From the NCBI RefSeq assembly GCF_003991155.1, contig NZ_CP031294.1: a stretch of 64,000 nucleotides of DNA, one strand, 5' to 3'. This stretch comes from Escherichia coli. GTDB taxonomy: Bacteria > Pseudomonadota > Gammaproteobacteria > Enterobacterales > Enterobacteriaceae. The notes beneath the pieces were generated by a model, which was given only the letters and a program-made list of their open reading frames with translations, was not told the origin of the DNA and ran no database searches. This document shows, piece by piece, positions 1 to 64,000 of this stretch (positions within the stretch are counted from its first letter, which is position 1; each line of letters begins with the position of its first letter). A program made the position numbers and the translations under genes.

Positions 1-170
1 GACCACTTGTGGCCCTGTTTATTGGTGATCTGGATGTGGTAACGGTCATAGGTTTTGATATTGCGCTTCATCCATGCTTTAAACCCAGGCTTGTTGGCCT
101 CAATTAAATCCAGAGCCTGTTTTGTATTGCGCACCTTTAGATGCCAGTGGCGGCCAAAATGTTTGGCCAT
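1..170 (-). CDS. partial ORF running off window start (hypothetical, tail-module position after K)
   Basis: Open frame from ATG at 168-170 reading MAKHFGRHWHLKVRNTKQALDLIEANKPGFKAWMKRNIKTYDRYHIQITNKQGHKW with no stop before position 1; not in ORF track because truncated. Confidence 0.3.
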   Translation of the reverse strand, partial: MAKHFGRHWHLKVRNTKQALDLIEANKPGFKAWMKRNIKTYDRYHIQITNKQGHKW

Positions 171-193
171 AGGGCCGCCAAGCTGCACATGAA

Positions 194-1018
194 CTAACTC
201 AGACACGTCTCATCTCCCTTGAGCAAGTCTCTGTGACGCAAGTGATGCGTCGTATGTTTCTGATACATTCCGCCGTAATAAGCACGACAACTAAGACGGT
301 CGATCTGGTGATGAAGAATCATTCCATCGCCGATATAAACCGCGCAGTGATCTGGCATTTTCCCGTATTGAATAAAGAAGACGTCCCCACGTTGAGGCTC
401 TGTTCCAGGTGCAAGCCGTACCAATCCCTCGTTTCGGTAGTTCTGGTCGAGAATGTCGTTATCGCCGGTGTACCACGATGGAATATGCAGGTGTGCGTTC
501 GGGTTAAGCTCGACGTTAAACTCACGCTTCAAATAGTCCCGACACAACATCCAGCAATCGAATACGCCAAATACATACGGTCTACCCAGGTATGGCATTT
601 CGAAACCATCAGGTGTGATCACATTCATCTCGCTAAAATGGAAAGGGGCATCTCCCTCAACATTCTTGCGAATAGCCAGAATCATCCACGGAACTTCCGT
701 CGCTTCACAGCCTGCACGATCGGCATCAGATGCTTCTGCTGATTCATCAGTATGTGAATGCCAGATTGCGATTACGTCACCTGCATCCTCTGCCGCCATA
801 ATGTCGTCAACGTGCATTACAAAAGTGTTCTGCGGGTTCTCCGAAACATTTCGCGCTTCCATAAAGCGATATTTGTCGCCATTAGTTCTCACCAGAAAGC
901 CACACGCTTCATTAGGGTAGCGATTTATGGCGCAGAGATAGATTTGCTGCATAACATCAGAGCCAAGCTCAGGGATTGCTTTATTACCCATATCGCGTAG
1001 CTCCAATAAACCCGCCAA
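194..1018 (-). CDS. tail assembly protein, lambda gpK-like (MPN/JAMM + NlpC/P60)
   Basis: JAMM-type motif WHSHTDESAEASDAD and C-terminal Cys/His NlpC-like region; sits directly downstream of L-like gene as in lambda. Start uncertain (overlaps L ORF). Confidence 0.7.
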   Translation of the reverse strand: MAGLLELRDMGNKAIPELGSDVMQQIYLCAINRYPNEACGFLVRTNGDKYRFMEARNVSENPQNTFVMHVDDIMAAEDAGDVIAIWHSHTDESAEASDADRAGCEATEVPWMILAIRKNVEGDAPFHFSEMNVITPDGFEMPYLGRPYVFGVFDCWMLCRDYLKREFNVELNPNAHLHIPSWYTGDNDILDQNYRNEGLVRLAPGTEPQRGDVFFIQYGKMPDHCAVYIGDGMILHHQIDRLSCRAYYGGMYQKHTTHHLRHRDLLKGDETCLS

Positions 1019-1715
1019 AATGGATCACTCCGTTGGCAAAATAATTCCGACGCGCATTACAGGCGTCATAACGTTTTGTGCAGTAATCAGCACCAGACAT
1101 AGACGTCTGCTGGTTATTTTTGTCGAAATATGGACCGGTATAGCCGCATTCTGGCCCTCGGTATTTCCACGGGCAGGTGTTTTTAATGATCTGACGATAC
1201 GGCAGTTGCACCCCCATCAAATCGAACACACTGGACAATTCAAACTCGACAACCTGATGAGTTTCGAGAGTTTTCTGTTCGATAAACCACATTTCATCCG
1301 GGAAATGTTGGTTTGGATCTGCTGTTGGGTTGCCGTCTTTAAAATTAACGGCATCGAGGAAGCGAGCCAGCGTCATCTTGCGAATAATGCGGCAGCCAAC
1401 AAGATCGTCGTTCGCCTGAACTTCCGCAGAGACGGTTCCGGCAAAGTTCGATACCTGAATTTTTGGACGTGGCAACGTTCCCTGGCCAGTTTTGTCAAAG
1501 CCTGATGCTTTGATTGGCCACGGCTCGTATGTCACTCCTTGCCAGACGACCGGTTGCATCAGTTCGTTTGTTCCGGCGTGGAAGAATAACTTCCCCCCTG
1601 AAGTTGTGTTCGACATATCCAGTACGAACAACTCAATGAGTGCAGAGGGAGATAAGCTCTGAATATCAGCTTTAATTCCCATTGTTTCATCCTTGAAATA
1701 AGTAGGCGCTAACAT
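984..1715 (-). CDS. minor tail protein, lambda gpL-like
   Basis: 243 aa; C-terminal motif NTCPWKYRGPECGY...C...C...FGGF matches lambda L Fe-S cysteine cluster pattern; position M-L-K. Confidence 0.8.
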   Translation of the reverse strand: MLAPTYFKDETMGIKADIQSLSPSALIELFVLDMSNTTSGGKLFFHAGTNELMQPVVWQGVTYEPWPIKASGFDKTGQGTLPRPKIQVSNFAGTVSAEVQANDDLVGCRIIRKMTLARFLDAVNFKDGNPTADPNQHFPDEMWFIEQKTLETHQVVEFELSSVFDLMGVQLPYRQIIKNTCPWKYRGPECGYTGPYFDKNNQQTSMSGADYCTKRYDACNARRNYFANGVIHFGGFIGATRYG

Positions 1716-1764
1716 CCTGTCAGCGCCACAATGATAGTAAATTAGTACTTACTTATCCAGATAC

Positions 1765-2100
1765 TTAAGCCTCAAATACTTGTCTGAATGTAGCAGTTAA
1801 GACACAGTACCCCTGATATCGCTTGACCGTATGACTGTCACATACAACTACAATCCGTTTTCCTCTTGGATTAACCCAATAGAACGACTCAACGCCTGCT
1901 CGCTCAGTCAGGAAGTCATCGATTGCATTAATTTCGTTGTATGATCTGGTAAAGGTTAACGACCATTCTTCTTTAATACGATTAAGACCTTGAGCCTGTC
2001 GCTGCTCGTAGTCATCACCAAAATTAAGTACCGTTACATTCGGTTTTACGCTTTTTTCAGATTCGTAATCTGGATACCAATTAAACGTTTGTCTTTCCAT
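1765..2100 (-). CDS. minor tail protein, lambda gpM-like
   Basis: 111 aa, FGDDYEQR...GLN pattern as in lambda M; immediately downstream of tape measure gene. Confidence 0.7.
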   Translation of the reverse strand: MERQTFNWYPDYESEKSVKPNVTVLNFGDDYEQRQAQGLNRIKEEWSLTFTRSYNEINAIDDFLTERAGVESFYWVNPRGKRIVVVCDSHTVKRYQGYCVLTATFRQVFEA

Positions 2101-2142
2101 CTCACATCCTTGTGAGACTGCCCCGGTCGGGGCAGTCGATAG

Positions 2143-5100
2143 TTAGTTACGTTGAGTGTTTGGGTTGAGTGATCCGCCAGGGCGTTTCTCTTGAGCGATA
2201 GTCTCAAGCGCGATTGCTTTCATCCGTTGAGCGGCATTGTTCCATATGCTTTCTGTATCGCCGGATTCAGTTGTGCTACCGTCACTATGGACGTTGATCT
2301 CAATTGATACAGGAGAAAGAACATTTCCTCCTCCACTCATACCATCGGTACTGAGCGTTACAGGGATTGTTCGACCATCAGGCAATGGAACATACGCCTC
2401 ATTCATATCGCCTTCCCCAAACAACGCCAATTGAGGTGAGTTGGCGATACCGCCTTTCTGGTATGCCCGGAGCGGGATCACGCCGTCTTTTCCGAATATG
2501 CCACCATTTGCAAACTTCGGAATTGCAGGAATACCATTCGTGCCATCGGCAGCAGAACTGGTCAGATTGTTGAACCCGGAAGTTGAGCCAGAAGAACCGG
2601 ACATCAATCCATCGAATCCACCACCAGCCCATACTGAAACCAAACCAGATGCAACTGTCGCGCCGAAATTCAACCACTTATTACCAGAGCCGGAAGCATT
2701 AGCTCCAAGCATTGCAAACGCGGCAGACAGAGCGCCGGTAACAGAGCTGAGGTTCTGCATCGAGAAGATGGAGTCCTTCACTGCTTTTGTCTCAGCATCT
2801 TTGGCTTCGGTGCTATTAAATAGCCCTGATACCCAGCTACCAATCGCATTTGTTGCTGTGCCAATTGCGCTGGTGGTCTGCTGTGTCGTTTGCCCCAATC
2901 CAGTTACCGAACTGGACGTCTCCTTCGTGGCTTCTCCTACCGACTTGTCGCCATTAACAGTGTTGCTTATGCGCACACCTTGATTGGCAACTGCGGAAGC
3001 AACCCCGGTGAGCAAATTACCACTCTGTGAACTACCAGCTGCGGTGGTTCCCATCCCCAACATGTTCATTAGAGGCAGCGTGATCTGCGACTTCACGACC
3101 ATATTGGTGATATCTTTCAAAATGGACTGAGATAGGCTGGAGAAGCTCATCTTCCCGTTAATAACGAAATCAGTCAGGACATCAGTTAAGCCACTAAACA
3201 AATCAGTCCAGGTGCTTTCGATCTGCTCTGCCAGATTTTCGTATTCCAGTGCCAACTTCTGCGTCGCAGTCCCCGTCTCTTTAATAAGCGCGGTATTGCC
3301 AGCAGCAATCAGTTGATTGATTTTCTTTGTATAAAGCGCCACAACTTTAGGATCAGACGCCTTATCACGAAGTTCTATCAACGCTTTGAGATTGCGGTTG
3401 TAGGTGTCTTCGAAATCAGCAACTTTCTCTTCGCGAGACGGCGTATAGCCAGCACTAATAATGGAATCCGCCTCCGGTGCCCAAGTGGAGATCATCTGCT
3501 CAACATTGCGGCGATTAAACATCTCACGATATTCAGGTGTCGCATTTTTGAGGTCTTCAAGACGTTTTTTCGCCTTGTCGATCATCTCTTGAGTGATGAA
3601 CTCGTTAGGAACCGCATTAGCCAAATCTGTCAGCGATTTCGTTGTATCGCGAAGAGACTGATCAAACGATACCGTAGCCTTAGAGCTTTCACCCATTTGC
3701 CCCATAAGCTGATCGGCTTTGTCCAGAGCCTTCTGGTATCCGGCTGCCAGTTTCTGTTGCGCTGCCTGTTCCTTCTTGGCCGCACGCTGCGAGGCGTTAG
3801 CTGATCGTTGGGCTGCTTTCTCGGCAGCTGCTGCATCCTGTTCACGAGCTTTAGTAAGTGCGGCAATGGCTGCGGCACGCTCTTCATCGCTCATTTTCTC
3901 CAGAGAGCTGGCACTGGATGCTTTCTGCAAATTAAGCTGCGTCTTGAGTTGTTTAGGCCCAATAATCGGCTTACCTTCGAAGTCCATCATCGGAGTGCCG
4001 TCAGGCAAAGTACGCTGATAAGTCGCAGAATCCATCTGGTTTCGCATATATTGCGCCAACGCCTTCTGAGCAGCTTTATCAGTTGTACCTAACCCAAGAA
4101 CAGTCCCCTGGTTTGACATTACGCCCTTACCAGTTTTGGCCGCGTTATCTCTCTCGAACTCTGCCTGAGTAAGTTCCTGAGCAACGGCTTCCAAATGCTC
4201 CTGATAACCACGAATACTGCCTTGCAGTTTCTGGATTTGCTCGGTATTGCCATCCTTTTTGGCTTTTTCAAGCTGATCATTAAGAGTCGCGATTTGCTTC
4301 TCGGTCGCATTCTTACGAGAAGAAAGTGAATCAACCAGTTTTTGCGCAGGCTCCAGATAGCTTTTGTTTACCGTTTCACGTAACGGTGCCAATAGCTTGT
4401 TCTTTTCGTCATCTGAAAGTGAACCGTCATCATTGATTTTCTGGATCTTATCCAGAGCCTCCTGCCGGGCTTTCACGAATGTTGCCGCGAAAATCTGGTT
4501 TTCCGCTCGAATTTTCTCAATCTGAGATTCGGCAGCCTCTTTAGCCAAACGCTTTGCTACAGCGCCGTCACCAAGAGCTATCGTGCCGGTTATCTTTTGA
4601 TACTCTTCCTGATTTTTTTTCAGGCGTGCTTCGATGTCAGCCTTCGACTCTTTGTGAGTAATAACACCGGCAGAGTTAGATACGTAATTAACACCCTCAC
4701 CAGTTTTTAATGCTCGTTGATCAGCAAGAATCTGCTTTTCGAGCTTTTCTGCGCGGTCGGCCATTTGTGCACGTTTGGCCGCCGTCATCGCCTCTGGTAT
4801 TTTCCTAATCTCGTCAACGACCTTTGAAGTTTCGCTGCGGAGCATGGTCATGTACGTGATTAGGCCAGCAACAGCTACAGTGGCAACTGTAAATGCTGCC
4901 CCTATAGGGTTTGCTGCAATGAACGCCGTTAATCCAGCAAAAGCGCCTTTAAGCCCCGTAATCGCCCCACGGATGGCGAAAATAAGAGAGGGGATCGGAG
5001 CCAGCCCCATACGTGCCGCACGATTGAATCGGGTTACTGCTGTAGCGCCGAGGTTAAATGGAGTCTGTATGGCGGTCGCCATCGTGGCAAAGGTGCTAAC

Positions 5101-6735
5101 CATCTGGCTGCCTGCGCCAACTACCCCCATGATCCCTGCTCGCATCAGTTTGAACGCAACCATCGCGGCCACGACCTTACCGAGATTAATTACCAGCTCT
5201 TGGTTCTTTGCTAACCATTGAGCAAGCTGACGCAACCCATCGATTGCCGTCGTTAACCCCGAGCCTAAAGAATTGGCAAACGAAATCCCTTCGGCGCTAT
5301 TCATGATTGAAGCCAGTTCTTTCATCCCCTTCGATAGAGAATCCAGATATCCGGCCTGACCAACCCGATCAGCAAATAACGTGAATGACGTCTGAAGTTG
5401 CGCCAGCGCACCTGTGTAGGTTTGCATCATGTCTTTCGCTGCGTTCTCATTCTCCGCACGCAGACCAACAAACATCAGAGACAACGCCTGTTTTGCCTCA
5501 ACCGTACCGCTGGCAACGGCTTTAGTCAGTTCCCCCATAGTGATGCCTGCGGCGTCTGCCATTGCCTGCATCGCGTTAGGAACGGCTTCACCTAATTGCT
5601 GACGTAGCTCTTCCATTGACACAACGCCCTTACCGGACATCTGCTGAACGGCCACAGCCGCACGTTTCAACAGCTCACTATCACCACCAAAACGAGCAAC
5701 GGAGTCCACCAGCGCCTTCAGAGAACCATCGGTTGGATCTAAGCCAGCAGAACGAAACTTCACGAAGGAATCTGTTAACGCCTGCATCGCGAACGGCGCA
5801 TTTTGCGCCATGTCTACGATGTACTTCATATCATCAGCGGCAGCCTGGCCCGGGTTGGACTTCTCCTTATTCAACCCTCGAAGCATCACCCGCATACGTT
5901 CCATTTCGGCCGCAGCTTCAACAATAGGCTTCTGCCACCCAAACATGATGTCAGTAACCGTTCTGGCTGCATCTCCGATCTCGCCAAGCAGGAAAATGTT
6001 GCCACGAAGGCCAGAGAACATACCTCCTTCGTTACTTTTACCGCTATGGCCAGAAGCGCCGCTACGCCGCCCGCTACCACCATCGCCACTTCCAGATGTA
6101 CGAACGCGTACCGGCTTGCTAATCAGTTGCTGACGTCCGATAACTTCGTCCATCTGCTCACGAACCTTTTTCAGTCCCTCGGCAGCCTGACTCGTTGTGA
6201 CACCCCAATTACTGAGTCGCTTCGTCGTGGTATTAAGGCGCGTATTCATGCCACTCACGGACGCAGAGGCTTCTTTGGCCTCCGTACCAAAGCGGCTTGC
6301 GCTTTTGCTTGCATAGGTCGCCCAATCAGAGAAATCATTTAGCTCTGATTGCACTTTACGTAATGACGCGGTGAGTTTATCTACTGAAGAAGTTGTCGTA
6401 TCGACGCGCTCAATCAGGGCTTTAAGACCAGAATTGAGGCTGGTGATGTTGCCACGCATTTTACGCGTAGCATCTGAAGCAAGCTCAAAACCGGCAGCTA
6501 CATCCTGTAGTTTATCTGCCGTAGAATCGAGCTTGCTTTCCAGAACGCCAATGATACGGGCGACCGAACCCAAAGAGCGTTCAAAGGTTTGGATTTTTTG
6601 AGCAGGCTTTGTTACCTGCTCACCAAATCGAGTAAGCAGTTTCCCCGCACGATCGATTGACGCTGTAAACTGTTTGTCTTCCAGCGACAGGATAAACTCT
6701 ACGTTTTGTGACATTCCCTTGTCATCCTCTGCCAA
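2143..6735 (-). CDS. tail tape measure protein
   Basis: 1530-aa ORF, long alpha-helical/coiled-coil Ala/Gln-rich regions, hydrophobic segments, located between G/GT chaperone and M/L/K genes. Confidence 0.85.
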   Translation of the reverse strand: MAEDDKGMSQNVEFILSLEDKQFTASIDRAGKLLTRFGEQVTKPAQKIQTFERSLGSVARIIGVLESKLDSTADKLQDVAAGFELASDATRKMRGNITSLNSGLKALIERVDTTTSSVDKLTASLRKVQSELNDFSDWATYASKSASRFGTEAKEASASVSGMNTRLNTTTKRLSNWGVTTSQAAEGLKKVREQMDEVIGRQQLISKPVRVRTSGSGDGGSGRRSGASGHSGKSNEGGMFSGLRGNIFLLGEIGDAARTVTDIMFGWQKPIVEAAAEMERMRVMLRGLNKEKSNPGQAAADDMKYIVDMAQNAPFAMQALTDSFVKFRSAGLDPTDGSLKALVDSVARFGGDSELLKRAAVAVQQMSGKGVVSMEELRQQLGEAVPNAMQAMADAAGITMGELTKAVASGTVEAKQALSLMFVGLRAENENAAKDMMQTYTGALAQLQTSFTLFADRVGQAGYLDSLSKGMKELASIMNSAEGISFANSLGSGLTTAIDGLRQLAQWLAKNQELVINLGKVVAAMVAFKLMRAGIMGVVGAGSQMVSTFATMATAIQTPFNLGATAVTRFNRAARMGLAPIPSLIFAIRGAITGLKGAFAGLTAFIAANPIGAAFTVATVAVAGLITYMTMLRSETSKVVDEIRKIPEAMTAAKRAQMADRAEKLEKQILADQRALKTGEGVNYVSNSAGVITHKESKADIEARLKKNQEEYQKITGTIALGDGAVAKRLAKEAAESQIEKIRAENQIFAATFVKARQEALDKIQKINDDGSLSDDEKNKLLAPLRETVNKSYLEPAQKLVDSLSSRKNATEKQIATLNDQLEKAKKDGNTEQIQKLQGSIRGYQEHLEAVAQELTQAEFERDNAAKTGKGVMSNQGTVLGLGTTDKAAQKALAQYMRNQMDSATYQRTLPDGTPMMDFEGKPIIGPKQLKTQLNLQKASSASSLEKMSDEERAAAIAALTKAREQDAAAAEKAAQRSANASQRAAKKEQAAQQKLAAGYQKALDKADQLMGQMGESSKATVSFDQSLRDTTKSLTDLANAVPNEFITQEMIDKAKKRLEDLKNATPEYREMFNRRNVEQMISTWAPEADSIISAGYTPSREEKVADFEDTYNRNLKALIELRDKASDPKVVALYTKKINQLIAAGNTALIKETGTATQKLALEYENLAEQIESTWTDLFSGLTDVLTDFVINGKMSFSSLSQSILKDITNMVVKSQITLPLMNMLGMGTTAAGSSQSGNLLTGVASAVANQGVRISNTVNGDKSVGEATKETSSSVTGLGQTTQQTTSAIGTATNAIGSWVSGLFNSTEAKDAETKAVKDSIFSMQNLSSVTGALSAAFAMLGANASGSGNKWLNFGATVASGLVSVWAGGGFDGLMSGSSGSTSGFNNLTSSAADGTNGIPAIPKFANGGIFGKDGVIPLRAYQKGGIANSPQLALFGEGDMNEAYVPLPDGRTIPVTLSTDGMSGGGNVLSPVSIEINVHSDGSTTESGDTESIWNNAAQRMKAIALETIAQEKRPGGSLNPNTQRN

Positions 6736-7108
6736 ATATTTGCATCAGTTGCTCTTTGGCGTCAGGGTCTGCCTTATCCTGGCTTGGATCGTAGACTTTA
6801 TCTGTTACGACTGGTCTTCCAATCCTGAGTTGCAAACCCTCCATGAACGCCTTCACAGCCTCGCCATCCGCCTGGGACGCACGAGCGACTTGTAAGTTGC
6901 GGACATCCTCTTCCGCACGCAGACGGTCTATATTGCGACTGAGCATCCAGAACATCGTGAGAGGAACGTTCAGTAGCTCTAATGGCGACACGGCGTAGTG
7001 AGCAACTACACGACTGAAATAGAATCCGAGATCTATTGAGACGGTCCTTGTCCCGGATTCATCGCGGGAAATTACTTTGCCCCTTCGCCAGCCGCTTTTT
7101 CGTTTTCT
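6722..7108 (-). CDS. tail assembly chaperone T-frame extension (putative -1 frameshift product GT)
   Basis: Frame is -1 relative to G ORF, open from 7108 down to stop at 6722, overlaps G 3' end and tape measure start; canonical arrangement upstream of tape measure. Confidence 0.5.
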   Translation of the reverse strand, partial: RKRKSGWRRGKVISRDESGTRTVSIDLGFYFSRVVAHYAVSPLELLNVPLTMFWMLSRNIDRLRAEEDVRNLQVARASQADGEAVKAFMEGLQLRIGRPVVTDKVYDPSQDKADPDAKEQLMQIFGRG

Positions 7109-7389
7109 TCATCAATCACTTCCATAGCGAAGGTGAAGATCTGCTGGAGTTGCGGAACAGTCAGTTTTTCAAGAACTTCGTCAGGTACTGAAGGGATAAC
7201 CTTACGAACCAGATCTGCATAAGCTGTCACTTGCTCAACAGGAGACATGTTCATGAGATCTTTGCCTTCCATCTGCTTGATGGAAACGAACAGACCTACC
7301 GTCATTTCAACGATGGGATATTCCTGACCGCCAAATTTGATGCTTTTCTTCGGAGGCAGAATGGAATCGAGATCGAGTAATTTGGTCAT
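7072..7389 (-). CDS. tail assembly chaperone (gpG-like)
   Basis: 105-aa acidic protein between major tail protein and tape measure genes; overlapped by -1 frame ORF. Confidence 0.6.
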   Translation of the reverse strand: MTKLLDLDSILPPKKSIKFGGQEYPIVEMTVGLFVSIKQMEGKDLMNMSPVEQVTAYADLVRKVIPSVPDEVLEKLTVPQLQQIFTFAMEVIDEENEKAAGEGAK

Positions 7390-7444
7390 TGGTTAAAATC
7401 CTTTTAAAAGAGAGGCCCATCCTGAGCCTCTGCTTAATTACTGA

Positions 7445-8191
7445 TTAATCTGCGGGGTTAATCGTTACTGACTTAGTTGCCTTCTTACCACCGCTATTGC
7501 TGGTGAAGGAGATATTTGTAGAACCCTGCGCCACACCACGTACCAGACCCGTTTGATCTACCGTGGCCTTTTCCTGGTCTTCGGATTCCCAAACACCGGT
7601 TTTGTCTGCGGCATCAGCTGGAGTGATTTCGGCTGTCAGTTGCACAGTTTCTCCAGCTTTTACGGTTGGAGATTCCGGTGAGATCGACACAGTTTTTACC
7701 GGTTTAGGACCGCTCATTTTGCCCAGAACGCCTTCATCATCCGGGTATGCGCTGAACTGAACAGAGAACACACGAACATCATCAGACTGGTAGGTCATAG
7801 TGAAGTTGCCCGCGGTTGCCGCTTTCGGGATGGTCAACACATAGTCGGTGGTGTCCTGCGGAGTCAGAACCAGCTCCTTCGCCACATCAATCAGGTTAAC
7901 GCCCTGTGCAGATGTGATCGTGACAGAGTTGTCATCTTCGCTCAGAGTAGAACCAGGCATCAGGTCAACCATGTTTTGGAGTACAGACTCAGCCAGAGGC
8001 GCGGTGATGGTAATGTTGCGCCCCTGAACTAATTCGGAAATTACGGTCTGCCCCAACTGATCGACGGTGACTTTCAGCGTTTCAGTGGCTACTTCAACCT
8101 GAACACCACCTTTGGTGTAACCCAAATCCACACCACCAAACGACACCTTACAGGCACCAAGTTTGATGTTTTTTACATGGGTATTAGACAT
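7445..8191 (-). CDS. major tail protein with C-terminal Ig-like (Big_2) domain
   Basis: C-terminal segment ...VKAGETVQLTAEITPADAADKTGVWESEDQEKATVDQTGLVRGVAQGSTNISFTS is a Big_2-type Ig fold as in lambda gpV; start set at ATG 8189-8191 which has AAGGAG RBS (ORF track start 8227 lacks RBS). Confidence 0.7.
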   Translation of the reverse strand: MSNTHVKNIKLGACKVSFGGVDLGYTKGGVQVEVATETLKVTVDQLGQTVISELVQGRNITITAPLAESVLQNMVDLMPGSTLSEDDNSVTITSAQGVNLIDVAKELVLTPQDTTDYVLTIPKAATAGNFTMTYQSDDVRVFSVQFSAYPDDEGVLGKMSGPKPVKTVSISPESPTVKAGETVQLTAEITPADAADKTGVWESEDQEKATVDQTGLVRGVAQGSTNISFTSNSGGKKATKSVTINPAD

Positions 8192-8265
8192 TGATGGAAA
8201 ACTCCTTTTTCCGTTAATTCTACGCATTCATTGCGCTAATAGTAAGTATATACTTACTAATTGAG

Positions 8266-8649
8266 TTAATTCAATAAATAGCCAGCAAATTCAACAGGAA
8301 TGCCTGCTTCTATTAATGCCCCATCATTTTTGGGATAAATGATTGGCATCGCCATCGGTCGTACAAGTCGAAAATAAACACCACCAGATTCCGTTTCCTC
8401 TACTGGAAACATCTCAATGATTTTATGGGCTTTCTCAACCGTCGTAGTAATTGACGAACCACGCACAATGATTGTGAATGATTCGTGATAAAAGCCCTGT
8501 AGCTCATGATCGATGCTGATGCCGGTATTTGGGTTAATAAGCAGGACGCCAGATTTCACATTGGCAGGCAAGTAGTGACAGAAAATGTCAGTCCCGACCG
8601 TGCCAATCTTTGCCTTCTGCATCAAACTTGCAAACGCTTCAATAAACAC
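8266..8649 (-). CDS. hypothetical head-tail/tail completion protein
   Basis: Position between head-tail genes and major tail gene; start placed at GTG 8647-8649 preceded by GAGAGG, avoiding overlap with upstream ORF. Confidence 0.4.
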   Translation of the reverse strand: MFIEAFASLMQKAKIGTVGTDIFCHYLPANVKSGVLLINPNTGISIDHELQGFYHESFTIIVRGSSITTTVEKAHKIIEMFPVEETESGGVYFRLVRPMAMPIIYPKNDGALIEAGIPVEFAGYLLN

Positions 8650-8650
8650 A

Positions 8651-9124
8651 TTAACCTCTCGTAAATCCGGCTTTTCTGGCAGCCTCAAGAATCGCTTCTG
8701 AGAACTGCTTCTCGCTAATTTCCACCGCTCTTTCCAGAAAGTGTGGCCCAACACGGGGTTTAACACCGGCAATTGGTGGGTTTGTCACGTTCTTCATTCG
8801 AGAAAGATAACCGAGTCGGTATTTACCCAGCTCCATGTACTTAGCATAGTCACCTACTTCTACGCCCGGATGCCCCTGACGTGGTTTTGCTCCAGACACA
8901 GAAAGCTCAATACGCAGCCCTGAATAACCTTCTTTAATCACCCTGGCAAAGATGGCTGTCTCCAGAGATCCGGTTTCCAGCGGGGCCATTGCACGGCTGA
9001 GACGCTCAACCAAACGCGCCAGCTTTTCCATGTCCCGGATAAGATATCGCTTAAATGCTTTCTGGCTGTTGTTGAGTCGATTCCCCGCACGTTTGAACTG
9101 ATGCGCATCGTATTTCAGACCCAT
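8651..9124 (-). CDS. hypothetical head-tail joining protein
   Basis: 157-aa ORF in structural operon, translationally coupled to neighbours. Confidence 0.4.
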   Translation of the reverse strand: MGLKYDAHQFKRAGNRLNNSQKAFKRYLIRDMEKLARLVERLSRAMAPLETGSLETAIFARVIKEGYSGLRIELSVSGAKPRQGHPGVEVGDYAKYMELGKYRLGYLSRMKNVTNPPIAGVKPRVGPHFLERAVEISEKQFSEAILEAARKAGFTRG

Positions 9125-9555
9125 ATATTCGCCCCTACTTCAAGATGCCCAGGTCTTCCTCGTAGCCCCCAGCGGCGATGAACACTGGACACCTTTAATT
9201 TTTGACCTTCAAGGATCAGCACATCATCAAGTTGTACAGCCGCTTCTAAAGGGACAACTAACACAGCATCAAACAGCTCCAGACTCGCCTTACCACGACT
9301 ACCAGAGCTATCAGCACGAACTGACGATTTCTCATTACTCTGTTCGAACTTAACCACGCCGACATTCGTCTTCCTGACGAATTGTAATTGCGCCTCGCCG
9401 TAAACGTTCTTTGCGCCAAAGCGGTAGATCGCAATTTCTGTTTGCCACGAAATATTCATGCTCTCTCTCTGTTGTTGTCGGTCGCTCTCATTACTGGCCA
9501 AAAACCCTTTCGACCAAAAGTAAATAATGCGACTGGCGTTACGCACGGCGAACAA
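9115..9555 (-). CDS. hypothetical head-tail joining protein
   Basis: 146-aa ORF, 10-bp overlap with downstream gene; structural operon context. Confidence 0.4.
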   Translation of the reverse strand: MFAVRNASRIIYFWSKGFLASNESDRQQQRESMNISWQTEIAIYRFGAKNVYGEAQLQFVRKTNVGVVKFEQSNEKSSVRADSSGSRGKASLELFDAVLVVPLEAAVQLDDVLILEGQKLKVSSVHRRWGLRGRPGHLEVGANIWV

Positions 9556-10372
9556 TCATACGGTTGTTGATGTAACTGACCAGCAAGCGCCAGGTACTGC
9601 GAGCCACATGAACGTTTGCAGCTTTACCGGTACGGTACATGTTGGTTGTTTCACCGATTGACTCTGACAAAATGCCATCCTCTCGTGCTGCGGCAACATC
9701 ATTGCCATTTGCGATCTCACACGCTTCGTTGACAACGGCAAGCATCAACGCTTCTTTGAAGTAGTCAGGGAACTCTTCAAACTTCTCCTGCGTCATCTTT
9801 TCCCAATCGACTAAATCATGCCGGTACGCTCCATCTGCTCCCCACGGAATGTCATACACATTCAGCATATTTTGAGGGCGATCGTATCGGTCAAAGTCGA
9901 TACGTAGAATTTTGCGGATTGAGAACGGTAAAGTTTTAATTCGTCTGGTAGCCTCAATGAGACGCTTGCGCATTAAGCCTTCACCATCCGACAGCAAAGT
10001 GTCCCCATTCAGCATATCGATCGCCTGCATTTGAGCATCAGCGACAGTTGCAAACGACTGTTCTGGTATCGACAGTTCAAAACTATTCAGCAGAACATAC
10101 ATTTGCCGCTCTTCATGCGTCAGACCCGATGCAACAGCCTTCACAATGACGTACCGCAGATCGCGTTCTTTCTCAGAGAGCTGGTTATATTCAGCCGACA
10201 CGACAACCGGAATCGACATTTGACCGCTGGTAATTTCTAGCGGCTCGCCATCAACGAGAATAGCCCCGGTGCTGTCCTTTACTGTGTAGGTAGCAGATTC
10301 GATATCCAGCACGTTGAAGGCAAATGAAAGGGAAACAGCTTCACCGCTACGATACGAGTCGATCTGCGCCAT
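9539..10372 (-). CDS. hypothetical structural protein
   Basis: 277-aa ORF between decoration-like gene and head-tail genes. Confidence 0.4.
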   Translation of the reverse strand: MAQIDSYRSGEAVSLSFAFNVLDIESATYTVKDSTGAILVDGEPLEITSGQMSIPVVVSAEYNQLSEKERDLRYVIVKAVASGLTHEERQMYVLLNSFELSIPEQSFATVADAQMQAIDMLNGDTLLSDGEGLMRKRLIEATRRIKTLPFSIRKILRIDFDRYDRPQNMLNVYDIPWGADGAYRHDLVDWEKMTQEKFEEFPDYFKEALMLAVVNEACEIANGNDVAAAREDGILSESIGETTNMYRTGKAANVHVARSTWRLLVSYINNRMIVRRA

Positions 10373-10806
10373 TACTCACCGCCTTGTGCTTTCAGGATGC
10401 CTTCAATCATCTCGACAATTCCTTTCGCTTTGACACCAACCTGATTACCAATCACACGTAGACCGGCAATGCCTTCATTGTCTGCAATTGACTCCAACTC
10501 TTCTCGTGTGAAAGTCTGGATCTGTTTGGCCGGTTCATCTGGTGTCCCACGTTTCATTGGCACAATGTCAGGTGCTGCTGGCTCGGTAATCAGGTCTGCG
10601 GTCAACTCGCCACGATCACTGTATGCGGCAGACGGAGAAACATTTTTGCCCTCGACTGTTGATGCTCGCATTGAGGCACAAATCCTTTGCTGATCGATAA
10701 AAGGCAACTCCGCTACGGACACCCCGTTCTCGAACTGAACGCCGCACAACATTCCCGAATAACCGGAAAATTGCGGTTCTAATAAAACAATTTTTGCTGG
10801 TTTCAT
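10372..10806 (-). CDS. hypothetical structural protein
   Basis: 144-aa ORF; 1-bp overlap (coupled) with downstream gene. Confidence 0.4.
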   Translation of the reverse strand: MKPAKIVLLEPQFSGYSGMLCGVQFENGVSVAELPFIDQQRICASMRASTVEGKNVSPSAAYSDRGELTADLITEPAAPDIVPMKRGTPDEPAKQIQTFTREELESIADNEGIAGLRVIGNQVGVKAKGIVEMIEGILKAQGGE

Positions 10807-10850
10807 AACGCATTCTCTCTACATGGGCGGCTTTCGCCGCCCAATATTGA

Positions 10851-11771
10851 TTATTCCTGTGCAGCAGTGACTTCTACGGTCGCTGTCGCTTTGTGGCTAC
10901 CATCTTGGGTAGTAACCTCGATTGTGGCAGTACCAGCCGCAACGCCAGTTACAACACCGGTTTCGCTATCCACCGTTGCAAACTCGGTATTTTTGGATTC
11001 CCAAGTAACGGTTTTATTTGTTGCTCCTGCCGGCTCGACATTTGCGGTCAGCTGAACAGTTTTGTTTGCCTCAACGGTTGTGCTATTTGGGTCGATTTCG
11101 ACGCCGGTAACAGCCACAACAGGCGCAGTTACTTCCACCGTTGCAGTTCCCTTTTTGCTGCCATCTTGGGAAACGATCTCAATCGTCGCAGTGCCAACTT
11201 CTACACCAGTAACGTTCCCGCTCTGGTCTACCGTTGCCTTGTCTTCATTTTTGGAAGACCAAGTAACTGCCTTATTCGTCGCATTTGACGGCTGAACATT
11301 CGCTTTCAGACTGACTGATTTCCCTTTCTCAACAGAGGTTGAGTCTGGCGTTACCGTTACGGATTGAACGGCTACCGGATTTACGGTGACTTCCACTGAC
11401 GCGGAAAGCTGGGTTTCCTGATCAGTTGCGGTAATTTTCACTTTGCCTGGTGCTACGCCAGTTACTAATCCAGTGCCGTTGACGGTTGCAATTTGATCAT
11501 TGGCTGACTTCCAGGTGAATGAACTGGCACTCTTACCCATAGTAATACCTGCACTAAGTTGAACAGTTTTCCCAACCAAAACTGACGGTGAAGCCGGGGT
11601 TATGTTTACGGATTGGGAGAAGGGAACCGCCTGCAAACAAGCAGATAGCTGACTTTGTTGTCGCTCGGTTAAAGGTTCATCGGAGATAGAATTGGTAAAT
11701 CCGGCACGGCACATATGCCCCGTAAAATCCGAAAATGCCTCTTCCGTAATCTTCATCTTTTGTTCTGGCAT
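10851..11771 (-). CDS. Ig-like (three Big_2 repeats) protein, capsid decoration candidate
   Basis: Three tandem ~80-aa repeats with TV...G.V.G...G.ATI..T.DG motif typical of Big_2 domains; directly downstream of capsid gene. Confidence 0.55.
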   Translation of the reverse strand: MPEQKMKITEEAFSDFTGHMCRAGFTNSISDEPLTERQQSQLSACLQAVPFSQSVNITPASPSVLVGKTVQLSAGITMGKSASSFTWKSANDQIATVNGTGLVTGVAPGKVKITATDQETQLSASVEVTVNPVAVQSVTVTPDSTSVEKGKSVSLKANVQPSNATNKAVTWSSKNEDKATVDQSGNVTGVEVGTATIEIVSQDGSKKGTATVEVTAPVVAVTGVEIDPNSTTVEANKTVQLTANVEPAGATNKTVTWESKNTEFATVDSETGVVTGVAAGTATIEVTTQDGSHKATATVEVTAAQE

Positions 11772-11844
11772 TTCTCGCTCCTACAAAAAGGGTGGGCGTA
11801 TAGCCCACCCTTTAACATAGATAATTACTTATCTACTTCACTGA

Positions 11845-12720
11845 TTAAATTTTTACATTGGTCAGTGCAGCGATAGCCTTATCGTGCTTATTCGCCAGAG
11901 AGCAGTACCACTTCACACGGGTACGTACTGCGTCTTTGTTCTGTACAGTACCAATGTTTTCAACAACGATACCTGCGTTGTCGCCGCCATACAGACCAGT
12001 AACGCCGTTCTCTTCTGACAGATGCAGGCAGTAGATGCTTGCTTTGCCAGAATCGGTCGGGATGAAGTCGTTGATGATGAACGGAACGCCGTTATGACAC
12101 AGCATCGGACGACCGAAGTTCTCCATCATGATTTCAGACGGACCTACGTTTACTGTACGCAGCAGCGCACGGTAAGCACGCAGGTGCTCTGAACGCATCA
12201 TGATGCAGTCAGCACCAAGATCTTTCACCGCATCGACCAGTTCGTCGAACATAGAGAAAGTCATAGATGCACCGGCGATATCGATCTTCTGATCTGCGTG
12301 CATCAGGCGTGGAATGCCGTCAAACGCCTTGTTGTTGGAGCTGGAGTCACCCAAAATCAGGTTGCGACGGAACGCACGAGCCAGACCTTTAACTTTCTGA
12401 CGAACCTGAATAGCCAACTGGTTGTTGGTGTCGGCCATAGTGGTCGCCAGGAATTTATCAACGTCTACGTCACCAGCCAGAATACGCAGTTTCGCAACGC
12501 ATTCTTCGAAGGTTGCTGCACCTTCAGGGATGGTGTCGTTAACGTCGATGAAGGTAGCTTCACTCAGCGTTTTTTCACGGTTGTACAGATATGCCTTTGA
12601 ATTAATTTTCATAAAAGGCAGGATGGCAAACAGGTCATCGCGATCGATGATAGTTTCGATCACACCCTGTTCAAGTTCGTTGTTAGACAGCTTTTCAGCT
12701 TCTTCACGCAGTAATGGCAT
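11845..12720 (-). CDS. major capsid protein (candidate)
   Basis: 291-aa ORF immediately after scaffold-like gene and portal; followed by a hairpin terminator at ~11786-11812. Confidence 0.55.
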   Translation of the reverse strand: MPLLREEAEKLSNNELEQGVIETIIDRDDLFAILPFMKINSKAYLYNREKTLSEATFIDVNDTIPEGAATFEECVAKLRILAGDVDVDKFLATTMADTNNQLAIQVRQKVKGLARAFRRNLILGDSSSNNKAFDGIPRLMHADQKIDIAGASMTFSMFDELVDAVKDLGADCIMMRSEHLRAYRALLRTVNVGPSEIMMENFGRPMLCHNGVPFIINDFIPTDSGKASIYCLHLSEENGVTGLYGGDNAGIVVENIGTVQNKDAVRTRVKWYCSLANKHDKAIAALTNVKI

Positions 12721-12745
12721 CTATCAATTCCCTTTGATTTAGATG

Positions 12746-13633
12746 TTACTTAAGTCCAATTTTCCCCAGACCGGAGGCCAACTTATCCATAGTCGACTTG
12801 TTCTTCGGTTGGGATATTGTGTAGGTCGATTTGGAATGTGAGCCTACACCCTGCTTGGCTTCGCTACGCATCAATGCGTCAGCTTCCGGATCTGCCCGCA
12901 CAATGCGTTCAATCGCGGATTCAAACGGCAACGGCTTACCTTCACCGTCAACCAGAACAGCTCGTTCTTTGTGACCTGCCGGTTTGTCATAACCCACTAC
13001 GCTACCGTCTTCACCCACTTCAAAATGAGAACCGTAGATCACGCGGGCTTTTGCCGGGGTCATCAGAACTTTGTCACGTAGGAAGAGAGAGTTACTGAAG
13101 GAAGCGCCCACGGTCATCTCGACTAATTGAGATTTCAGTGATGCGTTTTCACTTTCCAGTGCTGCATAACGTTCGTCACGCTGTGCCAGCTCTGCCTGGT
13201 GTGCTTCGATCATCTGTTTTTTAACAGCATCGAACTCACCACGACGCTCCAGTTCAGCTTGCTCCGCCTCACGACGTGCGTTTTCTGCGGCCTGTTCAGC
13301 TTCTAAAAGCTGGCGAGCACGAGCCGGATCGATATCACCGTACTGAGCAAGCTGATCGGCCAATGTGCGCTCTTTCTCTTTGCGCTTCATGTTCTCCTTC
13401 AGCAGTTCAGCACCAGCTTTCTTGGTTTTACGAAGTTCGGCCAGTAACTCTTCCTGAGTCATGCCAGCGTATTCGTCATCGCCCTTCGGCTGCTCTTTTT
13501 GTTCACCCTGTTTGTCAGGATCTTGTGTACTCTGCTCATTATCAGCAGCTACACCGCCAGCGCCTCCACGCTCATGCGCTTCAGCGACATCCATCAGACC
13601 ACGACGGGCCAAAAGCATTTGCCACAGATTCAT
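12746..13633 (-). CDS. scaffolding protein (candidate)
   Basis: 295 aa, highly charged coiled-coil (EAEQAAENARREAEQAELERR...), between portal and capsid genes. Confidence 0.55.
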   Translation of the reverse strand: MNLWQMLLARRGLMDVAEAHERGGAGGVAADNEQSTQDPDKQGEQKEQPKGDDEYAGMTQEELLAELRKTKKAGAELLKENMKRKEKERTLADQLAQYGDIDPARARQLLEAEQAAENARREAEQAELERRGEFDAVKKQMIEAHQAELAQRDERYAALESENASLKSQLVEMTVGASFSNSLFLRDKVLMTPAKARVIYGSHFEVGEDGSVVGYDKPAGHKERAVLVDGEGKPLPFESAIERIVRADPEADALMRSEAKQGVGSHSKSTYTISQPKNKSTMDKLASGLGKIGLK

Positions 13634-13654
13634 AAAAATTCCTTTTGTTACTTA

Positions 13655-15229
13655 TCACTCGTTCTCTTGAGTAGATGAGTCCCCATTCCCTCGGGGTTGA
13701 TCTTGCCCGCTTTCTTGGGCTGCACCACGATCATAAGTAAGTACTGACTTATTTTCAAGGGTATTTAGATCATTTTTTGGAGGAAAATTCAAGAGATCTT
13801 TATCAAATTCCTTTTTCATCGCCTCAGTAATGTTCGGGAAAATCTTCTCAATAAGCATTTCCATCTGGTGACGACGTACAGAGTCCGGTGCCTGAAGTAA
13901 TGACAGTTTCTCGGCAACAGAAAATTCATCAGTAAGGCCACGAATATCGAAACTTTCTGGATATGCAATTAAAGAGTGGTCTTCGTCCAGATCTACCCCC
14001 ATCCATTTCGCAACCAGTAGCATGATTTGGCGTTCAGCCCTTTCCAGACGCTCTGCTTTTGTGACAAGCAAGCTATTTACACGCTGGAAGTCATACATTT
14101 TTGCGGCACCAGATGAATTATCGATTCCCTGTGCGTTGTCCTGCTTCGTTCGCTCACCAGCTACACCAACTGAATGGTAGATTTCGTTAATCACCGTCTT
14201 AATCGTAGTGATGATCATCTGAGCTTGTTTCGGGTCTGGTGACAGATAAAACGGCTGGTTTCCACCTTCAGAATCGTAGGTGAAGACTCGCTTTGTGCCC
14301 ATTTCAAGCACTTTAGTGTGGTTTTCATCACCAGGTAAAAGCGACTGTACCGGTATAGCCAACTGGCTAAATGTCTGATCCTGAATAATGGCATCAAGGT
14401 TTGACAGATAGTTTGCAACCGCACGATCAAGATAAGCGATATCATCGATCAACGATGGGCTGAAATACGGTGATTCACTTTCTCCAATACAATCAACAGG
14501 AAACACAGGAACTACGCCGAGATTATGCTCACCGCTATCCTCTAAAATAACTTTTGCCTGACGGCGACCTGCTCCACCAGCGCCCTTCTTCACTTCCTCA
14601 CGGAACAGATACCACTCGTTTTGTGTCCACAGACGATAACGTTGGTATTCCTGACCTGTAGAAGTAAAAGGATCTGCGTCATCACGAGCGACTTCCACAA
14701 TTAACGCCCACAACATATTCCCGTCGTCGTCCCATGCCACATCCAGCATTTGCTGAGGTGAAATCCAGTAGGCGTAGGCGCGAGCATCTTTCTTTTTCTC
14801 GTCAGCTACTGACTCAACATCACCACTCATCGTGCTATCGACAACAACCCATATGCGACCGTAAATAGACGACTGCAAATCAATAGCGGCCATAAATGAG
14901 TCAATAGAGGCATTCTGGCGAGTCGCACGTTTCCAGAAATTGCGGATCTGCTCTGGTGCCTCTTCGATATTTCTATGAATGTCTTCTTTAAAGAGATATT
15001 TGTTGATGAGGTTTACCACCTCACGAGTGTGGTTGAAGCGATAAGCACGTTCAACTCGCTCCTTAAACTCCTGATCTCCCTCTTTAAAGTAACGAAAGAT
15101 ATTGTCTGTAAACCAACCACGCCCGCCAGCGTAAGTGCTGGCGAGGAAGTCCCAATGTTCTTTTTTCTTTTCGTATTCCGGGTGGCGTCGCGCCACCAGA
15201 TCCTTAATTTGTTTGTCGTTCAATTCCAT
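13655..15229 (-). CDS. portal protein
   Basis: 524-aa ORF directly downstream of large terminase; size and acidic C-terminus typical of portal proteins. Confidence 0.7.
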   Translation of the reverse strand: MELNDKQIKDLVARRHPEYEKKKEHWDFLASTYAGGRGWFTDNIFRYFKEGDQEFKERVERAYRFNHTREVVNLINKYLFKEDIHRNIEEAPEQIRNFWKRATRQNASIDSFMAAIDLQSSIYGRIWVVVDSTMSGDVESVADEKKKDARAYAYWISPQQMLDVAWDDDGNMLWALIVEVARDDADPFTSTGQEYQRYRLWTQNEWYLFREEVKKGAGGAGRRQAKVILEDSGEHNLGVVPVFPVDCIGESESPYFSPSLIDDIAYLDRAVANYLSNLDAIIQDQTFSQLAIPVQSLLPGDENHTKVLEMGTKRVFTYDSEGGNQPFYLSPDPKQAQMIITTIKTVINEIYHSVGVAGERTKQDNAQGIDNSSGAAKMYDFQRVNSLLVTKAERLERAERQIMLLVAKWMGVDLDEDHSLIAYPESFDIRGLTDEFSVAEKLSLLQAPDSVRRHQMEMLIEKIFPNITEAMKKEFDKDLLNFPPKNDLNTLENKSVLTYDRGAAQESGQDQPRGNGDSSTQENE

Positions 15230-15255
15230 TTGAATAACCTTAGATAATTACTTAC

Positions 15256-16512
15256 CTATCGAGAACCACCAAGAATAACACGGTTTTTGACTGGATACCT
15301 ACGATGTACTGGATAGCCCAATGCGTCTGCACTATGCTCAATGCCACCTGTCTTATCCATATCTCGTGTTCCAGGCTTGTAGATGACTTTTTCCAGTGAA
15401 TCAATCAAATGCTTGCACTTCGGATCGATATACAGCCGGATATCTCCAGATGCGGTCATCAGCATTCGGTTAACAGCATTAACACGATCCGCAATTGGCG
15501 GGTGCTTTTTCGAATAATCGACACGTAAGAATCCCTTCTCTTTGAATATGTCGACGTCAGACTCCCCGCGAGCATGTTGGCGATAAGCACCTGCCGGATC
15601 TGGAAATACCGTTATCTGTGATTTCCAGCGCCAGAAGCGTCTCTCAAGCTCATCACAAACCTCTGCCGTGTTAGAGGAAAAGAGCACCAATTCATCAATT
15701 GCCCATAGCTCACCATTTGGCTGAGGTTGCAAAATTACTGAAGACATCGGGTCAATGTTGAAGTCCTGCCCTACCCATATAGGCAACCGAGGGTTGAACT
15801 GAAGCGGTTTTACATGCACGTTACGATCGAACGGGTAGTAAACGCGCCCGGACATGTTCTCAAAGCTCGCCAGGTACTCCTGAGCGAACGATTTCGGGTC
15901 CATATCGTTCTTAGCAGCTTCAATTTCCGCCGTAGGTACAAACGGAGAATCGGCAGTTACAAACTGCCAGCTCTTCCACTGTCCCTTTCTTTGCAGCTCT
16001 ACGTTCTGGCCTATAGTCCACAGTTTGTGAAATTCCGAGAAGCCTTTTGGCGTACCAATGATCAGTGCACCGCCGCGTGTCGATGAAAGAGTAGGTCGTA
16101 ACACCTTGTACCAGGTGTCAGCCTTCATATCCTGAAATTCATCAAGCACTACAAAATGCAACGCTACGCCGCGCAGAGTGTCAGGCTTATCAGCACCTTT
16201 GAGGGCGATCTCCGAACCGTTCTTCAACACGATTGTCATCGTGGTGTCGTTCTTTTTCCTAACCCACTTACGAGGCAGAACTTCCTGTAGATCGTCCCAC
16301 AAAATCTGGCGAGCCATCTGGTAAGTAGGAGCGACATACCAGACTCTTTGCTTTTTTTCCTTTGCCGCCGCACGAATAATAGTGGAGATCGACAACCGGG
16401 ATTTTCCCCAGCGTCGACCAGCACAAACAACTTTAAATCGATGCGGAGACTGGAAGACTTTCATCTGTCCAGAATGCAGTTGCACAAGACTGAGCGAGGA
16501 CGGGATTGCCAT
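15256..16512 (-). CDS. terminase large subunit
   Basis: Walker A CAGRRWGKS, Walker B VVLDEF, C-terminal nuclease-like domain; 418 aa. Confidence 0.9.
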   Translation of the reverse strand: MAIPSSLSLVQLHSGQMKVFQSPHRFKVVCAGRRWGKSRLSISTIIRAAAKEKKQRVWYVAPTYQMARQILWDDLQEVLPRKWVRKKNDTTMTIVLKNGSEIALKGADKPDTLRGVALHFVVLDEFQDMKADTWYKVLRPTLSSTRGGALIIGTPKGFSEFHKLWTIGQNVELQRKGQWKSWQFVTADSPFVPTAEIEAAKNDMDPKSFAQEYLASFENMSGRVYYPFDRNVHVKPLQFNPRLPIWVGQDFNIDPMSSVILQPQPNGELWAIDELVLFSSNTAEVCDELERRFWRWKSQITVFPDPAGAYRQHARGESDVDIFKEKGFLRVDYSKKHPPIADRVNAVNRMLMTASGDIRLYIDPKCKHLIDSLEKVIYKPGTRDMDKTGGIEHSADALGYPVHRRYPVKNRVILGGSR

Positions 16513-17144
16513 TATTCGTCCTCCCCTTCACTTCCATCATCTGTCGCATCAAATTCGCTTAGAGCTTCTTCTTCCAACGTCTCAAGCAATTCGTCATCGA
16601 TGATTTCAGGCTCGTCGTCTTCCTGACGTAATTTCGCCACCTGGGAAGGCGTAAGCTCACCAAATACCAGGTTCGGAATTTCTTCCTCGTCATTTTCCGC
16701 ATGATCCATGCCCAATGCTTTGGACGAAACTTCAAAGCATTTTGCAAGGGTATTACTGGCTCTCTGTAAGCTCTTGAGAGAATCCTCAATCGCCCCTAAA
16801 GGCTTACCCTCACGTTTGGCCGTAGTGACTTCGACCATCACCATCTGCCCCAACGCATACGCCCAGCCGTCATAACGTGTACGACGTTCTTCTATCTTTT
16901 CCGCACGGGCTTTAGCGCGAAGCTCTGCGTCAGATTTAAGAGACTCACGAACCATCTTCCCAACAGAGTCCGCGCCTTTCTCTAATCCTCGCTTTTTGAA
17001 ATGTCTGGAGAGTGTTTCACGACGAATGCCGTACTCTTCCTCCAGCTTTGAGAGTGTATATTCGCCTGACGTCCATTTGGCTTCAGCTTCGGCCCACTCC
17101 GCTGGTGTCAGGCGAGTTTTTACCTCGTCTTTTTCGACCGTCAT
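16512..17144 (-). CDS. terminase small subunit (candidate)
   Basis: 210 aa, N-terminal HTH-like region, acidic C-terminus, 1-bp overlap with TerL start. Confidence 0.6.
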   Translation of the reverse strand: MTVEKDEVKTRLTPAEWAEAEAKWTSGEYTLSKLEEEYGIRRETLSRHFKKRGLEKGADSVGKMVRESLKSDAELRAKARAEKIEERRTRYDGWAYALGQMVMVEVTTAKREGKPLGAIEDSLKSLQRASNTLAKCFEVSSKALGMDHAENDEEEIPNLVFGELTPSQVAKLRQEDDEPEIIDDELLETLEEEALSEFDATDDGSEGEDE

Positions 17145-17256
17145 AGATCCCTCTAAAACACACAGAGCGCGTCCATGCGCTCTAAAACAACTTGTTTACT
17201 GCATCTGCTAACCAACTTGTTTTCTGGGGTGTTTAATTAGGTCTGGCATGTCTTAC

Positions 17257-17316
17257 GAAGCCTGCTTCCGTATATATTTAATAAGTTACTTATTATTTAT
17301 ATATACAGATGCAGGT
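17257..17316. promoter_or_regulatory. hairpin-flanked AT-rich intergenic element (copy 1) upstream of terminase operon
   Basis: Arms cctgcttccgtatatat / atatatacagatgcagg flank palindrome aataagttacttatt; near-identical copy at 47551-47610. Confidence 0.5.
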
Positions 17317-17339
17317 CTTTAAATAAGCTCCCAGACCGA

Positions 17340-17606
17340 TTACATCACCAGTAACTTCGCTTTGGCTCGACCTAAAGTGGTTAACCCAAGAGTCCGGCGG
17401 TGATAGCGATTGTCACTGCGTTGGCGCGTATGCCCTTTCTCCACCAGCCCCTTTTTTATCAGAGCGCGAATTGAGAACTGGATACTTTGCTTGGTTGTCT
17501 TGTACGGCAAAACTTCAAGCAATTCGTCCAGGTCAAGTAGATGACCTCGCTCATAACCGAGATTGAGCGTTTTGATGATGTCCTTTTGTTTGTCGGTTAA
17601 CGTCAT
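17340..17606 (-). CDS. small DNA-binding protein (winged-helix-like), hypothetical
   Basis: 88 aa, basic, helix-turn-helix-like segment; last gene of ParB/ATPase operon. Confidence 0.35.
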   Translation of the reverse strand: MTLTDKQKDIIKTLNLGYERGHLLDLDELLEVLPYKTTKQSIQFSIRALIKKGLVEKGHTRQRSDNRYHRRTLGLTTLGRAKAKLLVM

Positions 17607-17615
17607 GGCAAATCC

Positions 17616-18506
17616 TTATGCCGGTAAAGCAATTTCTAACGGTTTATCCAAAGGTTGTTTGTCGAATGCCAGCAGTGGCAGCGTGTCAGGCAGTCGACGG
17701 CCAAAGTCAGGGTTTCGGTACACACCATACAACGGAGACGTAAAGCTCAGGTTGTGAATGTCCTTGAGCAGCTTCACAATGCTGGCCTCGTCCACCAGAC
17801 TGTCGGCAATGTCCTGAATCGTCGTGCCACGATTCCGCCCAGCTTTTGCCAGGGAACTGTTCTTATGGTAGTCCGCCACCAAATCGCGCAGCGCACGGCG
17901 ACGACGAGACTCGCTCATAGCGAACAACTCTTTGACGATCGCCTCGTTATCACCCGGGTCGGAGCGGAAATGGCGCTGGAACACACGCAGTGCACTTTCA
18001 TAGCTCTTCGGTCGCTCAGGGCGGATGAACTTAAACCCTGCTTTCATGGCGAAGGGATTGTATTTGCTCATCGAGGACTGGATCTCAATGATTGGCCGGT
18101 CATGCATCCTGCTAACCAGGTTAATCATTCTATAAGAGACGCCTACGCCACGATACTGAGTATCCACAACTGAGCGACTGATCACCGCAAAGTTGTTATT
18201 CACGTACCGACCCCAGTACTGGTTAGCCACGGTGGTATTAGTGGTTGGTTTCAACTTAGGAAACATGCGGTGGCGAGGTGCCAACAGTAGTTTCGGGTAA
18301 GCCATAACCACGACGCCCACCAGACGGTCATCAAGTTCGCAGCGATAGTAAGTTGGCGCGAAAGGTTTGCCGTCTGTTTTGTAGTGAAGCGACTTAAGAG
18401 CGTGCCAGTCCTCTACAGTTCCCTTTGTAACAGTCATTCGCTCCAGAAAGTCCAGATGACGCGGAAACTCTTCAGGGCGGTAGCGTTTAATGATGATGTC
18501 CGTCAT
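17616..18506 (-). CDS. hypothetical protein with possible GNAT-like acyltransferase motif
   Basis: 296 aa; segment VVDTQYRGVGVSYRMINLV resembles GNAT motif A (Q/R-x-x-G-x-G/A); weak. Confidence 0.3.
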   Translation of the reverse strand: MTDIIIKRYRPEEFPRHLDFLERMTVTKGTVEDWHALKSLHYKTDGKPFAPTYYRCELDDRLVGVVVMAYPKLLLAPRHRMFPKLKPTTNTTVANQYWGRYVNNNFAVISRSVVDTQYRGVGVSYRMINLVSRMHDRPIIEIQSSMSKYNPFAMKAGFKFIRPERPKSYESALRVFQRHFRSDPGDNEAIVKELFAMSESRRRRALRDLVADYHKNSSLAKAGRNRGTTIQDIADSLVDEASIVKLLKDIHNLSFTSPLYGVYRNPDFGRRLPDTLPLLAFDKQPLDKPLEIALPA

Positions 18507-19168
18507 GAATGGACCTCATCATGACTACCATTGTGATATTCCACCTTCACGCGTTCTTTGTAGTGCTTGGTGATCTGCATATCAGGGCGCAGCGCGTTCT
18601 TCAGGTCTTCGTGAGTCGTCGCCACCATTACCGTCGCACCAACCTTTCGAGCGGCACGCTGGAGGTTAGACGCCACAACCTGAGCGGTTACACGGTCGAG
18701 AACAGCGCCGAACTCGTCAGCAGCCCATACTTTAGCGCCTGACTCAATCAGTTTGGCAATCTTGAGACGATATTTCTGGCCGTCTGACATTTCAGAAGGC
18801 TTGCGAACAAACAGATATGCATCGTTCAGACCAGCCATAGATAACAACCCAAGCGCATCACTGGTCGTTTTGCCCAACTGATCGATGACGTTAACCTCAT
18901 TATCGAAGGTAAAATCATCGATGGAGGCTACAGACAGCCCTTCATCCTTCATCTGTCGTTGCAACTCGCGCAGCACAACGGATTTGCCGGAACCGGATTG
19001 GCCGGTGATGTACACCACATCGCCCTGCTTCACTTCCAGCTCCAGATTGTCGTAAAGCGTCCACTCTTTTTCGTCCAGGCCAAGCCCGAACGACTCAGCG
19101 ATTTCCAACGTGCGCGTGGTTTTATTTACGCGTGTCTGAAACGATACGTTGATGATGTATTTGCTCAT
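18503..19168 (-). CDS. ABC-type ATPase (stand-alone nucleotide-binding domain)
   Basis: Walker A GQSGSGKS, signature-like SDGQKYRL, Walker B VWAADEF, H-loop ATTHE. Confidence 0.6.
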   Translation of the reverse strand: MSKYIINVSFQTRVNKTTRTLEIAESFGLGLDEKEWTLYDNLELEVKQGDVVYITGQSGSGKSVVLRELQRQMKDEGLSVASIDDFTFDNEVNVIDQLGKTTSDALGLLSMAGLNDAYLFVRKPSEMSDGQKYRLKIAKLIESGAKVWAADEFGAVLDRVTAQVVASNLQRAARKVGATVMVATTHEDLKNALRPDMQITKHYKERVKVEYHNGSHDEVHS

Positions 19169-19866
19169 GCAGCCATCTCCCCGGAAGAGATCTTCTCCGC
19201 ATATGCCACAAATGCGTCTACCCCGCTTTCTCCCGTCATTTCTTCCATATGGGCAAGCAAATCACCAACAACAATGGCAGAGCCAGCAGGGAGCGTTTTA
19301 AAGCCCAATACGTCGACAACACGTACTTCTTCCGCTGCAACTTCACGACTGATCTCGGTGTGTTCATCCTTCTGTCGTTTAGTTTCTTCGCCAAGATCGA
19401 TAACTAGCGAGTCGGTGTCCATTTCTTCTGTCATACTGCCAACGAGAACATTCAACTCACGCTCTTCAAAGCCGAAAACCTCGATATCGTCCAGAACAAG
19501 CGACTCAAGCTCTTTCTGTAGCTTAATTGCATCGTAATCAATGCTGGCAAGTCGGTTATCTTCAAGGCGCTTCGCACGAACCTCGTCATCACTGAGATCA
19601 TCGCGAACAATAACCGGTACGCGCTCAAGTCCAGCAAAAATTGCAGCCTCACGGCGGCCGTGGCCAGTAATAATTACGTCGTTCTTATCGACCGTAATTG
19701 GCTGGTCAAATCCGCGCTTTTTAATGGCTGCGGCTAGATCTCGGATCTGCTGTTCATCATGCTTTTTGGCATTCATCTCATAGGGAATAAGATCTGCCGG
19801 GTCGCGATATACGATTTCAAACTTTTTGGTCATTACATACGCTCCTTGTAGTAGTCGACCAGCCAC
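19165..19866 (-). CDS. ParB-like nuclease domain protein
   Basis: N-terminal ParB/Srx-type motif ITGHGRREAA; acidic C-terminus. Confidence 0.55.
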   Translation of the reverse strand: MAGRLLQGAYVMTKKFEIVYRDPADLIPYEMNAKKHDEQQIRDLAAAIKKRGFDQPITVDKNDVIITGHGRREAAIFAGLERVPVIVRDDLSDDEVRAKRLEDNRLASIDYDAIKLQKELESLVLDDIEVFGFEERELNVLVGSMTEEMDTDSLVIDLGEETKRQKDEHTEISREVAAEEVRVVDVLGFKTLPAGSAIVVGDLLAHMEEMTGESGVDAFVAYAEKISSGEMAA

Positions 19867-20531
19867 ACCAGAGCCTCACCAGCGTTCTCCATTTCATTAC
19901 CGGTGTTAATAGCCTGCTCTTTGATGATGTTTTTTATGGTTTCTGCAACACGATCTGACGCATCGAAAGTTACTTTGAAGCGCATGGTCTGATGTTCCGC
20001 ACCCACACGTTCGGTTTTCTCTCGTTTGTCGGTATCGACAGGCTCATCACTACCACGAGACAACGCCTCCAGTGCTTCAAGGTCGATTGCCGCCTCTTTT
20101 GCTAAAACCATCGAGATTTCGTCGTCATACGGAGCGATTTCAGACAGTTGATAGTCAAGTTCTGACTGAATTTCTTCAATGAAGCGTTGCAATGCGATTT
20201 GGTCGTCTTCACCGTATCGCTCGTTGTCCACCAGTGACATCTGTTTAGCTACGACATCGCTAATTTTGCCCACAGAAAGCACCGGAACCGTTGAAATTCC
20301 TTGCTCAATAGCAGCACGCCAGCGATGTTCGCCGCCGAGGATTTCAAAAAATCCATCTTCAAGTTCACGAGCCAAAATTGGCTTAAAAAAGCCCAATTTT
20401 TCGATAGAACCTTTCAGTTTTTCAAAATTCTGCGCACCAACCGAATTGGTGTTCCAGGTATTCGGGCGAAGGTTGGCAACATCAACCTGCAAAATCGTGA
20501 TTTTTACATCCATTTTATTGCTACAATCCAC
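19833..20531 (-). CDS. ParB-like nuclease domain protein
   Basis: N-terminal ParB-type motif LGGEHRWRAA. Confidence 0.55.
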   Translation of the reverse strand: MDCSNKMDVKITILQVDVANLRPNTWNTNSVGAQNFEKLKGSIEKLGFFKPILARELEDGFFEILGGEHRWRAAIEQGISTVPVLSVGKISDVVAKQMSLVDNERYGEDDQIALQRFIEEIQSELDYQLSEIAPYDDEISMVLAKEAAIDLEALEALSRGSDEPVDTDKREKTERVGAEHQTMRFKVTFDASDRVAETIKNIIKEQAINTGNEMENAGEALVWLVDYYKERM

Positions 20532-20595
20532 TAAGTAATCACTTACTTATTATAATAGCCAAATAACATACAAAAGGCACTAAGGAAAGAGGTTT

Positions 20596-22155
20596 ATGAC
20601 TGTTCGGATTGTATCTAACGCAGTAAATGCGCTTATTTCTGGCGCAGATGACAAGGTAAAGCAACTGGTGCAGCAAATGTTGAGCTACGAAGTCGAGACT
20701 GGCGACTGGAAGGGCACAAGCACGATGTTCAACTGGAGTAAAAACTCGTTCCCTGCTGGCTTTGCCAAGCCTGTAGCGGCGAACTTGAACAAGGCGGGCA
20801 TCAAATGTGTTCATATCCGCAAAGACAAAGCCCCGGCGCTTGGTAAACCAAATCCTGCGGTTAACCCATTCCCATACAATCCTGATTATGCGTATCAGGA
20901 TCAGACTGTGGAAACACTGGTTCGAGAGGGAATGATGATTGCGCAGATCGCTACTGGTGGCGGGAAATCTAACGTTGCCTGCAAAGCAGCTGCACGTATC
21001 GGTCGAATGACATTATTTTTAACAACCCGCTCTGTTCTGATGTTTCAAATGGCCGAAAACTTCCAGAGATCCATCGACTACCGCGCCGAAAATGGCGAAC
21101 CGTGGTTAAAAGACCAAAAGGTTGGAGTCATTGGCTCGGGTGAGTTCCAGGTATCACGACATATCAACGTCGCTACAGTTCAAACTCTTGCAAGTTTCCT
21201 CGAAGAACCACCACGCGATGCAACACCAGATAAGAAAAGCTACCACCTCAAACGTCGGGAGTTGGTGAAACGCTTCCTTTCAAGTGTCTCTCTTCTTATT
21301 CTGGAAGAGGCGCATGAGTCTTCAGGCTCAAATTTCTATGACATCGCCAGATTATGTGTGAACGCAGACTATCGTCTGGCGCTTACAGCCACGCCGTTCA
21401 TGAAGGATTCGACGGAAGCCAACATGCGCCTGATGGCGGTGGCCGGGCGAATTGAAATTAAAGTCACAGAAAAGTACCTGATTGATCGAGGCATTCTGGC
21501 AAAGCCGTACTTCCTTTATCATAAAGTTGCCTACAAGCCAGACGAGGCCAGAATCAAGGCCGAACTTGCCAACAAACACCTCAATTTTAGAGTTGGTATG
21601 AGCACCGCCTACCAAAAGGCTTATCAGTTGGGGATCGTGTATAATTTGGGACGTAACGAGGCCATAGTGCGCGAGGCATTGCTTTATAAGCAACATTCAC
21701 TCAACTGCATGACTCTGGTTCGTCTTAAACGCCACGGGCAAATCCTGATGGAGATGATGAAGGAGTCAGGTCTTAAAGTTGATTTCATCTATGGGGAATC
21801 TAACCAGACGACAAGGCAAGCAAAGCTGAATAGTTTAGCGTCTGGTGAAATAGATGTTTTAATAGGCTCGACTATTCTGGATGTTGGTGTTGATGTGCCA
21901 AGCGTTGGTGCGGTCATTCTTGCTGGTGGTGGGAAAGCAGAAGTTGAAATGAGACAGCGTGTCGGTCGTGGCTTACGAGCCAAAAAAAATCAGGCAAACG
22001 TGTGTTTTATCACCGATTTCATTGACATTAGCAACAAATACCTGTTGTCTCACTCTTATGAGCGAAAACACATCATCGACACCACACCTGGCTTTGCAGA
22101 AGGTGTATTGCCTATTGATGGAGCATTCGATTTTGGAGTTCTGAAACGAGATTAG
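20596..22155 (+). CDS. SF2 DNA/RNA helicase
   Basis: Walker A ATGGGKS, motif II LEEAH, motif III TATP, motif VI QRVGRGLR. Confidence 0.8.
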   Translation: MTVRIVSNAVNALISGADDKVKQLVQQMLSYEVETGDWKGTSTMFNWSKNSFPAGFAKPVAANLNKAGIKCVHIRKDKAPALGKPNPAVNPFPYNPDYAYQDQTVETLVREGMMIAQIATGGGKSNVACKAAARIGRMTLFLTTRSVLMFQMAENFQRSIDYRAENGEPWLKDQKVGVIGSGEFQVSRHINVATVQTLASFLEEPPRDATPDKKSYHLKRRELVKRFLSSVSLLILEEAHESSGSNFYDIARLCVNADYRLALTATPFMKDSTEANMRLMAVAGRIEIKVTEKYLIDRGILAKPYFLYHKVAYKPDEARIKAELANKHLNFRVGMSTAYQKAYQLGIVYNLGRNEAIVREALLYKQHSLNCMTLVRLKRHGQILMEMMKESGLKVDFIYGESNQTTRQAKLNSLASGEIDVLIGSTILDVGVDVPSVGAVILAGGGKAEVEMRQRVGRGLRAKKNQANVCFITDFIDISNKYLLSHSYERKHIIDTTPGFAEGVLPIDGAFDFGVLKRD

Positions 22156-22157
22156 TT

Positions 22158-22436
22158 ATGAGTGAAAAGAAAACAACTTACTGTCAGGTAGCATTGTCTG
22201 ATAAGGCCAATGACAAACTTGGAAAGTTTCAAGTGAAACTAAAAGAAAAAAATATCAAAATGTCTAAGGCTGAAGTCATAAATACCATTCTGGAACAATT
22301 GACAATGGCCGACTTTGACAAGGTTATATCTTCTGTCGGGGCTTCCGCTAAGACTCGTGAGAAAATCATGCGTATCTATGAGAACTCTAATATGACAAAG
22401 GAAGATCTCAAAACGCTATTAAGCAGATTAAAATAA
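22158..22436 (+). CDS. small hypothetical protein
   Basis: 92-aa lysine-rich ORF, 3 bp after helicase stop. Confidence 0.4.
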   Translation: MSEKKTTYCQVALSDKANDKLGKFQVKLKEKNIKMSKAEVINTILEQLTMADFDKVISSVGASAKTREKIMRIYENSNMTKEDLKTLLSRLK

Positions 22437-22462
22437 TCACGCTATCAATTAGGGAGACAAAG

Positions 22463-22927
22463 ATGAAGTCTCCCATACTGTTCACTTTCTGTTCTAAAAC
22501 TATCATGAAATACTCGCTTCTCCCTCTACTAACGTTACCAGTGTTGATGCTTGCCGCGTGCCAATCACACCCAATATCAATCCATGACGCCAAACCAGCA
22601 CCGCAGGCCAAAGTGTTCAAGTATCAAAGCGCAGCGCCAGCTACGTTGGTGGTAATGAGAGACACAGGTTTTGTAGGAGCTGGATGTGATGCTTCCATTT
22701 TCATCAACGGCGAAACTGTCGCAAAACTGGCTACAGGCGAAAAAGCGACTTTCCATTTAAATGCCGGAGAATTAATTGTGGGTGCATCTCTTGAAGGTGC
22801 AGGTTTATGTGCTCTAAACCCCGCTCGTCAAGAGCGAGAAACGACTCTGAAGAATGGAGACACAAAAGCGTTCAGGGTGTTTACCAGCAATTCTGGTGAC
22901 ATCGACATTCTGCCAACAACTCTGTGA
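22463..22927 (+). CDS. lipoprotein (predicted)
   Basis: GGGAGA RBS; signal peptide ending in lipobox LAAC; 154 aa. Confidence 0.55.
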   Translation: MKSPILFTFCSKTIMKYSLLPLLTLPVLMLAACQSHPISIHDAKPAPQAKVFKYQSAAPATLVVMRDTGFVGAGCDASIFINGETVAKLATGEKATFHLNAGELIVGASLEGAGLCALNPARQERETTLKNGDTKAFRVFTSNSGDIDILPTTL

Positions 22928-22931
22928 TGAC

Positions 22932-23456
22932 ATGACAACCAAAGATATTACCTACGGTATCCAAGCTGAACTCTGGCCGCGAGATTACACTAACGTTGAA
23001 AAACTACTGATGTTCTGGCGCAGAGAACAAATTCCTGTAAGGGTCACTCTCGAAGATGGCCAGGCGTTTTGCATGTACGTTTATGGCCTCATGCCATCTC
23101 GTAACAAAGTTGACCTTTGCCCAGCCCCTTTTGACAAAGAAAATCGTATAAGGCTCCCACTTGAACGCATTAGTACAATTGAATCAGGTGTGGTTGACAG
23201 TATCGCTCACGATTTCAAAGGTCGACTAACAGTTCACCCTGATTATGTCGATAATCGGCCATCACGCCGCGATTTTTTTGCAATTTGCAACCAAGCCTAC
23301 AAAGCAAACAAATCTATAAGGGTGTACATGGCGGATGGCCGTGAAATTGAGGGGGTGTCAGCAGGCGCAGATGCTTGTCAGGTTACACTACGTGTCGAGA
23401 ACGGTAGAAAAATAGTTGTTTTGTTCGATTGGGTTGAACGAATTTTGCCTTTTTGA
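22932..23456 (+). CDS. hypothetical protein
   Basis: Start placed at ATG 22932 (MTTKDITYG), same frame as ORF 22854..23456 but after lipoprotein stop. Confidence 0.4.
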   Translation: MTTKDITYGIQAELWPRDYTNVEKLLMFWRREQIPVRVTLEDGQAFCMYVYGLMPSRNKVDLCPAPFDKENRIRLPLERISTIESGVVDSIAHDFKGRLTVHPDYVDNRPSRRDFFAICNQAYKANKSIRVYMADGREIEGVSAGADACQVTLRVENGRKIVVLFDWVERILPF

Positions 23457-23459
23457 GTT

Positions 23460-23768
23460 ATGAAATCGATATTGTTACCACCATTATTTTTACTTTGCTC
23501 AGTTGCGGCAAATGCAATGGACTATAAGCCTGTCATTCAGTCGCTGATGAATGACGTGTGCTCAACGTCTCAGAATGTATCAGTTTGCATGTATCAATTT
23601 TCGGCAGCCGTAAAAGCAGGAAAAGCGATAGGCGAGAATGTGGAACTGTGTAAGAAAGTGGCAAATGAAGAACGGGCAATGTTGGATTGCGAATCTAGCG
23701 AGTCATCGGCACAGTTCGTTGATGCGCTATTTGACACCAATCGTAAGGCTGTAGAGTCTGTTCAATAA
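23460..23768 (+). CDS. secreted small protein (signal peptide)
   Basis: N-terminus MKSILLPPLFLLCSVAANA is a Sec signal; 102 aa. Confidence 0.5.
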   Translation: MKSILLPPLFLLCSVAANAMDYKPVIQSLMNDVCSTSQNVSVCMYQFSAAVKAGKAIGENVELCKKVANEERAMLDCESSESSAQFVDALFDTNRKAVESVQ

Positions 23769-23945
23769 ATCTATAAGGTTAATAACCGGCTAAGTCCGGT
23801 TATTATTTTTCACATCACTTCTTTATATCTACAAATCAAATAACCTAAATATATATAAGGTCTAAAGCCGCAATCAATTATTTATTTAGGGAACACCTTC
23901 GACGATCTCGCTTTTATTTCTAGGACTTTCATCCCTGCAAAAAAT

Positions 23946-23995
23946 TTAAAAAAAAACACTTGCAATCTTTTTTCGCATATCGATAATTGAACTCG
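23946..23995 (+). promoter_or_regulatory. strong sigma70-type promoter with A-tract UP element
   Basis: aaaaaatttaaaaaaaaacac TTGCAA-16 bp-GATAAT; ~55 bp upstream of ATG at 24053. Confidence 0.6.
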
Positions 23996-24052
23996 TCGAA
24001 AGCGAAGACGCTAACGACAATAAATTTTAAATTTACATAAGGAAAAATTATC

Positions 24053-24703
24053 ATGGCTAACATTATCATTTCTAAAAAATCCATCATTGAAGCTGCTTCC
24101 ATTGTATCCGATGAACTGCGCGAAAAAGCAGATCTGGCAACTCAAACATATAACGAACATTATAAAAATGGTACGCACACTAAAGCAGACAAAGCAAATA
24201 TGCAAGCTGCGACCACTAAACTTGCTTACTTCATCAACAACGTCGTAAACGCAGTAGAAGACGAAAAATTATGCTCTGTTTTCTACTATGCGATTAAAGC
24301 AAGCAAACAAGCGCCAGAAGTATTTTTCCGTGATGCAATGACTAATAGTTATTCTCTGGAAAAACTGGTTTATCTGGTTAAATCAATTAAATCTGGTAAA
24401 TGCGTTTATTCCATCGCTGATATGTCTGGATCTCGTGTATTCGCTTTAATCGATATGATTAACGACGAGATCGACACGTTCACTAATGGCGCTGTTTTCG
24501 ATTTAATGAATGAAGCTAAAAAAGCGTGTGAAATTAAATTGGACGCTGGTTATACTCAAGCCAACCAGTTGATCAATCTTTGCGAACGTCTTGGACTTGT
24601 TGAAAAAGTCAAAGGAGCTGGGAGCGCGAAAGCTGGTACTCAGCAATATCGCTTCATTAAAAATGATTTCTACAATTATTTAGCTGATGCTTTCAAAGCG
24701 TAA
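24053..24703 (+). CDS. hypothetical protein, probably highly expressed
   Basis: 216 aa, optimal-codon bias (ctg, cgc, ggt, gct, atc), strong promoter upstream, hairpin terminator just downstream. Confidence 0.55.
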   Translation: MANIIISKKSIIEAASIVSDELREKADLATQTYNEHYKNGTHTKADKANMQAATTKLAYFINNVVNAVEDEKLCSVFYYAIKASKQAPEVFFRDAMTNSYSLEKLVYLVKSIKSGKCVYSIADMSGSRVFALIDMINDEIDTFTNGAVFDLMNEAKKACEIKLDAGYTQANQLINLCERLGLVEKVKGAGSAKAGTQQYRFIKNDFYNYLADAFKA

Positions 24704-24751
24704 TTAATGGAATCAAGCGCCCACTATGGGCGCTTTAAAGGAGCTTTGAAA

Positions 24752-24955
24752 ATGGTCAGCTATGACAAGATCCGCGCGGAATATCGCGCAAAGTATCGCG
24801 CTTATAAACTAGAATTAATCGATGATTTAATCGCGCAACGCGACCAATTAAATTTTACGTTTTCTGATTTGCTTAACAGCAAGCGAGATTGCAAGCGCAA
24901 ACGTGAATACTTACGTTTAAGCGCATTAATCGGAAAACTTCAAAATTCTATTTAA
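24752..24955 (+). CDS. small basic hypothetical protein
   Basis: Start moved to ATG 24752 with AAGGAG RBS; ORF-track start 24707 overlaps a terminator hairpin. Confidence 0.4.
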   Translation: MVSYDKIRAEYRAKYRAYKLELIDDLIAQRDQLNFTFSDLLNSKRDCKRKREYLRLSALIGKLQNSI

Positions 24956-24975
24956 TTTTTTTAAGGAGCTTAATC

Positions 24976-25206
24976 ATGTTTGTTCTTATCGCTGGCGTTA
25001 ACGTCCATAACGAATATTATGTTAATCGCATCGCTGGGATCGCTGGTTACGCTGGGCGCGCAGTCGAGTTTATCGATGAAACAACGCGTAAAATTGATTT
25101 ATTGAGCGACCAGGAGCGAAAAAAAGCAGACGTGAACGACGCTGATATATTTTTAATGTTAAAAGCGTTTGTAGAAATGGGATTTAAAATCAGTTTACAC
25201 AAATAA
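24976..25206 (+). CDS. small hypothetical protein
   Basis: 76 aa, AAGGAG RBS. Confidence 0.45.
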   Translation: MFVLIAGVNVHNEYYVNRIAGIAGYAGRAVEFIDETTRKIDLLSDQERKKADVNDADIFLMLKAFVEMGFKISLHK

Positions 25207-25212
25207 AATCGA

Positions 25213-25240
25213 GCGCCCACTATGGGCGCTTTTTTCGTTT
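25213..25240 (+). terminator. rho-independent terminator
   Basis: gcgcccactatgggcgc hairpin followed by tttttt. Confidence 0.75.
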
Positions 25241-25257
25241 CCAATACTTCCACAATA

Positions 25258-25285
25258 ACGCGCCATTGATGGCGCGTTTTTTATT
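25258..25285 (+). terminator. rho-independent terminator (second of tandem pair)
   Basis: cgcgccattgatggcgcg hairpin followed by ttttttatt. Confidence 0.75.
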
Positions 25286-25823
25286 GTCTTTAACTCACTC
25301 CAACAACATAAAAATAAGCGCCAAAATAACGCCATAAACGCGCTTTTATATCCTTACCAGTACATACCCATTACTTAACACATTAACGCGCTTAAAACGC
25401 GTTATATTGCGCTATAGCGTATGGTTAATCATTGGCTTTTAGTCTTGCTATGTGATCCGCGTTTATTTGTCGGCGCGGATCGGCATTTTGTTTTGTTCCG
25501 TATCCGCTCGCGTATTATGTGCGCGTGATTTTTCACATAATCACACCACTTAATCACGTATGTGATTATGCTACGAAAGAAATCTGGATGTCTCAGGCGA
25601 CGAAAGTCATCATAATTTTCCCCGCTCGCCTGTCCGACAACCGCTGGTTGGATTCCACCAGCTTCCCGATGTTTTTTTCTACATAAAGGCGAATGCAGCC
25701 GTTTCCCGAAAAAATCCTGGCCGTTTCCCGTCGGCTCATGAATACGTTCCTCGCCGTTTCTGAAAATTTCCCTGCGGCAGCTGGTGGCTATAGAGAAAGG
25801 GCCGTTTCTGGCCCTCTTCTCAG

Positions 25824-26306
25824 TTACACGCCATCAAGGATGTGGATGCGGTTGCTTGCGTATACATTCAGCATAAAGTTAGCGCAAAACAGTTTCCATG
25901 TATCAACGCCAGCGGTATACGTAATGTTTTTGCATTTAATCGCATTGTTGGCGATCCGCATCCCCTGCGATACTGCTTCATCGTCGGAAAATTTGAACGA
26001 CGATTGAGTTTTAATCCAGACAGAAATCTGCGTAGCGAACTCAATCAGCTTGGACTGGCAGAATCGCCCGGAGCGCACCGGAAAGACGAACGTTCCGAAT
26101 CCAGAATTTACCACATATGCTTTCTCAAATACCCGCGAGTAACGACGATTGCCAATGATGTCGCGTGCAATAATGCATTTTTCTTGTGCTGACAGTTCTA
26201 CCGTCTCATTGTCGCGCCATGCACCAAGTACTCGTTTTTCAATGTCAGAGAACGTTACAGCGATATTGCCATGTGCGGGTGCGTTTACAGTAGCGATAAA
26301 ATTCAT
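25824..26306 (-). CDS. hypothetical early protein
   Basis: 160 aa; AGGA RBS; motif-A leader directly upstream (26326-26362). Confidence 0.5.
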   Translation of the reverse strand: MNFIATVNAPAHGNIAVTFSDIEKRVLGAWRDNETVELSAQEKCIIARDIIGNRRYSRVFEKAYVVNSGFGTFVFPVRSGRFCQSKLIEFATQISVWIKTQSSFKFSDDEAVSQGMRIANNAIKCKNITYTAGVDTWKLFCANFMLNVYASNRIHILDGV

Positions 26307-26510
26307 GATTAATTCCTTATCGTAAATAACAAATTGTTTTCTTGTTGGTGTTAATTATCGTTGTACGAATAAGGCGTCAAAGTGGAAAGTTGCGGTAGCC
26401 GGACGGGAACAGGTGGGTTTGTCGGTTGCCTGGAGGTAAGAGGTTGGTGTTTTTAGCCTGCGGGAAACAGGATGGTCATTTAAGGCCACCAGCATTGGTG
26501 GCCTTAATCT

Positions 26511-26791
26511 TTAGTGGAGCAGACCGATGTCGATGGTATCCCCTGAATCATCCACACGGATCATCAGCATGGCAAAGGCGTTTAGTGGATAGCTTGCGTG
26601 CCATTCAGGGAAGCGGTCATCTCGCATGAAGTCGGCAATGTCGTAAACGCATCCCTCAAAGTGGAAGAATCGCGTGCTTACCTGCTCGTCATAATCCACA
26701 TGATCCATTTCTTGCTGTTCTGTTTCCGGCAAGTCCAGCCATGATTCAAGAAATACATTTTGTGCTTTAGGGGTAATGGTGAAATCAGTCA
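26511..26791 (-). CDS. small highly acidic protein
   Basis: ~93 aa with ~19 Asp/Glu vs ~5 Lys/Arg; start at ATG 26789-26791 (ORF-track upstream extension runs through promoter motif). Confidence 0.5.
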
Positions 26792-27127
26792 TGAGCATAT
26801 CCTCACTGCGTAAACATGTTGTTTTCTTGTTGGTGTAATTATCGCAGTGTAGATAAGGCATAAAAGAAGTTAATACAGGCTGAATACACAAGAAAGGTTC
26901 TGGAAGTTGATAGCCAGGTTTCAAACTAACCTTCGGTTATTAAAAGTCATTTAAGACCACCAATGCTGGTGGCCTTAATAATTATCGCCCGATTACGCTA
27001 AGGATCTTTTCCTCAACTGATTTGTTGTTGCGACTAAACTGCCTTGCGTATCTGATGACAGAAGAGGCGTTTTGCTTTCTGACCATCTCGGCTCTTTCCT
27101 TCAGGCGTTTCTTGAAATCGCCCATAT

Positions 27128-27502
27128 TTACCACCAGGCGCAGAAGGTCAGTCTGTTATTGTGAAAGTCGTGGTTCTTAATCAGATCTTCCACAAGCTCT
27201 TTCAACTCCCCCACATCATGCCAGTAACCTTCATCGTACTCCTGACTGCCGAAGAAAAAACCTTCCCGGGTAGGCAAGTACTCTTCGCAATTACTTTCGT
27301 TTATGTGCATCAAATGAGCCTTCAGAAAACAAATGTCATTCATCGTTAATTCTAAAAGCTCACAATTTTCGACTTCACCTACGTTGCGCTCCATCCACCC
27401 AACGAGCGCATTGAACTTACGGAAGTAAGCAACCTGCTTTCTGGATGCCTCGTTATTCAGATCGTTTTTAGGCTGTGTCTCGATATAGATATCAAGTCCC
27501 AT
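27128..27502 (-). CDS. hypothetical early protein
   Basis: Start placed at ATG 27500-27502 (MGLDIYIETQ) with AAGGAA RBS. Confidence 0.45.
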   Translation of the reverse strand: MGLDIYIETQPKNDLNNEASRKQVAYFRKFNALVGWMERNVGEVENCELLELTMNDICFLKAHLMHINESNCEEYLPTREGFFFGSQEYDEGYWHDVGELKELVEDLIKNHDFHNNRLTFCAWW

Positions 27503-27619
27503 GATGGTTTCCTTATTAAGTTGCTTCAGTGAAATCATTTTCACAAATCAGATAAGGCAGAAAACAAATTGTTATCGGGCATAAGAAAATGGCGCGGTTT
27601 ACGCGCCATTCAAAGAGGA

Positions 27620-28015
27620 TTAAGCGAATACGCTTTCAGGGATTAAGGTGTCAGCAGGAATGCCGGAGGTAATGCGCAGGCCGTACTGACCAATCCAGGT
27701 AGTGTTGGTATTCAGGCTGGAGGCGAATACGGTGTTAACCATATTCATCATGGTTTCAAACACCTCTTCATCAACCTGGCGGAAGTAGTTCTCGATTTTC
27801 AGCAGCAGCGGGTCAGTTGCATCGAAAATAGACTGGTATTGAGTCGCGTACTCGCCGCCGGAGGCATCACCTTTACGCACGATCGTACTGGCCTGGACTT
27901 CGGCACCAGTTTCGGTGTTGTACGTAACAACGGTGATTTTTGCCACATTCTTACCTTCGGCGGTTTCAGAGGCATAGTAAACATCAACTGTCAGTTTTTC
28001 GCGTTTAACGGTCAT
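27620..28015 (-). CDS. hypothetical early protein
   Basis: Start placed at internal ATG (MTVKREKL) with GGAGAG RBS; terminator hairpin downstream at ~27572-27598. Confidence 0.45.
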   Translation of the reverse strand: MTVKREKLTVDVYYASETAEGKNVAKITVVTYNTETGAEVQASTIVRKGDASGGEYATQYQSIFDATDPLLLKIENYFRQVDEEVFETMMNMVNTVFASSLNTNTTWIGQYGLRITSGIPADTLIPESVFA

Positions 28016-28141
28016 TTCACTCTCCGTAGTGTTTTGGTTATTTTTATATTCTATGATCGTAAGTATGTACTTACAATACAAAAAAGCCCCGTAAGGATGG
28101 CGGGGCTGTCGTACTGTCGACTAATTACCACTTGCACATTA

Positions 28142-28453
28142 TCAGGCTATTGCCATCACTGATGCTCTCTGAATCTCTTGCTGGGCCACGCGGTTAACTT
28201 CCATCAAAGCCAGTTCGAGCTGATGTTCCGGCCACATTCTTTGAAATGCCACCCAGCCTTTTCCACGCTGGCGACGAACATTCATTACATAACGAGTAAA
28301 GGTGTATTTATCGAAAGACACCGCTGTTTCACGGAACAGACGAATAGAGGTTCCATTGGCAACGATGTCCAGCAAAGTTAATTGAGCAACCAGCGCAGGC
28401 TTCTCTTTTCTCTTCTGGTCTTTGTCCAGACCAAGAACCAATGATTTTTTCAT
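28142..28453 (-). CDS. hypothetical early protein
   Basis: Start at ATG 28451-28453 (MKKSLVLGL), GGAG RBS, motif-A leader at 28465-28490. Confidence 0.45.
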   Translation of the reverse strand: MKKSLVLGLDKDQKRKEKPALVAQLTLLDIVANGTSIRLFRETAVSFDKYTFTRYVMNVRRQRGKGWVAFQRMWPEHQLELALMEVNRVAQQEIQRASVMAIA

Positions 28454-28606
28454 CACAACTCCGTAAACAACTTGTTTTCTCAATGGCGTAAATAATACCA
28501 GTAAGAAAACGGCTACAAAGCATATTGATCAGGTGCATGAGCGATATGCAGGTTCTTCCCTGCGGCTATAGAGAAATTAAGCCAGCATTGCTGGCTTTGG
28601 TTAGGT

Positions 28607-28936
28607 TTACTCGAATACTTCAAGAAACTCCTGAACGTCCCAATGCTGGACAAGGTGAAGATAGACCTTAGAAATAACATCATTCTCGCTATCGCATGTG
28701 AAGTAGTACTTCTGGCTGCGGTTGTATGTGTCCACACAAAATTCGCTCATATCCATAAAGTCAGCATCTTCACCCATGTCGCAAATCATCAAAGCAGGTG
28801 CGTCATCACGAGTCATCAGCTCAAGCACCCACCGCGAATTGATCAGAGTGGAAGACCAACCTTCTAACTCATAAAACTGATCAAACTCTTTTTGAGTTAA
28901 TTTCTTGATTTGGTTGATGTCGATATTTGCAAACAT
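28607..28936 (-). CDS. hypothetical early protein
   Basis: Start at ATG 28934-28936 (MFANIDINQ), AGGA RBS, motif-A leader at 28948-28983. Confidence 0.45.
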   Translation of the reverse strand: MFANIDINQIKKLTQKEFDQFYELEGWSSTLINSRWVLELMTRDDAPALMICDMGEDADFMDMSEFCVDTYNRSQKYYFTCDSENDVISKVYLHLVQHWDVQEFLEVFE

Positions 28937-30490
28937 AAAGCAATCCTTAAACAACATGTTTTCTTGATGGTGTTATTATCGCAATAACGCACAGGTGAAA
29001 AAGGATTTTATTCCGGTGAATGTGGTTTTGGCAGTGAGTTTTCAGGTTCAGTACCGAGTACACTTTTTACATTATTCTGATTTAGTGGCCGAAGGTGGCT
29101 GGTGGGCAGAATAATCCTCTCCCCGAAAACCTACTGAAATCGATTGTGACCCGTTGGCTGTCTGGCACAATTACGCTGTAACTGGGCATTCAGAGGGAAT
29201 CCAGCGGTAAGTAAGTTCGCCTGCACGTGAGCGCCTCTCTTCTTCCCGCACATTACAGGTGGGTAGCCGCAACTCTCCCTCTCGCTATACCGGTACGCCG
29301 CCGTTCCTGAACCGGCATCGAGCCTTCTCCCGAAATCCACACAGGCAACTCGACCGTTTCCCTGAAAACCTCCAGCCGTTCCCCGAAGGCAACCCAGCCG
29401 TTTCTGTAGCGGGATGCAACCTTTTCCCTGTATGGACCGAAGGCTGACCGTAGGGGTGTTACGGGGGATAAAATCAGGAGTTGAATAAATACGAAAAAGG
29501 AGGCGACACCCCTCCTTCTCTCCCCACTTATACATACCTGGCTTCTTCGCTATACATGTTGTGTTTTATTCGTGTTTTATCTGTCTCAACCTCTCTATGG
29601 ACGTTAATACTCACTCCTTCCAGAACGTTCTATACGGCGACTAATTCTGTTGGTGAATTGGGTGTGTTGTTCTCTCTGTCGGTGTATGTGGTTTCGTTCG
29701 TTTTGCGGTGGTTCTTCTATGGGGTGTTCTCGTCGTTTTGGTGATTGTTCTTCTCCGTGTATGGAGTAATGGCAGGTGGGCGATTCCTTTCGTTATTGTG
29801 TTTGAGTTGTTTGTCTGGAGTGCGTGAAGGGCTTTTGTAGTTATTCGTGTGTTGGGTAATGGCGTTTCCCGTGATTGTTCTGTTTCGTGTCTTTTGGGAT
29901 TGAGAGAAACCTTGCGGTTACAGGCTTCGTTGGGGTTTCAGTGATTCTGGTGTTTCTTCGCTGTTTGGGTAATGGCGTGTCGTGGGTATCGCGCGTATGG
30001 AAGTTTCGAATTGCCTGTGAAAGTTAGGTTGGTTGTCCGGTAGCCTGAGAAGAAGAGGTGGGTCTTTTCGGTAGCCTGCCATAAAGAGGTTGGTTGTTTT
30101 TGGTAATGGCATATGTGTTATTTAGTTGTTTTGTTATGCCTGAAAATAAGTTGTTTATATGGTTATGTAACGCAACGGGAACGATTTTGAGCGTGTGTTT
30201 TTGTTGGTAGTGTGTTGGGTCGTCTGTGGTGAAAATTGGACGCTGTGGCGCTGTCTGCTGCGTAGAATTACGGGTATAAGCAGTGATGTGTGAAAACGTC
30301 AATTTTTTAGACCAAATCGGGTGAAAGCGTTGATGTTTCGTTGATCTGTTATTCAGTTGTTTTCTTATTGGTATAAACAACTGTAACCTATTGATATTTA
30401 AGGATGTGATTCCAGGCATGGAAGGGGAGTAGTGGCGATCAACGGATTCTTATAGAAAAGAATCAAATTGTGACCGCCATTATCAATGTT

Positions 30491-31225
30491 TTACTTAGTT
30501 TTGTTTAGCAGAGAGAGAATTTCATCACTAATTTCACTCGCCTGTTTGATAGCCAATGCAGTTACCTCTTCTATGGTTGGTGACTGTTGATGCTCATATT
30601 TGGTTTCGGTTATGACAATGTGTTCTTCACCAGAATTTGCGCATAGTGCCGCATTGACGATAAGGTTTGAGTAAGAATTTAGCAGAGCACTGTTGATGAA
30701 CGCTTTCACGGTATTACTGTCTGCACCAAATACATCTTTTCTGACCGCTTCAGCCTCACAGCGAACCCCTGCAGCAACATCGTGAAGAACATGTATGGCC
30801 TTGGAGCTTGTTTGTTCACAGTACTCAATCATTATTGTCGAATTGTTCTGTTCAACAAACGATCTGATGCCTGACGATTTACCCATAGCATCGAAGGCAG
30901 CGTGACCCGCACTAGTAGAGATATCTTCATAGAGTTCTTCATCGCTATCTTTTTCTTCAGGTGTCGAGGTGTCTTCATCGTCGTAATAGATATTGCCTTT
31001 AATCAGTGTCTTGGACACTTGATATAAACAATAAGAAACGAGATTTAAGCATTGGATTTTAGCTGTATTGTCCTTTGTCGCCTCGCTATTCAGTTCTTTC
31101 GCTTCTTCAGTAAGGCTGTTGATAAGACTTTGTATTTTTTCCAACGCGTTAGGTGCACACTCCGCGTTGTCCATAAAGAATTTATAACCAGTCCCAGGGA
31201 TTTCTAAACTTTTCAACTTTTTCAT
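30491..31225 (-). CDS. hypothetical protein (AT-rich gene)
   Basis: 244-aa ORF with ATG start; AT-rich composition distinct from neighbours. Confidence 0.45.
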   Translation of the reverse strand: MKKLKSLEIPGTGYKFFMDNAECAPNALEKIQSLINSLTEEAKELNSEATKDNTAKIQCLNLVSYCLYQVSKTLIKGNIYYDDEDTSTPEEKDSDEELYEDISTSAGHAAFDAMGKSSGIRSFVEQNNSTIMIEYCEQTSSKAIHVLHDVAAGVRCEAEAVRKDVFGADSNTVKAFINSALLNSYSNLIVNAALCANSGEEHIVITETKYEHQQSPTIEEVTALAIKQASEISDEILSLLNKTK

Positions 31226-31270
31226 TTCTTTGATAATCCTAAAAACAAACTACCAATGCTTTAATATCTG

Positions 31271-31570
31271 TTACCAGTTCCAGCACTCAAGCCCTTCAAC
31301 GACCGGCGCACCACAATCAAAATGTACAGAGTCAAAGCCTACATCAAGTACTTTCTGAATGTTAGCAATCGCGCCTTCGGATATACCATATCGACGCAAG
31401 TCCTCTTTCCAGACATCATCCTGTAACCCAGCGTGGACAATACAACCGCCGTCAATTTGTGAAACCCAATCCAGCTCATTGCTTGCGATCATGAATCGGC
31501 GAGCATCTTCCTCTGATGTATGAGATGAGCTGATCAATGCCACCTGGTAGGCTTGGGTAATGTTCAACAT
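31271..31570 (-). CDS. hypothetical early protein
   Basis: 99 aa, GGAG RBS, motif-A leader at 31583-31617. Confidence 0.45.
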   Translation of the reverse strand: MLNITQAYQVALISSSHTSEEDARRFMIASNELDWVSQIDGGCIVHAGLQDDVWKEDLRRYGISEGAIANIQKVLDVGFDSVHFDCGAPVVEGLECWNW

Positions 31571-31685
31571 TTCAACAACTCCGAAACAATTTGTTTTCTT
31601 ATGTGGCTTATTATCTCAATCAACAAAAGGTAGAAAACAAATTGTTTTAGGGTTTGTTAAAGTCAGAAGGGGTTGTGTCTATATG

Positions 31686-31716
31686 AAAATGCCCAGCGTG
31701 TTGCCGGGCATTGCGA
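31686..31716 (-). terminator. metG rho-independent terminator (candidate)
   Basis: On minus strand gcccggcaacacgctgggca hairpin followed by tttt, just after metG stop. Confidence 0.5.
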
Positions 31717-31731
31717 ACAGAGGTTGTTTAA

Positions 31732-33765
31732 TTACTTAACCTGGTGGCCTGGTTTAGCACCAGCATCCGGGCTTAACAGGAAGATATCTTTCCCGCCGGG
31801 GCCAGCAGCCATCACCATGCCTTCGGAGATACCGAAGCGCATTTTACGCGGAGCCAGGTTAGCCACCATAATGGTGTGACGACCAATCAGTGCCTGTGGG
31901 TCTGGATAAGCAGAACGGATGCCTGAGAAGACATTACGCTTTTCACCACCGAGATCCAGTGTCAGACGCAGCAGTTTGTCAGAACCTTCGACAAACTCCG
32001 CGTTTTCAATCAGCGCCACACGCAGGTCAACTTTGGCGAAGTCGTCAAAGGTGATGGTTTCCTGAATCGGGTCGTCAGCCAGTGGGCCAGTTACCGGTGC
32101 AGCTGTGGCTTTCACTTCTTCTTTGGATGCTTCCACCAGTGCTTCCACCTGTTTCATATCGATACGGTTATACAATGCCTTGAACGGATTCACTTTATGG
32201 CCCAGCAGCGGTTGCTGGATACCATCCCAGGTCAGTTCTGTATTCAGGAATGCTTCTGCACGTTCAGTCAGTTTCGGCAGTACCGGTTTCAAGTACGTCA
32301 TCAGCACGCGGAACAGGTTAATGCCCATAGAGCAAATCGCCTGCAGATCGGCATCGCGTCCTTCCTGCTTCGCCACCACCCACGGAGCCTGTTCATCGAC
32401 ATATCGGTTAGCCAGGTCAGCCAATGCCATGATTTCACGGATAGCTTTACCAAATTCGCGGCTTTCCCATGCTTCGCCAATCACTTCAGCGGCATCAGTA
32501 AAGGTTTTGTACAGTTGCGGGTCAGCCAGTTCGCTTGCCAGCACGCCGTCAAAACGCTTGTTGATAAAGCCTGCATTACGGGAGGCCAGGTTAACCACTT
32601 TGTTCACGATATCGGCATTCACGCGCTGAACGAAATCCTCCAGGTTGAGATCGATATCATCAATGCGCGAAGAGAGTTTCGCAGTGTAGTAGTAACGCAG
32701 GCTGTCGGCGTCAAAATGATTCAGCCAGGTGCTGGCTTTAATAAAGGTGCCGCGAGACTTGGACATCTTCGCGCCGTTCACCGTCACATAGCCGTGAACA
32801 AACAGGTTGGTCGGCTTGCGGAAGTTGCTGCCTTCCAGCATGGCAGGCCAGAACAGGCTGTGGAAGTAAACAATATCTTTACCGATGAAGTGGTACAGCT
32901 CGGCTGTGGAGTCTTTCTTCCAGTATTCATCGAAGCTGGTGGTATCGCCGCGCTTGTCGCACAGATTCTTGAAGGAACCCATGTAGCCAATCGGCGCGTC
33001 CAGCCAGACGTAGAAATATTTGCCCGGCGCGTTCGGAATTTCAAAACCGAAGTAAGGCGCATCGCGGGAGATATCCCACTGTTGCAGGCCGGATTCAAAC
33101 CACTCCTGCATTTTGTTCGCCACCTGCTCCTGCAACGCACCGCTGCGGGTCCATGCCTGCAACATTTCGCTGAAAGAGGGCAGATCAAAGAAGAAGTGTT
33201 CGGAATCACGCATTACCGGGGTAGCGCCAGAAACCACCGATTTCGGCTCGATCAATTCAGTCGGGCTATATGTTGCGCCGCAGACTTCACAGTTATCGCC
33301 GTATTGATCTGGCGCTTTACATTTCGGGCAGGTGCCTTTCACAAAACGATCCGGCAGGAACATGCCTTTTTCCGGGTCGTACAACTGAGAGATAGTGCGG
33401 TTTTTAATAAAACCGTTCTCTTTCAGGCGAGTATAGATAAGCTCAGACAGCTGGCGGTTCTCTTCGCTGTGCGTCGAGTGATAGTTGTCATAGCTGATGT
33501 TAAAGCCTGCGAAATCAGTCTGGTGTTCCTGACTCATTTCGCCAATCATCTGCTCCGGTGTGATACCAAGCTGCTGTGCTTTCAGCATGATCGGCGTACC
33601 GTGGGCATCGTCGGCACAGATGAAATTAACCTCGTGGCCGCGCATTCGCTGGTAACGAACCCAGACATCAGCCTGGATGTGCTCCAGCATATGGCCGAGG
33701 TGGATTGAGCCGTTAGCGTACGGCAGCGCGCACGTCACCAGAATTTTCTTCGCGACTTGGGTCAT
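31732..33765 (-). CDS. metG: methionyl-tRNA synthetase
   Basis: 677-aa product [29 protein letters not shown]... recalled as essentially E. coli MetG (HIGH motif, KMSKS, C-terminal tRNA-binding domain); start at ATG 33763-33765, ORF-track upstream extension rejected. Confidence 0.97.
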
Positions 33766-33922
33766 AGTAGGCATTACTTCTTTGTAGTGAAAAGGGGCTT
33801 GATAGTAACAAAATGGCCTTATGTCTGCCATGTGATAACAGCATTTCTCATAAATGATTAAATGTCGTAGCTGGAGTACACTACAAGGCGACAATTGCGC
33901 AAATTAAAATAAAGGAGACGGG

Positions 33923-35023
33923 ATGAGCGAGTCCAAATCGCCGGATGCCCTGAGAGCAATGGTAGCCGGTACGCTGGCTAATTTTCAGCACCCAACCCTG
34001 AAACACAACCTGACTACGCTTAAAGCGTTACACCATGTTGCGTTGATGGATGACACACTGCATGTCGAACTAATCATGCCTTTCGTGTGGAATAAGCCTT
34101 TTGAAGACCTGAAAGAGCAATGTAGTGGTGATCTGCTCCGTATCACTGGCGCAAAGGCTATTGACTGGAAGCTGTCGTACAACATTGCCACGCTTAAGCG
34201 CGTCAAAAACCAACCAGGCATTAATGGCGTTAAGAACATTATCGCCGTCAGCTCAGGCAAGGGCGGCGTGGGTAAATCCTCCACGGCGGTAAACCTGGCA
34301 CTGGCGTTGGCTGCTGAAGGTGCGAAAGTTGGTATTTTGGATGCCGATATCTATGGTCCATCAATTCCAACCATGCTGGGCGCGGAAAACCAACGTCCAA
34401 CCTCACCTGACGGTACTCACATGGCACCTATCATGTCTCATGGCCTGGCAACCAACTCTATTGGTTATCTGGTCACCGACGACAATGCAATGGTGTGGCG
34501 TGGACCGATGGCCAGCAAGGCGCTGATGCAGATGTTGCAGGAAACTCTATGGCCTGATCTGGACTATCTCGTTCTCGATATGCCGCCGGGCACTGGTGAT
34601 ATTCAGTTGACGCTGGCGCAGAACATTCCTGTAACTGGTGCGGTTGTGGTAACTACGCCGCAAGACATCGCGCTGATCGATGCGAAGAAAGGCATTGTGA
34701 TGTTCGAAAAAGTCGAAGTGCCGGTACTGGGTATCGTCGAAAACATGAGTGTGCATATTTGCAGTAACTGCGGTCATCACGAGCCAATTTTTGGCACCGG
34801 TGGCGCACAGAAACTGGCCGAGAAATACAACACGCAGTTGTTAGGCCAAATGCCACTTCATATCTCTCTTCGTGAAGATCTGGATAACGGAACACCAACC
34901 GTTATTAGTCGTCCAGATAGCGAATTTACGGCTATTTATCGTGACCTCGCAGATCGCGTTGCCGCCCAAATGTATTGGCAAGGTGAAGTAATACCTGGCG
35001 AAATCGCATTCCGCGCAGTGTGA
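33923..35023 (+). CDS. apbC: Fe-S cluster carrier ATPase ApbC/Mrp
   Basis: 366 aa; P-loop SSGKGGVGKSSTAVNLALALA; CxxC motif ICSNCGHHEP; divergent from metG as in Escherichia chromosome. Confidence 0.95.
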   Translation: MSESKSPDALRAMVAGTLANFQHPTLKHNLTTLKALHHVALMDDTLHVELIMPFVWNKPFEDLKEQCSGDLLRITGAKAIDWKLSYNIATLKRVKNQPGINGVKNIIAVSSGKGGVGKSSTAVNLALALAAEGAKVGILDADIYGPSIPTMLGAENQRPTSPDGTHMAPIMSHGLATNSIGYLVTDDNAMVWRGPMASKALMQMLQETLWPDLDYLVLDMPPGTGDIQLTLAQNIPVTGAVVVTTPQDIALIDAKKGIVMFEKVEVPVLGIVENMSVHICSNCGHHEPIFGTGGAQKLAEKYNTQLLGQMPLHISLREDLDNGTPTVISRPDSEFTAIYRDLADRVAAQMYWQGEVIPGEIAFRAV

Positions 35024-35059
35024 TAAAAGGCGGTGCATTGCACCGCCTAATCAGTTCTC

Positions 35060-35449
35060 CTACATCACGGGACAATCATCAAACTCGCCACTTCTTGCGT
35101 CGTTGATAATGTGAGTGATCACACCAAACACGGCATTGCTGCCCGTGCATCCATCGTCATCCTTTGGCAATGCTTCCTTCTTACCGGTTCTTAAATCCTC
35201 CAGATGCTGACGTGGGTACTTCCGGTATCTTTTTACGCGATATTCCCCATCCAGAGCGCATACAAGCAGAGAACCATCAACCGGGGTAAGTGAGGAATCG
35301 ACCACCAGCAATGCACCCTGTAATATTCCCTCACGATGATGACTATCAGCTGCCCTCATGAAGTAGGTCGCTGAAGGATGTCTAATTATCTGCTGATCAA
35401 GAGAAATACGGCTCTCAGCATAATCCGCCGCAGGAGAAGGGAAGCCCAT
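35060..35449 (-). CDS. UmuD/ImpA-like S24 peptidase (translesion synthesis accessory), orphan
   Basis: FPSPAADYAE...HPSATYFMRA...VDGEYRVKRY...AVFGVITHII aligns with UmuD; no umuC-like gene follows. Confidence 0.7.
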   Translation of the reverse strand: MGFPSPAADYAESRISLDQQIIRHPSATYFMRAADSHHREGILQGALLVVDSSLTPVDGSLLVCALDGEYRVKRYRKYPRQHLEDLRTGKKEALPKDDDGCTGSNAVFGVITHIINDARSGEFDDCPVM

Positions 35450-35467
35450 AGCGTTTTCACCTCAGAG

Positions 35468-35487
35468 TACTGTTTATCCATACAGTA
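35468..35487. promoter_or_regulatory. LexA (SOS) box
   Basis: tactgtttatccatacagta = CTGT-N8-ACAG palindrome, 19 bp upstream of umuD-like start. Confidence 0.7.
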
Positions 35488-35547
35488 TACATTAAAGATG
35501 CTTGAAGTGTGCAATAGCGCGATGCTTTGCGCTCGTCTGGTGGCGCG

Positions 35548-35799
35548 TTATTTTTTGGCTATATCTTCTTTCTGATATACCGGATCGTTTCCTTTTGGCA
35601 GCAGGAGGCTTAACTGCCGGTAGTGCCGTAGCCGTTCCATGAAATAGGTGCGCAGGTTCTCAGGTTGCTCACGGGCTACCTGTTCCGCTATGACGGGTAT
35701 GTTCAATCGCTCTTTGTAGGCAACCCCCCTGGCAGCCAGGTCAACGTTAACTTTATTCCTTTCTTCCTGGCTTTTGGCTGCTATGTTCCAGTTGCTCAT
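35548..35799 (-). CDS. small hypothetical protein upstream of umuD-like gene
   Basis: 83-aa ORF; no confident family assignment. Confidence 0.35.
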
Positions 35800-36151
35800 G
35801 TTTAAGGCTCACATTTCCAGATGGTATTCTGAACACCCGTACCAGGCGCAAGATGAGGGTTAGCGTTCGCGCTATGCAGATATACAGCTTTAGACTTTCC
35901 GTATTGCTGACAGGCTTTATCTGCGTTTTTTGGCAGGCTATCCAAGCCAATACCAGCCATCGAACTGGATGCTAACCTTTTCACCGTCATTGTATTGCAC
36001 CATCGCACACCCAGACATAGCTAAAATCGCACCGACAATACCGCTTTTCCAAAAAGCTCTAATTAGGTCATTCGTTACCTAATGTCCGAACTGCTAAAGC
36101 ATCCAAGTTGCTGTAGAATCACATCCAATTACTTAAACCTGAAATAAGTGG

Positions 36152-37710
36152 ATGAAAATGACAAGTATTCAACAACGTGCAGAGCTTCATCGCCAGATCT
36201 GGCAAATTGCTAACGATGTCAGGGGTTCAGTCGATGGATGGGATTTTAAGCAGTACGTTTTGGGCGCGCTTTTTTACCGTTTTATCAGCGAAAATTTTTC
36301 CAGTTATATTGAAGCCGGTGATGACAGTATCTGTTATGCGAAACTGGATGACAGCGTAATTACTGATGACATTAAAGACGATGCCATCAAAACTAAAGGC
36401 TACTTCATCTACCCCAGTCAGCTTTTCTGCAACGTAGCTGCGAAAGCAAATACTAATGACAGACTGAATGCAGATTTAAACAGCATCTTCGTTGCTATCG
36501 AAAGTTCTGCTTACGGTTATCCTTCAGAAGCTGACATCAAAGGTTTGTTTGCTGATTTCGATACCACCAGTAACCGCCTGGGTAACACCGTTAAAGATAA
36601 AAATGCCCGCTTGGCTGCGGTTCTGAAAGGGGTTGAAGGGCTAAAACTTGGTGACTTCCATGAACATCAGATTGACCTGTTCGGTGACGCCTATGAGTTC
36701 CTGATTTCTAACTATGCGGCGAATGCCGGTAAGTCCGGCGGCGAGTTCTTTACACCGCAGCACGTCTCTAAGCTGATTGCACAACTGGCTATGCACGGGC
36801 AGACCCACGTTAACAAAATCTACGACCCGGCAGCAGGCTCCGGTTCGCTGTTGTTGCAGGCGAAAAAACAGTTTGATGACCATATCATCGAAGAAGGTTT
36901 TTTTGGTCAGGAAATCAACCATACGACCTATAACCTGGCGCGTATGAACATGTTTTTGCACAACATCAACTACGACAAGTTTGATATCAAGCTGGGTAAT
37001 ACACTGACTGAGCCGCACTTCAGAGATGAAAAACCGTTTGATGCCATCGTTTCTAACCCGCCGTATTCGGTGAAATGGATTGGCAGCGATGACCCGACGC
37101 TGATTAACGATGAACGTTTTGCCCCGGCTGGCGTTCTGGCCCCCAAATCCAAAGCTGACTTTGCGTTTGTATTACATGCGCTGAACTATCTTTCGGCCAA
37201 AGGTCGCGCTGCGATTGTCTGCTTCCCAGGCATTTTTTACCGTGGCGGCGCGGAGCAGAAAATCCGTCAGTATCTGGTCGACAATAACTATGTCGAAACC
37301 GTGATTTCACTGGCACCGAATCTGTTCTTTGGCACCACTATTGCCGTCAATATTCTGGTGCTGTCTAAACATAAAACGGATACCAAAGTTCAGTTTATTG
37401 ATGCCAGCGAACTGTTCAAAAAAGAGACTAACAACAACATTCTGACCGATGCTCATATCGAACAGATTATGCAGGTATTTGCCAGCAAGGAAGATGTTGC
37501 TCATCTGGCGAAATCTGTTGCGTTTGAGACTGTTGTCGCGAATGACTATAACCTGTCGGTGAGCAGCTATGTGGAAGCGAAAGATACTCGCGAAATTATC
37601 GATATCGCTGAGCTGAATGCTGAGCTGAAAACCACGGTCAGCAAAATCGACCAGTTGCGTAAAGATATTGATGCGATTGTTGCTGAGATTGAAGGTAGCG
37701 AGGTACAGGC

Positions 37711-37714
<4 letters not shown>
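36152..37714 (+). CDS. hsdM: Type I restriction-modification methyltransferase subunit (Type IC, EcoR124 family)
   Basis: 520 aa; N-terminus [26 protein letters not shown] recalled as EcoR124-family HsdM; AdoMet motif [10 protein letters not shown]; NPPY catalytic motif. Confidence 0.95.
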
Positions 37715-38970
<1,256 letters not shown>

Positions 38971-39091
38971 TTGACCATTGCTACCGACCGGATCACCTTA
39001 ACATCCGGTCTATATAGAGACTATTTTTTACACGCCGGAAGTCGCCCTTAAAGCCCTTCCGGCCCTTGCCAGACGGCACAAAGGATGCGCT

Positions 39092-42000
39092 ATGACTCAT
39101 CAGACACACACCATTGCTGAATCCAATAACTTTATCGTTCTTGATAAGTACATCAAAGCCGAGCAAACAGGCGACAGCTACCAGAGCGAATCGGACCTGG
39201 AACGTGAACTGATTCAGGATCTGCGGAATCAGGGCTATGAATTTATTTCCGTAAAATCTCAGTCGGCGATGCTGGCCAACGTTCGGGAACAGCTTCAGAG
39301 CCTCAATGGTGTGATGTTTAATGACAGCGAGTGGCGGCGCTTCACGGAGCAGTATCTGGACAACCCCAGCGATGGTATTCTGGATAAAACCCGTAAAATC
39401 CATATCGACTATATCTGCGACTTTATTTTTGACGACGGGCGACTTGAGAACATCTATTTGATAGATAAAAAGAATCTCATGCGCAATAAGGTGCAGATTA
39501 TCCAGCAGTTTGAACAGACGGGTTCTCATGCTAACCGTTATGACGTCACGATCCTGGTTAATGGTTTACCGCTGGTGCAAATCGAACTAAAAAAACGCGG
39601 GGTGGCGATTCGTGAGGCTTTCAACCAGATACATCGTTACAGTAAAGAGAGTTTTAACAGCGAAAATTCCCTGTTTAAGTATCTGCAACTGTTTGTCATT
39701 TCTAACGGCACCGATACCCGTTATTTTGCCAACACGACAAAGCGCGATAAAAACAGTTTTGACTTCACCATGAATTGGGCGAAATCAGACAACACGCTGA
39801 TTAAAGACCTCAAAGACTTTACCGCTACCTTTTTCCAGAAACATACTCTGCTGAATGTTCTGGTGAACTACAGCGTTTTTGACAGTAGTCAGACGCTACT
39901 GGTGATGCGACCGTACCAGATTGCCGCCACCGAGCGCATTCTGTGGAAAATTAAGAGTTCCTTTACAGCGAAGAACTGGTCAAAACCGGAAAGCGGTGGG
40001 TATATCTGGCATACTACCGGTTCTGGTAAAACCCTCACCAGCTTTAAAGCCGCGCGTCTGGCAACAGAGCTGGACTTTATTGATAAAGTCTTCTTTGTGG
40101 TCGACAGGAAAGACCTCGATTACCAGACCATGAAGGAATATCAGCGTTTTTCGCCAGACAGCGTCAACGGCTCGGAAAATACCGCAGGCCTTAAACGAAA
40201 TCTGGATAAGGACGATAACAAAATTATCGTCACTACTATTCAGAAACTCAATAACCTGATGAAAGCAGAAAGCGACCTGCCTGTATATAATCAGCAAGTG
40301 GTGTTTATATTTGATGAATGCCACCGCAGCCAGTTTGGAGAAGCGCAGAAAAACCTGAAGAAGAAATTCAAACGCTATTATCAGTTTGGTTTTACCGGCA
40401 CCCCTATTTTCCCGGAAAACGCTTTAGGCTCAGAAACGACCGCCAGCGTATTTGGTCGTGAATTGCATTCGTATGTAATTACCGATGCGATTCGTGATGA
40501 AAAAGTGCTCAAATTCAAGGTGGACTACAACGATGTGCGGCCACAGTTTAAATCTTTAGAGACAGAAACCGACGAGAAAAAACTGAGTGCGGCTGAAAAT
40601 CAGCAGGCATTTCTTCATCCCATGCGTATACAGGAAATTACGCAATATATTCTGAATAACTTCCGCCAGAAGACCCACCGTACTTTCCCAGGTTCCAAAG
40701 GCTTTAATGCCATGCTGGCAGTGAGTAGCGTGGATGCCGCGAAAGCCTATTACGCGACGTTTAAACGGTTACAAGAGGAAGCAGCTAATAAATCGGCTAC
40801 CTATAAACCGCTGCGTGTTGCAACAATCTTCTCCTTTGCCGCCAATGAAGAACAAAATGCCATTGGTGAAATTTCCGATGAAACTTTTGATACCAGCGCA
40901 ATGGACAGCAGTGCTAAAGAGTTTCTTGACGCTGCAATTCGTGAGTATAACAGCTATTTTAAAACTAACTTCAGCACCGACAGTAACGGTTTTCAGAACT
41001 ACTATCGTGATTTAGCCCAACGGGTTAAAAATCAGGATATCGATCTGTTAATTGTCGTTGGGATGTTTTTAACCGGCTTCGACGCTCCAACATTGAACAC
41101 GCTATTCGTCGATAAAAACTTGCGTTTTCACGGCCTGATGCAGGCATTCTCCCGTACCAACCGCATTTATGACGCTACTAAAACCTTCGGTAACATCGTC
41201 ACTTTTCGGGATCTGGAACGCTCAACCATTGATGCCATAACGCTGTTTGGTGATAAAAATACTAAAAATGTGGTGTTAGAAAAGAGTTATGCTGAGTATA
41301 TGGAAGGCTTTACAGATGCTGCCACTGGTGAAGCTAAACGCGGCTTTATGGCAGTAGTTTCAGAACTGGAACAACGGTTCCCTGACCCTGCCAGTATTGA
41401 AAGTGAAAAACAGAAGAAAGACTTCGTAAAACTGTTTGGTGAATACCTGCGTGCCGAGAACATCCTGCAAAACTATGATGAATTTGCCACGCTGAAAGCC
41501 CTGCAACAAATCGATCTTAGCGATCCTGTTGCGGTAGAAAAATTCAAAGCAGAACATTATGTGGATGATGAAAAGTTCGCTGAATTGCAAACAATTCGTC
41601 TCCCTGCTGAACGCAAGATTCAGGATTATCGTTCTGCCTATAACGATATTCGCGACTGGCAGCGCCGTGAGAAAGAAGCTGAGAAAAAAGAGAAATCAAC
41701 CACTGACTGGGATGACGTAGTTTTTGAGGTCGATTTGCTGAAGTCTCAGGAAATAAACCTGGATTATATCCTTGGACTGATTTTCGAACACAACAGACAA
41801 AATAAAGGCAAGGGCGAAATGATCGAAGAGGTCAAACGCTTAATTCGTTCAAGCCTGGGGAACCGGGCGAAAGAGGGCCTGGTGGTCGATTTTATTCAGC
41901 AAACGAACCTGGATGATTTACCAGACAAAGCCAGTATCATTGAGGCATTCTTTACGTTTGCTCAACGCGAACAGCAACGTGAAGCAGAAGCATTGATAAA

Positions 42001-42208
42001 AGAAGAAAATCTCAATGAAGAGGCGGCGAAACGCTATATTCGCACGTCTTTAAAACGCGAATACGCCACCGAAAATGGCACAGAATTAAACGAGACATTA
42101 CCAAAACTTAGTCCGTTAAACCCGCAATATAAAACGAAAAAACAGACCGTTTTCCAGAAAATCGTCACGTTTATTGAAAAGTTCAAAGGAGTAGGTGGGC
42201 AGATATAG
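39092..42208 (+). CDS. hsdR: Type I R-M restriction endonuclease/translocase subunit
   Basis: 1038 aa, same length as EcoR124I HsdR; SF2 helicase motifs (GSGKT, FDECH), N-terminal nuclease region. Confidence 0.95.
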
Positions 42209-42266
42209 TGTATTAATCTGAACCAGATCTGGCAGACATCTGTGCAAATTGCAGATAGCTGTCAGA

Positions 42267-42677
42267 TCAAACCATCGTAGGGATGTTTGTATCCACTTTG
42301 AACTCAGGTACACCAACGAACTCTTTAACCTTCATCTGGTAGCCGGTTCTGTCAGTTTTGATGACTTCCTGTTTGCCCTCTATAAACTGCTCACGCCACT
42401 CGTCGCGACGGGAAGCTGGCATGATCAGCAAAACGTTAGTCATATCCGTGACCTTCCTCCAGTACTCGGCCCAAATATTCTGTTTCACCCATTCCAGATC
42501 GACTTTATCCAGCCAAGCTCGATTCAAACGTGAGCGTTCTTCATCTGGTCGATGGTTTAGTCTCAGCAGGCGATTAATCATGTTGTGGCGTTCGTCGCCA
42601 TAAACGAAGTCGTGTACCTGATACATGAAGGCGATCTCTTTCTCGCACTCGGCCACGATTTCGTGGATGACATTCAT
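42267..42677 (-). CDS. hypothetical protein convergent with hsdR
   Basis: 136-aa ORF with AGGA RBS; no family recognised. Confidence 0.4.
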   Translation of the reverse strand: MNVIHEIVAECEKEIAFMYQVHDFVYGDERHNMINRLLRLNHRPDEERSRLNRAWLDKVDLEWVKQNIWAEYWRKVTDMTNVLLIMPASRRDEWREQFIEGKQEVIKTDRTGYQMKVKEFVGVPEFKVDTNIPTMV

Positions 42678-42681
42678 TTCC

Positions 42682-42712
42682 TGCCGATAGTCGATAGTCG
42701 ATAGTCGATAGC
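42682..42712. repeat. 7-bp tandem repeat (gatagtc/ctatcga x4) immediately upstream of RBS of 42267..42677
   Basis: ccgatagtcgatagtcgatagtcgatagc read directly. Confidence 0.85.
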
Positions 42713-42860
42713 AGCGTTTGAGTTGGGATCGTCGATGATGGAAAGGGCTGTATTCATAATAGCACCATTAAGAAGTGATTTGTTTAATGGTGCTATTATT
42801 TCAAAAATGAAAAGGTACTAAATAGAAATAAACAGGCAATCCTTCAAATAAAGGCATTGG

Positions 42861-43532
42861 CTAATCATACTTGGAGGTATTTATCACCAGAATTTTGTTT
42901 GTATAAATCTTCTTAATATCCCATGTGACATTACCGGAATACCATTGACCGTTATATACTTGGTTTCCAGTTGCACCTGTCATTGTTACATAGACAGGTC
43001 TGTCGTAATCGGTTCGTCTATAGTTATATACTCCAACCATAGCAGGCATTACCGCACATGGATACCCCATATCTATTGTAAATTGAGGGTCAGAAATAGT
43101 GATAAGTTTCGCATCAAGGGGCATCATCTCACCGTGATACACCATTGCGCCTGCGCTGTTATACATGGCAATGCCATAGCCAGAATGTGGTAACACCATA
43201 TCAGAAAAAGCATAAACTGTTATTGTTCCGGGGCTACCATTTACCTGATGCAATCTGAGAGCATTGTATCCGTTACTATGTTCATGAATAAACATCATGT
43301 TCGCCTTATTACTGCTTTTTATGAAAAAAAAACATGATTTGTTTGATGGGATTGATGTTTGAAAAACAGAACCTTTAGATGTAGACATTGTCCCTTTATT
43401 AATCAGATTTTGCGGAGTAAATTCAGGACTCATCCACAAACTTCCATCTGATTGAGTAATTGACATCCCGAACATAATTATCCCCAGTATGTGTATATGT
43501 AAGAACCAAGCCCCGTATATAAATTTGACCAA
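42861..43532 (-). CDS. Tyr/Asn/Gly-rich hypothetical protein (TTG start; possibly 3' part of a frameshifted gene)
   Basis: 223-aa ORF with TTG start, AT-rich; overlaps upstream 93-aa ORF in a different frame. Confidence 0.3.
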   Translation of the reverse strand: MVKFIYGAWFLHIHILGIIMFGMSITQSDGSLWMSPEFTPQNLINKGTMSTSKGSVFQTSIPSNKSCFFFIKSSNKANMMFIHEHSNGYNALRLHQVNGSPGTITVYAFSDMVLPHSGYGIAMYNSAGAMVYHGEMMPLDAKLITISDPQFTIDMGYPCAVMPAMVGVYNYRRTDYDRPVYVTMTGATGNQVYNGQWYSGNVTWDIKKIYTNKILVINTSKYD

Positions 43533-43759
43533 CTAACCGTATTTCCATTAATAGTAACATTTGGAACAGGTAAATTGATGTAGTTGTCGTTGTTAAGAGG
43601 CATTAATGACCACACGGCATGTAGTGATTTACCCGGTGGCGGATTAGAGTACGTCTTAGAGCCTGATGACGCCGTAAATCGATCAAGAAAAAAAATAGGT
43701 GTAAGGAAGCCAGTAACGTTAATTCCTTTATTGTTGTAAATCCCTGTACCGTATGCCAT
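43478..43759 (-). CDS. Tyr/Asn-rich hypothetical protein (possibly 5' part of same gene)
   Basis: 93 aa, ATG start with AAGGGTG RBS; similar composition to downstream ORF. Confidence 0.35.
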   Translation of the reverse strand: MAYGTGIYNNKGINVTGFLTPIFFLDRFTASSGSKTYSNPPPGKSLHAVWSLMPLNNDNYINLPVPNVTINGNTVSWSNLYTGLGSYIYTYWG

Positions 43760-43774
43760 TTTTCACCCTTGTTT

Positions 43775-43798
43775 TTATCAACACAATATGGCCGATCA
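43775..43798. terminator. hairpin (atatggccg-atcatg-cggccatat) at boundary of cargo block and phage early genes
   Basis: Perfect 9-bp inverted repeat; no clear T-tract, so terminator function uncertain. Confidence 0.4.
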
Positions 43799-43813
43799 TG
43801 CGGCCATATCAGA

Positions 43814-44383
43814 TCAATTAGAGCTTTGAAAGACTTTGTGTGGTTGTGTTGCGAGGTTATGTCGATGGCTTAACTCACGCATCATGTCTTCAAGGCGACT
43901 CTTTGTGTCGTCGAGTTGGTCGGCCATTGCTCCCAAAAGCTGACGAACGGCCATAGGATCATCGCTGTTTAGTGATGGCATTTTATAACCCGCCTGAGAA
44001 GACATAAGATTGAACGCAGACATCAACATCGTTAGAGAGGATTTAAGCCCAGCAATTTCACGATCTTTGCTGGCAATAATCGTCTCACTCTTGTTAGTGT
44101 CATCAGTTCGTTGAGTCTCGCTCACCATATCCAAAGTCGCCTGCAACTTATCAGCGCGCTCTTTTTCAGCAAGATAATGAACACCGAAATGATGTGCTAA
44201 AGCTACAACCTGAGTTGGCTCTTCAAAGGTGGACTCAAAATTAAGTGCTGTAACCACTCTCTCAAATATGGAAACGTCTTCTATTCCTCGAAGAATGGCT
44301 AACATTTTGACCAGTTCATTAGCATCCATTTCTTCGAATAAGGCGTTTTGTTCATCAGCTATCGCTTTGCATTTCTTGCACAT
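43814..44383 (-). CDS. hypothetical early protein
   Basis: 189 aa; conserved RBS context AGGAAAAACACATG; motif-A leader at 44401-44435. Confidence 0.5.
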   Translation of the reverse strand: MCKKCKAIADEQNALFEEMDANELVKMLAILRGIEDVSIFERVVTALNFESTFEEPTQVVALAHHFGVHYLAEKERADKLQATLDMVSETQRTDDTNKSETIIASKDREIAGLKSSLTMLMSAFNLMSSQAGYKMPSLNSDDPMAVRQLLGAMADQLDDTKSRLEDMMRELSHRHNLATQPHKVFQSSN

Positions 44384-44680
44384 GTGTTTTTCCTAATTCT
44401 TAAACAAGTTGTTTTCTTATTGGCTTTATTGTGATGTGGCATAAAAGGGGAGCAAGCTAAACGTAAAGGTGCAAACTCTCTATTTCGGTCAACGAAACAC
44501 AAGGGCCATTTGGCCCTTGTTATTAACACGTTGCTTTACGGACTAGCGGATAAGCGAAGTAGATCGCCAGACCAATGAGGACGCCATCAGAAATGACAGA
44601 CATCATCTTTCCCGTAAAATCCACCAACACCGCCATCACCAGAAGAGCAATGACGATCACAAGCCGGAATCTCTCAAGCA

Positions 44681-45106
44681 TTAGAGATAAGCATCCAGTG
44701 ACAACTGAAGCGCCTGGGCGATCTTTTTCAGTGCCTGCTCTTCTTGTTCACCAATGCCATCCTGATCGGCAATATCAAGGCACAGACACAGAACATCGAC
44801 CGCCTCTGGAGTACCCGCAATATCAGACAGCTCACGAATAGCCTGTGCATTAGCAGAACGAGGGGACGCTTCGTAACGAGCACGGATATTGGCGCTCATT
44901 TGGGCAATTTCACCAGCAAACGGAGAAAACGCAGGCAGAGCTGCAATTGTCTTCTCAAGAATGGCAATTTCTTTTGCGTCACATGTGCCGTCGGCATAGG
45001 AGATCATGTACGCGCCCCACACGGTGGCCTCAACCGCATCACGGTTCTCCATTTTTTTGACTTCGATAACTGCTTTACGAGTTTTCTTTTTGAAGAAACC
45101 TAACAT
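44681..45106 (-). CDS. hypothetical early protein (possible TerB-like fold)
   Basis: 141 aa; conserved RBS context; motif-A leader at 45128-45160; TerB assignment is weak pattern recognition only. Confidence 0.4.
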   Translation of the reverse strand: MLGFFKKKTRKAVIEVKKMENRDAVEATVWGAYMISYADGTCDAKEIAILEKTIAALPAFSPFAGEIAQMSANIRARYEASPRSANAQAIRELSDIAGTPEAVDVLCLCLDIADQDGIGEQEEQALKKIAQALQLSLDAYL

Positions 45107-45199
45107 GTGTTTTCCTTTTGTTATTTGTCAAAACAAGTTGTTTTATAGTTTCATAAATTGCTTACGCAAAGATGGTCAATGCATATGCACTAACAGCCG

Positions 45200-45388
45200 T
45201 CAGAAATAACCAAGTACCGAACCGACTGGAAAAACAAAAATCCCAACTACACGAGCCAAGGTCATGCCAGCCTGAAACTGGAGATCGCCAGAGCAAACAA
45301 GTTTTATAATGTTCGATACCCAACCGGCGGCCATGAGGGCAAGAATTGCCAGCCAAATTTTTCCAAAGTGATTTGAAAACCAGTTCAT
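45200..45388 (-). CDS. small membrane protein (two predicted TM helices)
   Basis: 62 aa, hydrophobic stretches IWLAILALMAAGWV and VVGIFVFPVGSVLGYF. Confidence 0.4.
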   Translation of the reverse strand: MNWFSNHFGKIWLAILALMAAGWVSNIIKLVCSGDLQFQAGMTLARVVGIFVFPVGSVLGYF

Positions 45389-45636
45389 ACAACCGCCTTA
45401 GTCACAGCATGATCCTGAGTAACCGGATGAACTTGAGGTATCGCATCCACCGTCATCCCATCCAGAGTGACAGGACGCTCTACTGGAGTGGTGGTAATTG
45501 TCGTCGACGGAGGTGTGGTGATGGATGAACCCGGCATCAAAAGGCTCTGGCCGGCTGGAACGGCTACCGTCGCCAGTGAAACTATAATGAGAACGTAGGC
45601 CATTGGTTTCAGCCTCTTTCTTTGAAAATTTTCCAT
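45385..45636 (-). CDS. small secreted protein candidate
   Basis: Signal-like MAYVLIIVSLATVAVPAG; 4-bp overlap with downstream gene; fully embedded in another frame of ORF 45398..45892. Confidence 0.3.
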   Translation of the reverse strand: MENFQRKRLKPMAYVLIIVSLATVAVPAGQSLLMPGSSITTPPSTTITTTPVERPVTLDGMTVDAIPQVHPVTQDHAVTKAVV

Positions 45637-45892
45637 TCGAACTGTCCTTGTTGTTTTTCTCCTTCACTAAAGGCCGTGTACTTTTCGCTTCGCGTGAAGA
45701 ACCAGAGGCAACAATCGCCCCCACGTTCGCAACAACTGACGCTTGATTATCTAAACGTTCATTCAGCAACCGAACGGTAGTCTCTAGTTCATCAAGACGT
45801 GACATAACACGACCGCTAAACAATTCGGCCAAAATTTGACGTAAAGAACGAGGACGTTTAGTTGCAGAAGTGAAATAGGTTTGACGTGCCAT
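45398..45892 (-). CDS. hypothetical protein (N-terminal part plausible, C-terminal low complexity)
   Basis: 164-aa ORF; C-terminal third Ser/Gly/His-rich; overlaps 45385..45636. Confidence 0.3.
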   Translation of the reverse strand: MARQTYFTSATKRPRSLRQILAELFSGRVMSRLDELETTVRLLNERLDNQASVVANVGAIVASGSSREAKSTRPLVKEKNNKDSSNGKFSKKEAETNGLRSHYSFTGDGSRSSRPEPFDAGFIHHHTSVDDNYHHSSRASCHSGWDDGGCDTSSSSGYSGSCCD

Positions 45893-46037
45893 GTGGACTC
45901 CATCCAGTGTCAGAAAGAGTTGCGGCTGGCGATTGCCAGCCGCCTTTCTCGTTCCATCCTGGAACTGTGTCTTACCGACACATTGTCATCCTGACGCTGA
46001 TAAGATACATGATTTAAAATGATAGGTAAACACTTAC

Positions 46038-46682
46038 TTACCACTTGTTATAAACAAAACCAATATCTTTCTTGTGAGGCATATCTGCTGCTGAAAAAGC
46101 TGCGATCTTCGCGAGTCGATCACATATTTCATTTTCACGATGCCCGGCGTGACCTTTAACCCACTTCCAGCGAACATTATGTCGACTTGCGGCCTCATCC
46201 AGACGTTTCCACAGATCAACATTCTTTACCGGTTTTTTATCAGAAGTCATCCATCCATTACGTTTCCACCATTTCATCCACTGTGTCATGCCGTTTTTCA
46301 GATACTGGCTATCAGAGTACAAAATAACGTTGCATGGATATTTCAAACGCTCCAGCCCGATAAGTGCGCCCATCATCTCCATGCGGTTATTGGTGGTGCT
46401 ATGAAAACCATCTGAGAACTCGCGTTCCTCACCACGATACTGGAGAACGATACCGTAACCGCCCGGGCCACCCGGATTTTTAAGGCAAGAGCCATCACTA
46501 AAGATTTTCACGGTTTTGAGCTGGGGATTGAACTCTACGACAGGCGTTGTGGGATTGGTGCGGGGAGAATTTTTGTTTTTGGCTTTTTTGCGAGTTTTTG
46601 CTTGCGATCGGGCTGGTGTCTTCGTCGTCATATAAACTCCTGAATCAAGCGCCGCGCCGATTTTTTCCTCGCGCGTGCGCAC
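46038..46682 (-). CDS. rnhA: ribonuclease H (RNase HI family)
   Basis: C-terminal region [12 protein letters not shown]...[16 protein letters not shown]...[26 protein letters not shown]...[16 protein letters not shown] matches RNase HI; basic N-terminal extension. Confidence 0.85.
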
Positions 46683-47214
46683 ACGCGTGCGTGTTAATAA
46701 TTATTAAAATAAACAAATTACTTCCCAGAACAGGTTTTTTATAAACCTGAACTGAACGAACGAAGTGAGTGAAGTTCACCTCGAACGAAGTGAGAGGTTG
46801 TCTTTTCAGGTAATACTCTCCCAGGGAGGTGAGTATAAAATTCCTCACCAACCTGGTCGTTTCATAACCTGAAAAGCTATGGTCTAAGTCTACTGCCAGC
46901 TTAGACTTGGGAAGTTATGGATGACAGCACCCCAGAACCGAGATCTTCCCACACTTTATGAAGGGGAGTACTGGATTCAACCTCTCGAAACACCCCAGAC
47001 TCGACAATCATAAAGTGACCCTTGTCTCTGCTCACTTTGGTTCCCCCTTCCCCGACACCTAAACGGCACCGGTTCTACGCTGGTAGTGAGCTTTTTTAAA
47101 CCTGACGCCAGTGACGCTTACCCCCACCCATCAGGTCGAGTCTCCAGTCTACGACTGGAAACTATCAGATCTTAGCACTTACAATTCACTTTATGAATAG
47201 TTTGTACTTATCTA

Positions 47215-47469
47215 TCATTTCGATTGATTATTTTTTCGACCATGTAGTTGAACATTCAAGGCAAACACCTCGTTGATCAACTCACCTAAAAGCTGTTCAA
47301 CAAGTTCGCGATGCTCCCCAAGATGCAAGCACTTAATTGCCCATTCGTACAAGTTGAAAGCCTGCTCACGATCTTTCATCATTTCACGAGCCTGGGCCAG
47401 AAAATCGCTCTCTACGAGCGCAACGACATTAGTCGGATATGACATGTTGGTTTCCTTAAAGTGGTTCAT
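47215..47469 (-). CDS. small hypothetical protein
   Basis: 84-aa ORF downstream of hairpin element copy 2. Confidence 0.4.
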   Translation of the reverse strand: MNHFKETNMSYPTNVVALVESDFLAQAREMMKDREQAFNLYEWAIKCLHLGEHRELVEQLLGELINEVFALNVQLHGRKNNQSK

Positions 47470-47550
47470 AAAATCGATTTTAAAGCGTCTGGGAAGGGGT
47501 TCTAGTGGATTCTGTAGTGGTGTTCAGGTCTGGGAGTCTCTGATATAAAA

Positions 47551-47610
47551 CAGCCTGCTTCCGTATATTAATAATTAATATGTAGTTATTTATATATACA
47601 GAAGCAGGCT
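47551..47610. promoter_or_regulatory. hairpin-flanked AT-rich intergenic element (copy 2)
   Basis: agcctgcttccgtatat ... atatatacagaagcaggct; near-identical to 17257-17316. Confidence 0.5.
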
Positions 47611-47631
47611 AATTACAGACGCCAGAACAAA

Positions 47632-48225
47632 CTAAGCAGCCTTCTTTGATGGTCTTTTTTTCCTGATCACATTCGCAGGATCATACCCTCCCAGACTTTT
47701 CATGACGTCCAAAGGGATCTTGCTTATAGAGTGCCCAGCGTCCTGACAGAATCCTCGAAAAACAACGAGCATACTGCCACCGGGGTTGATGTTTACTTCT
47801 ACCTGACCCAAATTGACGTCAGGCTCGACAAACGCTACGCGGCCACCAGACAGAATAATCGTCTCATTCGCACACTCTGTTGCACGCTCATACCACTTTG
47901 TATCGAGGGATTGAGGAATTAGCATCACTGTTGTAACTCCGCGAGCCTGCTCACGTATAGCCGCATCAATCCAGGGGGAGATTTTGGAGTAGGGTGGATT
48001 GAGGAAGGCAATTGTACCTGGCTGTCCCCATTCAGATTTCAAAGCATCACGCTCAACGCCTATGAAATTAGGCAGCTTCGCATTGTCCTTGTTGCAGGCA
48101 ACGTCAACATCAAATGTCACTCCAAGATAACGTTGAATGGCAGAAAACAGCCAGTCAGGTGTTCTCCAGAGGTCACGAAGAGAGTTGTCGCGCTTTCGCT
48201 GTTTGATTTTTTCGGCTGCAATCAT
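47632..48225 (-). CDS. DNA N6-adenine methyltransferase (phage Dam-like, orphan)
   Basis: NPPY catalytic motif (AFLNPPYSKISPWIDAA); 197 aa; no adjacent restriction gene. Confidence 0.7.
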   Translation of the reverse strand: MIAAEKIKQRKRDNSLRDLWRTPDWLFSAIQRYLGVTFDVDVACNKDNAKLPNFIGVERDALKSEWGQPGTIAFLNPPYSKISPWIDAAIREQARGVTTVMLIPQSLDTKWYERATECANETIILSGGRVAFVEPDVNLGQVEVNINPGGSMLVVFRGFCQDAGHSISKIPLDVMKSLGGYDPANVIRKKRPSKKAA

Positions 48226-48408
48226 CTTCTTTCTCGATAGGTAAGTGATTACCTATTTTTGCATTTGATTTTATGTCTGACAATCAAATAAAACGCGCCA
48301 GAAATGCAAACGAGAAGCTCTCTGGCGCGTTTTTGTGGTGCTGGATATGTGATTGGCTTACCCAGCACTATAAAGCTCTCTATGGGCTTTATTTTCAGTA
48401 GGGGGACG

Positions 48409-49218
48409 TCATCCAATAGTGTACTCCGCTACAAACTTCTTAACGATCGGTGATTCTTCGTTCAATGTTAGATTTCCACCGTCTCTAACGGCAATTCCTG
48501 TCGCTGGAAATACAGCCATCATTTGCCCAGCCTGAGTTGACGCAGTGTTAAGCGGATACGGTTTTTCTGGATTGCTCATTAAAGCAATCTTAATACTATT
48601 ACTTGTAGCCTTCTTTTCTGTGAGAAGGTGTCTCATGGAAATTACCGTGTAAACACTAATATCTGGACCTCCGCTAAACCAATTAAGAAGGTTTAATATC
48701 TTATCCTTTGCTTTGACAGGCGCGTTTTCGTAAGCGTCTAAGAAAATATCTGTTTCTAAGCCTGCTTTATTGAAAAACGAATCATCTTTATCACTTAAAG
48801 TAAAACGAGGACCTCTTGCAGTACGCGCTTTTTTATTTGTGTTGCTATCATTTGACTGTTGAACTTTTAATTCATCATTAACATCAACACACTCTTCAAC
48901 CTCAATCAATCCCAATTGTTCTGGCTCGTTTTCGGCAGATTCAACACTTTCAGCGTTAATTACGTTTATAGGCTCATGCGCTAACTCCAACTCATTTAAA
49001 GCAGAGCTGAAATCACCTGCTTTTTCTTCATTGAACAGTTCTTCGGCAACATCATCAGAACTCATGGCTACGCCAGCATCGAGGCCGAGCAGCAGATCGT
49101 CAATATCATCAGTATTTTCAACCTGTGCGGCTTTTTTTACTGGCTCATCAAGTGATTGCAACATGGCTGTCAGCTCGTCCAGATCATCATTTGCCATTAC
49201 ATTTTCAACCGAACTCAT
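48409..49218 (-). CDS. hypothetical protein with highly acidic N-terminal half
   Basis: 269-aa ORF; Asp/Glu-rich first ~110 residues. Confidence 0.4.
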   Translation of the reverse strand: MSSVENVMANDDLDELTAMLQSLDEPVKKAAQVENTDDIDDLLLGLDAGVAMSSDDVAEELFNEEKAGDFSSALNELELAHEPINVINAESVESAENEPEQLGLIEVEECVDVNDELKVQQSNDSNTNKKARTARGPRFTLSDKDDSFFNKAGLETDIFLDAYENAPVKAKDKILNLLNWFSGGPDISVYTVISMRHLLTEKKATSNSIKIALMSNPEKPYPLNTASTQAGQMMAVFPATGIAVRDGGNLTLNEESPIVKKFVAEYTIG

Positions 49219-49378
49219 GTAAGTCTCCTTCTGCTTGGTTACATTTGCGTTTCGATAGCTACATTTTGACTAAACCTATCAGGCGGAAAAGTATTAAATA
49301 CAGGCAGGAAATGATTGAAAGGCGGCTGTTCTTTAAAAGAAAGCCTGCTTTAAACTCTCTTTAAAGCAGGCTTTTGTT

Positions 49379-49933
49379 TTACACAATTTCAGAGGGTAAT
49401 TTAAAAAGTCCGTACTTATTACGTGCCTTAAAGAAGCATTGCATCATTAAGTTTGTGTCATATAAGGCACTATGTGCTTTAGTATGATCGTACATAAAGC
49501 CAAGAGAGAAGGCCAACTCTTCAAGGCGGGGACGTTTACCGTCTTCTGTGGCCCACAGGGAAAATAGAGTGTCAATCAATGGGATGTCTGGAAGCGAAAA
49601 ACCGTAACTTTTCAGCTCATGCCTAATAAACGGAATATCGAACGCTTCGCCGTTGTGGGCTATCCAAATATCGGAAGAAGAGAGATACGAAGCGACAGAT
49701 GAAGCGTGATCGGCTAGTAACGGCTCGGCGGCTAAATCTTCAAGACTGATGCCGTGTACCGCTTGCGCTTTCGGATCGATACTGCGACGCGGGTTGAACC
49801 GCATTACAAAACTATCAACCATTGTCTGTGTCTCCAGTTCATAGCGGGTAATTGCGATTTCAATAATTTTATGACCAGCAAGGAAATCCAGTCCCGTAGA
49901 CTCGATATCGATGCCTGCAACAATCGTTGTCAT
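49379..49933 (-). CDS. DnaQ-like 3'-5' exonuclease (DEDD family)
   Basis: Exo I GIDIESTG, Exo II AHNGEAFD, Exo III HSALYD. Confidence 0.8.
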   Translation of the reverse strand: MTTIVAGIDIESTGLDFLAGHKIIEIAITRYELETQTMVDSFVMRFNPRRSIDPKAQAVHGISLEDLAAEPLLADHASSVASYLSSSDIWIAHNGEAFDIPFIRHELKSYGFSLPDIPLIDTLFSLWATEDGKRPRLEELAFSLGFMYDHTKAHSALYDTNLMMQCFFKARNKYGLFKLPSEIV

Positions 49934-49942
49934 CAGAACTCC

Positions 49943-50362
49943 TTACAACTTCTTAGCGCCCTTAAGTAGTGCGCTACGTACAAATTGAGCCGCTTTTTTC
50001 AAAGTTTCTTCACTGGTTTCACAGACAATCGGATCTTTCCACTTACCTGACGCAGTGTTGAGAATATTGATTTGGTTGCTATCCAGACAAACAGAGATAT
50101 AAAGCACCGTGCCACCAGCCAGCATCAAATGCATAGGAAACAGAGGCTTTTTACTGTCTTCACTGAACTGAGACATGGCGATGTTAATGGCTTCACCTAC
50201 TTGTGCGCCAACAAGCCCCTGCGCAGTTTCGAATATGGCACGAATAGCCAGACGAGCCTCTCGATCGGTCATAAGCGACCGGGAATGTTCGTCCGCTACA
50301 CGAATCAAAGCCTCTGTTGTTTTCCGATCCAGTTCATCTTCAAGCAACATTTCACTAAACAT
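49943..50362 (-). CDS. hypothetical protein
   Basis: 139-aa ORF in replication/nucleotide-metabolism operon. Confidence 0.4.
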   Translation of the reverse strand: MFSEMLLEDELDRKTTEALIRVADEHSRSLMTDREARLAIRAIFETAQGLVGAQVGEAINIAMSQFSEDSKKPLFPMHLMLAGGTVLYISVCLDSNQINILNTASGKWKDPIVCETSEETLKKAAQFVRSALLKGAKKL

Positions 50363-50423
50363 TTTTTATCCTTAACCCATTTTGAGAGTTTTATTGTCGC
50401 AATGTCGAAGAGGCGAACAATTT

Positions 50424-51068
50424 CTAATGAACGGTCACTCGGCCACAGAACCGGTTTTCTATCTTTTCTACAGCGTTATCTAGCATTCTCATCACTGATC
50501 TGGCTCTTGCTTCAACCGTGCGATATCGGTTGGAAACGACGAAGGTTTGCAGATCTCCCCTTTGCGGATGCAGGTGAATTTTTGTCAGTTCCCCGCACAT
50601 CAACGCATCAATACGAGCGACATACAGACGGTCTAATGATGCTCGTTGTGATCGCAAGTAATCTCGCTCTGAGAGAGCGACTCCCGGGCGTAAGCCAGCA
50701 ATGGCGTTAAAGTTTGAAATAGCAGTTTTGTGGCAAAACTTTTCGATATCGAGGGCTAACTCAATACACCGATCTTCATTTGTATGGCCGACCAAATCCA
50801 ACGTGTAGGCCATAACATCAGCAGGTGTGCGATCGATAACAAAGCCTTCAACACCACGCGTAAGTAGCTCTATATGCTTTGCTATTTCCATTTGAATCTG
50901 AAGCCGCTCATATAGAGGCATAGACTCACCTACTCGAACACCGAGGCGGCTCATCAAACTTCCGACACCAGCATCCACGTAAGGGATTCCGTAATGTTTG
51001 TCGATATATTTAGCCAGGGTTGTTTTCCCACTGCCCTGAGCACCAGTGATCCCAATCCGGTAATCCAT
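50424..51068 (-). CDS. deoxynucleoside monophosphate kinase (P-loop)
   Basis: Walker A GAQGSGKTT; FVIDRTP motif; coupled to DHFR gene. Confidence 0.65.
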   Translation of the reverse strand: MDYRIGITGAQGSGKTTLAKYIDKHYGIPYVDAGVGSLMSRLGVRVGESMPLYERLQIQMEIAKHIELLTRGVEGFVIDRTPADVMAYTLDLVGHTNEDRCIELALDIEKFCHKTAISNFNAIAGLRPGVALSERDYLRSQRASLDRLYVARIDALMCGELTKIHLHPQRGDLQTFVVSNRYRTVEARARSVMRMLDNAVEKIENRFCGRVTVH

Positions 51069-51544
51069 TACGACCTTCTGTATACGATCTGCGAAAAGCC
51101 AGGCTCTTCCTCGCTGGCTCGTTGGGTATAAGCTGTTTCAACAGGCACAAAGCCTAAGTTACGCATCATGCTTGCCGGGAAGAATGCATCGGCGTTTGGT
51201 ACATCAACGCCGATGTGGGAGAGCCAAATCTCTTCAACATGCGGCATGAATAGCGAGTAAATTTGTTCCCCGCCAATCACCCACACAGGCTCTGGTAATC
51301 GCAACACATCATCCACACCAGCAGGGTAGAATCCATTTGGTACAAAGCCATGAGAGCGCGTCAAAACGAGGTTATGACGCTCTGGAAGAGGGCGTTTGAG
51401 ACTTTCCATCGTTTTACGCCCCATAACGACAGTGGCGTTTTTGGTGAGTCTCTTAAATAGCTTCAGATCGGTAGAACAACGCCAGGGGAGTTCATTCGCT
51501 ATGCCGATCTCATAGTTACGGCCAACAGCAGCGATCATCTTCAT
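51068..51544 (-). CDS. dihydrofolate reductase
   Basis: 158 aa; MIAAVGRNYEIGIANELPW, VVMGRKT motifs characteristic of DHFR. Confidence 0.85.
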   Translation of the reverse strand: MKMIAAVGRNYEIGIANELPWRCSTDLKLFKRLTKNATVVMGRKTMESLKRPLPERHNLVLTRSHGFVPNGFYPAGVDDVLRLPEPVWVIGGEQIYSLFMPHVEEIWLSHIGVDVPNADAFFPASMMRNLGFVPVETAYTQRASEEEPGFSQIVYRRS

Positions 51545-51954
51545 TTGCTCACCTCATAGATGACCGGTCGATGGTGAGAGTCGGCTAAAGCGGCACGGAG
51601 TCGAGGATCGTGCACCAGCGCAGCGATAAGCAGATCGCCTTTATGCTCCGCTAATGTGCGCTTAATATGCTTCTCATAACTGGTGCCATTCGGTACGAGA
51701 TGAAGCCAGTCATAATCAACGCCAAAATCTTTCAGCCATCGTTTAGTTGGCGCTTCAAGAGTTTCAGAGCGGCTACTGATAAGCACCACTTCAGCCCCTG
51801 AGCGAGCAAAACCACGCAACATACGGCTGGTGGGGAAAATGAGTTCATCACCGGCAATGAGCTGGCCTGCATCCGCGTCAGATACTGATTTACGATGGCT
51901 GGCATTTGCCAGCACACCTTCAATTTCGCATAAGACATACATACCTCTTGCCAT
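51541..51954 (-). CDS. hypothetical protein between thyA and DHFR genes
   Basis: Start moved to internal ATG (MARGMYVL) to avoid overlap with thyA. Confidence 0.35.
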   Translation of the reverse strand: MARGMYVLCEIEGVLANASHRKSVSDADAGQLIAGDELIFPTSRMLRGFARSGAEVVLISSRSETLEAPTKRWLKDFGVDYDWLHLVPNGTSYEKHIKRTLAEHKGDLLIAALVHDPRLRAALADSHHRPVIYEVSK

Positions 51955-51955
51955 A

Positions 51956-53059
51956 TCACACCGCCACTGGAACCTTGATCCACGGTAGAGGGTCATAGCC
52001 AAGAATTAAAACCTCGTCCCATTTGAAATCATCCAACTCTGACCATTCATGAGGGAAAATAACGACCGGATCTGAATGCTCTGGAGCCTGTCGTTTCATT
52101 AGCTCACACACACCTTCCATGTGGTTGTTGTACAAATGCACGTCAAAGCCAAAATGCACAAATGCACCGGCCATGTGACCCGTAATCTTCGCGAGAAAAT
52201 GAGTGAGAATGCCATAGCCAGCAATATTGAATGGCATACCAACAAAAGTGTCTACGCTACGCTGTACGAGGCAGGAGTTGAGGATGCGTTTGGGGATTCC
52301 AAGTTCATCCAGTTCAGCTTCAGTAACACTGCCGTCCATATCCAGATCGTATAGCATCTTGGTGTAGATAGACTCGTAACCGAGGCGACTGTGTTGAAGA
52401 CCAATGTCAGTTGCCATCGTTAAACGGGTTTCAAAATCCAGCTCACGACTCCACAAAGAGAAGACAAAGTGGCAAGGTGGCAGTTTCATATCCTCAAGCT
52501 CGCCTACGTTCCATGCGTTAAGCATGATGCGACGATCGGTAGGGTTCGTGCGCAGTGTATCGACAATACGCTGTAGCTGATCGATTTCACGGGACAGCAC
52601 TACGCGATCTTCACTGATACCCAGGTATCCCTCGACTTTGTACCCGCGTTCACGGAAAGTAGCGATCTTGCTCAGATATTCACTATGGCTCACGATGCGG
52701 GTATCTTCCCATCGACGCCACTGCTTACCGTAAACCGGCCCCAAATCGCCATTCTCATCGGCCCATGCATCCCAAATCTTAACGCCGTTATCCTTGAGAA
52801 ATTGGATGTTGCCCGTGCCTTTCAGATACCACTCAAGTTCGACAAGTAGTGGCTTAAGATTTACCGCCTTTCCAGAAATAAGCGGCACAGTCCCACCAGT
52901 AAGCATGTAGTAAGAGGGAACGTAGCAGGTGCTTAAAGTACCAGTGCCTGTGCGATCATCAGCCTGCACGCCGCTTTTAAGCACCGTCTCAATAACTTTT
53001 GCATACGATGCGTTTGTTACCTGACCGTTCGTATGCTCTCGATTCAAAAGGAGTGACAC
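51956..53059 (-). CDS. thyA: thymidylate synthase (ThyA family) with two insertions
   Basis: DRTGTGT, IWDAWADENGDLGPVYGKQWR, catalytic PPCH, PFNIAGY motifs; GTG start; 367 aa vs ~264 aa for E. coli ThyA. Confidence 0.9.
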   Translation of the reverse strand: MSLLLNREHTNGQVTNASYAKVIETVLKSGVQADDRTGTGTLSTCYVPSYYMLTGGTVPLISGKAVNLKPLLVELEWYLKGTGNIQFLKDNGVKIWDAWADENGDLGPVYGKQWRRWEDTRIVSHSEYLSKIATFRERGYKVEGYLGISEDRVVLSREIDQLQRIVDTLRTNPTDRRIMLNAWNVGELEDMKLPPCHFVFSLWSRELDFETRLTMATDIGLQHSRLGYESIYTKMLYDLDMDGSVTEAELDELGIPKRILNSCLVQRSVDTFVGMPFNIAGYGILTHFLAKITGHMAGAFVHFGFDVHLYNNHMEGVCELMKRQAPEHSDPVVIFPHEWSELDDFKWDEVLILGYDPLPWIKVPVAV

Positions 53060-53229
53060 AAAAACCTCACAAAGATAAGTAATTACTTATTCATCGTGTG
53101 AGTTTACATTCATTGAGAGAACAAGACCAGACAGATAAAAAAATGGTGGCCATAGGCCACCAAAACGAATAGTCATTCCAGAGTTTTATTACGCATGTTA
53201 AATATACACAGATAGATAACTACCTACAA

Positions 53230-54099
53230 TTATTTTTTGATCATTCCGTACATTGCTGAGGCTTTAGCTTGCTCAACAAAGGAGGATAAATCGACATCAC
53301 TATAGGTTGGAGACTTCAGAATCTTTCCATCGGAAATTCGAAAACCGATCATCTTATCGGTGCCATCAGCATGGCGGAATCCCAGATCTGAAGAGTCGTA
53401 TTTGCAGTTGGCCACAGCCTGGCGACGTTCCTCAACATCAGCAGGCCATAATTTTGTCATGTTAGACCGATGAATTTCGCCAACCAGCTCGACGACATTG
53501 ATACCGAGGAAATCAGCCAGTCGATAAGTCATCATGCACGCCACATAGATTTTGTTCATTACACGGCGCAGTTCCTGAATCAGCTCAGAATCCTTAACAG
53601 TCTTCTTCTCAAGTTTATCTGCCAGCTCTTCGAGCATACATGACGCCTCACGAGCTTCCTGAAATGGCATTGCCATATCATCGAAAACAGTGTTACCGGG
53701 CACAAAAATTGTCTGCATAAAGCGATCAATGCTCTGTTCCTGCGTGTAATAGGTCATGCCGGTAGAAATACCACCTTTGATGGCGACCATCGTACCAACA
53801 CCAACGTATAAAAAGTCGGCCATTGCATCCAGCAGTTGCTCAATATCCCCATTCATTGCGGCTGGAATACCTTCCACTACAGCTTCTTCATGAATCAGGC
53901 TTGCACGGAGACGAAGCAGCTCTGGTGTCGGCATAACGCGTCTCGGATGCTGGAAGAGTTCATGAAACTGATCGACCATCTTGTAAATACTTTCAGTGGC
54001 TACACCATGGCCTTCATGCAACTCATATGGTTCTGGCTTAAATCCAATGAGTCGATCGGTGGCAAGTTTCAGGTGGTCAGTCAGTTTGGTAAAGTTCAT
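53230..54099 (-). CDS. MazG-like nucleotide pyrophosphohydrolase domain protein (candidate)
   Basis: EExxE...DxxD pattern (LIHEEAVVEG...DIEQLLDAMAD); start moved to ATG 54097-54099 with AAGGA RBS. Confidence 0.4.
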   Translation of the reverse strand: MNFTKLTDHLKLATDRLIGFKPEPYELHEGHGVATESIYKMVDQFHELFQHPRRVMPTPELLRLRASLIHEEAVVEGIPAAMNGDIEQLLDAMADFLYVGVGTMVAIKGGISTGMTYYTQEQSIDRFMQTIFVPGNTVFDDMAMPFQEAREASCMLEELADKLEKKTVKDSELIQELRRVMNKIYVACMMTYRLADFLGINVVELVGEIHRSNMTKLWPADVEERRQAVANCKYDSSDLGFRHADGTDKMIGFRISDGKILKSPTYSDVDLSSFVEQAKASAMYGMIKK

Positions 54100-54176
54100 G
54101 CTAGTTTTGTTCCTTCTTAATTCTTGTGATCCATTGTGGCCCAGCGTTGCCAGGCCACATAATGCTTTGTATCGGT

Positions 54177-55319
54177 TTACAGGTCTGCAAACTGGCTTAG
54201 AGAAGCCTTGTCCACGGTAGAATCGATCTGACCTACCAGATATGTGCTTTGCTCTGCCTCTTGTGGTGCAATTTGCAGTGTGTCGGTTAACAACCACTTG
54301 TTCATCCAGACCAGCGGATCAGTGGTAACTTCTGGAAATAAAGCCTTCAGGCCAAGACGATTCATAGCCAGATTGGTTCGGTATTTTACATAGGTCTTCA
54401 GAATATCCGCGTTTAAACCAATCATCGAACCGTCTTTGAAGAGATAGTCTGCCCAGTTCATTTCTTGTTCGGCGACTGATTTCATGGTGTCGTAAATGAC
54501 GTTTTCTTCATCAGCAGCAATCTCTTTCCACAATAAACCTTCGCGACCGGTACGCATGAAGCGGATCATGCGTTCAGTTCCTTCGCAATGCAGAGCTTCA
54601 TCACGGGCAATAAAGCGCATAATTTTGGTGTTACCCTCAAGCAACTTCCGTTCGCCAAAGGCAAACGTACATGCAAAACTTACATAGAAACGGATCGCCT
54701 CAAGCGCATTAATGGACACTAACGTGCGGAAAAGCTGACGGTGCAAAGGATATGGCTCCCAGCCATATTCATTTACGTACAGACGCTCAAATTCCTTCTC
54801 GCCTAACGACTGGCGATCGCAGGTCATCCCATAAAGCCTGTCATATTCAGCAGAGATACTGATGGCTCGGTTGATGATTTCTTCATCCGTAACAATACCG
54901 TCAAAAACAATACTCGGATCGTCCACCATGCCACGAATAATGTGGGTGTAGCTGCGGCTATGGATAGTCTCAGAGAAAGACCACGTTTCAACCCACGTTT
55001 CCAGTTCAGGAATAGAGATAAGCGGCAGCAGAGTTGCGTTTGGGCTACGTCCCTGAACTGAATCGAGCAACGTTTGATAACGGAGATTACTCAGGAAAAT
55101 GTGGCGTTCGTGGTCCCGCAGCTTCGTATTGAAGTCGATGCGATCGCTCGAAATATCAACTTCTTCCGGCCGCCAGAAGAAAGACAATTGACGTTCAATC
55201 AACTTTTCAAAATCACGGTATTTTTGTTGATCGTAACGAGCCACGTTGACAGATTGTCCGAGGAACATAGGCTCTTTGGTTGCATCATTAGCACCCAAAC
55301 GGAACGTTGAATATGACAT
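54177..55319 (-). CDS. nrdB: ribonucleotide reductase class Ia beta subunit
   Basis: 380 aa, strongly similar to E. coli NrdB ([20 protein letters not shown]..., C-terminal YLVGQIDS). Confidence 0.95.
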
Positions 55320-55425
55320 GTGTTTTTCCTTTTTCTTTTTTGGTGCGTTTAAACAGGTTGTTATCTTATGTGTTTAAACAAGGCTTACAAATCAAAGAGA
55401 AGGTGGGGATATCCCCCACCATATG

Positions 55426-57741
55426 TCAGATTTTGCAGGCTCCGTCGCACTCATCTTCTGGCTCGACGGCTACAGCTTGCGTCAGTGGATTCTGCGGTTC
55501 GTCGTCATCACGCTTTCCTGCCCCATCTCTGGTGTTGTGGTAGTAAAGCGTTTTAACTCCCATCTTGTAGGCGAGAAGCAAATCTGACAGTAGCGTCATC
55601 ATTGGGACTTTATCGCCTTCAAAGCGAGAAGGGTCATAGTTGGTATTGGCTGAAATAGCCTGGTCAAAGAACTTCTGGATGATCGCCACCTTTGTCAGAT
55701 AGCCGCGGTTGTCCGGCATATCCCACAGGTATTCATACTGTTCCTTCAGTTTTTCAAACTCAGGCACGACCATCTTAACGATGCCGTCCTTAGAAGATTT
55801 CACCGACACCGGTCCACGAGGCGGTTCGATGCCGTTGGTGGAATTAGTGATCTGGCTGGAAGTCTCGCATGGCATTTGTGCCGTCAGTGTGGAGTTGCGA
55901 AGGCCGTATTTTGCAATACGTTCACGCAGTTCTTCCCACGGCATCTTTAACTCAAAGTTGGTTTCGCCACTTTCGTCTAATGAAGAACGGTAATGGTCGA
56001 TCGGCAACTGACCAATTGCGTACTTGGTCTGCTCAAACCAGTCACACTCACCTTTTGCTTCAGCAAGTCGGCAGCTGGCATCAAGAAGGTAATACTGGAT
56101 AGCTTCGAACGTTTCATGCACCAGTTTATTGCCAGCGGTATCAGAATAACGAACGCCATTCTTTGCCAGGTAATAAGCAAAGTTGGTTACACCAATTCCC
56201 AAGCTACGACGAGCTTTGGCAGGCACTTCGGCTGCCTCCATCGGATAGTCTTGATAATCCAGTAACGAATCCAGTGCAGCAACGGCATAGAACGCCACCT
56301 CTTTAAGAGACTCCAGTGAACGGATGGCTCCGAGGTTAAAAGCGGATAAAGTGCATAGCGCGATCTCACCGTTCGGGTCGTCGGTAAATGCCAGTGGACG
56401 AGTGGGTAGAGTGATCTCCATGCACAGGTTTGACTGGCGAACAGGTGCAAGAGCAGGAATGAAAGCGCCATGCTCGTTAATATGATCGACGTTCGCAATA
56501 TAAATTCGGCCCGTGGACGCTCGTTCCTGCATCAGAGATGAGAACAGCTCAATGGCAGGTACTGACTTCTTGCGAATTGAATCATCGGCTTCGTATTTAT
56601 GGTACAGCTTTTCAAACAGATCCTGGTCTGTGAAGAAGGCTTCGTACATATCAGGCACATCATGCGGGCTGAACAGAGTGATGTTCTCGCTTCTGACGAG
56701 TCGACGGTACATTAGACGGTTACTCATGACGCCGTAATCAAGATGGCGAACGCGGTTTTCATCAATACCACGGTTATTTTTCACCACCAGCAGACTTTCA
56801 ACTTCAAGATGCCAGATCGGGTAAAACGCTGTTGCTGCGCCACCACGAACACCACCTTGCGAGCAAGATTTAACAGCAGTCTGGAAATGCTTCAGGAATG
56901 GAATAACTCCGGTATGGGTGGCTTCACCATTGCGGATCTCACTGCCCAGCGCACGGATACGGCCAAAACCAATACCAATTCCAGCACGACGTGAAACGTA
57001 GTCGATAATTGCGGCTGAAGCTGCACTAATCCCTTTCAGACTATCGCCAGACTCAATCAGCACACAACTGGAGAACTGACGGGTTGGAGTACGGACGCCG
57101 GCCATGATTGGTGTGGGCAGAGACAGTTTGAACGTACTTGTAACGTCATAGAAACCTTTGACCATCTCCATACGTGTTTTGCCCGCGCAGTCGTCTTCCC
57201 AATTCTGGAACAGACACATGCCCACCAGCATATAGATATGTTGCGGGCCTTCGTGAATCTCACCAGTAACACGGTTTTGAACGAGGTATTTGCTTTGCAA
57301 CTGCACCGTAGCTGCATAGCCAAAAAGATCGTCACGTTTAGGCTTAATGTAATTGCCGAGTTCTTCGATCTCTTCAAATGAATAATGTGTCAGCAAATCC
57401 TTGTCATAAACGCCCTTGTTAACGTTCTTGACAATGTGTTGGTAGAAGTTCGGATAGTCGTAACGACCGAAGGCATCTTTGCGGATTTTAAAAATGTTCA
57501 GGCGGGCAGCCACCTGCGAGTAATTTGGTGCATCTGGTGAGATCAAATCAGCGGCAGATTTAACCAAAGCCTCATGCAACTGGCTGGTGGTAATCCCATC
57601 AAAAATGCTGGCCGCAGCTCCCATTGCTACAGCGGATGCGCTTACACCTCGAATGCCTTCTACGCCATACATTACGACGCGGTTGTATTTTTCTTCGGAT
57701 AACGGCTCTGTTTGGCCGTTACGTTTTACGATGCTTATCAT
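55426..57741 (-). CDS. nrdA: ribonucleotide reductase class Ia alpha subunit
   Basis: 771 aa, ATP-cone N-terminus, SLPTPIMAGVRTPTRQFSSCVLIE, NLCMEI, C-terminal CxxxxC tail. Confidence 0.95.
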   Translation of the reverse strand: MISIVKRNGQTEPLSEEKYNRVVMYGVEGIRGVSASAVAMGAAASIFDGITTSQLHEALVKSAADLISPDAPNYSQVAARLNIFKIRKDAFGRYDYPNFYQHIVKNVNKGVYDKDLLTHYSFEEIEELGNYIKPKRDDLFGYAATVQLQSKYLVQNRVTGEIHEGPQHIYMLVGMCLFQNWEDDCAGKTRMEMVKGFYDVTSTFKLSLPTPIMAGVRTPTRQFSSCVLIESGDSLKGISAASAAIIDYVSRRAGIGIGFGRIRALGSEIRNGEATHTGVIPFLKHFQTAVKSCSQGGVRGGAATAFYPIWHLEVESLLVVKNNRGIDENRVRHLDYGVMSNRLMYRRLVRSENITLFSPHDVPDMYEAFFTDQDLFEKLYHKYEADDSIRKKSVPAIELFSSLMQERASTGRIYIANVDHINEHGAFIPALAPVRQSNLCMEITLPTRPLAFTDDPNGEIALCTLSAFNLGAIRSLESLKEVAFYAVAALDSLLDYQDYPMEAAEVPAKARRSLGIGVTNFAYYLAKNGVRYSDTAGNKLVHETFEAIQYYLLDASCRLAEAKGECDWFEQTKYAIGQLPIDHYRSSLDESGETNFELKMPWEELRERIAKYGLRNSTLTAQMPCETSSQITNSTNGIEPPRGPVSVKSSKDGIVKMVVPEFEKLKEQYEYLWDMPDNRGYLTKVAIIQKFFDQAISANTNYDPSRFEGDKVPMMTLLSDLLLAYKMGVKTLYYHNTRDGAGKRDDDEPQNPLTQAVAVEPEDECDGACKI

Positions 57742-57756
57742 GTATCACCAAATAAA

Positions 57757-57782
57757 GAGGGCCACTATATTTAGTGGCCCAT
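57757..57782 (-). terminator. hairpin terminator candidate between resolvase-like gene and nrdA
   Basis: gggccacta-aatat-agtggccc followed by T-rich run on minus strand. Confidence 0.45.
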
Positions 57783-57814
57783 GTTAATAGATAAGCACTT
57801 ACCTATCAATGAGA

Positions 57815-58384
57815 TCAAATGAGAGACTTGAGAACATCGCGCACCTGGCGAAACTGATCTGTTTGCATACCGGTATGGATGGCAGCCACCGCATCAGCCA
57901 AATGTTCGTTTTTGTTCACGAGAACATCCTGTCCAGATTGCTTACGACGCAGCCACGGTGCTTTAGGGTGTTTTTTCGTAGCCCACTGGATAATCTCTTC
58001 TTTCGATGTAGTAAGTTTATTGCCAACAAAATGCTTGATTTCGTTTGGAGTGACCTGGATCAATGGCTTATCCACACACGCAAGTACACCGATACAAATA
58101 CCGTAAGACGTCTGCGAACGAGAGTTTTGGCTTCCAACCGGTAGTTCACAAAAAACCATATTCGCCTTATCAATGATTGGCTTCGCAACACGCCATATTT
58201 CACTGGCACGGCGCAGATCGTCACTGTTCACACGAACGGTCTTTTTGTTACTCCCCGCTTTAGTCTCAACAAGAGTAAGGCCGTGAATCTCAAGTTCGTC
58301 CGTTTCAAGGTCTAAAGTGCCCACAGCAAGCCCAAAGTTGCTCATAGAGGGATCAACACCAACTACGCTGATTTTTTTACTCAT
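57815..58384 (-). CDS. RuvC-like Holliday junction resolvase (candidate)
   Basis: N-terminal VVGVDPS and downstream acidic residues in RuvC-like spacing; 189 aa. Confidence 0.5.
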   Translation of the reverse strand: MSKKISVVGVDPSMSNFGLAVGTLDLETDELEIHGLTLVETKAGSNKKTVRVNSDDLRRASEIWRVAKPIIDKANMVFCELPVGSQNSRSQTSYGICIGVLACVDKPLIQVTPNEIKHFVGNKLTTSKEEIIQWATKKHPKAPWLRRKQSGQDVLVNKNEHLADAVAAIHTGMQTDQFRQVRDVLKSLI

Positions 58385-58393
58385 ATAGTCTCC

Positions 58394-59137
58394 TTACCAT
58401 GTTCCCCATAGAGGGTTTTCCAATAATCTCGCCTCCAACGAATTGGTTACTATTGCCGTTTGCAACGTTGGTTGGGGATAGTTTGCAAAGTCTGAATACT
58501 CATTTTCCTGCGTGACACGTTTATCTACGGCATGTTTAACGCCACTTGCTATGAAATGACGCATGATGCCCAACAGCCTCCGACTGTCTGCACTATCGTT
58601 TGCTAAAACATGAGGGAGCTGAAGTTCGATTTCTACCATTTCTCCATACTTACCAACAAACTGTAGTTTGTCCGCACTGTACTTTTTATCCCTCCTTTGG
58701 ATAAGGAAACCAGTAAAAGCATCACCTGGCGATGCCAAACTATCCACCCGCTTATTGGCAAGTCGAATAAGGTTCGTGAAAGCCATACAGTGATGCGCAC
58801 CCATTCCCCCAAAGAACCCTTCGCTATTAATGTTAAGATCTTCAGTTTCATGGGATGCAATAAATCCAGGCCCGACGTTGGGAAGATATCCCCCCTCAAC
58901 AAAAGGATTAATCAGGATCGGCGCAATACATCCAGGTGGTAGTGATTTCAAACTTTGCATCAATGGTGTCTCGGATATTAGACCAAGCAACGCGGCGAAT
59001 TGTACTCCGTCAATATTGTTGCTGCCCCACAGAATACGTGGAGCCGAACCATTGGAAGTATGCCCATTGATCAGTTTTATCGACTGCATCACTGCAAATA
59101 CCTGCAAAAACTGCGAGCGGCTTAATTTAAACGACAT
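58394..59137 (-). CDS. hypothetical protein
   Basis: 247-aa ORF overlapping SbcC-like gene start by 11 bp. Confidence 0.4.
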   Translation of the reverse strand: MSFKLSRSQFLQVFAVMQSIKLINGHTSNGSAPRILWGSNNIDGVQFAALLGLISETPLMQSLKSLPPGCIAPILINPFVEGGYLPNVGPGFIASHETEDLNINSEGFFGGMGAHHCMAFTNLIRLANKRVDSLASPGDAFTGFLIQRRDKKYSADKLQFVGKYGEMVEIELQLPHVLANDSADSRRLLGIMRHFIASGVKHAVDKRVTQENEYSDFANYPQPTLQTAIVTNSLEARLLENPLWGTW

Positions 59138-61043
59138 AGCTGCGCCCCTCTTTAACTTCCAGCGTAATAGTTTCCCGGAACCATGACTTCATCTCTTTAT
59201 GGGAGATAATCAGCACAGTACCTCGCTCGCGAGCTTTGGACTCCAGAATACCCATGAGGCGTTCAAGACCGGCTGTATCGAGTGCATCGTCAATTTCGTC
59301 GCCGATAAACAAATCGATGTTTTTACTCGCCCGGTTACTAACCAGATCCTGCAATGCCAAAGAACACGCAATGCGAACCTTCCGCTTCTCACCACCAGAG
59401 AGGGTTTGGAACGACTTACTTGAACCTTTCTTCTGCACACTAATGTTGAATATGTCGCGATACTCACCTTTTTTAGTGGTATCCATCGTCGACCACTCAG
59501 CAGTAATATTCCCGTCAGACAACGTATTGAGATACTCGGCAGTGCGTGTATTCAGGAAAGGCGTAACAGACGTCAAAATATGAGAACGCACCCCGGCAGG
59601 AGAGTAGACCTGACGAGCTTTTTCCAATAGCAACGTTTGTTCCTGAATAGCCTTCAACTCATCTTTTAAGGACTTGAAGGTAGACTTACTGGATACCAGG
59701 TTATCTTCGTGTCTGGCGATAAGAGCAATAAACGGATTAATCTCTTTTGATATACGATCGACCTCAGTACGAGCACGAGTCACAAGAGACTCAATAGCAA
59801 CAACCTCCTTCTCACGATGACGCAAAGATGAGAGTTGTTTCGTAAGCTCTTCAATCCGGGCAATGATAGCCGTTACATCAGGTGTCGTTTTAACAAGGGC
59901 AGACTCAATGCTTAACGCTTTCTCAAGATTCGTTTTGTGTTTAGCCATTGCCTCTGCAAGTGTCTTCGCCTGACCAATTTCCTGACGTGCTTGTTCAATG
60001 AAATTCTCCTTCACCGTTGATAGATCTTCTTCGCAGTAGGCTTTGCCACAAGTAGGGCATGGTGATCCCACTTTAGTACCAACCTCTTCTGCTTTGGTCT
60101 TAAAATTACGCGCGCGGTTCATTGCATCAGCCTGACTATTTTCTGTAGCTTTGATGCTTGCCCGAATATCAGTTATCGCACCACGAACTTTGAGCAACTT
60201 GGCGTCATGTTCTTCTTTTGAGGCTAACTTTTTGCGCTCACTTTCGATTGCCTTCTCGGTATCACGTATCTGTTCGGGAAGAGTGCGGATCTCAAGTTCA
60301 ACTTCCGTTAACTCAACTTCGGCACTGGCCAGCCCAGCCAGGGCATCGTCATAACGTTTAGAACGCTCTTGCTCCCATGATTCAGAGGAGGCTTTCGCTG
60401 ACTCAATTTCTGACTGTGTTGCCTCAATGGTCGAGATTGTCGACTCCAATTTGGTTTTAACCACATCCATACGTGCGGCAGCTGCATTAGCTCGCTCACG
60501 AGCAATAGCGTAGGCGCGTGTCAGTCTGTCAACGCCAGCGGCTTCTTCTACGATGGTTTTGAGGTTTTTGTCGGACATTCCAGGTAAATCTGGCATAGCT
60601 TCTTGGCTCGCATAGATGGAAGCCATGAAAACCTCTTTAGATGCACCGATCAGACGCTCGACGAACTCCTGCGTCAGCGCATCTTTGCCTTTCGTCATAT
60701 CGCCATCTTCACCACGAACGATAAGACGATTTTTGAACTCTTTGTGTTTACGGTGACGAATGATTGCGTATCTCTTGCCTTCATCCTCGATGGTTACTGC
60801 AACACGACAGTTCTTTTCATGGTCGGTAGACAACACATCGTCACCCTTCACACCATGAGCTGTTTCGCCATAAAGACACCACATCAGGCTATTCATTAGA
60901 GTTGACTTTCCAGAGCCATTACTTGATGCGGAACTATCATCACTATTAACACCCTGAATGAGCACTAAACCACGCTGATCTAACTCGACCTCCGCGCTGG
61001 CGATAGCCATAAAATTCTCAACCTGGAGCTTTAAAAACTTCAT
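59127..61043 (-). CDS. SbcC/Rad50-like recombination ATPase
   Basis: N-terminal Walker A GVNSDDSSASSNGSGKST, central coiled coil with CPTCGK zinc hook, C-terminal signature/Walker B region. Confidence 0.8.
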   Translation of the reverse strand: MKFLKLQVENFMAIASAEVELDQRGLVLIQGVNSDDSSASSNGSGKSTLMNSLMWCLYGETAHGVKGDDVLSTDHEKNCRVAVTIEDEGKRYAIIRHRKHKEFKNRLIVRGEDGDMTKGKDALTQEFVERLIGASKEVFMASIYASQEAMPDLPGMSDKNLKTIVEEAAGVDRLTRAYAIARERANAAAARMDVVKTKLESTISTIEATQSEIESAKASSESWEQERSKRYDDALAGLASAEVELTEVELEIRTLPEQIRDTEKAIESERKKLASKEEHDAKLLKVRGAITDIRASIKATENSQADAMNRARNFKTKAEEVGTKVGSPCPTCGKAYCEEDLSTVKENFIEQARQEIGQAKTLAEAMAKHKTNLEKALSIESALVKTTPDVTAIIARIEELTKQLSSLRHREKEVVAIESLVTRARTEVDRISKEINPFIALIARHEDNLVSSKSTFKSLKDELKAIQEQTLLLEKARQVYSPAGVRSHILTSVTPFLNTRTAEYLNTLSDGNITAEWSTMDTTKKGEYRDIFNISVQKKGSSKSFQTLSGGEKRKVRIACSLALQDLVSNRASKNIDLFIGDEIDDALDTAGLERLMGILESKARERGTVLIISHKEMKSWFRETITLEVKEGRSYVV

Positions 61044-61272
61044 ATAACACCTCTGATACCGTGTGTTAGCTTTTGGCCTTCTTTCAATCTGAACTCCGTA
61101 TGCGCCGGGAAGGATCTGCGCCTCAATACGCCTTTTCTTGTTAACCTTCCAAGATAAAACGCTACGGGATTTCCTTGTGGCGGGTAGGGCTTGTGAAACA
61201 TCACCGTCTGGCCTCGTTCAAGTCTTTTCATCGTGATGGCAAAGTCTCGAAAGCTCCCATAACGACTTTGCT

Positions 61273-62358
61273 TCACACAGCCTCCGAACTCTCCGCTTCG
61301 GTGAGGATTTCCTGACACAAAATATCCAACTTGCTCAGATCAAATCCGCCGTCAGTATCGTGGACAATCTTGCAATAAGCAGATACCGACTCTCCCAAGC
61401 TATCGATTTTGCTGGTTTCCGTTGTGCTTGCTGTCCCTTCCATCATTGATGACTTACGGATGAAGTTGCACACGACACCTTTTGCGCCCATTGTTTTGAG
61501 GATATTCTGGTACTTAATGCCTTCTTCATCGTTCTCAATTACGGCGCGGAAACGCACGTAGTTGCCGCGAATTTGGTCATCGGCAACATAATCTTCCAGG
61601 TTAATGAATTTAGGCGCACTGGTTTCGTAGTGACTGAAACTGCCGTCCGGGTTTACGATCATGTAACCAGCCAGAGATCCAACATCTCCCCAATTTTGAT
61701 GGGTCAGTGCACCGACACTGATAACTCCAGGAATGACCTCTTTGTGGTTGTGGTAATGCCCACTAAGCACGAGACGAAAGCCGATATCCTTTAACTCCTG
61801 CGCATCGATACCGACGTCAGGCATTGTTGGAATGGCTTTGTTAATGGATGTATGGATAACAACGTCATGATTATCACCTTCTACGCTCTTACGTAATGCT
61901 TTCAGATCGCTGATAAGCTCCGCATGATTGTTACGCCAGCTAATCAGGTGGACAGTCACATCACCAATTTTTATTGAGTGTGGGCGCTTGCCACATACGA
62001 TTACCACGCCGATAGAACTCAGCGATGCTGCTGCGTTGGCGCTATATACTGAATCGTTGGTTTCAAGATCGTGATTACCGGCCAGCATTACTACTGTCAG
62101 ATCAAGCTCGTTGATAATCCACTTGTACGTTTCAGTTACGTAATGCAAAACAGAAGGGGACACAGTTCCTCGGACGTGAAATGTATCACCGGCAACCAAC
62201 ATGTACTTACAACCGGCCTTCTTCATGGCGATGGCTGCTTCTTTCGTTGCTTCCAACTGTATTTCAAGTCTGGAGTTAAGCCCCTCAGCGTTCGTCGTGG
62301 AGAACGCATCCCATTTGTGGTAGTGGCAGTCAGAAATGACGCCGTATGGCAAAGTCAT
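61273..62358 (-). CDS. SbcD/Mre11-like nuclease
   Basis: Calcineurin-like phosphoesterase motifs (SDCHYH, AGDTFH, GNHD). Confidence 0.8.
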   Translation of the reverse strand: MTLPYGVISDCHYHKWDAFSTTNAEGLNSRLEIQLEATKEAAIAMKKAGCKYMLVAGDTFHVRGTVSPSVLHYVTETYKWIINELDLTVVMLAGNHDLETNDSVYSANAAASLSSIGVVIVCGKRPHSIKIGDVTVHLISWRNNHAELISDLKALRKSVEGDNHDVVIHTSINKAIPTMPDVGIDAQELKDIGFRLVLSGHYHNHKEVIPGVISVGALTHQNWGDVGSLAGYMIVNPDGSFSHYETSAPKFINLEDYVADDQIRGNYVRFRAVIENDEEGIKYQNILKTMGAKGVVCNFIRKSSMMEGTASTTETSKIDSLGESVSAYCKIVHDTDGGFDLSKLDILCQEILTEAESSEAV

Positions 62359-62612
62359 GTGTTTTTCCTTTGTGGTTATTTTGATACAAATTCTAAGAGC
62401 AATGAGGAGGTAAACAACTATGCATAACGGTATGTTAGGAATGAAACGAGCGCCTTAATATACAAAATATATAAGTAAGTATATACCTATTTATCGTGGC
62501 GCAACTTTGCTTGTCTGTATGACTAAAAATAAGACAGGATCACTGTAGAACGCTATGAGAGCTATTTTGAGGGGGCGTAGATTCTATCTACGCCAATATA
62601 CGATCTGGAGGG

Positions 62613-63257
62613 TTACAGCGCGTCAGTGGGCTTTTTACGCGCTGCATTTATGCTTATGACGCCAGCTTTAGGACGTGGATCGACAAGGTTCAGTTCTTCT
62701 TCGCTATGGTATTCAAGGTCGAACTCACGTTTTACATGTCTGATGTAGATTGCAGTGAGCAGGCTATCTTTGGTCAGGAAGTGTCCGTAGGATTTGCGGA
62801 TCACTTCTTCAACCTTCTCGATTTTCTCACCACCCATGCAGAGGTGATTAAACCAGCTGTGTTTCCGCAACATCTCGTCAACTGGGCCTGAGTAAACCTT
62901 GTCTACTTTCCCAAAACGAATGATTTTTCCTGTATCTGCGGATACAAGGCAAATCAGTTTGTCTGGTGATAAACGATCTCGCCACGTTACTCCTGAACGG
63001 AGTGTGTTGAAGTAGGGCGCATCCAATCCGATGATCGGTTTACGAAATGCGAGCAATGGAACGTACCTGATACAACTATTCAAATGAAAGTTCACACCAG
63101 CCTTATCAAGTTTAATTCTGGTTTCGTAGATCGGGCACTTCGCCGCTATACCGCAGATATCACAAAGTAACTTCTGCTTATTCAGGTTGGAATTTGATTC
63201 GATAGTGTAGGAGCCGTCCTCAAGACGACGAACCCAGCGCGTGCGTTTTAGATCCAT
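62613..63257 (-). CDS. hypothetical protein adjacent to iteron origin (Cys-rich N-terminus)
   Basis: 214-aa ORF; CDICG...C motif; start 50-200 bp from iteron array 1. Confidence 0.4.
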   Translation of the reverse strand: MDLKRTRWVRRLEDGSYTIESNSNLNKQKLLCDICGIAAKCPIYETRIKLDKAGVNFHLNSCIRYVPLLAFRKPIIGLDAPYFNTLRSGVTWRDRLSPDKLICLVSADTGKIIRFGKVDKVYSGPVDEMLRKHSWFNHLCMGGEKIEKVEEVIRKSYGHFLTKDSLLTAIYIRHVKREFDLEYHSEEELNLVDPRPKAGVISINAARKKPTDAL

Positions 63258-63354
63258 AATCGTTTTTTCAGTAGTTATTGGCCGATGCTACGATAACTCA
63301 TTAGGCATACCTTAATCTGCATTTGCCTGTTTTACTTATCCCAGTTATCCACTG

Positions 63355-63430
63355 GATAGATCCAAATAAGAGATCCCAAGTAAGATCAAATAGAAGATCC
63401 AAAGAGATCCCCGATCGCCTCTAGCCGTTG
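63355..63430. promoter_or_regulatory. DnaA-box-like site plus cluster of six GATC sites
   Basis: ttatccact followed by agatcc/agatccc/agatca/agatcc/agatcccc/cgatcg within ~65 bp. Confidence 0.6.
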
Positions 63431-63454
63431 CGGTTACTGGTCTGAAAGGGTGTT

Positions 63455-63568
63455 GCCATCCACTATGGAGAGCAAAGAAACCTCTGTAGAGAGCTGAATA
63501 ACCGCTATGAAGAGTAAAACAACCACTCTGGAGAGCTGTATATATCCACTGTAGAGAGTAGAGCACAT
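63455..63568. repeat. iteron array 1 (five ~22-bp direct repeats, core CCACTNTAGAGAG)
   Basis: atccactatggagag, cctctgtagagag, ccgctatgaagag, ccactctggagag, ccactgtagagag at ~22-bp spacing. Confidence 0.8.
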
Positions 63569-63716
63569 TGTCTTTTATGGATAACTTAATGACTTAATTC
63601 TTCATTAACATACTGATATACATAGATATATTTTAAACTCTACTCTTAGTCATGATTCTTATGTCCTTAAATATCCACAGAAGAGTAGAGTTACCTGTTC
63701 TTGAAATCCTCTGATT

Positions 63717-63725
63717 TTTATCCAC
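63717..63725. promoter_or_regulatory. consensus DnaA box TTATCCACA
   Basis: Exact 9-mer read in sequence, preceding GATC-containing repeats and iteron array 2. Confidence 0.6.
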
Positions 63726-63837
63726 AGGCCCGATCCAGTAATTCAGATCACAAAGAGAACCAAAGAGACCCATAAAGACCCAATAAGATCCCCGCCCACC
63801 TCAAACCGTTGTGCCATCTGCCTTCAGACATGATCGA

Positions 63838-63960
63838 TATCCACTATAGAGAGCGAATAATCCACTATAGGGAGCAAAGCAACCACTATAGAGAGGAGAA
63901 AAACCACTATAGACGGTAGGATAACCGCTGTGATGAGTGCTACTATCCACTGTAATCAGC
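63838..63960. repeat. iteron array 2 (six ~21-bp direct repeats, core CCACTATAGAGAG)
   Basis: ccactatagagag, ccactatagggag, ccactatagagag, ccactatagacgg, ccgctgtgatgag, ccactgtaatcag. Confidence 0.8.
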
Positions 63961-64000
63961 AAAGGCCACCAAAGCCGTCGAATAACAAGAGACATTTGGA

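Follow-up and report, generated by a model that had tools for sequence, protein, structure and literature searches.

Results

The locus and its genes

The window, a 64,000-nucleotide stretch of Escherichia coli contig NZ_CP031294.1, is part of an SSU5/pHCM2-type phage-plasmid whose genes are read from the minus strand. In it, the gene for RNase HI (46038-46631, minus strand; 197 aa; ATG at 46631-46629, Shine-Dalgarno GGAG at 46637-46640) is separated from an 84-aa open reading frame (47215-47469, minus strand) by a gap of about 580 bp (46632-47214). The RNase HI protein matches the Pfam RNase_H domain with E = 1.2e-45, its N-terminus being extended by a Lys-rich stretch of about 40 aa, and the flanking small proteins, the 84-aa product included, have no Pfam match. 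The surroundings form a cluster of replication and nucleotide-metabolism genes, and the phage-plasmid element as a whole encodes UvsY, a gp32-like SSB, RecA, SbcCD-like proteins, a helicase, a primase and Pol III alpha. RepA (IncFIB), with perfect DnaA boxes near repA, lies about 17 kb from the gap, and a putative protein repressor, the homologue of CYRAN_45, is encoded by the same phage-plasmid. The terminase genes are about 30 kb off, at 15256-17144 (assigned by size match to the annotation of phage Cyrano); the integrase gene is outside the window, with no integrase or recombinase adjacent to the gap.

The original prediction described this stretch as a region of about 500 bp without any open reading frame, upstream of RNase H. 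The position is correct in gene orientation only, since the genes lie on the minus strand. As for coding capacity, the gap carries only frames of up to 44 aa, and comparison across lineages found none that is conserved: no frame of at least 25 aa is common to all lineages, and indels shift the frames. The 44-aa frame itself, which is CYRAN_81 in the annotation of phage Cyrano, is disrupted by frameshifts in three lineages.

Repeats and fold

The inverted repeats, the duplicated sequence and the GC palindrome reported previously are all present at their described places. The segment cttttcaggt (46802-46811) pairs with acctgaaaag (46867-46876; repeat I1, 13 nt, 92% complementary), ggtgag (46828-46833) with ctcacc (46844-46849; I4), and aagtcta (46886-46892) with tagactt (46902-46908). 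The direct repeat CGAACGAAGTGAG occupies 46757-46769 and 46782-46794 (D3, 100% identical, 25-nt period), and the palindrome cgcgcgtgcgcacacgcgtgcg spans 46670-46691 (I6).

Folding of the region exceeds chance. The minus strand reaches a minimum free energy of -212.4 kcal/mol, as opposed to -166.5 ± 6.5 kcal/mol for shuffled sequences (z = -7.06; none of 100 shuffles as good), and the plus strand reaches -173.7 kcal/mol (z = -6.5). From 31 sequences, RNAalifold derives a consensus with 137 pairs, and in 14 of these both sides have changed. The proportion of paired cells is 99.1%, compared with at most 48.5% when the partners are slid, and the covariation score of 0.110 (0.065 in shuffles) is attained by none of 500 shuffles. 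These compensatory changes are spread over six helices, and about two-thirds of the helices are invariant, hence informative neither for nor against pairing.

The two strands differ in how substitutions are tolerated. The consensus fold has an energy of -155.5 kcal/mol on the minus strand and -120.7 kcal/mol on the plus strand. Alternations between Watson-Crick and G-U pairs outnumber those between Watson-Crick and A-C by 26 to 5 on the minus strand, as compared with 11 to 12 on the plus strand. This pattern points to selection on the fold of one RNA strand, the minus strand, and not on symmetry of the duplex. No such one-strand G-U pattern would arise from a site in duplex DNA, and this counts against a site acting as DNA only.

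The RNA body

The structured non-coding RNA body measures about 460 nt, at 46703-47162 on the minus strand, with predicted ends at G47162/A47163 (5') and in the U-rich segment 46703-46719 (3'). It opens with P1, a 5'-terminal hairpin (47140-47162) that is variable in sequence and conserved in fold, six of its nine pairs having double changes across lineages; its first residue, the invariant G47162, lies 7 nt past the -10 element described below. In the long hairpin P2 (47099-47137), the 5' arm is G-rich (GAUGGGUGGGGG) and the apical loop is of the GNNA type; 3 of the 15 pairs of P2 show compensatory changes and 100% of cells are paired. Over its 5' half, the RNA is rich in G. A short 11-aa AUG frame can be read in P2 and appears from the sequence to be lost in the Klebsiella lineage.

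The central multi-branched domain (46792-47091, minus strand) comprises helices 3-15 and includes the three inverted repeats listed above. Compensatory changes are found in helices 3, 8 and 13 (the last at 46882-46906), and helices 11, 14 (46802-46815/46863-46876) and 15 (46821-46833/46844-46856) are invariant or nearly so. The 3' domain (46720-46791, minus strand) is a three-way junction of helices 16-18 holding both invariant copies of the 13-mer CUCACUUCGUUCG, at 46782-46794 and 46757-46769. Its hairpin 46725-46755 covaries, pair 433:444 alternating between UA and GC in 8 sequences.

The RNA would run out through a U-rich tail (46695-46719, minus strand) into an AT-rich spacer. Both sequence and length of this spacer differ between lineages, with the composition kept (24% GC over 46700-46749). 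A scanner found no canonical intrinsic terminator at the 3' end of the RNA, of the kind that an Hfq-type sRNA would have (a GC-rich terminal hairpin with at least 6 U right behind it). Most lineages have a branched closing helix with a U-rich tract behind it, a feature that is weak in Klebsiella, and in the SSU5 lineages the U-tract comes directly after the closing helix of the 3' domain; the predicted 3' end rests on these features. The tail may serve as a terminator tail, as the promoter of the next gene or as an unwinding element. In addition, CUUCCCA at 46908-46914 has two possible partners, UGGGAAG on its upstream side (46945-46951) and UGGGAAG(UAA) downstream, beside the U-tract; all three segments are invariant, and their alternative pairing could constitute a terminator/antiterminator switch.

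Beyond the tail, the conserved block continues through a perfectly alternating purine-pyrimidine, GC-rich tract (ACACGCACGCGTGTGCGCACGCGCG as read on the minus strand, 46670-46694), which is the palindrome mentioned above. It is found in every lineage with a length of 13-25 nt and shuffled CA/CG units. The RNase H-proximal edge of the block is an A-run (46661-46666, minus strand) of 5-10 A across lineages. In the lineage of L292, L293, L295 and L296, homology to the window stops a few bases 3' of this run and gives way to a different continuation of about 35 nt that they have in common. The conserved promoter sits 496-501 nt upstream of the A-run.

Promoter, upstream box and transcription

A sigma-70-type promoter is predicted on the minus strand at 47169-47197, with a -35 element TTCATA (47192-47197), a 17-nt spacer and a -10 element TAAGAT (47169-47174), extended by a TG at 47176-47177. 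TTNANN, the exact 17-nt spacing and TANNAT are kept in all lineages, and TGn in most, despite spacer sequences that are unrelated between lineages. A simple promoter scanner did not list the site at 47169-47197; its assignment as a promoter would follow from this conservation together with the step in RNA-seq signal. The only promoter-like site on the plus strand there (47156-47185) faces away from the RNA body and falls in the non-conserved spacer.

Directly upstream of the -35 element, on the minus strand, lies a box (A/G)TAAGTAC(W)(W)AC (47200-47211), which is a degenerate version of the 12-bp palindrome GTAAGTACTTAC found scattered over the phage-plasmid. The box is kept in all lineages and is a perfect palindrome, GGTAAGTACTTACC, in the SSU5 lineage. 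Its degenerate pattern occurs 17 times in the window vs 1.2 expected and 14 times vs 1.3 in the rest of the plasmid; the copies are mostly intergenic, 4-67 nt before ORF starts, the control region of the repressor included.

Published RNA-seq of the LF82/Cyrano lysogen (10 samples; PMC9928086, Table 1 and S1 Table) shows an abundant, discrete transcript at the element. The CYRAN_81 segment, which lies inside the element, has log2(FPKM+5) values of 6.8-10.35 in all 10 samples (given without strand or coverage profile), against 3.1-5.8 for CYRAN_80 and 2.6-5.0 for RNase H (PMC9928086). According to the same data, the RNA segment in the plasmid state is 12-45 times above both neighbouring genes, and its profile over conditions resembles those of the repressor and the integrase (PMC9928086). 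The upstream 84-aa frame is at background while the RNA is high. The original prediction, which offered a structured RNA as one candidate, named absent transcription and unconserved stems as evidence against itself; the element is transcribed and its stems are conserved, with compensatory changes, a strand-specific G-U pattern and a conserved promoter all agreeing with that candidate.

Distribution and conservation

The element is present in 686 PLSDB plasmids, in 12 phage records and in 231 of 5426 complete E. coli genomes, as a single copy in every carrier and annotated as an RNA in none. Apart from these carriers, none of the 5426 genomes contains anything similar in its host sequence. Nearly all PLSDB carriers (676 of 686) are typed as non-mobilizable; among the matches listed, all are at least 60 kb long, and the replicon type, where read, is IncFIB or rep_cluster_488. 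A contig scan with an invariant 20-mer for distant homologues returned only a Kluyvera copy and a truncated Buttiauxella copy.

The RNA core is under purifying selection: it is 88.5-95.5% identical between lineages, compared with 73-77% for the RNase H coding sequence and 46-56% for the third codon positions of RNase H in the same lineages. This high identity could partly reflect recent exchange of the segment between lineages. The conserved block is bounded by recombination breakpoints on both sides, and in the Klebsiella lineages DNA homology ends on the 5' side of the RNA.

RNase HI is a neighbour of the RNA and not its obligatory partner. In L290 and L291 the RNase H gene is cut after codon 8 by an insertion, in L293, L295 and L296 it is replaced, and in all five the RNA is intact. 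Conversely, related RNase H genes occur without the element, which is absent from the relatives at 39-58% identity.

Comparison with known RNA and DNA elements

The RNA matches no known family and is a candidate new family for the RNA databases. In the Rfam scan that had been proposed as a check, none of the 4227 models of Rfam 15, a set that covers C4, RNAI, ROOL, GOLLD, HEARO, 6S, tmRNA, RNase P, group I and II introns and riboswitches, reached its gathering score in the whole window. At E ≤ 10, the interval 46400-47700 gave only spurious miRNA- and snoRNA-type matches, far below threshold.

Other classes were set aside on direct grounds. ARAGORN finds no tRNA or tmRNA gene in the window. 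For an immunity RNA of the C4/CI type, a short processed RNA with repeated complementary targets in its own operon, there is neither a C4 match at E ≤ 10 nor a set of complementary repeats. Antisense regulation of the phage-plasmid is not indicated, complementarity being no better than in shuffles (13 matches of at least 11 nt elsewhere in the phage-plasmid vs 13-29), and the same holds for complementarity of its loops to 16S, 23S and 5S rRNA or to tRNA-Glu; the likeness of CGAAC...GAAGUGA to 5S loop C is too weak. A hok-like type I toxin mRNA, which should encode a small and usually hydrophobic conserved product, is contradicted by the lack of a shared frame of at least 25 aa, the frames being shifted by indels. 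A type III toxin-antitoxin RNA, expected as a tandem array of near-identical repeats of ~36 nt, does not fit either: there are only two 13-nt repeats in otherwise different 25-nt units, and the downstream gene is a canonical, dispensable RNase HI, not a toxin endoribonuclease. An iteron/DnaA-type origin, for which at least three iterons and/or a DnaA-box cluster beside an initiator gene would be expected, is disfavoured by the presence of only two 13-mers, DnaA boxes at chance level and no initiator gene at the element, and a plasmid origin at this place by the location of repA and its DnaA boxes elsewhere and by the absence of a skew change.

The PeSL cassettes of T4-type phages, conserved promoter/terminator units that mediate shuffling (PMC2839356, PMC4122927), resemble the block in being conserved intergenic segments with a sigma-70 promoter and a stem-loop, flanked by gene replacements. 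In the published description, however, a PeSL measures about 100 bp and consists of a GGGG...CCCC stem-loop, an AT-rich tract and a near-consensus early promoter followed by the SD/ATG of the next ORF. These are not the stems of the element, so it is not a PeSL; moreover, a PeSL promoter drives the next protein gene, whereas the block here is about 550 bp long with an RNA as its product.

The 13-mer module

The 13-mer of the 3' domain occurs twice at the locus and nowhere else in the 112 kb of the phage-plasmid. The pair recurs in unrelated phages and metagenome contigs, and the 13-mer is also found as tandem arrays in bacterial intergenic regions. In intergenic cassettes of T4-like phages the pair flanks AT-rich spacers, and in Enterobacter phage EC-W2 it stands directly upstream of a probable uvsY gene, a position that we take to be that of T4 oriF (Kreuzer and Alberts). 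On the plus strand, the 13-mers CGAACGAAGTGAG form mini-hairpins with a GAA triloop, closed by C-G, with flanking G.A/A.G pairs, and a natural variant, CGAGCGAAGCGAG, contains GCGAAGC. These resemble the GCGNAGC-type mini-hairpins of the G4 origin, RSF1010 ssiA and the N4 vRNAP promoters; unlike at those sites, RNA-level selection here acts on the opposite, pyrimidine strand. No protein family common beside the 13-mer loci was found, the sole trend being an orientation bias, and the only Rfam signal at these loci is a group II intron fragment below threshold, next to one of the loci. The 13-mer cassette was also rejected as a PeSL, on account of the GGGG/CCCC stems of the latter. The literature search found no mention of the 13-mer or of an RNA at this locus.

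Discussion

Based on the above data, we consider it very probable that the region is a discrete gene for a structured non-coding RNA. As an overall account, we propose an independent ncRNA gene of about 460 nt that is a core component of SSU5/pHCM2-type phage-plasmids, to which we assign a probability of about one half. In the mechanism that we envisage, host RNA polymerase would start at the sigma-70-type promoter (-10 at 47169-47174) and run leftward along the minus strand from about 47162. The transcript would fold at once into a protective 5' hairpin, a long G-rich hairpin, a large multi-branched core and, in its 3' part, a three-way junction on which the same 13-nt sequence is displayed twice. 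Termination at the U-rich tract near 46700, or trimming back to it, would keep most transcripts short of RNase H, so that the RNA would accumulate in the plasmid (lysogenic) state while its neighbours are silent. The folded RNA may then hold a factor in trans through its invariant unpaired segments; in this role, which is put forward tentatively and with somewhat less confidence than the account as a whole, it would be a stable scaffold or decoy for a conserved factor of host or phage, in the service of life as a plasmid.

Several known RNAs are similar in kind. ROOL, GOLLD and HEARO are likewise several hundred nucleotides long, with many helices, strong conservation, mobile or phage carriers and a function that is unknown or only recently approached. 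However, none of their covariance models matches here, the hosts are phage-plasmids of Enterobacteriaceae, and, unlike those families, the present RNA has a documented conserved sigma-70 promoter and expression in lysogeny. P1 c4, P4 CI and N15 CB are also phage-plasmid RNAs without a protein product, which arise from an operon leader during lysogeny, in P4 by premature termination; yet their length is about 70-80 nt, as opposed to about 460 nt here, and their targets are repeated complementary sites of the same transcript.

This last comparison leads to the possibility of a role in cis, in which the RNA, fed by a constitutive promoter, would serve the RNase H operon as a long structured leader or transcriptional gate that terminates in the plasmid state and is read through after induction, as in P4 leader-termination immunity or a riboswitch-like attenuator. 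The RNA is co-oriented with RNase H and immediately upstream of it, its level falls 12-45-fold across the 3' end, and the alternative partners of CUUCCCA could form the required switch. Nevertheless, the RNA and its promoter are intact where the downstream operon is destroyed or swapped for unrelated cargo, and 460 nt of near-invariant sequence go far beyond what a terminator needs. No C4/CI-type RNA or repeated complementary target site is detected, and pairing with the ribosome-binding site of RNase H is not apparent on reading the sequence; we therefore regard a leader role as distinctly unlikely. Far less probable still is a cis site that acts purely as DNA, for packaging, recombination or as a shuffling linker of the PeSL kind, with an incidental transcript. 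The block is indeed an island of high identity between breakpoints, rich in inverted repeats and carrying an alternating purine-pyrimidine tract, and shuffling promoter/terminator cassettes are documented in T4-type phages (PMC2839356, PMC4122927). Yet substitutions keep pairing on one strand via G-U (26 vs 5), compensatory changes occur in six helices, and the stems, size and early promoter of a published PeSL are not those found here. The suggestion of a packaging or recombination site in the original prediction finds no support, given the same one-strand selection, with terminase and the likely pac about 30 kb off and the integrase outside the window. The block may still play a passive part as a shuffling boundary, given the flanking breakpoints. 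We thus commit ourselves to an RNA that is neither a DNA site nor a mere RNase H leader.

The remaining alternative is that the RNA is the pre-primer of an R-loop origin, akin to ColE1 RNA II or T4 oriF/oriG. A transcript of about 500 nt would enter the AT-rich spacer and the GC tract and form a persistent RNA-DNA hybrid, and phage or host RNase H would cut it at the A-run (46661-46666) to prime the leading strand, probably for lytic replication by the phage-plasmid's own replisome. ColE1 RNA II is a constitutive, folded plasmid RNA of about 500 nt with a variable 5' hairpin region, a link to RNase H and an end near a purine/A-run beside GC-rich sequence. The RNA described here is comparable in length, in its extensive folding, in its variable 5' hairpin and in ending near an A-run by a GC-rich tract. 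We take its size, its constitutive promoter and a GG-A(n)-CG motif, noticed post hoc, to be reminiscent of RNA II and the ColE1 ori. The ColE1 promoter lies some 500-555 nt before the RNA II transition, and the promoter here 496-501 nt before the A-run, a transition site by analogy only. The conserved block extends over these 500 nt in the order structured RNA, AT-rich tract (24% GC, composition kept), GC-rich tract and A-run, with homology ending a few bases beyond in rearranged lineages; the RNA is rich in G over its 5' half, and the site adjoins RNase HI. The block thus runs past the putative 3' end through the AT-rich spacer, the GC tract and the A-run, which a purely trans-acting RNA would leave unexplained, and the location in a replication cluster and the 13-mers of AT-rich T4-like cassettes would fit an origin-type function better. 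The UvsY-to-Pol III alpha gene set of the element and the uvsY-proximal pair in EC-W2 are in line with such a function, as are the plus-strand mini-hairpins of the G4, ssiA and N4 initiation kind.

Against this stand several observations. A lytic origin would not be expected to have a promoter that, as here, works in the plasmid state at levels like those of the repressor, and RepA (IncFIB), with its DnaA boxes, is already encoded about 17 kb from the element. The element has no DnaA-box cluster, iteron array or initiator gene of its own, no conserved antisense promoter of the RNA I kind, which in ColE1 lies opposite the first ~110 nt of the pre-primer, and no GC-skew inflection. Unlike ColE1 RNA II, it shows no homology to ColE1-type origins and no Rfam RNAI match, and its host is a 110-kb RepA/IncFIB phage-plasmid; among the carriers listed, all are large phage-plasmids (at least 60 kb) and none is a small replicon. 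Plasmids keep the element without needing the phage RNase H, and in an R-loop formed by this RNA the plus-strand mini-hairpins would lie in the hybrid, not in the displaced strand. With T4 oriF (uvsY) and oriG (34) the locus shares a promoter, an easily unwound AT-rich segment and a T4-like replication and recombination gene set. T4 origin transcripts, however, are short and without known need for an elaborate fold, and T4 origins use MotA-dependent middle promoters that are inactive in a lysogen, in contrast to the promoter here. We consider this priming role unlikely. The same doubt applies to a broader proposal, in which enterobacterial phage-plasmids would harbour a new class of large structured RNAs, with this RNA as its first member. 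The RNA would act via the hairpin-displayed 13-mer CUCACUUCGUUCG / CGAACGAAGUGAG, which T4-like phages and over 100 unrelated metagenomic loci have as well. This module would then be a widespread, hitherto undescribed nucleic-acid signal, for example in replication initiation or priming, and the RNA a pre-primer or organiser of a second, transcription-dependent origin.

Returning to the independent ncRNA gene, its interest lies in both its carriers and its rarity. SSU5/pHCM2-type phage-plasmids are common in clinical Enterobacteriaceae: about 4% of complete E. coli genomes contain one, hundreds of plasmids from Klebsiella, Enterobacter and Salmonella belong to the type, and S. Typhi has pHCM2. 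They transport cargo, resistance genes among it. Structured RNAs of such size and strong conservation are seldom found in hosts studied so well. The RNA provides an experimental handle on the double life of phage-plasmids, a sequence marker for the family and a new family for RNA databases; candidate roles are in plasmid-state physiology, induction control or replication priming, and the genetics is tractable in E. coli K-12 lysogens of PhiR41_1, in LF82/Cyrano and in Salmonella SSU5. The most conserved non-coding segment of these phage-plasmids is thus an abundant RNA of about 460 nt that annotation pipelines have missed; in two phage records it is hidden under spurious or over-extended protein calls.

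Genomic context and distribution

By its predicted ends, the element occupies about 460 nt of the minus strand (46703-47162), the strand that also carries every gene surrounding it, between an 84-aa ORF upstream (47215-47469) and an RNase HI gene downstream (46038-46631; Pfam RNase_H, E = 1.2e-45). Megablast matches at 98-99% identity to the Escherichia phages CMS-2020a, PhiR41_1 and Cyrano, and at 85-91% to Salmonella phage SSU5 and Klebsiella phage-plasmids, place the region in an SSU5-like phage-plasmid. Each phage-plasmid holds one copy. The element occurs in 12 phage records, in 686 PLSDB plasmids from Klebsiella, Escherichia, Enterobacter, Salmonella (including pHCM2 of S. Typhi CT18), Citrobacter, Cronobacter and others, in 66 IMG/VR loci retrieved via the RNase H gene, and in 231 of 5426 complete genomes of E. 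coli, in which RefSeq has no annotation beneath it. One plasmid record matches the element at 100% identity and is elsewhere not fully collinear with the window; in it the IncFIB RepA gene stands at position 1, ~17 kb from the element. The end of the window nearest repA bears clustered perfect and near-perfect DnaA boxes (58068 and 63345-63726), presumably the IncFIB plasmid origin.

Fold, strand and conservation

The inverted and direct repeats listed in the original prediction are all found at the coordinates given there, and the absence of a coding frame is borne out: the gap holds short ORFs only, the longest of 44 aa and none common to all lineages, and the 44-aa ORF annotated as CYRAN_81 in Cyrano is frameshifted in three of them. 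Both strands fold far better than dinucleotide shuffles (minus, -212.4 kcal/mol, z = -7.06; plus, -173.7 kcal/mol, z = -6.5), which excludes a chance pattern. An alignment of 31 distinct element sequences gives a consensus of 137 pairs in 18 helices, with 99.1% of paired cells able to pair compared with 35-48% after the partners are slid by 1-3 columns. Both-sided changes occur at 14 of the 137 pairs (helices 1, 2, 3, 8, 13 and 18), and the covariation score is higher than that of every one of 500 shuffles; about two-thirds of the helices show no variation and are therefore uninformative.

To assign the strand, the alignment and its reverse complement were folded by an identical procedure. The consensus energy is -155.5 kcal/mol for the minus and -120.7 kcal/mol for the plus sense; 26 paired positions alternate between Watson-Crick and G-U in the minus sense vs 11 in the plus sense, and 5 vs 12 alternate between Watson-Crick and A-C. 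Transitions at paired sites are thus tolerated where the minus-sense RNA gains a G-U pair, a pattern that marks an RNA transcribed in the gene direction. The core (about 46716-47140) is 88.5-95.5% identical between lineages, and the RNase H CDS beside it 73-77% (46-56% at third and 87-92% at first and second codon positions); by this comparison the non-coding core evolves more slowly than the replacement sites of RNase H. Such identity reflects very strong purifying selection, exchange of the segment between lineages, or both.

Architecture of the RNA gene

The stop codon of the 84-aa ORF is immediately followed by a box, (A/G)TAAGTAC(W)(W)AC (47200-47211), and this by a promoter (47169-47197) with a -35 TTCATA, a spacer of exactly 17 nt, a TG and a -10 TAAGAT (47169-47174). 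A simple promoter scanner missed it; its hexamers and spacing are kept across lineages whose spacer sequences are unrelated, which argues for a real sigma-70 promoter. Seven bases past the -10, an invariant G (47162) opens the first hairpin, P1 (47162-47140), the sequence of which differs in every lineage while its pairing is kept. Then come a long hairpin with one G-rich arm, P2 (47137-47099), an A-rich linker, and a large multi-branched central domain (47091-46792) that holds the three inverted repeats first noticed. The 3' domain (46791-46720) is a three-way junction bearing two identical 13-mers, CUCACUUCGUUCG, and in most lineages its closing helix abuts a U-rich tract (46719-46703), so that in the folded model the two would resemble a branched terminator. 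Beyond it, an AT-rich spacer (24% GC), variable in length and sequence, leads to a perfect alternating purine-pyrimidine tract of 25 nt (46670-46694), potentially Z-DNA-forming and reduced to 13 nt in some lineages, and to an adjoining A-run (46661-46666; 5-10 residues among isolates); tract and A-run are kept in all lineages. GC-rich sequence, a ribosome site and the RNase H ATG complete the series.

The promoter box is a degenerate copy of a 12-bp palindrome, GTAAGTACTTAC, which, with up to 2 mismatches, occurs 30 times in the phage-plasmid vs ~5 expected. Of these copies 24 are intergenic, in short gaps and typically 4-67 nt upstream of ORF starts, and single copies stand in the control region of the putative repressor, before the Dam methylase gene and after RNase H. 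In the window, copies lie at 1741, 8242, 13737, 15244, 20535, 28059, 46026, 47200, 48241, 53075, 57791 and 62475; in further sequence of the phage-plasmid (L171), at 4228, 9014, 18253, 21521, 24851, 33630, 38273 and 42531. The palindrome looks like the operator or promoter box of a regulon that spans the genome, organized on a logic comparable to that of the C1 operators dispersed over the genome of phage P1, and the RNA gene would therefore be wired like the other transcription units of the element.

Transcription in the plasmid state

Published RNA-seq of an LF82 lysogen of Cyrano, in which CYRAN_81 is reported as 12-fold elevated (PMC9928086), covers the segment inside the element (CYRAN_81) and its neighbours CYRAN_80 and CYRAN_82 (RNase H). 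The S1 Table of that study, which gives log2(FPKM+5) for five conditions in two replicates without strand or read ends, lists them in that order as 6.82/6.92, 3.36/3.13 and 2.59/3.44 in overnight LB; 9.34/9.02, 4.62/4.20 and 3.87/3.83 after 1 h of culture; 6.94/6.89, 4.10/4.07 and 4.42/4.27 after 6 h of culture; 8.97/8.23, 5.81/5.14 and 4.70/4.01 after 1 h in macrophages; and 10.35/10.30, 5.22/5.01 and 5.02/4.78 after 6 h in macrophages (PMC9928086). From these values the segment is 12-45 times as abundant as either neighbour in all conditions, which makes the element a discrete unit, and its profile is similar to those of the putative repressor and the integrase. The structured RNA anticipated in the original prediction is therefore upheld by compensatory changes, the minus-strand G-U pattern and a discrete, abundant transcript: a stable, strongly folded RNA is made in the plasmid state from its own promoter.

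The most abundant Cyrano transcript by far is another one, CYRAN_43 (Cyrano 40268-40822, outside the window and beside the integrase), a 'hypothetical protein' 723-fold over prophage background in the lysogen (PMC9928086 Table 1), which may be a second RNA or a moron expressed at a high level.

Identity and annotation

No Rfam family matches at gathering score, matches at E <= 10 around the element being spurious and miRNA-type, and no tRNA or tmRNA was found. Complementary sites across the 112 kb of the phage-plasmid are not beyond chance, which rejects a cis-antisense regulator; E. coli chromosomes contain nothing similar that would indicate a host origin, and complementarity to rRNA is unremarkable. 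The lack of a conserved small ORF excludes a type I toxin mRNA. A type III toxin-antitoxin RNA is excluded by the lack of a repeat array and toxin gene, and an iteron- or DnaA-type origin by the absence at the element of arrayed iterons, clustered DnaA boxes, an initiator gene or a change of skew. The packaging site once considered is dismissed by the ~30 kb that separate the element from the terminase genes.

We found no description of the RNA in Rfam 15, the annotation of the records inspected or the searchable literature. Two annotation artefacts mask it: the Cyrano record calls a 44-aa 'hypothetical protein' in its centre (CYRAN_81, L082 3269-3403), and the RNase H CDS of the SSU5 RefSeq record (SSU5_090, L002 7415-8179) starts ~58 codons too early, crossing the GC tract and AT spacer into the RNA 3' domain. 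That the element is a transcribed and structured RNA is firmly supported. The feature is genuine and represents a new RNA family. Its general kind is familiar, namely the structured non-coding RNA of a mobile element; its size, conservation and attached DNA tracts are unusual.

A module independent of RNase H

RNase H relatives without the element exist (loci L063, L064 and L071-L081), and the RNA persists where RNase H is damaged or lost. In two K. pneumoniae plasmids (L290, L291) an insertion cuts RNase H past codon 8, and in a Kluyvera contig (L293), an E. hormaechei plasmid with betT (L296) and an E. coli plasmid with IS4321 (L295) the gene is replaced; in all five, RNA, promoter and downstream tracts are intact. 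A Buttiauxella remnant truncated at its 5' end (L292) resembles the last three in that homology to the window stops a few bases past the A-run, and all four then have a common alternative continuation of ~35 nt; on the RNA's 5' side, homology in Klebsiella lineages ends at the promoter box. These borders define a conserved unit from ~47211 to 46661, which behaves as a module of its own. Directly downstream of the RNA block is a hot spot of cargo insertion (L290 and L291, ~1040-3000; L296, 174-2171; L295, 349-1353), whose inserts are unrelated (two to four hypothetical genes, betT, IS4321) and replace or truncate RNase H depending on the plasmid.

The duplicated 13-mer

The 13-mer of the 3' domain (CTCACTTCGTTCG, complement CGAACGAAGTGAG) lies at 46757-46769 and 46782-46794 of the window and in comparison loci L084, L085, L099, L102, L108-L110, L173-L289, L297 and L298. 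An IMG/VR pattern scan for the duplicated motif returned the SSU5 family and unrelated AT-rich phage contigs, and a scan of metagenomes with that family excluded yielded 117 loci in soil, freshwater and marine samples. At least 4 complementary base pairs directly flank it in 45 of 187 distinct instances (re-pairing control, 2.3), with 94 different 5-nt 5' arms; the 13-mer is therefore a hairpin loop with a freely varying stem. Other loci have it in tandem arrays (period, 22-29 nt), in which the variants CTCGCTTCGCTCG and CTCACTTTGTTCG occur; an A-to-G change at position 4 is accompanied by T-to-C at position 10. The complement CGAACGAAGTGAG forms a C-G pair, tandem G.A/A.G, an A-T pair, a C-G pair and a GAA triloop, and that of a variant contains GCGAAGC, an 'extraordinarily stable mini-hairpin' that has been reported from the complementary-strand origin of G4, from ssiA of RSF1010 and from the virion-RNA-polymerase promoters of N4 (PMC13037366). 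A GAA-triloop mini-hairpin of this type is also present in the complement of the element's invariant 13-mer. The motif may operate as DNA, on the strand opposite that of the RNA.

Most of the loci are intergenic, a search for a common neighbouring protein family found none, and in ~71% of cases a flanking gene reads into the 13-mer in the purine-loop orientation. In named T4-like phages it sits in ~45-bp inverted repeats flanking a 90-140-bp AT-rich core. The cassette of Enterobacter phage EC-W2 lies between gene 24 and a probable uvsY gene, upstream of the latter, the place that oriF has in T4; that of Yersinia phage JC221 is upstream of gene 3, and an Alteromonas podovirus has the 13-mer in its terminal repeat. 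Identity of the cassette with the PeSL stem-loop was rejected, the published PeSL stems being GGGG/CCCC (PMC2839356, PMC4122927). In a soil contig (L241, 114-246), a sub-threshold match to group II intron D1-D4 (E = 8e-6) lies ~80 nt from a pair of 13-mer hairpins, probably by coincidence.

Possible roles of the RNA

How the RNA works is directly testable in K-12. We tentatively favour, with a probability of about 0.45, a trans-acting scaffold or decoy that would serve the lysogenic or plasmid lifestyle. The near-invariance of unpaired segments and helices alike, the protective 5' hairpin and the accumulation far over neighbouring mRNAs suggest multiple contacts with conserved partners, and are the reasons for this choice. 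A trans role leaves unexplained the co-travelling AT-rich spacer, alternating GC tract and A-run, as well as the position amid replication genes. An origin primed by the RNA, the main rival, would explain why these tracts travel with the RNA and fits the ~500 nt from promoter to A-run, a length comparable to that of ColE1 RNA II, the G-rich 5' half of the RNA, the adjoining RNase HI gene and the T4-like replication and recombination gene set; the 13-mer is what mainly keeps it alive. However, the promoter works in lysogeny, the plasmid already has a RepA replicon, neither an antisense regulator nor ColE1 homology accompanies the RNA, and the phage RNase H is dispensable, so that we consider such an origin unlikely.

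Slightly less probable is that the RNA gates the RNase H operon as a leader or terminator, since it is retained where that operon is gone. The strand-specific G-U pattern contradicts a site acting solely as DNA in cis, the other option of the original prediction, to which we attach very little weight.

Other features of the window

Host-type metG (methionyl-tRNA synthetase) and apbC are apparently carried as cargo at 31732-35023, an assignment made by size match to a near-identical plasmid that has a ~1.6 kb indel vs the window there. A perfect hairpin or palindrome, long and AT-rich (47547-47615; cagcctgcttc...gaagcaggct, with an AT-rich loop), separates the Dam methylase gene from the 84-aa ORF; it is the source of the spurious miRNA matches in Rfam and may be a bidirectional terminator.

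Follow-up and report, generated by a model that had tools for sequence, protein, structure and literature searches.

A stretch of 64,000 nucleotides (hereafter the window) carries a small Dam-like methyltransferase gene as well as a plasmid origin dense in GATC sites, and our analysis suggests that the two serve different purposes. We favour, with moderate confidence, a reading in which the enzyme is a top-up GATC methylase of the lytic phase that acts on virion DNA, while the GATCs of the origin are served by the Dam of the host. Methylase and origin are both real and belong to well-described kinds. The gene is already annotated publicly, since records of hundreds of plasmids label it 'phage N-6-adenine-methyltransferase'. 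A literature search found no paper on the methylase of the SSU5 group or on the GATC cluster of its origin.

The window is 98–99.8% identical to Cyrano (pLF82), an SSU5-like phage-plasmid of E. coli, with values of 98.6% in the methylase region and 99.8% in the origin region. For the Salmonella phage SSU5, the identity is approximately 76–80% in both regions. The window is part of a phage-plasmid of the SSU5/pHCM2/Cyrano type, a well-known kind, and is essentially Cyrano itself. In the adherent-invasive E. coli strain LF82, Cyrano is known as plasmid pLF82, which has a size of 108 kb; this SSU5-like siphovirus phage-plasmid has a copy number of about 5.5 per cell and can be induced with ciprofloxacin (PMC9928086). 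GATC is neither depleted nor enriched in the window overall (284 sites against 256 ± 17 in dinucleotide-preserving shuffles). An Rfam scan of the whole 64 kb returned no match at gathering thresholds. The coordinates of the features discussed below are collected in Table 1.

Table 1. Features of the window, with their positions, strand and the basis on which they were assigned
Feature	Position	Strand	Basis
Complete type I R-M system: hsdM (36152-37714), hsdS (37711-38970), hsdR (39092-42208)	36152..42208	+	Pfam, PADLOC
DNA/nucleotide-metabolism module containing the methylase: RNase H, DnaQ-like exonuclease, DHFR, PNK, ThyX, MazG, RNR alpha and beta, RuvC, SbcCD	46038..62358	-	Cyrano annotation, Pfam
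Orphan PF05869 ('phage Dam', T1-Dam-like) N6-adenine DNA methyltransferase, 197 aa	47632..48225	-	ORF, Pfam, phrog_111, PADLOC
Catalytic motif IV, NPPY: codons of residues 76-79	47989..48000	-	Sequence; alignment
Origin unit 1: tandem DnaA boxes TTATCCCAG and TTATCCACT	63335..63353	+	Aligned with the annotated P1 oriR DnaA site
Origin unit 1: five GATC heptamers (spacings 13, 12, 12, 10 bp) and a sixth GATC (CGATCG) 7 bp on	63359..63416		Homology to P1 Dam sites
Origin unit 1: GC-rich spacer	63417..63457	+	Aligned with the P1 oriR GC-rich stretch
Origin unit 1: five iterons, consensus WWCCNCTNTRGAGAG, 21-23 bp spacing	63458..63558	+	Repeat analysis
Spacer between the origin-like units, AT-rich (72% A+T) and poorly conserved, with two DnaA-box-like 9-mers	63560..63690		Sequence
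Origin unit 2: perfect DnaA box TTATCCACA, heptamer array, GC-rich spacer	63718..63838	+	Diverged tandem copy of unit 1
Origin unit 2: six iterons abutting repA, where P1 has incC and the repA promoter	63839..63959	+	Repeats

The original prediction had read positions 47632–48225 as a gene for a Dam-like N6-adenine methyltransferase with an NPPY motif, and each part of this description held up. The open reading frame lies on the minus strand, starts with ATG and encodes 197 amino acids, with NPPY at residues 76–79 (nt 48000–47989). The protein matches the Pfam family PF05869, 'DNA N-6-adenine-methyltransferase (Dam)', with an E-value of 2.5e-38 and 131.8 bits (cutoff 28.1), and covers positions 5–160 of the 169 in the profile. 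It also matches phrog_111, 'DNA methyltransferase', with an E-value of 1.6e-65. Membership of the D12 class of Dam enzymes (EcoDam, T4 Dam and P1 Dmt, PF02086) is excluded, as PF05869 is the sole Pfam family found at E <= 0.01.

The family motifs DLWRTP, DVDVAC, NPPY, MLIPQ and GGRVAF are all intact in the protein. In an alignment, it is 27–34% identical to the dam products of Stx2 phage 1717, Tls (a T1-like phage), the lactococcal phage PhiL.6 and Aaphi23. The blocks DLWxTP, D-x-D-x-A-(A/C)...NAK, NPPY, V-ML-P...T-W-(F/Y) and GR--F are common to the window protein and these relatives, and the residues D18, T22, D41, N48, N76, P77, P78, P104, G128, R129 and F132 are invariant in the comparison with them. 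In an alignment of eight family sequences, N76, P77 and P78 do not vary.

Neither the window protein nor the family profile, when used as a query, retrieved a PDB chain related by sequence, and the residues by which the methylase recognises its target are therefore not readable. An AF2 model built on the eight-sequence alignment reached a pLDDT of 80 and a pTM of 0.79. Its best Foldseek matches in the PDB (CAPAM, M.TaqI, KsgA, CamA and M.BseCI; E-values from 4e-5 to 1e-3, TMq 0.37–0.58) correspond to generic N6-adenine MTase cores only. The adenine MTases among them, namely CAPAM, M.TaqI, CamA and M.BseCI, have 380–550 residues and are thus two to three times longer than the 197-residue protein of the window, and the KsgA chains, with approximately 235–270 residues, are slightly longer. 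Both the model and the structural matches are consistent with a minimal N6-adenine catalytic core that has no separate target-recognition domain.

The methylase gene is under purifying selection. The dN/dS ratio was taken from two pairs, SSU5 against Klebsiella (0.08) and the window against Moellerella (0.13), dS being saturated in the others. These low values, together with synteny that extends from E. coli to Klebsiella and Moellerella, indicate that the gene is functional. Copies of nearly full length were found in 728 plasmids.

We consider GATC the likely target of the enzyme because its family relatives methylate GATC. The closest relatives with named dam genes come from Stx phages (39% identity), whereas Tls, a T1-like phage, and phages of the 936 group stand at about 30%. 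The Dam proteins of T1, HP1 and VT2 are GATC enzymes, and every characterised member of the PF05869 family known to us is GATC-specific. M.Phi93DAM, which a 936 phage encodes between terS and terL, is a small MTase with the NPPY motif only, and SMRT sequencing as well as DpnI/DpnII digestion demonstrated that it methylates GATC (PMC4190342). The PhiL.6 protein of our alignment is encoded in the same position, between the terminase genes, and is probably the product of the same kind of gene.

It could be argued that the enzyme is relaxed in its specificity or recognises a site other than GATC, and that its sole function is anti-restriction against other R-M systems, unrelated to GATC and to the origin. 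Specificity can shift within MTase families, and the characterised relatives are at most 39% identical to the window protein (27–39% for the GATC enzymes). With no solved structure that sequence would place in the family, recognition residues offer no guidance, and the GATC methylation already provided by the host makes a second enzyme of this specificity look redundant. On the other hand, T1, HP1 and VT2 Dam and M.Phi93DAM all agree on GATC, and the element does not avoid the site, with 284 occurrences where 256 are expected. We regard a departure from GATC as unlikely.

The enzyme had also been described as lacking a restriction partner. This stands for its neighbours: the restriction-enzyme models of Pfam, PHROGs and PADLOC gave no match in the two flanking genes and five further nearby ORFs. 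Nothing in Pfam or PADLOC matches the two flanking ORFs, of 269 aa and 84 aa, whose only PHROGs are of unknown function; the nearby RNase H and DnaQ-like exonuclease ORFs match those enzyme families only. In addition, the best PADLOC models for the methylase itself are those of an 'orphan methyltransferase'. On the neighbours examined, its status as a putative orphan stands. The order of exonuclease, 269-aa protein, methylase and small protein is kept in Klebsiella and Moellerella elements, and in those of Klebsiella RNase H comes next downstream.

For the element as a whole, however, the statement does not hold, as a complete type I R-M system (Table 1) is encoded 5.4 kb from the methylase. 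The Dam-like enzyme and this hsdMSR system are not partners. The cassette stands in place of sequence that is present in Cyrano, and the same arrangement was found in 67 plasmids.

The second half of the original prediction set the gene alongside an origin with six GATC sites. Both features do exist in the window, but they lie 15 kb apart. The six sites were confirmed within 58 bp (63359–63416), with starts at 63359, 63372, 63384, 63396, 63406 and 63413 and hence spacings of 13, 12, 12, 10 and 7. This is the densest GATC cluster of the window and the only significant one: in 5000 uniform random placements of 284 sites, at least six GATCs within 75 bp anywhere occurred in 0.7%. Other groups of three to four GATCs (e.g. 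13699–13795 in the portal gene and 51466–51633) are at chance level, given that at least four GATCs in 75 bp appeared in 69% of the random placements.

Conservation leads to the same view of the cluster. We aligned 11 diverse origins, which include those from Yersinia, Salmonella, Klebsiella, Cronobacter, Pantoea and phage P1. The GATCs of heptamers 1, 3 and 5 are invariant, that of heptamer 2 is lost in P1 only and that of heptamer 4 in Pantoea only; Citrobacter and Pantoea lack the sixth site, CGATCG. Between the sites, the sequence is variable all along. Because the GATCs are conserved among relatives while the spacers vary, the cluster is not a product of chance, and the tetranucleotides themselves are under selective constraint.

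The proposal that this cluster is origin DNA was borne out as well, since it aligns as a homologue of the P1 oriR core. It belongs to the first of two origin units that are arranged in tandem with an offset of 381 bp (63335–63558 and 63718–63959). In the heptamer array of the second unit, three GATCs are left and three have become GAAC/GACC, a state that is conserved in pMT1, pHCM2 and pP59A-2. The repA gene of Cyrano starts at base 64001, that is, at the base after the last position of the window (64000). RepA belongs to the Rep_3 family, and in Cyrano further, incA-like iterons are found 3′ of repA.

The similarity to P1 extends beyond the cluster. RepA is 49% identical to P1 RepA over 267 aa (E 5e-93). 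In the GenBank record of P1, the parts of oriR follow in the order DnaA site, 'Dam methylation sites 1-5', incC iterons, repA and incA, and the window origin has the same order (DnaA boxes, GATC heptamers, GC-rich stretch, iterons, repA and downstream iterons). In the part of unit 1 that extends from TTATCCACTGGATAGATCCAA to AGATCCC(C/T)GATCG and on across the GC-rich stretch, the alignment with P1 oriR holds at nearly every base. The window thus has an origin of the P1 oriR type, directly homologous to that of P1.

This homology has consequences for how the origin is likely to be controlled. P1 oriR reportedly needs methylated DNA, as Abeles and Austin are said to have described in 1987 and Abeles et al. 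again in 1993. Abeles, Brendler and Austin are also said to have found that its GATCs have to be methylated and that a second control, of the sequestration type, acts on it. The hemimethylated core of the P1 origin is a target of SeqA. By analogy with P1, dependence on Dam and SeqA would be expected of the window origin too.

The origin core was found in 928 plasmids. Among them are Y. pestis pMT1, S. Typhi pHCM2 and replicons of Enterobacter, Citrobacter, Klebsiella, Cronobacter and Pantoea. Iterons and Rep family change around the fixed core, for instance in elements of Klebsiella and E. coli that use the RepB family. Because the GATCs remain fixed while spacers, iterons and Rep family change, the core of DnaA boxes and GATCs would be the part of the origin that host factors read.

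To see how the gene behaves in lysogens, one can turn to the published RNA-seq table for LF82, in which the Cyrano methylase is CYRAN_79. Its log2(fpkm+5) values in LB are 2.82 and 2.32 (about 2 and 0 fpkm), which is below the median background of the prophage, and the maximum over ten RNA-seq samples is 4.14. For repA, the same source gives 7.39 and 6.63, i.e. about 163 and 94 fpkm, or about 130 overall. The module genes CYRAN_74-80 and CYRAN_82 are at background in lysogens (6–11 on the fpkm+5 scale, median 9.8). Thus, the methylase is silent in the plasmid state and lies within a repressed nucleotide-metabolism (lytic) module. Its silence in lysogens and its gene neighbourhood point to expression in the lytic phase. 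A scan for promoters and terminators around the methylase gene gave nothing above shuffled expectation.

A small ORF embedded in the metabolism module, CYRAN_81, is highly expressed.

It had been suggested that the enzyme may serve replication control. In such a case, the element's own methylase would methylate the GATCs of the origin and help to control plasmid replication in the prophage state. This idea gains from the nature of the origin, which is of the GATC-methylation-dependent P1 oriR type, and from the fact that the enzyme and the core occur together in about 730 SSU5-like plasmids. The expression data speak against it, as the gene is at 0–2 fpkm in lysogens where repA is at about 130.

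Plasmids that have the core speak against it too. In the first 100 kb of pMT1 (101.6 kb in total), tblastn matched origin-adjacent genes, namely an ASCH-like gene, SbcD, SbcC and RuvC, but gave no homologue for the methylase or for the remaining genes of its module. All six GATCs are nevertheless kept in the pMT1 origin. Since pMT1 retains them without a homologue of the enzyme, the enzyme is not needed for the origin GATCs and is dispensable for keeping the GATC core. Furthermore, the origin core was matched by 63 plasmids from Yersinia and 88 from Pantoea, two genera that do not rank in the top ten of the methylase search by frequency. Finally, enterobacterial hosts encode their own Dam. Taken together, these observations do not sustain the suggested role in replication control; the link between enzyme and origin is weakly supported, and we find methylation of the origin by the element's own enzyme in the prophage state very unlikely.

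A different link could operate in the lytic phase. Lytic methylation would ensure that an incoming oriR is fully methylated, fires at once and escapes SeqA, or else the enzyme would override sequestration during lytic amplification. P1, with its D12-class Dmt, and the window element, with its PF05869 protein, combine homologous GATC origins with two unrelated Dam-type enzymes of their own. This hints at a connection with the origin and suggests convergent acquisition by P1 and the SSU5-like elements. Moreover, SeqA binds GATC arrays cooperatively, and the six GATCs, spaced about one helical turn apart, would suit such binding. However, host Dam would methylate the entering DNA within minutes. 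The PF05869 family is also common in phages without a plasmid stage (T1-like, Stx, Vibrio and lactococcal ones), so that no link to the origin is needed to account for its presence. We judge this role quite unlikely. One can go further and assume that phage-plasmids with P1-type origins acquired Dam-type enzymes convergently, that a lytic burst of GATC methylation licenses the origin of the virion and that unit 2, with its GAAC/GACC sites, is a methylation-independent back-up; we would give this scenario only a slim chance.

In the reading that we prefer, that of a lytic top-up methylase, the enzyme would be made after induction or infection together with the genes for replication and dNTP supply. 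It would act on the GATC adenines of phage DNA that is amplified so fast that host Dam is outpaced. The packaged genomes would thereby be fully methylated, and in the next host the virion DNA would be shielded from methyl-sensitive restriction enzymes that cut GATC. The GATC cluster would be a separate feature, the host-interface core of a plasmid origin of the P1 oriR type. If the homology with P1 is a guide, this origin would need Dam methylation to fire and would be targeted by SeqA when hemimethylated. In the plasmid state, its methylation would come from host Dam and not from the enzyme of the element.

The anti-restriction benefit of the methylase is something we infer. How large a selective benefit it brings is uncertain, because the hosts already methylate GATC and because methyl-sensitive GATC-cutting restriction enzymes are not, to our knowledge, known to be common in Enterobacteria.

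P1 offers one more possible use for such an enzyme. In P1, to which the replicon is most closely related, cleavage at pac is regulated by Dam methylation, and the main job of the window methylase might therefore be to methylate a GATC-rich packaging site for cutting by the terminase, as P1 Dmt does at pac. A C1-repressor operator of dmt is annotated in the P1 record, so that dmt is presumably repressed in lysogens, like the window methylase. Nevertheless, a role of this kind is unlikely, as neither the genes of the putative small (16512–17144) and large (15256–16512) terminase subunits nor their surroundings have a GATC cluster; the region 16512–17600 has only two isolated GATC sites. We hold a pac-like function to be extremely improbable, and return to lytic top-up methylation as the favoured explanation.

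For the most part, these results matter little beyond annotation, since the origin can be recognised as homologous to P1 oriR, the classic Dam-dependent origin. They do make dependence on host Dam and SeqA predictable, as in P1, for replicons of the SSU5/pHCM2/pMT1 type (IncFIB), which are widespread in clinical Enterobacteriaceae. They also point to the DnaA-box/GATC core as a conserved host-interface module that persists through exchanges of Rep and iterons. In two lineages of phage-plasmids, such an origin is accompanied by a Dam-type enzyme that the element itself encodes, and these enzymes are unrelated to each other, which may have a bearing on plasmid establishment.

When set against known systems, the window comes closest to other phage-plasmids of its group. 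In SSU5, pHCM2, pLF82 (Cyrano) and pKpn, the methylase gene and the origin are both present and syntenic with the window. The difference from Cyrano is the extra type I R-M cassette of the window, which truncates a DUF4942 gene found in Cyrano.

With regard to the enzyme, the members of the PF05869 phage Dam family (T1 Dam, HP1 Dam, the Dam of the Stx phages VT2/933W and lactococcal M.Phi93DAM) are likewise small stand-alone N6-adenine MTases with NPPY. They too are orphan and phage-borne and are located among replication or nin-type genes. The window protein differs in that it is only 27–39% identical to these members of the family and in that its gene is carried on a phage-plasmid.

With regard to the origin, the system to compare is P1. 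Five heptamers keep GATC in the window and four in P1, where heptamer 2 reads AGGTCC; with the terminal (C/T)GATCG included, the totals are six and five. The iteron sequence differs between the two, and the window has the entire origin unit twice in tandem, the proximal copy being partly GATC-less. The window-type replicon is typed as IncFIB by PLSDB. P1 Dmt is likewise a self-encoded methylase of the GATC type on a phage-plasmid with a Dam-dependent oriR. It is not homologous to the window protein, however, but a 754-aa fusion of a C5-MTase with a D12-class PF02086 domain, and BLASTP of the window protein against full-length Dmt gave an E-value of 0.11, with similarity only around the (D/N)PPY motif.

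In the window, the entire oriR-like unit upstream of repA is present as a tandem duplicate. In the repA-proximal unit, three heptamer GATCs are changed to GAAC or GACC, and the same state is kept in pMT1, pHCM2 and one E. coli relative. The Citrobacter repA-proximal unit has one GATC more.

A comparison of loci (L008, L009, L010 and L012) revealed that the core of DnaA-box, GATC and GC-rich segments is nearly unaltered in phage-plasmids carrying a different initiator, annotated as "RepB family", whose start lies only ~200 bp from the upstream gene. The core is also retained in a Cronobacter plasmid in which the iterons differ. Because it persists with another initiator as well as with other iterons, the core acts as a module that can be separated from both Rep and the iterons.

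As for the orphan Dam-type methylase (PF05869), we did not find this enzyme in Y. pestis pMT1. That plasmid encodes an unrelated "DNA methylase", and ArdA is encoded in the same block, which resembles a plasmid leading region. We also noted that a 55-bp stretch (47665-47719) at the methylase gene's own 3′ end in the window holds three GATC sites, which is the chance level for the window.

Features of the window and of pMT1 (positions refer to the window unless stated)
Feature	Position	Strand	Remarks
Methionyl-tRNA synthetase	within 31732-35449	-	full-length, 720 aa
Mrp/NUBPL-type P-loop ATPase	33923-35023		
S24 LexA-like peptidase	35060-35449		
Type I R-M cassette (hsdM, hsdS, hsdR)	36152-42208	+	complete
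CYRAN_90 remnant	42267-42677	-	136 aa, 5′ part only; DUF4942; phrog_6263 "DNA methyltransferase"
CYRAN_81	46901-47035	-	44-aa ORF between RNase H and methylase
Origin core	63335-63457		
oriR-like unit 1	63335-63558		
oriR-like unit 2 (repA-proximal)	63718-63959		
pMT1 "DNA methylase"	L024 (pMT1 locus) 17816-18493 = pMT1 67816-68493		225 aa; DPPY and FAGSGST motifs

CYRAN_81 is named after its counterpart in Cyrano, the near-identical phage-plasmid of E. coli LF82, and was described as a moron of unknown function (PMC9928086). According to the published LF82 RNA-seq table, it is among the top-expressed Cyrano genes in lysogens, with ~117 on the fpkm+5 scale in LB and up to log2 10.3 in macrophages. 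It matched no PHROG and nothing in Rfam, and it could be a small RNA instead of a protein.

The cargo at the left of the type I cassette includes the synthetase, the ATPase and the S24 peptidase. In the Cyrano lysogen, the genes of the latter two (the ATPase as "septum site-determining protein") are both expressed, as the same table reports.

The type I R-M cassette itself distinguishes the window from Cyrano, which lacks it. Homology between the two ends at ~42290, within the CYRAN_90 gene; this gene possibly encodes a second orphan methylase in SSU5-like elements. Since the break falls inside this gene and leaves only a 5′ remnant, we conclude that CYRAN_90 was truncated by the cassette. The same arrangement is found in 67 plasmids.

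Follow-up and report, generated by a model that had tools for sequence, protein, structure and literature searches.

The window, a 64,000-nucleotide stretch of Escherichia coli contig NZ_CP031294.1, is an SSU5-like phage-plasmid. In the region described here it is 99.0% identical to Escherichia phage Cyrano and 77% identical to SSU5, and the gene order is common to all three. All of the genes are on the minus strand. From the highest coordinates downward, these are nrdA (55426..57741), a 771-aa class Ia ribonucleotide reductase large subunit identified from its ORF and from the RNR alpha annotation of its counterpart in both Cyrano and SSU5; nrdB (54177..55319), the 380-aa small subunit (PF00268, E=4.4e-46); a 289-aa NTP pyrophosphohydrolase of the MazG superfamily, DR2231-like or dimeric-dUTPase-like (53230..54099; PF01503); a 367-aa ThyA-type thymidylate synthase (TS; 51956..53059; PF00303 and TIGR03284); a 137-aa HAD/PNKP-phosphatase-like protein (51541..51954); a 158-aa DfrA51-like dihydrofolate reductase (DHFR; 51068..51544; PF00186, E=1.6e-34); and a 214-aa P-loop protein, AAA_28-like or nucleoside-monophosphate-kinase-like (50424..51068; PF13521, E=2e-9), possibly a dNMP kinase. 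The conserved block ends at 49379..50362 with a conserved hypothetical protein of 139 aa (49943-50362) and a DnaQ-like 3'-5' exonuclease of 184 aa (49379-49933; PF00929, E=2.5e-23); SSU5 and a distant relative have the same gene order here. The family matches for the TS, MazG and DHFR genes are strong homology signals and not chance.

The TS ORF begins with GTG, preceded by GAGG 5 nt upstream. The HAD start lies 1 nt past the TS stop, HAD and DHFR meet at ATGA, and DHFR and the kinase-like gene meet at TAATG. In the 170-bp spacer between MazG and TS, a G+C hairpin followed by a run of seven T residues (53144..53162, minus strand) resembles a terminator by consensus match only, and strict co-transcription of these two genes may therefore not hold. 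The order nrdA-nrdB-PRA-PH-TS-HAD-DHFR-AAA_28-x-RNase_T was also that of a relative with only 51% identity in its TS and 28% in its MazG. Of 5426 complete E. coli genomes, 231 contain the segment, nearly always on a plasmid of about 110 kb; 673 PLSDB plasmids have it as well. SSU5-type plasmids are carried by numerous strains of E. coli, Klebsiella and Salmonella.

The TS matched PF00303 with E=2.3e-78 and 263.5 bits (cut-off 24.3) and the NCBIfam model TIGR03284 with 219 bits (cut-off 108.35). Its AF2 model (pLDDT 95.6) superposed on E. coli ThyA (1TYS) with a TM score of 0.94 when normalised to the target. No solved TS structure spans the inserts described below, and the top TM score normalised to the query was 0.72. 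The fold is that of E. coli ThyA (EC 2.1.1.45), all residues for catalysis and for binding dUMP and folate are conserved, and the C-terminus is the same. The arginines that bind the dUMP phosphate (Ec R21, R126', R127' and R166) correspond to R36, R176, R177 and R267; C196 (codon 52472-52474, minus strand), H197, S268 (Ec S167), Y110 (Ec Y94) and E74 (Ec E58) are also present, and this set of nine residues was invariant among 82 homologues. Conserved positions overall were R36, E74, W96, W99, Y110, R176, R177, L193, C196, H197, Q266, R267, S268, D270, N278, D306, H308 and Y310. The chain terminates in -PVAV367 at the position of Ec I264, leaving the ThyA C-terminus intact.

Published diagnostic rules for this superfamily state that N177D gives dCMP specificity, L143D/E gives hydroxymethylation, and D169N gives 5-hydroxy-dCMP (PMC13326640). 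The four diagnostic positions (Ec 143, 147, 169 and 177) are L193, H197, D270 and N278 in the TS, all in the dTMP state, and include both the water-excluding Leu (Ec 143) and the dUMP-selectivity Asn (Ec 177). L-C-H-D-N occupied the diagnostic positions in all 150 complete representative members of the clade described below. These residues support a ThyA-type enzyme and predict normal dTMP as its product rather than a modified base, in line with the primary reading of the initial annotation, which had also proposed an alignment to ThyA and the dUMP and dCMP hydroxymethylases. In that alignment the TS sided with ThyA at every discriminating position. T4 gp42, SPO1 gp29 and the RB69/DLP3 5-hydroxy-dCMP synthases share with the TS the superfamily, the Cys nucleophile, phage encoding and an NTP-pyrophosphatase partner, but they do not have the ThyA C-terminus that the TS keeps. 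A dCMP hydroxymethylase of the gp42 type was rejected, with N278 and L193 in the TS where gp42 has Asp at both positions (D179 and D145). Likewise rejected was a dUMP hydroxymethylase of the gp29 type, which has Asp at Ec 143 (D159) and Asn at Ec 147 (N163) where the TS has L193 and H197 and, further on, a ThyA C-terminus. A 5-hydroxy-dCMP synthase of the RB69 gp48 or DLP3 gp80 type, which combines Asn at Ec 169 with N177D and L143E, was rejected on D270, N278 and L193.

The initial annotation had described a ThyA homologue about 100 aa longer than host ThyA, with two insertions flanking the catalytic Cys, and the alignment bore this out. The TS exceeds E. coli ThyA (264 aa) by 103 aa, most of which lies in two inserts on either side of Cys196 (Ec C146): S1, residues 119-155 (52595..52705), and S2, residues 204-260 (52280..52450), both on the minus strand and placed by alignment to E. 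coli ThyA. phmmer aligned the two proteins in three blocks (residues 18-118 with Ec 3-102, 156-203 with Ec 106-153, and 261-367 with Ec 160-264), so that the 103 extra residues divide into 15 at the N-terminus, 1, 34 in S1, 51 in S2, and 2. The 15-aa N-terminal extension and the two inserts set the TS apart from E. coli ThyA. S1 enters between Ec W101 and G106, which we take to be the site of the second eukaryotic TS insert (human 146-153), consistent with the phmmer block boundaries; S1 is four times the length of that human insert. It was modelled as three short strands and two short helices, with W117, D119, G139 and Y140 conserved. S2 takes the place of the beta-hairpin turn at Ec 154-159 and was modelled as three helices, with E211, R212, D251, P256, R258 and L260 conserved. 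The inserts were modelled not as surface loops, which the initial annotation had named in its refuting condition, but as ordered sub-structures with pLDDT of about 95-98. They leave the fold at the far end of strand beta-iii/iv and in the loop before helix G. Judged by these exit points from the known fold, and not by distances, the inserts would lie away from the active site and appear to leave the catalytic apparatus unchanged.

Both inserts were kept in at least 150 clusters (50% identity), ranging from siphovirus-type phage-plasmids to jumbo phages. An S2-only profile was too weakly conserved for searching and was replaced by one that ran from S1 through the catalytic core to S2. The large, virus-associated ThyA clade that the inserts mark takes in at least 150 metagenomic clusters as well as SSU5-type phage-plasmids and SPN3US-like jumbo phages. 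We did not find a description of this clade in the literature on insert-bearing phage TS, SPN3US TS and T4 TS inserts. Within the clade, conservation was 88% for G139, 90% for R212, 97% for P256, 81% for R258 and 87% for L260. In other members, additional inserts of 60-200 aa occur at Ec 83-94, and inteins are present in some. The TS of SPN3US, Machina, Wellington, CR5, SEGD1 and Proteus phage 7 have both inserts at the same positions and share with our TS the motifs W-x-D-[TV]-[RK]-[ILV]-V, G-Y, E-R and L-D-x3-[IV]-P-x-R-x-L. Identity to the TS described here is about 37-41%, with the jumbo-phage core nearer to enterobacterial ThyA. These jumbo phages have an all-alpha NTP-PPase gene 2-3 kb from the TS, but no adjacent DHFR was recognised beside their TS, unlike in the window.

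Thymidylate synthases with surface inserts that are catalytically normal include the L. casei enzyme (a 50-aa small-domain insert), the human enzyme (117-128 and 146-153) and T4 Td. Finer-Moore et al. reportedly suggested in 1994 that T4 Td contacts the dNTP-synthetase complex through its inserts. To our knowledge, no characterised TS has an S2-like insert replacing the beta-iii/beta-iv hairpin turn. Two readings of S1 and S2 can be weighed. They could be neutral decorations, either expansions that are tolerated because the surface there is prone to indels, or remnants of mobile insertions. In the ThyA fold, indels occur naturally at both positions, S1 and S2 vary widely in length and sequence, some members have only one of them, other members have the extra inserts and inteins mentioned above, and neither S1 nor S2 resembles any Pfam family (the isolated insert peptides gave nothing above noise in Pfam at E up to 10). 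However, neutrality sits poorly with the retention of both inserts across the clusters, with the strongly conserved G139, R212, P256, R258 and L260, and with the high pLDDT of the inserts. The query also lacks Hint or other intein motifs, which argues against a mobile relic. An intein or mobile-element origin was rejected, as true intein-bearing TS are recognisable (P0229). We regard neutrality as possible but rather doubtful. Alternatively, S1 and S2 could together form a conserved accessory sub-domain that gives the TS a property absent from cellular ThyA; this we offer as a speculative proposal with a low likelihood. Such a property might be a channelling complex into which partners (the dUTPase-like MazG, DHFR or the kinase) dock, a dimer interface that is extended or altered, or evasion of host control or defence aimed at TS, and the conserved E211-R212 and P256-x-R258 would then be the functional contacts.

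The MazG-type neighbor named in the initial annotation was confirmed (PF01503, PRA-PH, MazG superfamily; 35.6 bits, cut-off 21.3). Although the mechanically called ORF reaches back to a GTG at 54297, the start in all 25 homologues is the ATG at 54099. The metal-binding acidic residues E71, E72, E76, D91 and D95 showed little or no variation across 26 homologues, and an HRxN-x-SK motif is conserved. The all-alpha fold superposed on members of the all-alpha NTP pyrophosphohydrolase superfamily; the best PDB sequence match, although weak, was DR2231, and the top structural neighbors were dimeric dUTPases. The acidic metal-binding helices are shared with DR2231 of Deinococcus and with the dimeric dUTPases of Leishmania, Campylobacter and a staphylococcal phage. 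However, the protein is roughly double DR2231 in length. Relative to DR2231 it has two insertions, at about residues 105-188 and 218-250 (roughly 85 and 30 aa), and its identity to the dUTPase relatives is low (12-24%); its dUTPase activity is putative. RefSeq names it a HisE phosphoribosyl-ATP pyrophosphohydrolase; we rejected this name given the lack of any NCBIfam match at E<=0.01 and its neighbors nrdAB, thyA and DHFR. The family is unrelated to T4 gp56 by hhalign (probability 0.2%). No relation to the MazG of SPN3US was detected, the jumbo-phage protein being of a different subfamily, and the TS/MazG pairing in jumbo phages is thus analogous at the superfamily level and not orthologous. 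A PRA-PH protein adjoining a metagenomic insert-bearing TS was related to the MazG-like protein of the window (probability 92.5%).

Judging from its closest relatives and its position between nrdB and thyA, we infer that the MazG-like protein most likely acts as a hydrolase that yields dUMP from dUTP and perhaps from dUDP. As the DR2231 match was weak and Foldseek returned no match for the model, this substrate is assigned from fold and context only. The protein could instead be a general NTP pyrophosphatase with a house-cleaning role, a dCTPase, or an enzyme of anti-defence or host takeover acting on a signalling nucleotide, in which case its position beside TS would be only loosely functional. 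The functional diversity of the MazG superfamily allows for this, DR2231-type enzymes are described as promiscuous, and the weak match to DR2231, the terminator-like hairpin before TS, the missing NCBIfam match, and two large insertions that have no characterised counterpart point in the same direction. In contrast, the top structural neighbors were specifically dimeric dUTPases, the gene is flanked by nrdB and thyA in all relatives examined, no separate dut is annotated in the element, and an all-alpha NTP-PPase is found within a few kb of the insert-bearing TS in jumbo phages. Taken together, a role other than that of a dUTPase seems to us the less likely reading, though worth keeping in view.

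The adjacent DHFR, also correctly named in the initial annotation, is 91% identical to that of SSU5, where the dfrA51 product was found by experiment to be an active, functional and trimethoprim-resistant DHFR (PMC12217456). The HAD protein matched PF25109 with E=1.1e-4, below the cut-off, and Pnkp1 (4xrp) with E=1.9e-5; its motif I reads E-I-E-G in place of D-x-D-G, so that Glu replaces both catalytic Asp residues. The P-loop protein matched phrog_2107, "thymidylate kinase", with E=2.9e-10, PDB gave only weak matches to P-loop proteins, and comparisons with Pfam, PHROG, NCBIfam and PDB gave no specific kinase family. Synthesis of dTMP oxidises the folate cofactor, in contrast to the hydroxymethylases, as is established from their mechanisms. 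A DHFR coupled to the synthase therefore fits dTMP synthesis.

Our preferred reading, to which we assign a probability of roughly 0.78, is that the region is a deoxynucleotide-supply operon of an SSU5-type phage-plasmid that makes ordinary dTMP. NrdAB would convert NDPs to dNDPs, and the MazG-like protein would convert dUTP (perhaps also dUDP) to dUMP, keeping uracil out of DNA while feeding the TS. The 367-aa ThyA homologue would use dUMP and methylene-tetrahydrofolate to give dTMP and dihydrofolate, the translationally coupled DHFR would regenerate tetrahydrofolate, and the coupled P-loop protein would probably phosphorylate the product. S1 and S2, as ordered add-ons where the surface of the ThyA fold has two indel sites, would most likely have a structural or protein-protein role, by extending the dimer edge or by docking partner enzymes. 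The nucleotide module of T4 (nrdAB, gp56 dCTPase/dUTPase, td, frd and gp1 dNMP kinase) follows the same logic in its set of enzymes; unlike it, the module described here has no gp42 homologue, and its genes are contiguous and translationally coupled.

The initial annotation had also raised an altered pyrimidine pool. On such a reading the TS would be a dUMP or dCMP hydroxymethylase or a dCMP hydroxylase, MazG would clear a canonical dNTP, and the DNA of the element would contain a modified pyrimidine. Pairs of a phage TS homologue and an NTP pyrophosphatase act in this way in T4 and SPO1, gp29 of SPO1 is similarly long (383 aa), and hypothetical ORFs are numerous in the element; however, with all of the discriminating positions in the dTMP state and the ThyA C-terminus intact this reading is not supported, and the functional, coupled DHFR and plasmid replication in hundreds of routinely sequenced strains make it very improbable. 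The resemblance to gp29 is 19% identity, and the excess length of gp29 is a divergent C-terminal region of about 150 aa, which rules out S1/S2-type inserts as its cause. Moreover, no 5-hmdU kinase (5-HMUDK), aGPT-Pplase, glycosyltransferase or amino-acid transferase is annotated genome-wide in Cyrano, the closest annotated relative, where many ORFs are hypothetical, and no thymidine-hypermodification enzyme was found among the window ORFs that were profiled.

SSU5-type phage-plasmids should thus not be counted as modified-pyrimidine elements on the TS/MazG pair alone. Positions Ec 143, 147, 169 and 177, together with the C-terminus, provide a triage checklist for long phage TS homologues. The insert-bearing ThyA clade is widespread in phage-plasmids and jumbo phages, usually near an all-alpha NTP pyrophosphatase, and should the inserts turn out to mediate complexes or to alter regulation, it would offer a compact model for the customisation of a housekeeping enzyme by viruses. 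Also clinically relevant is the operon's trimethoprim-insensitive DHFR of the DfrA51 type, so that its linkage to a TS and a supply of dUMP may bear on antifolate tolerance in carrier strains.

The 367-aa thymidylate synthase (TS; window 51956-53059, minus strand) scored far beyond the curated ThyA thresholds of PF00303 (E=2e-78) and TIGR03284 (219 bits against a cut-off of 108). The initial annotation had described a ThyA homologue about 100 aa longer than host ThyA, with insertions flanking the catalytic Cys region and a MazG-type neighbor, and each of these points held. Alignment to E. coli ThyA gave three blocks and 103 residues in excess: 15 at the N-terminus, 34 in insert S1 (residues 119-155), 51 in insert S2 (residues 204-260), and 3 scattered. 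Catalytic Cys196 falls between S1 and S2, and the neighboring 289-aa open reading frame passes the PF01503 (MazG superfamily) threshold. The Cyrano record (OV696614.1, 72630-73733) labels the TS gene 'ThyX Thymidylate synthase'; flavin-dependent ThyX identity was rejected, as the product is ThyA-type by PF00303.

It had also been hinted that the enzyme could belong with those by which phages modify pyrimidines. Residue rules for phage TS homologues were taken from a 2026 study (PMC13326640), in which, by E. coli ThyA (Ec) numbering, Asn at 177 gives specificity for dUMP and Asp for dCMP, a hydrophobic Leu at 143 keeps water out whereas hydroxymethylases have Asp or Glu, and D169N marks 5-hydroxy-dCMP synthases. 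We aligned the query with E. coli ThyA, T4 gp42, and SPO1 gp29, the last two taken from phage genomes. The query has L193, H197, D270, and N278 at Ec L143, H147, D169, and N177, as ThyA does; the corresponding residues are D, T, D, and D in gp42 and D, N, D, and N in gp29. The reading as a pyrimidine-modifying homologue is therefore not supported, the query having L193 and N278 where gp42 has Asp at both, and D270 rather than the D169N change; the hint fails every available residue-level test. At 383 aa, SPO1 gp29 is long too, but it shares only 19% identity with the query, has the CMP hydroxymethylase MilA as its nearest solved relative, and carries its additional residues in a C-terminal region and not at S1 or S2.

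Ec R21, E58, W80, W83, Y94, R126, R127, Q165, R166, S167, D205, H207, and Y209 are all conserved in the query. Its C-terminus, -PVAV, ends exactly where ThyA ends; in classical TS the C-terminus closes over folate. A coupled DHFR (51068-51544, minus strand) fits an enzyme that oxidizes its own folate cofactor, and no thymidine-hypermodification genes are annotated across the whole Cyrano genome. Because of the dTMP-state residues, the ThyA C-terminus, the adjacent coupled DHFR, and the lack of annotated hypermodification genes, ordinary dTMP synthesis, the reading initially favored, is strongly supported at the sequence level. The DHFR is 91% identical to that of SSU5, the reported carrier of dfrA51, which gives trimethoprim resistance when expressed (PMC12217456), and because of this identity it is probably trimethoprim-insensitive.

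The inserts are modelled as ordered sub-structures rather than surface loops. In an AlphaFold2 prediction from an alignment of 82 homologues (mean pLDDT 95.6; 95-98 in the insert regions), S1 consists of two short helices and three strands, also short, and S2 of three helices. The model superimposed on E. coli ThyA with a TM of 0.94, normalized to the target; no solved TS covered the extra parts, the best query-normalized TM being 0.72. Neither a Pfam family resembling S1 or S2 nor intein motifs in them were found. S1 lies at the second eukaryotic insert site (human 146-153). S2 replaces the beta-iii/beta-iv hairpin turn: it follows interface residue Ec Y153 (human Y202) by two residues, where the strand that starts with the catalytic Cys ends. 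From this position S2 would lie along the edge of the dimer interface, far from the active site of its own subunit.

A tblastn search of phage genomes found the same architecture at 37-41% identity in SPN3US-like jumbo phages, including SPN3US, Machina, Wellington, CR5, SEGD1, Proteus phage 7, and others; in alignment, both inserts were at the same positions and shared motifs with the query. S1 and S2 are thus not peculiar to this element. A search of 1.84 billion proteins with a profile that ran from S1 through the catalytic core to S2 yielded at least 150 clusters (50% identity) at E<=1e-30. Nearly all have both inserts, with S1 or S2 alone occasionally seen, and in all complete members the diagnostic positions are L-C-H-D-N. 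Conservation inside the inserts is 81-97% at G139, R212, P256, R258, and L260 (n = 77 diverse members). In many members, 60-200 aa are also inserted at Ec 83-94, the L. casei/eukaryotic insert site; this third insert brings metagenomic members (P0190-P0338) to 400-560 aa. A few have inteins directly after the catalytic region (e.g., P0229, 700 aa). The clade contigs examined resemble jumbo phages (292 and 356 kb) or small phage fragments. The two ordered inserts are the hallmark of a widespread virus-associated ThyA clade, of which our literature searches found no description. Both the enzyme and the element that carries it are well known; this TS is a structural variant.

The TS gene lies in a minus-strand block that runs nrdA (55426-57741), nrdB (54177-55319), the MazG-like gene (53230-54099), TS, a 137-aa HAD/PNKP-phosphatase-like gene (51541-51954), DHFR, a 214-aa P-loop kinase-like gene (50424-51068), a conserved hypothetical gene, and a DnaQ-like exonuclease gene. 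The TS/HAD junction is a 1-nt spacer, HAD/DHFR is ATGA, and DHFR/kinase-like is TAATG; these four genes are translationally coupled. The 170-bp MazG/TS spacer contains a terminator-like G+C hairpin with a T7 run (53144-53162, minus strand). Further such hairpins, also followed by T runs, occur in the nrdA/nrdB spacer (55402-55420, minus strand) and upstream of nrdA (57759-57780, minus strand). They could be attenuators or mRNA-stabilizing structures within the operon; the overall number of terminator-like hairpins is no higher than in shuffled sequence. In the HAD protein, E-I-E-G (YVLCEIEGVLAN) replaces the catalytic D-x-D-G of HAD phosphatases. The SSU5 homologue has the same change, and a distant syntenic homologue (L011:7076-7516) retains 'CDLDGG'. 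Glu in place of both catalytic Asp in this lineage suggests that the enzyme is altered or inactive.

The MazG-like protein matched no NCBIfam model. RefSeq plasmid records name it 'phosphoribosyl-ATP pyrophosphohydrolase', a superfamily-level label only, for which the context gives no support. Its top PDB sequence match was DR2231, a Deinococcus MazG-like enzyme with dUTPase activity (E=1.5e-3 with a single sequence, 7e-5 with a 26-member profile). The alignment spans all of DR2231 in three colinear blocks and leaves two insertions, one about 85 aa long and the other about 30 aa. Acidic residues E71, E72, E76, D91, and D95 and the motifs H-R-S-N-M-T-K and S-D-G-K-I-L-K-S-P are invariant or nearly so. 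No second dUTPase is annotated in the element. As the most economical reading, we infer that the protein would convert dUTP (or dUDP) to dUMP, between the RNR and TS steps.

The order nrdA-nrdB-PRA-PH-TS-HAD-DHFR-AAA_28-x-RNase_T recurs on a 2.03-Mb bacterial chromosome and a 20-kb contig, with 51% identity for TS and 28% (E=3e-30) for the MazG-like protein. The chromosomal locus (CP071326.1, 804763-817824) has the whole nrdAB-to-exonuclease block with a shorter, 242-aa MazG-like protein, suggesting that it is a relative of the SSU5-type module, either integrated or ancestral. Jumbo phages with the insert-bearing TS also carry an all-alpha NTP pyrophosphatase gene a few kb away; one of these proteins is related to the MazG-like protein here (hhalign probability 92.5%), and that of SPN3US showed no relation.

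Across 51000-55400, the DNA shares 99.0% identity with Escherichia phage Cyrano and 77% with Salmonella phage SSU5, and the gene order is the same; because of this, the window is assigned to an SSU5-type phage-plasmid. The 2.1-kb TS/MazG segment is 100% identical to ~110-kb plasmids of several E. coli strains. It was present in 231 of 5426 complete E. coli genomes, where 232 of 234 places were plasmids, and in 673 PLSDB plasmids, chiefly of Klebsiella, Escherichia, Enterobacter, and Salmonella. A complete type I restriction-modification system (HsdM, 36152-37714; HsdS, 37711-38970; HsdR, 39092-42208; all plus strand) occupies a low-GC stretch (~0.41) at 36152-42208; it looks like variable-region cargo, because the equivalent part of the Cyrano genome has no annotated counterparts. 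The phage-plasmid also carries, at 31732-35023, a full-length, 720-aa methionyl-tRNA synthetase gene (31732-33894, minus strand) adjoining a gene for an Mrp/NUBPL-type P-loop ATPase (33923-35023, plus strand).

Follow-up and report, generated by a model that had tools for sequence, protein, structure and literature searches.

A predicted plasmid replication origin with two tandem P1-like modules in an SSU5-family phage-plasmid of Escherichia coli

Anatomy of the terminal repeat region

The window, by which we mean the whole 64,000-bp stretch of E. coli DNA analysed, ends with two tandem modules at positions 63336–63965. Each comprises one or two DnaA boxes, a run of AGATCC-type heptamers, a G+C-rich spacer and an array of iterons (Table 1); the module next to the repA gene that follows the window is referred to as proximal, the other one as distal. 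The first-pass annotation of this DNA had recorded two arrays of 5–6 direct repeats of ~22 bp. Arrays of five (distal) and six (proximal) direct repeats were recovered, and the unit length was corrected to 21 bp, with a spacing of 21–23 bp and the consensus AaCCACTaTaGAGAGcaaA. The iteron core pattern matched 10 times in the 64-kb window versus 0.64 matches expected, and 9 of these 10 matches fell into the two arrays; none of the shuffled controls reached 10 matches.

Table 1. Predicted elements of the region 63336–64000, given in window positions.
Feature	Position	Strand	Remark
Distal DnaA boxes, tandem: degenerate TTATCCCAG (63336), then TTATCCACT (63345)	63336–63353	+	Align with the tandem DnaA boxes of P1 oriR (K02380 729–746)
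Distal heptamer run, 6 GATC (Dam) sites	63358–63416	+	Matches P1 oriR core (63/81 positions)
Distal G+C-rich spacer, 56% G+C	63417–63457	+	Same place as the G+C-rich spacer of P1 oriR
Iteron array 1, five repeats (starts 63458, 63479, 63500, 63521, 63544)	63458–63564	+	Predicted RepA-binding sites
Inter-module spacer, ~150 bp	63565–63713	.	A+T-rich in the pLF82 lineage only
DnaA-like box, 1 mismatch, TTATCCATA	63576–63584	-	Inside inter-module spacer
Perfect inverted repeat, 12 nt	63636–63647 / 63681–63692		Inside inter-module spacer
DnaA-like box, 1 mismatch, ATATCCACA	63671–63679		Inside inter-module spacer
Proximal DnaA box TTATCCACA, perfect consensus	63718–63726	+	Box scan
Proximal heptamer run, 3 GATC (63732, 63746, 63787)	63731–63792	+	Dam-site-depleted
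Proximal spacer, heptamers to iterons	63793–63838	+	One GATC at 63832
Iteron array 2, six repeats (starts 63839, 63860, 63881, 63902, 63923, 63945)	63839–63965	+	Adjoins repA
Candidate repA promoter elements inside array 2	63917–63946	+	P1 homology and invariant columns
repA leader	63966–64000	+	repA ATG at 64001, outside the window (position 7602 of relative L001)

The heptamers of the distal run read AGATCCA, AGATCCC, AGATCAA, AGATCCA and AGATCCC, followed by CGATCG. With six GATC sites in 59 bp (63359–63416), this run forms the densest GATC cluster of the 64-kb window; at an expectation of 0.27 sites per 60 bp, the Poisson probability of such a cluster is ~4e-7 per 60-bp window. The positions of the distal GATC sites were invariant across five lineages. 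The proximal run consists of CGATCCA, AGATCAC, AGAACCA, AGACCCA, AGACCCA and AGATCCC. A GATC-dense stretch had initially been assigned to each array, which holds for the distal module and in part for the proximal one, whose three sites make it half as dense. The DnaA-box-like 9-mers reported in front of both arrays were located at 63345 and 63718, the latter being one of only two perfect DnaA boxes in the window.

The spacer between the arrays had been described as A+T-rich, in agreement with 70% A+T at 63561–63713 versus 54% for the whole window. The same spacer has an A+T content of 54–58% in relatives, and its A+T richness is not conserved. A role of the A+T-rich spacer as a conserved unwinding element was rejected because this property is confined to the pLF82 lineage. 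Only the two DnaA-like islands are conserved within the spacer. An Rfam scan of the whole window yielded no family at gathering score, and the GC skew across the window tracked gene strand only, with no independent origin signal found.

Two candidate elements of a repA promoter were assigned inside array 2. The hexamer TAGGAT at 63917–63922 is identical to the annotated −10 element of P1 PrepA and sits in the gap between iterons 4 and 5, which is the P1-homologous inter-iteron position. The second element, TGCTACTAT at 63938–63946, has the form of an extended −10 (TGnTAnTAT), overlaps the last iteron and was invariant in five lineages. A conserved counterpart of these elements was not found in array 1 in the five-lineage alignment. 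Because the generic promoter/terminator scan was at chance level (4 consensus promoter sites versus 4.0 expected), the assignment rests on homology to P1 and on the invariant columns, and on these grounds the proximal module likely carries the repA promoter.

The adjacent initiator gene and the phage-plasmid

In every relative with sequence past the window end, a gene coding for a 351-aa RepA starts at the base after position 64000. As judged from these relatives, which are 99.8–100% identical and bear out the earlier expectation of a RepA-type initiator beyond position 64000, repA presumably follows at the same place in this exact molecule. Many plasmid records of relatives begin with repA and end at the base matching the window end; being rotated in this way, they suggest that the window was probably cut from one such record.

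The deduced RepA contains a Rep3_N (WH1) domain (E = 2.6e-10) and gave a weak match to Rep3_C (WH2; E = 0.0014, above the threshold of 0.001); it also matches phrog_775. Within the pMT1, pHCM2, SSU5 and pLF82/Cyrano replicons, RepA is 91–100% identical. Identities to other initiators amount to 61–63% for classic IncFIB RepA (F and pO157-like plasmids), 57% for IncFIB(K), ~51% for the Rep of the Klebsiella pKPHS1 type, 47.5% for RepA of P1 and P7, and 44% for the p0111-type 'RepFIB'. Downstream of repA, 12 further iterons (six on the plus and six on the minus strand) were found at positions 8661–9139 of relative L001, which lie outside the window; around repA of L001, 17 iteron matches were counted versus 0.21 expected. 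The mixed orientation of the iterons 3′ of repA mirrors P1 incA, which has 9 iterons compared with the 12 observed here.

The annotated origin of phage P1 (K02380 and NC_005856) was used as reference. There, a tandem pair of DnaA boxes precedes five Dam heptamers, and a G+C-rich spacer leads on to five iterons within which PrepA lies. This order of parts recurs in the distal module, the iterons are phased at ~21 bp in both, and the distal DnaA/heptamer core shares 63 of 81 aligned positions with that of P1 oriR, so that the proposed likeness to a P1-type RepA/iteron origin was substantiated. The locus thus has the features of a P1-type iteron replicon, namely an adjacent Rep_3 initiator (outside the window), iterons phased at ~21 bp upstream and an incA-like array downstream of it. 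The DnaA box and GATC heptamers of such replicons are fully present in the distal module; the proximal one has a single perfect DnaA box and only three GATC sites. There are two differences from P1 upstream of repA. One oriR unit is present in P1, whereas two are arranged in tandem here, and the iteron sequences are unrelated (ATCCACTATAGAGAG here versus GATGTGTGCTGGAGGG in P1). The replicon therefore has another specificity and belongs to another incompatibility group than IncY. By the criterion quoted in PMC10999674, IncY comprises replicons with P1-type iterons and a RepA at least ~72% identical to P1 RepA; the iterons and the RepA found here (47.5% identity) place the replicon outside this group.

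Classic RepFIB (P307/pO157), IncFIB(K) and p0111-type replicons share the layout of DnaA box, GATC heptamers, G+C-rich spacer and iterons upstream of rep, but they have one upstream module and other iteron sequences. An assignment to classic RepFIB (P307/F/pO157) is not appropriate in view of a RepA that is 61–63% identical, differing iterons and the single module of that type.

The last 1.6 kb of the window showed 99.8% identity to Escherichia phage Cyrano in a sequence search, 99.9% identity to ~50 circular E. coli plasmids of 105–120 kb typed as IncFIB, and ~80% identity to Salmonella phage SSU5. Cyrano, which is pLF82, a phage-plasmid of the SSU5 family, matches 55.4 of the 64 kb at ~98% identity. 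The matching part includes the terminase, capsid and tail genes (window 1–17277) and a block of SbcCD, RuvC-like, NrdAB and ThyX genes that adjoins the origin. A type I restriction-modification island is present in the window; Cyrano is without it. Cyrano/pLF82 has been described as an SSU5-like phage-plasmid with ~5.5 copies per cell and detectable virions (PMC9928086). The suggestion that the element is a phage-plasmid is thus well founded, and its SSU5-like virion genes, DNA-metabolism genes and plasmid replicon, together with the circularity of near-identical records, place it in the SSU5 supergroup (pLF82/Cyrano type). It shares the life-style of a plasmid prophage with P1, which is a myovirus, whereas the phage backbone here is that of a siphovirus of the SSU5 family. 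Plasmid replication at low copy number had also been proposed; plasmid replication is supported, and 'low-copy' is a relative term at the ~5.5 copies per cell given for Cyrano (PMC9928086). Two ParB-like genes had been put forward as additional support, which they lend weakly: they scored 43 bits versus the NCBIfam ParB cut-off of 58.45 bits, and no ParA gene is adjacent. In Cyrano, ParA is annotated in a part of the genome beyond the window. With a score below the family cut-off and no neighbouring ParA, the ParB-like ORFs do not support a partition function.

Taken together, region 63336–64000 very probably (probability of about 0.9) serves an SSU5-family phage-plasmid of the pLF82/Cyrano type as its origin and copy-control region for replication as a plasmid prophage; the replicon is of the P1/RepFIB type with a Rep_3 initiator. 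Both the replicon and the phage-plasmid nature of such elements are already known, and their identification here adds nothing new. The largest group of enterobacterial phage-plasmids known so far, with the virulence plasmid pMT1 of Yersinia pestis, pHCM2 of S. Typhi and resistance-carrying relatives among its members, owes its plasmid life-style, its incompatibility type and its copy number to this replicon.

Distribution and conservation of the two modules

The 743-bp control region is colinear, at ~80% identity, in the replicons of pMT1 (Y. pestis), pHCM2 (S. Typhi), SSU5 and pLF82/Cyrano. The element counts are the same in these replicons, with six distal and three proximal GATC sites, five distal iterons and five to six proximal ones, and only lineage-level differences from the element studied here were seen. 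The cloned pMT1 replicon displaces pMT1 by incompatibility according to the entry for Ni et al. 2008 tabulated in PMC6199537. The colinear two-module layout, at ~80% identity and with identical element counts, extends to Enterobacter plasmids, two divergent E. coli/Salmonella variants and 16 IMG/VR contigs. Two modules were further identified together with RepA relatives of ~70–76% identity (L033, L036, L040 and L041). They also occur in two large plasmids not known to be phage-plasmids, one of 180 kb from Pantoea agglomerans and one of 468 kb from Rahnella aquatilis.

A single module is present in P1, p0111-type RepFIB, classic IncFIB (pO157), a Salmonella IncFIB plasmid, IncFIB(K) and an Acinetobacter plasmid, and also in SSU5-like phage-plasmids of the pKPHS1 and rep_cluster_488 types and in L034/L035. 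One relative (L039) has a full distal module and proximally iterons only. When the modules were compared, distal modules grouped with distal and proximal with proximal ones within clades; the duplication is therefore older than the splits of these clades.

The use of several iteron clusters or origins by one initiator is known from the alpha, beta and gamma origins of R6K and from the iteron groups of RK2 oriV. To our knowledge, neither R6K nor RK2 repeats a complete unit of DnaA box, Dam heptamers and iterons in tandem, and their initiators are only distantly related to the RepA studied here. A description of a tandem oriR duplication was not found in the searchable open-access literature, a body that does not extend to the 1998 pMT1 papers. 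The duplication is the sole unusual point of this origin, and an earlier description of it is possible.

Conservation was expressed as mean pairwise identity per segment across five lineages. The values were 78% for the distal core, 85% for array 1, 56% for the inter-module spacer, 83% for the proximal core, 77% for array 2 and 62% for the repA leader. Both module copies are conserved above the neutral spacer, which points to selection acting on each of them. Conservation of the proximal core equals or exceeds that of the distal one, and the possibility that it represents a decaying relic was rejected on the basis of its 83% identity versus 56% for the spacer. Anatomy, homologies and this pattern of conservation were all observed directly in the sequences compared.

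The two cores differ in their Dam sites. In the nine lineages with two full modules, 4–6 GATC sites were counted in the distal and 1–4 in the proximal run, and the proximal number never exceeded the distal one; the Rahnella heptamers, read by eye, agree with this. A common frame, AGNNCCN, is retained by the proximal heptamers, whose middle members contain GAACC, GACCC or GTTCC. Those without GATC are kept as such within the pLF82/pMT1 clade (pLF82, pMT1, L009 and L042), and they recur in Rahnella and in L040. The duplicated origin unit with a Dam-depleted proximal copy is thus a real, conserved feature and a modest but concrete lead.

Possible roles of the two origin copies

By analogy with P1 oriR, RepA would bind the 21-bp iterons, whose spacing corresponds to two helical turns, and iteron-bound RepA together with host DnaA at the flanking boxes would open the heptamers next to them. 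Through the GATC sites located there, the timing of initiation may be coupled to Dam methylation and SeqA sequestration. By occupying the repA-proximal array, RepA would occlude the repA promoter and thereby autoregulate its synthesis; array 2 would accordingly be an operator for RepA, whether or not it also functions as an origin. Negative copy control of the incA kind may be exerted by the 12 iterons downstream of repA via titration and handcuffing, and the extra upstream array probably damps copy number as well.

We favour a division of labour between the two oriR copies. The distal copy, with its tandem DnaA boxes, six GATC sites and a DnaA box on the far side, is the more probable site of methylation-controlled initiation; the proximal copy may combine a promoter/operator with a Dam-site-depleted core that retains some function. 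The proximal core, which is not decaying, could itself be the firing origin, since its position relative to repA is exactly that of P1 oriR. The observations are equally compatible with two active origins, or with a proximal-only origin accompanied by a distal control locus. If the Dam-rich and Dam-poor copies split origin and operator functions, or if both fire, the locus would be a case of natural sub-functionalisation of an iteron origin, and would offer a handle on how P1-type replicons tune methylation/SeqA control and copy number.

As a tentative proposal, the whole P1-type origin unit may have been duplicated in tandem long ago and kept by selection in one RepA clade (which includes the phage-plasmids pMT1, pHCM2, SSU5 and pLF82, and the large Pantoea and Rahnella plasmids), where it would provide two functional initiation/control cores under one initiator. 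In the middle heptamers of the proximal core, specifically the Dam sites would have been lost and the frame kept, so that this core would escape SeqA sequestration or a methylation requirement, and the distal core would have stayed fully methylation-controlled. If so, the replicon would have a built-in dual control of initiation that is not described for P1, F or RepFIB.

A true dual origin, in which both modules are active under one RepA and differ in their dependence on methylation/SeqA, is possible, if doubtful. Both cores retain a DnaA box, the AGNNCCN heptamer frame, the G+C-rich spacer and at least five iterons, each is far better conserved than the inter-module spacer, and the conservation of proximal heptamers as non-GATC points to selection rather than decay. 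However, the whole proximal core was lost in L039, and its conservation elsewhere could reflect regulation, e.g. a control of repA transcription by DnaA or SeqA.

It appears rather unlikely that the proximal module is the sole origin, as in P1, and the distal one an extra incompatibility/copy-control locus, i.e. an upstream, incA-like iteron sink with a retained ancestral core. The position of the proximal module beside repA, which is that of P1 oriR, and the promoter predicted inside its iterons would fit this arrangement, as would the finding that extra iterons lower the copy number of P1-type replicons (PMC10999674). Yet a pure iteron sink would need neither the DnaA boxes nor the six invariant GATC sites, both of which are conserved in the distal core of every lineage examined; an incA-like array is already present downstream of repA, and the sole complete core of L039 is the distal one.

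Repeat-rich non-coding DNA can also serve as a phage packaging (pac/cos) site, lytic origin or partition centromere, and ParB-like ORFs are found elsewhere in the window. Any such role is highly improbable here: P1 oriR has a matching layout and core sequence, 12 further copies of the same iteron lie beyond repA, and a dual module with the same iteron type lies upstream of rep in the large Pantoea and Rahnella plasmids, which are not known phage-plasmids. The terminase genes are located ~46 kb from the repeats, and the lytic replication genes (helicase, primase and Pol III alpha) sit in another part of the genome. The first-pass annotation had named packaging and coding functions as the readings that would speak against an origin, and neither was borne out. 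That the arrays are protein-coding has a negligible probability; a repeat period of 21 bp, divisible by 3, leaves frames open here (minus-strand ORFs 63345–63566 and 63801–63995), but no gene is annotated there in any relative, and stop codons interrupt both ORFs in pMT1, L009, L042 and L030.

Host-factor core and a proposed replicon exchange

The divergent 214-aa ORF next to the origin gave no match in NCBIfam (see table below). Together with the DnaA/heptamer core (63258-63420), it shares approximately 71-79% identity with SSU5-like phage-plasmids that differ from the window in Rep and iterons, namely the pKPHS1 type of Klebsiella and the rep_cluster_488 type of E. coli, and this likeness ends at the G+C spacer. 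Since the core is common to types with different Rep and iterons and the similarity stops at that spacer, replicon swaps are suggested to exchange iterons and rep jointly while the host-factor core is kept.

Features of the window discussed in this part
Feature	Position	Strand	Evidence or sequence
ParB-like ORF	19165-19866	-	phage ParB-like families phrog_930, phrog_723 (both ORFs)
ParB-like ORF	19833-20531	-	as preceding row
'MinD' ORF (Cyrano annotation)	33923-35023	+	ApbC/Mrp equivalog, 759 bits (cut-off 348)
Block absent from Cyrano	35490-42295
Complete type I restriction-modification system	36152-42208	+	inside preceding block
hsdM	within 36152-42208	+	TIGR00497, 651 bits
hsdS-like ORF	within 36152-42208, 3' of hsdM	+	position after hsdM
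hsdR	within 36152-42208	+	TIGR00348, 766 bits
Phage N6-adenine DNA methyltransferase	47632-48225	-	TIGR01712, 113.9 bits (cut-off 97.05)
214-aa ORF	62613-63257	-	phrog_2105 (function-unassigned family); 'ASCH' in Cyrano
Perfect 12-nt inverted repeat, inter-module spacer	63636-63647 / 63681-63692		AACTCTACTCTT / AAGAGTAGAGTT

ParB-like genes, 'MinD' ORF and adenine methyltransferase

Two ParB-like genes and a phage Dam-like methyltransferase had been cited in the first-pass annotation in favor of a low-copy plasmid. A phage N6-adenine DNA methyltransferase gene is present, with a match above the family cut-off; if GATC is the target of the enzyme, the origin heptamers could be its substrate. 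Both ParB-like ORFs match phage ParB-like families, but at 43 bits they fall below the NCBIfam cut-off for ParB partition proteins (58.45 bits), and the genes that come after them encode ABC-type ATPases rather than a ParA. The ParA annotated in phage Cyrano (CYRAN_28) falls outside the window. The 'MinD' ORF scores as an equivalog of the Fe-S cluster carrier ApbC/Mrp and, in Cyrano, adjoins a methionyl-tRNA synthetase gene. Instead of a partition ATPase, it appears to be part of an mrp-metG segment captured from a host.

Segments absent from phage Cyrano

Because the 6.8-kb block with the restriction-modification system had no counterpart in the comparison of the window with Cyrano, it appears to be a defence island carried as cargo by this phage-plasmid variant. 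The same comparison left 22409-23765 and 24747-24958 without a match, and the NCBIfam search assigned no family to the ORFs at 22463-22927, 22854-23456, and 24053-24703.

Spacer repeat, annotated starts, and record boundary

The right arm of the inverted repeat is similar to an iteron tail, and the surrounding inter-module spacer shows low conservation in pMT1-type relatives, with a mean identity of 56% for the spacer as a whole. In L011 and L012, the Klebsiella and E. coli plasmid records compared, the 'RepB family' ORFs (2395-3612 and 2396-3610, respectively) are annotated with a start approximately 120 bp too early and traverse the five iterons; by homology, they should begin with the ATG at ~2516-2517, immediately 3' of a DnaA box.

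The window stops at 64000, immediately ahead of the start codon of repA. In many plasmid records of the databases, the sequence opens with repA and closes at this very base, and therefore the source record was probably rotated to begin at this gene; the sequence beyond 64000 is then probably the start of the same circle.
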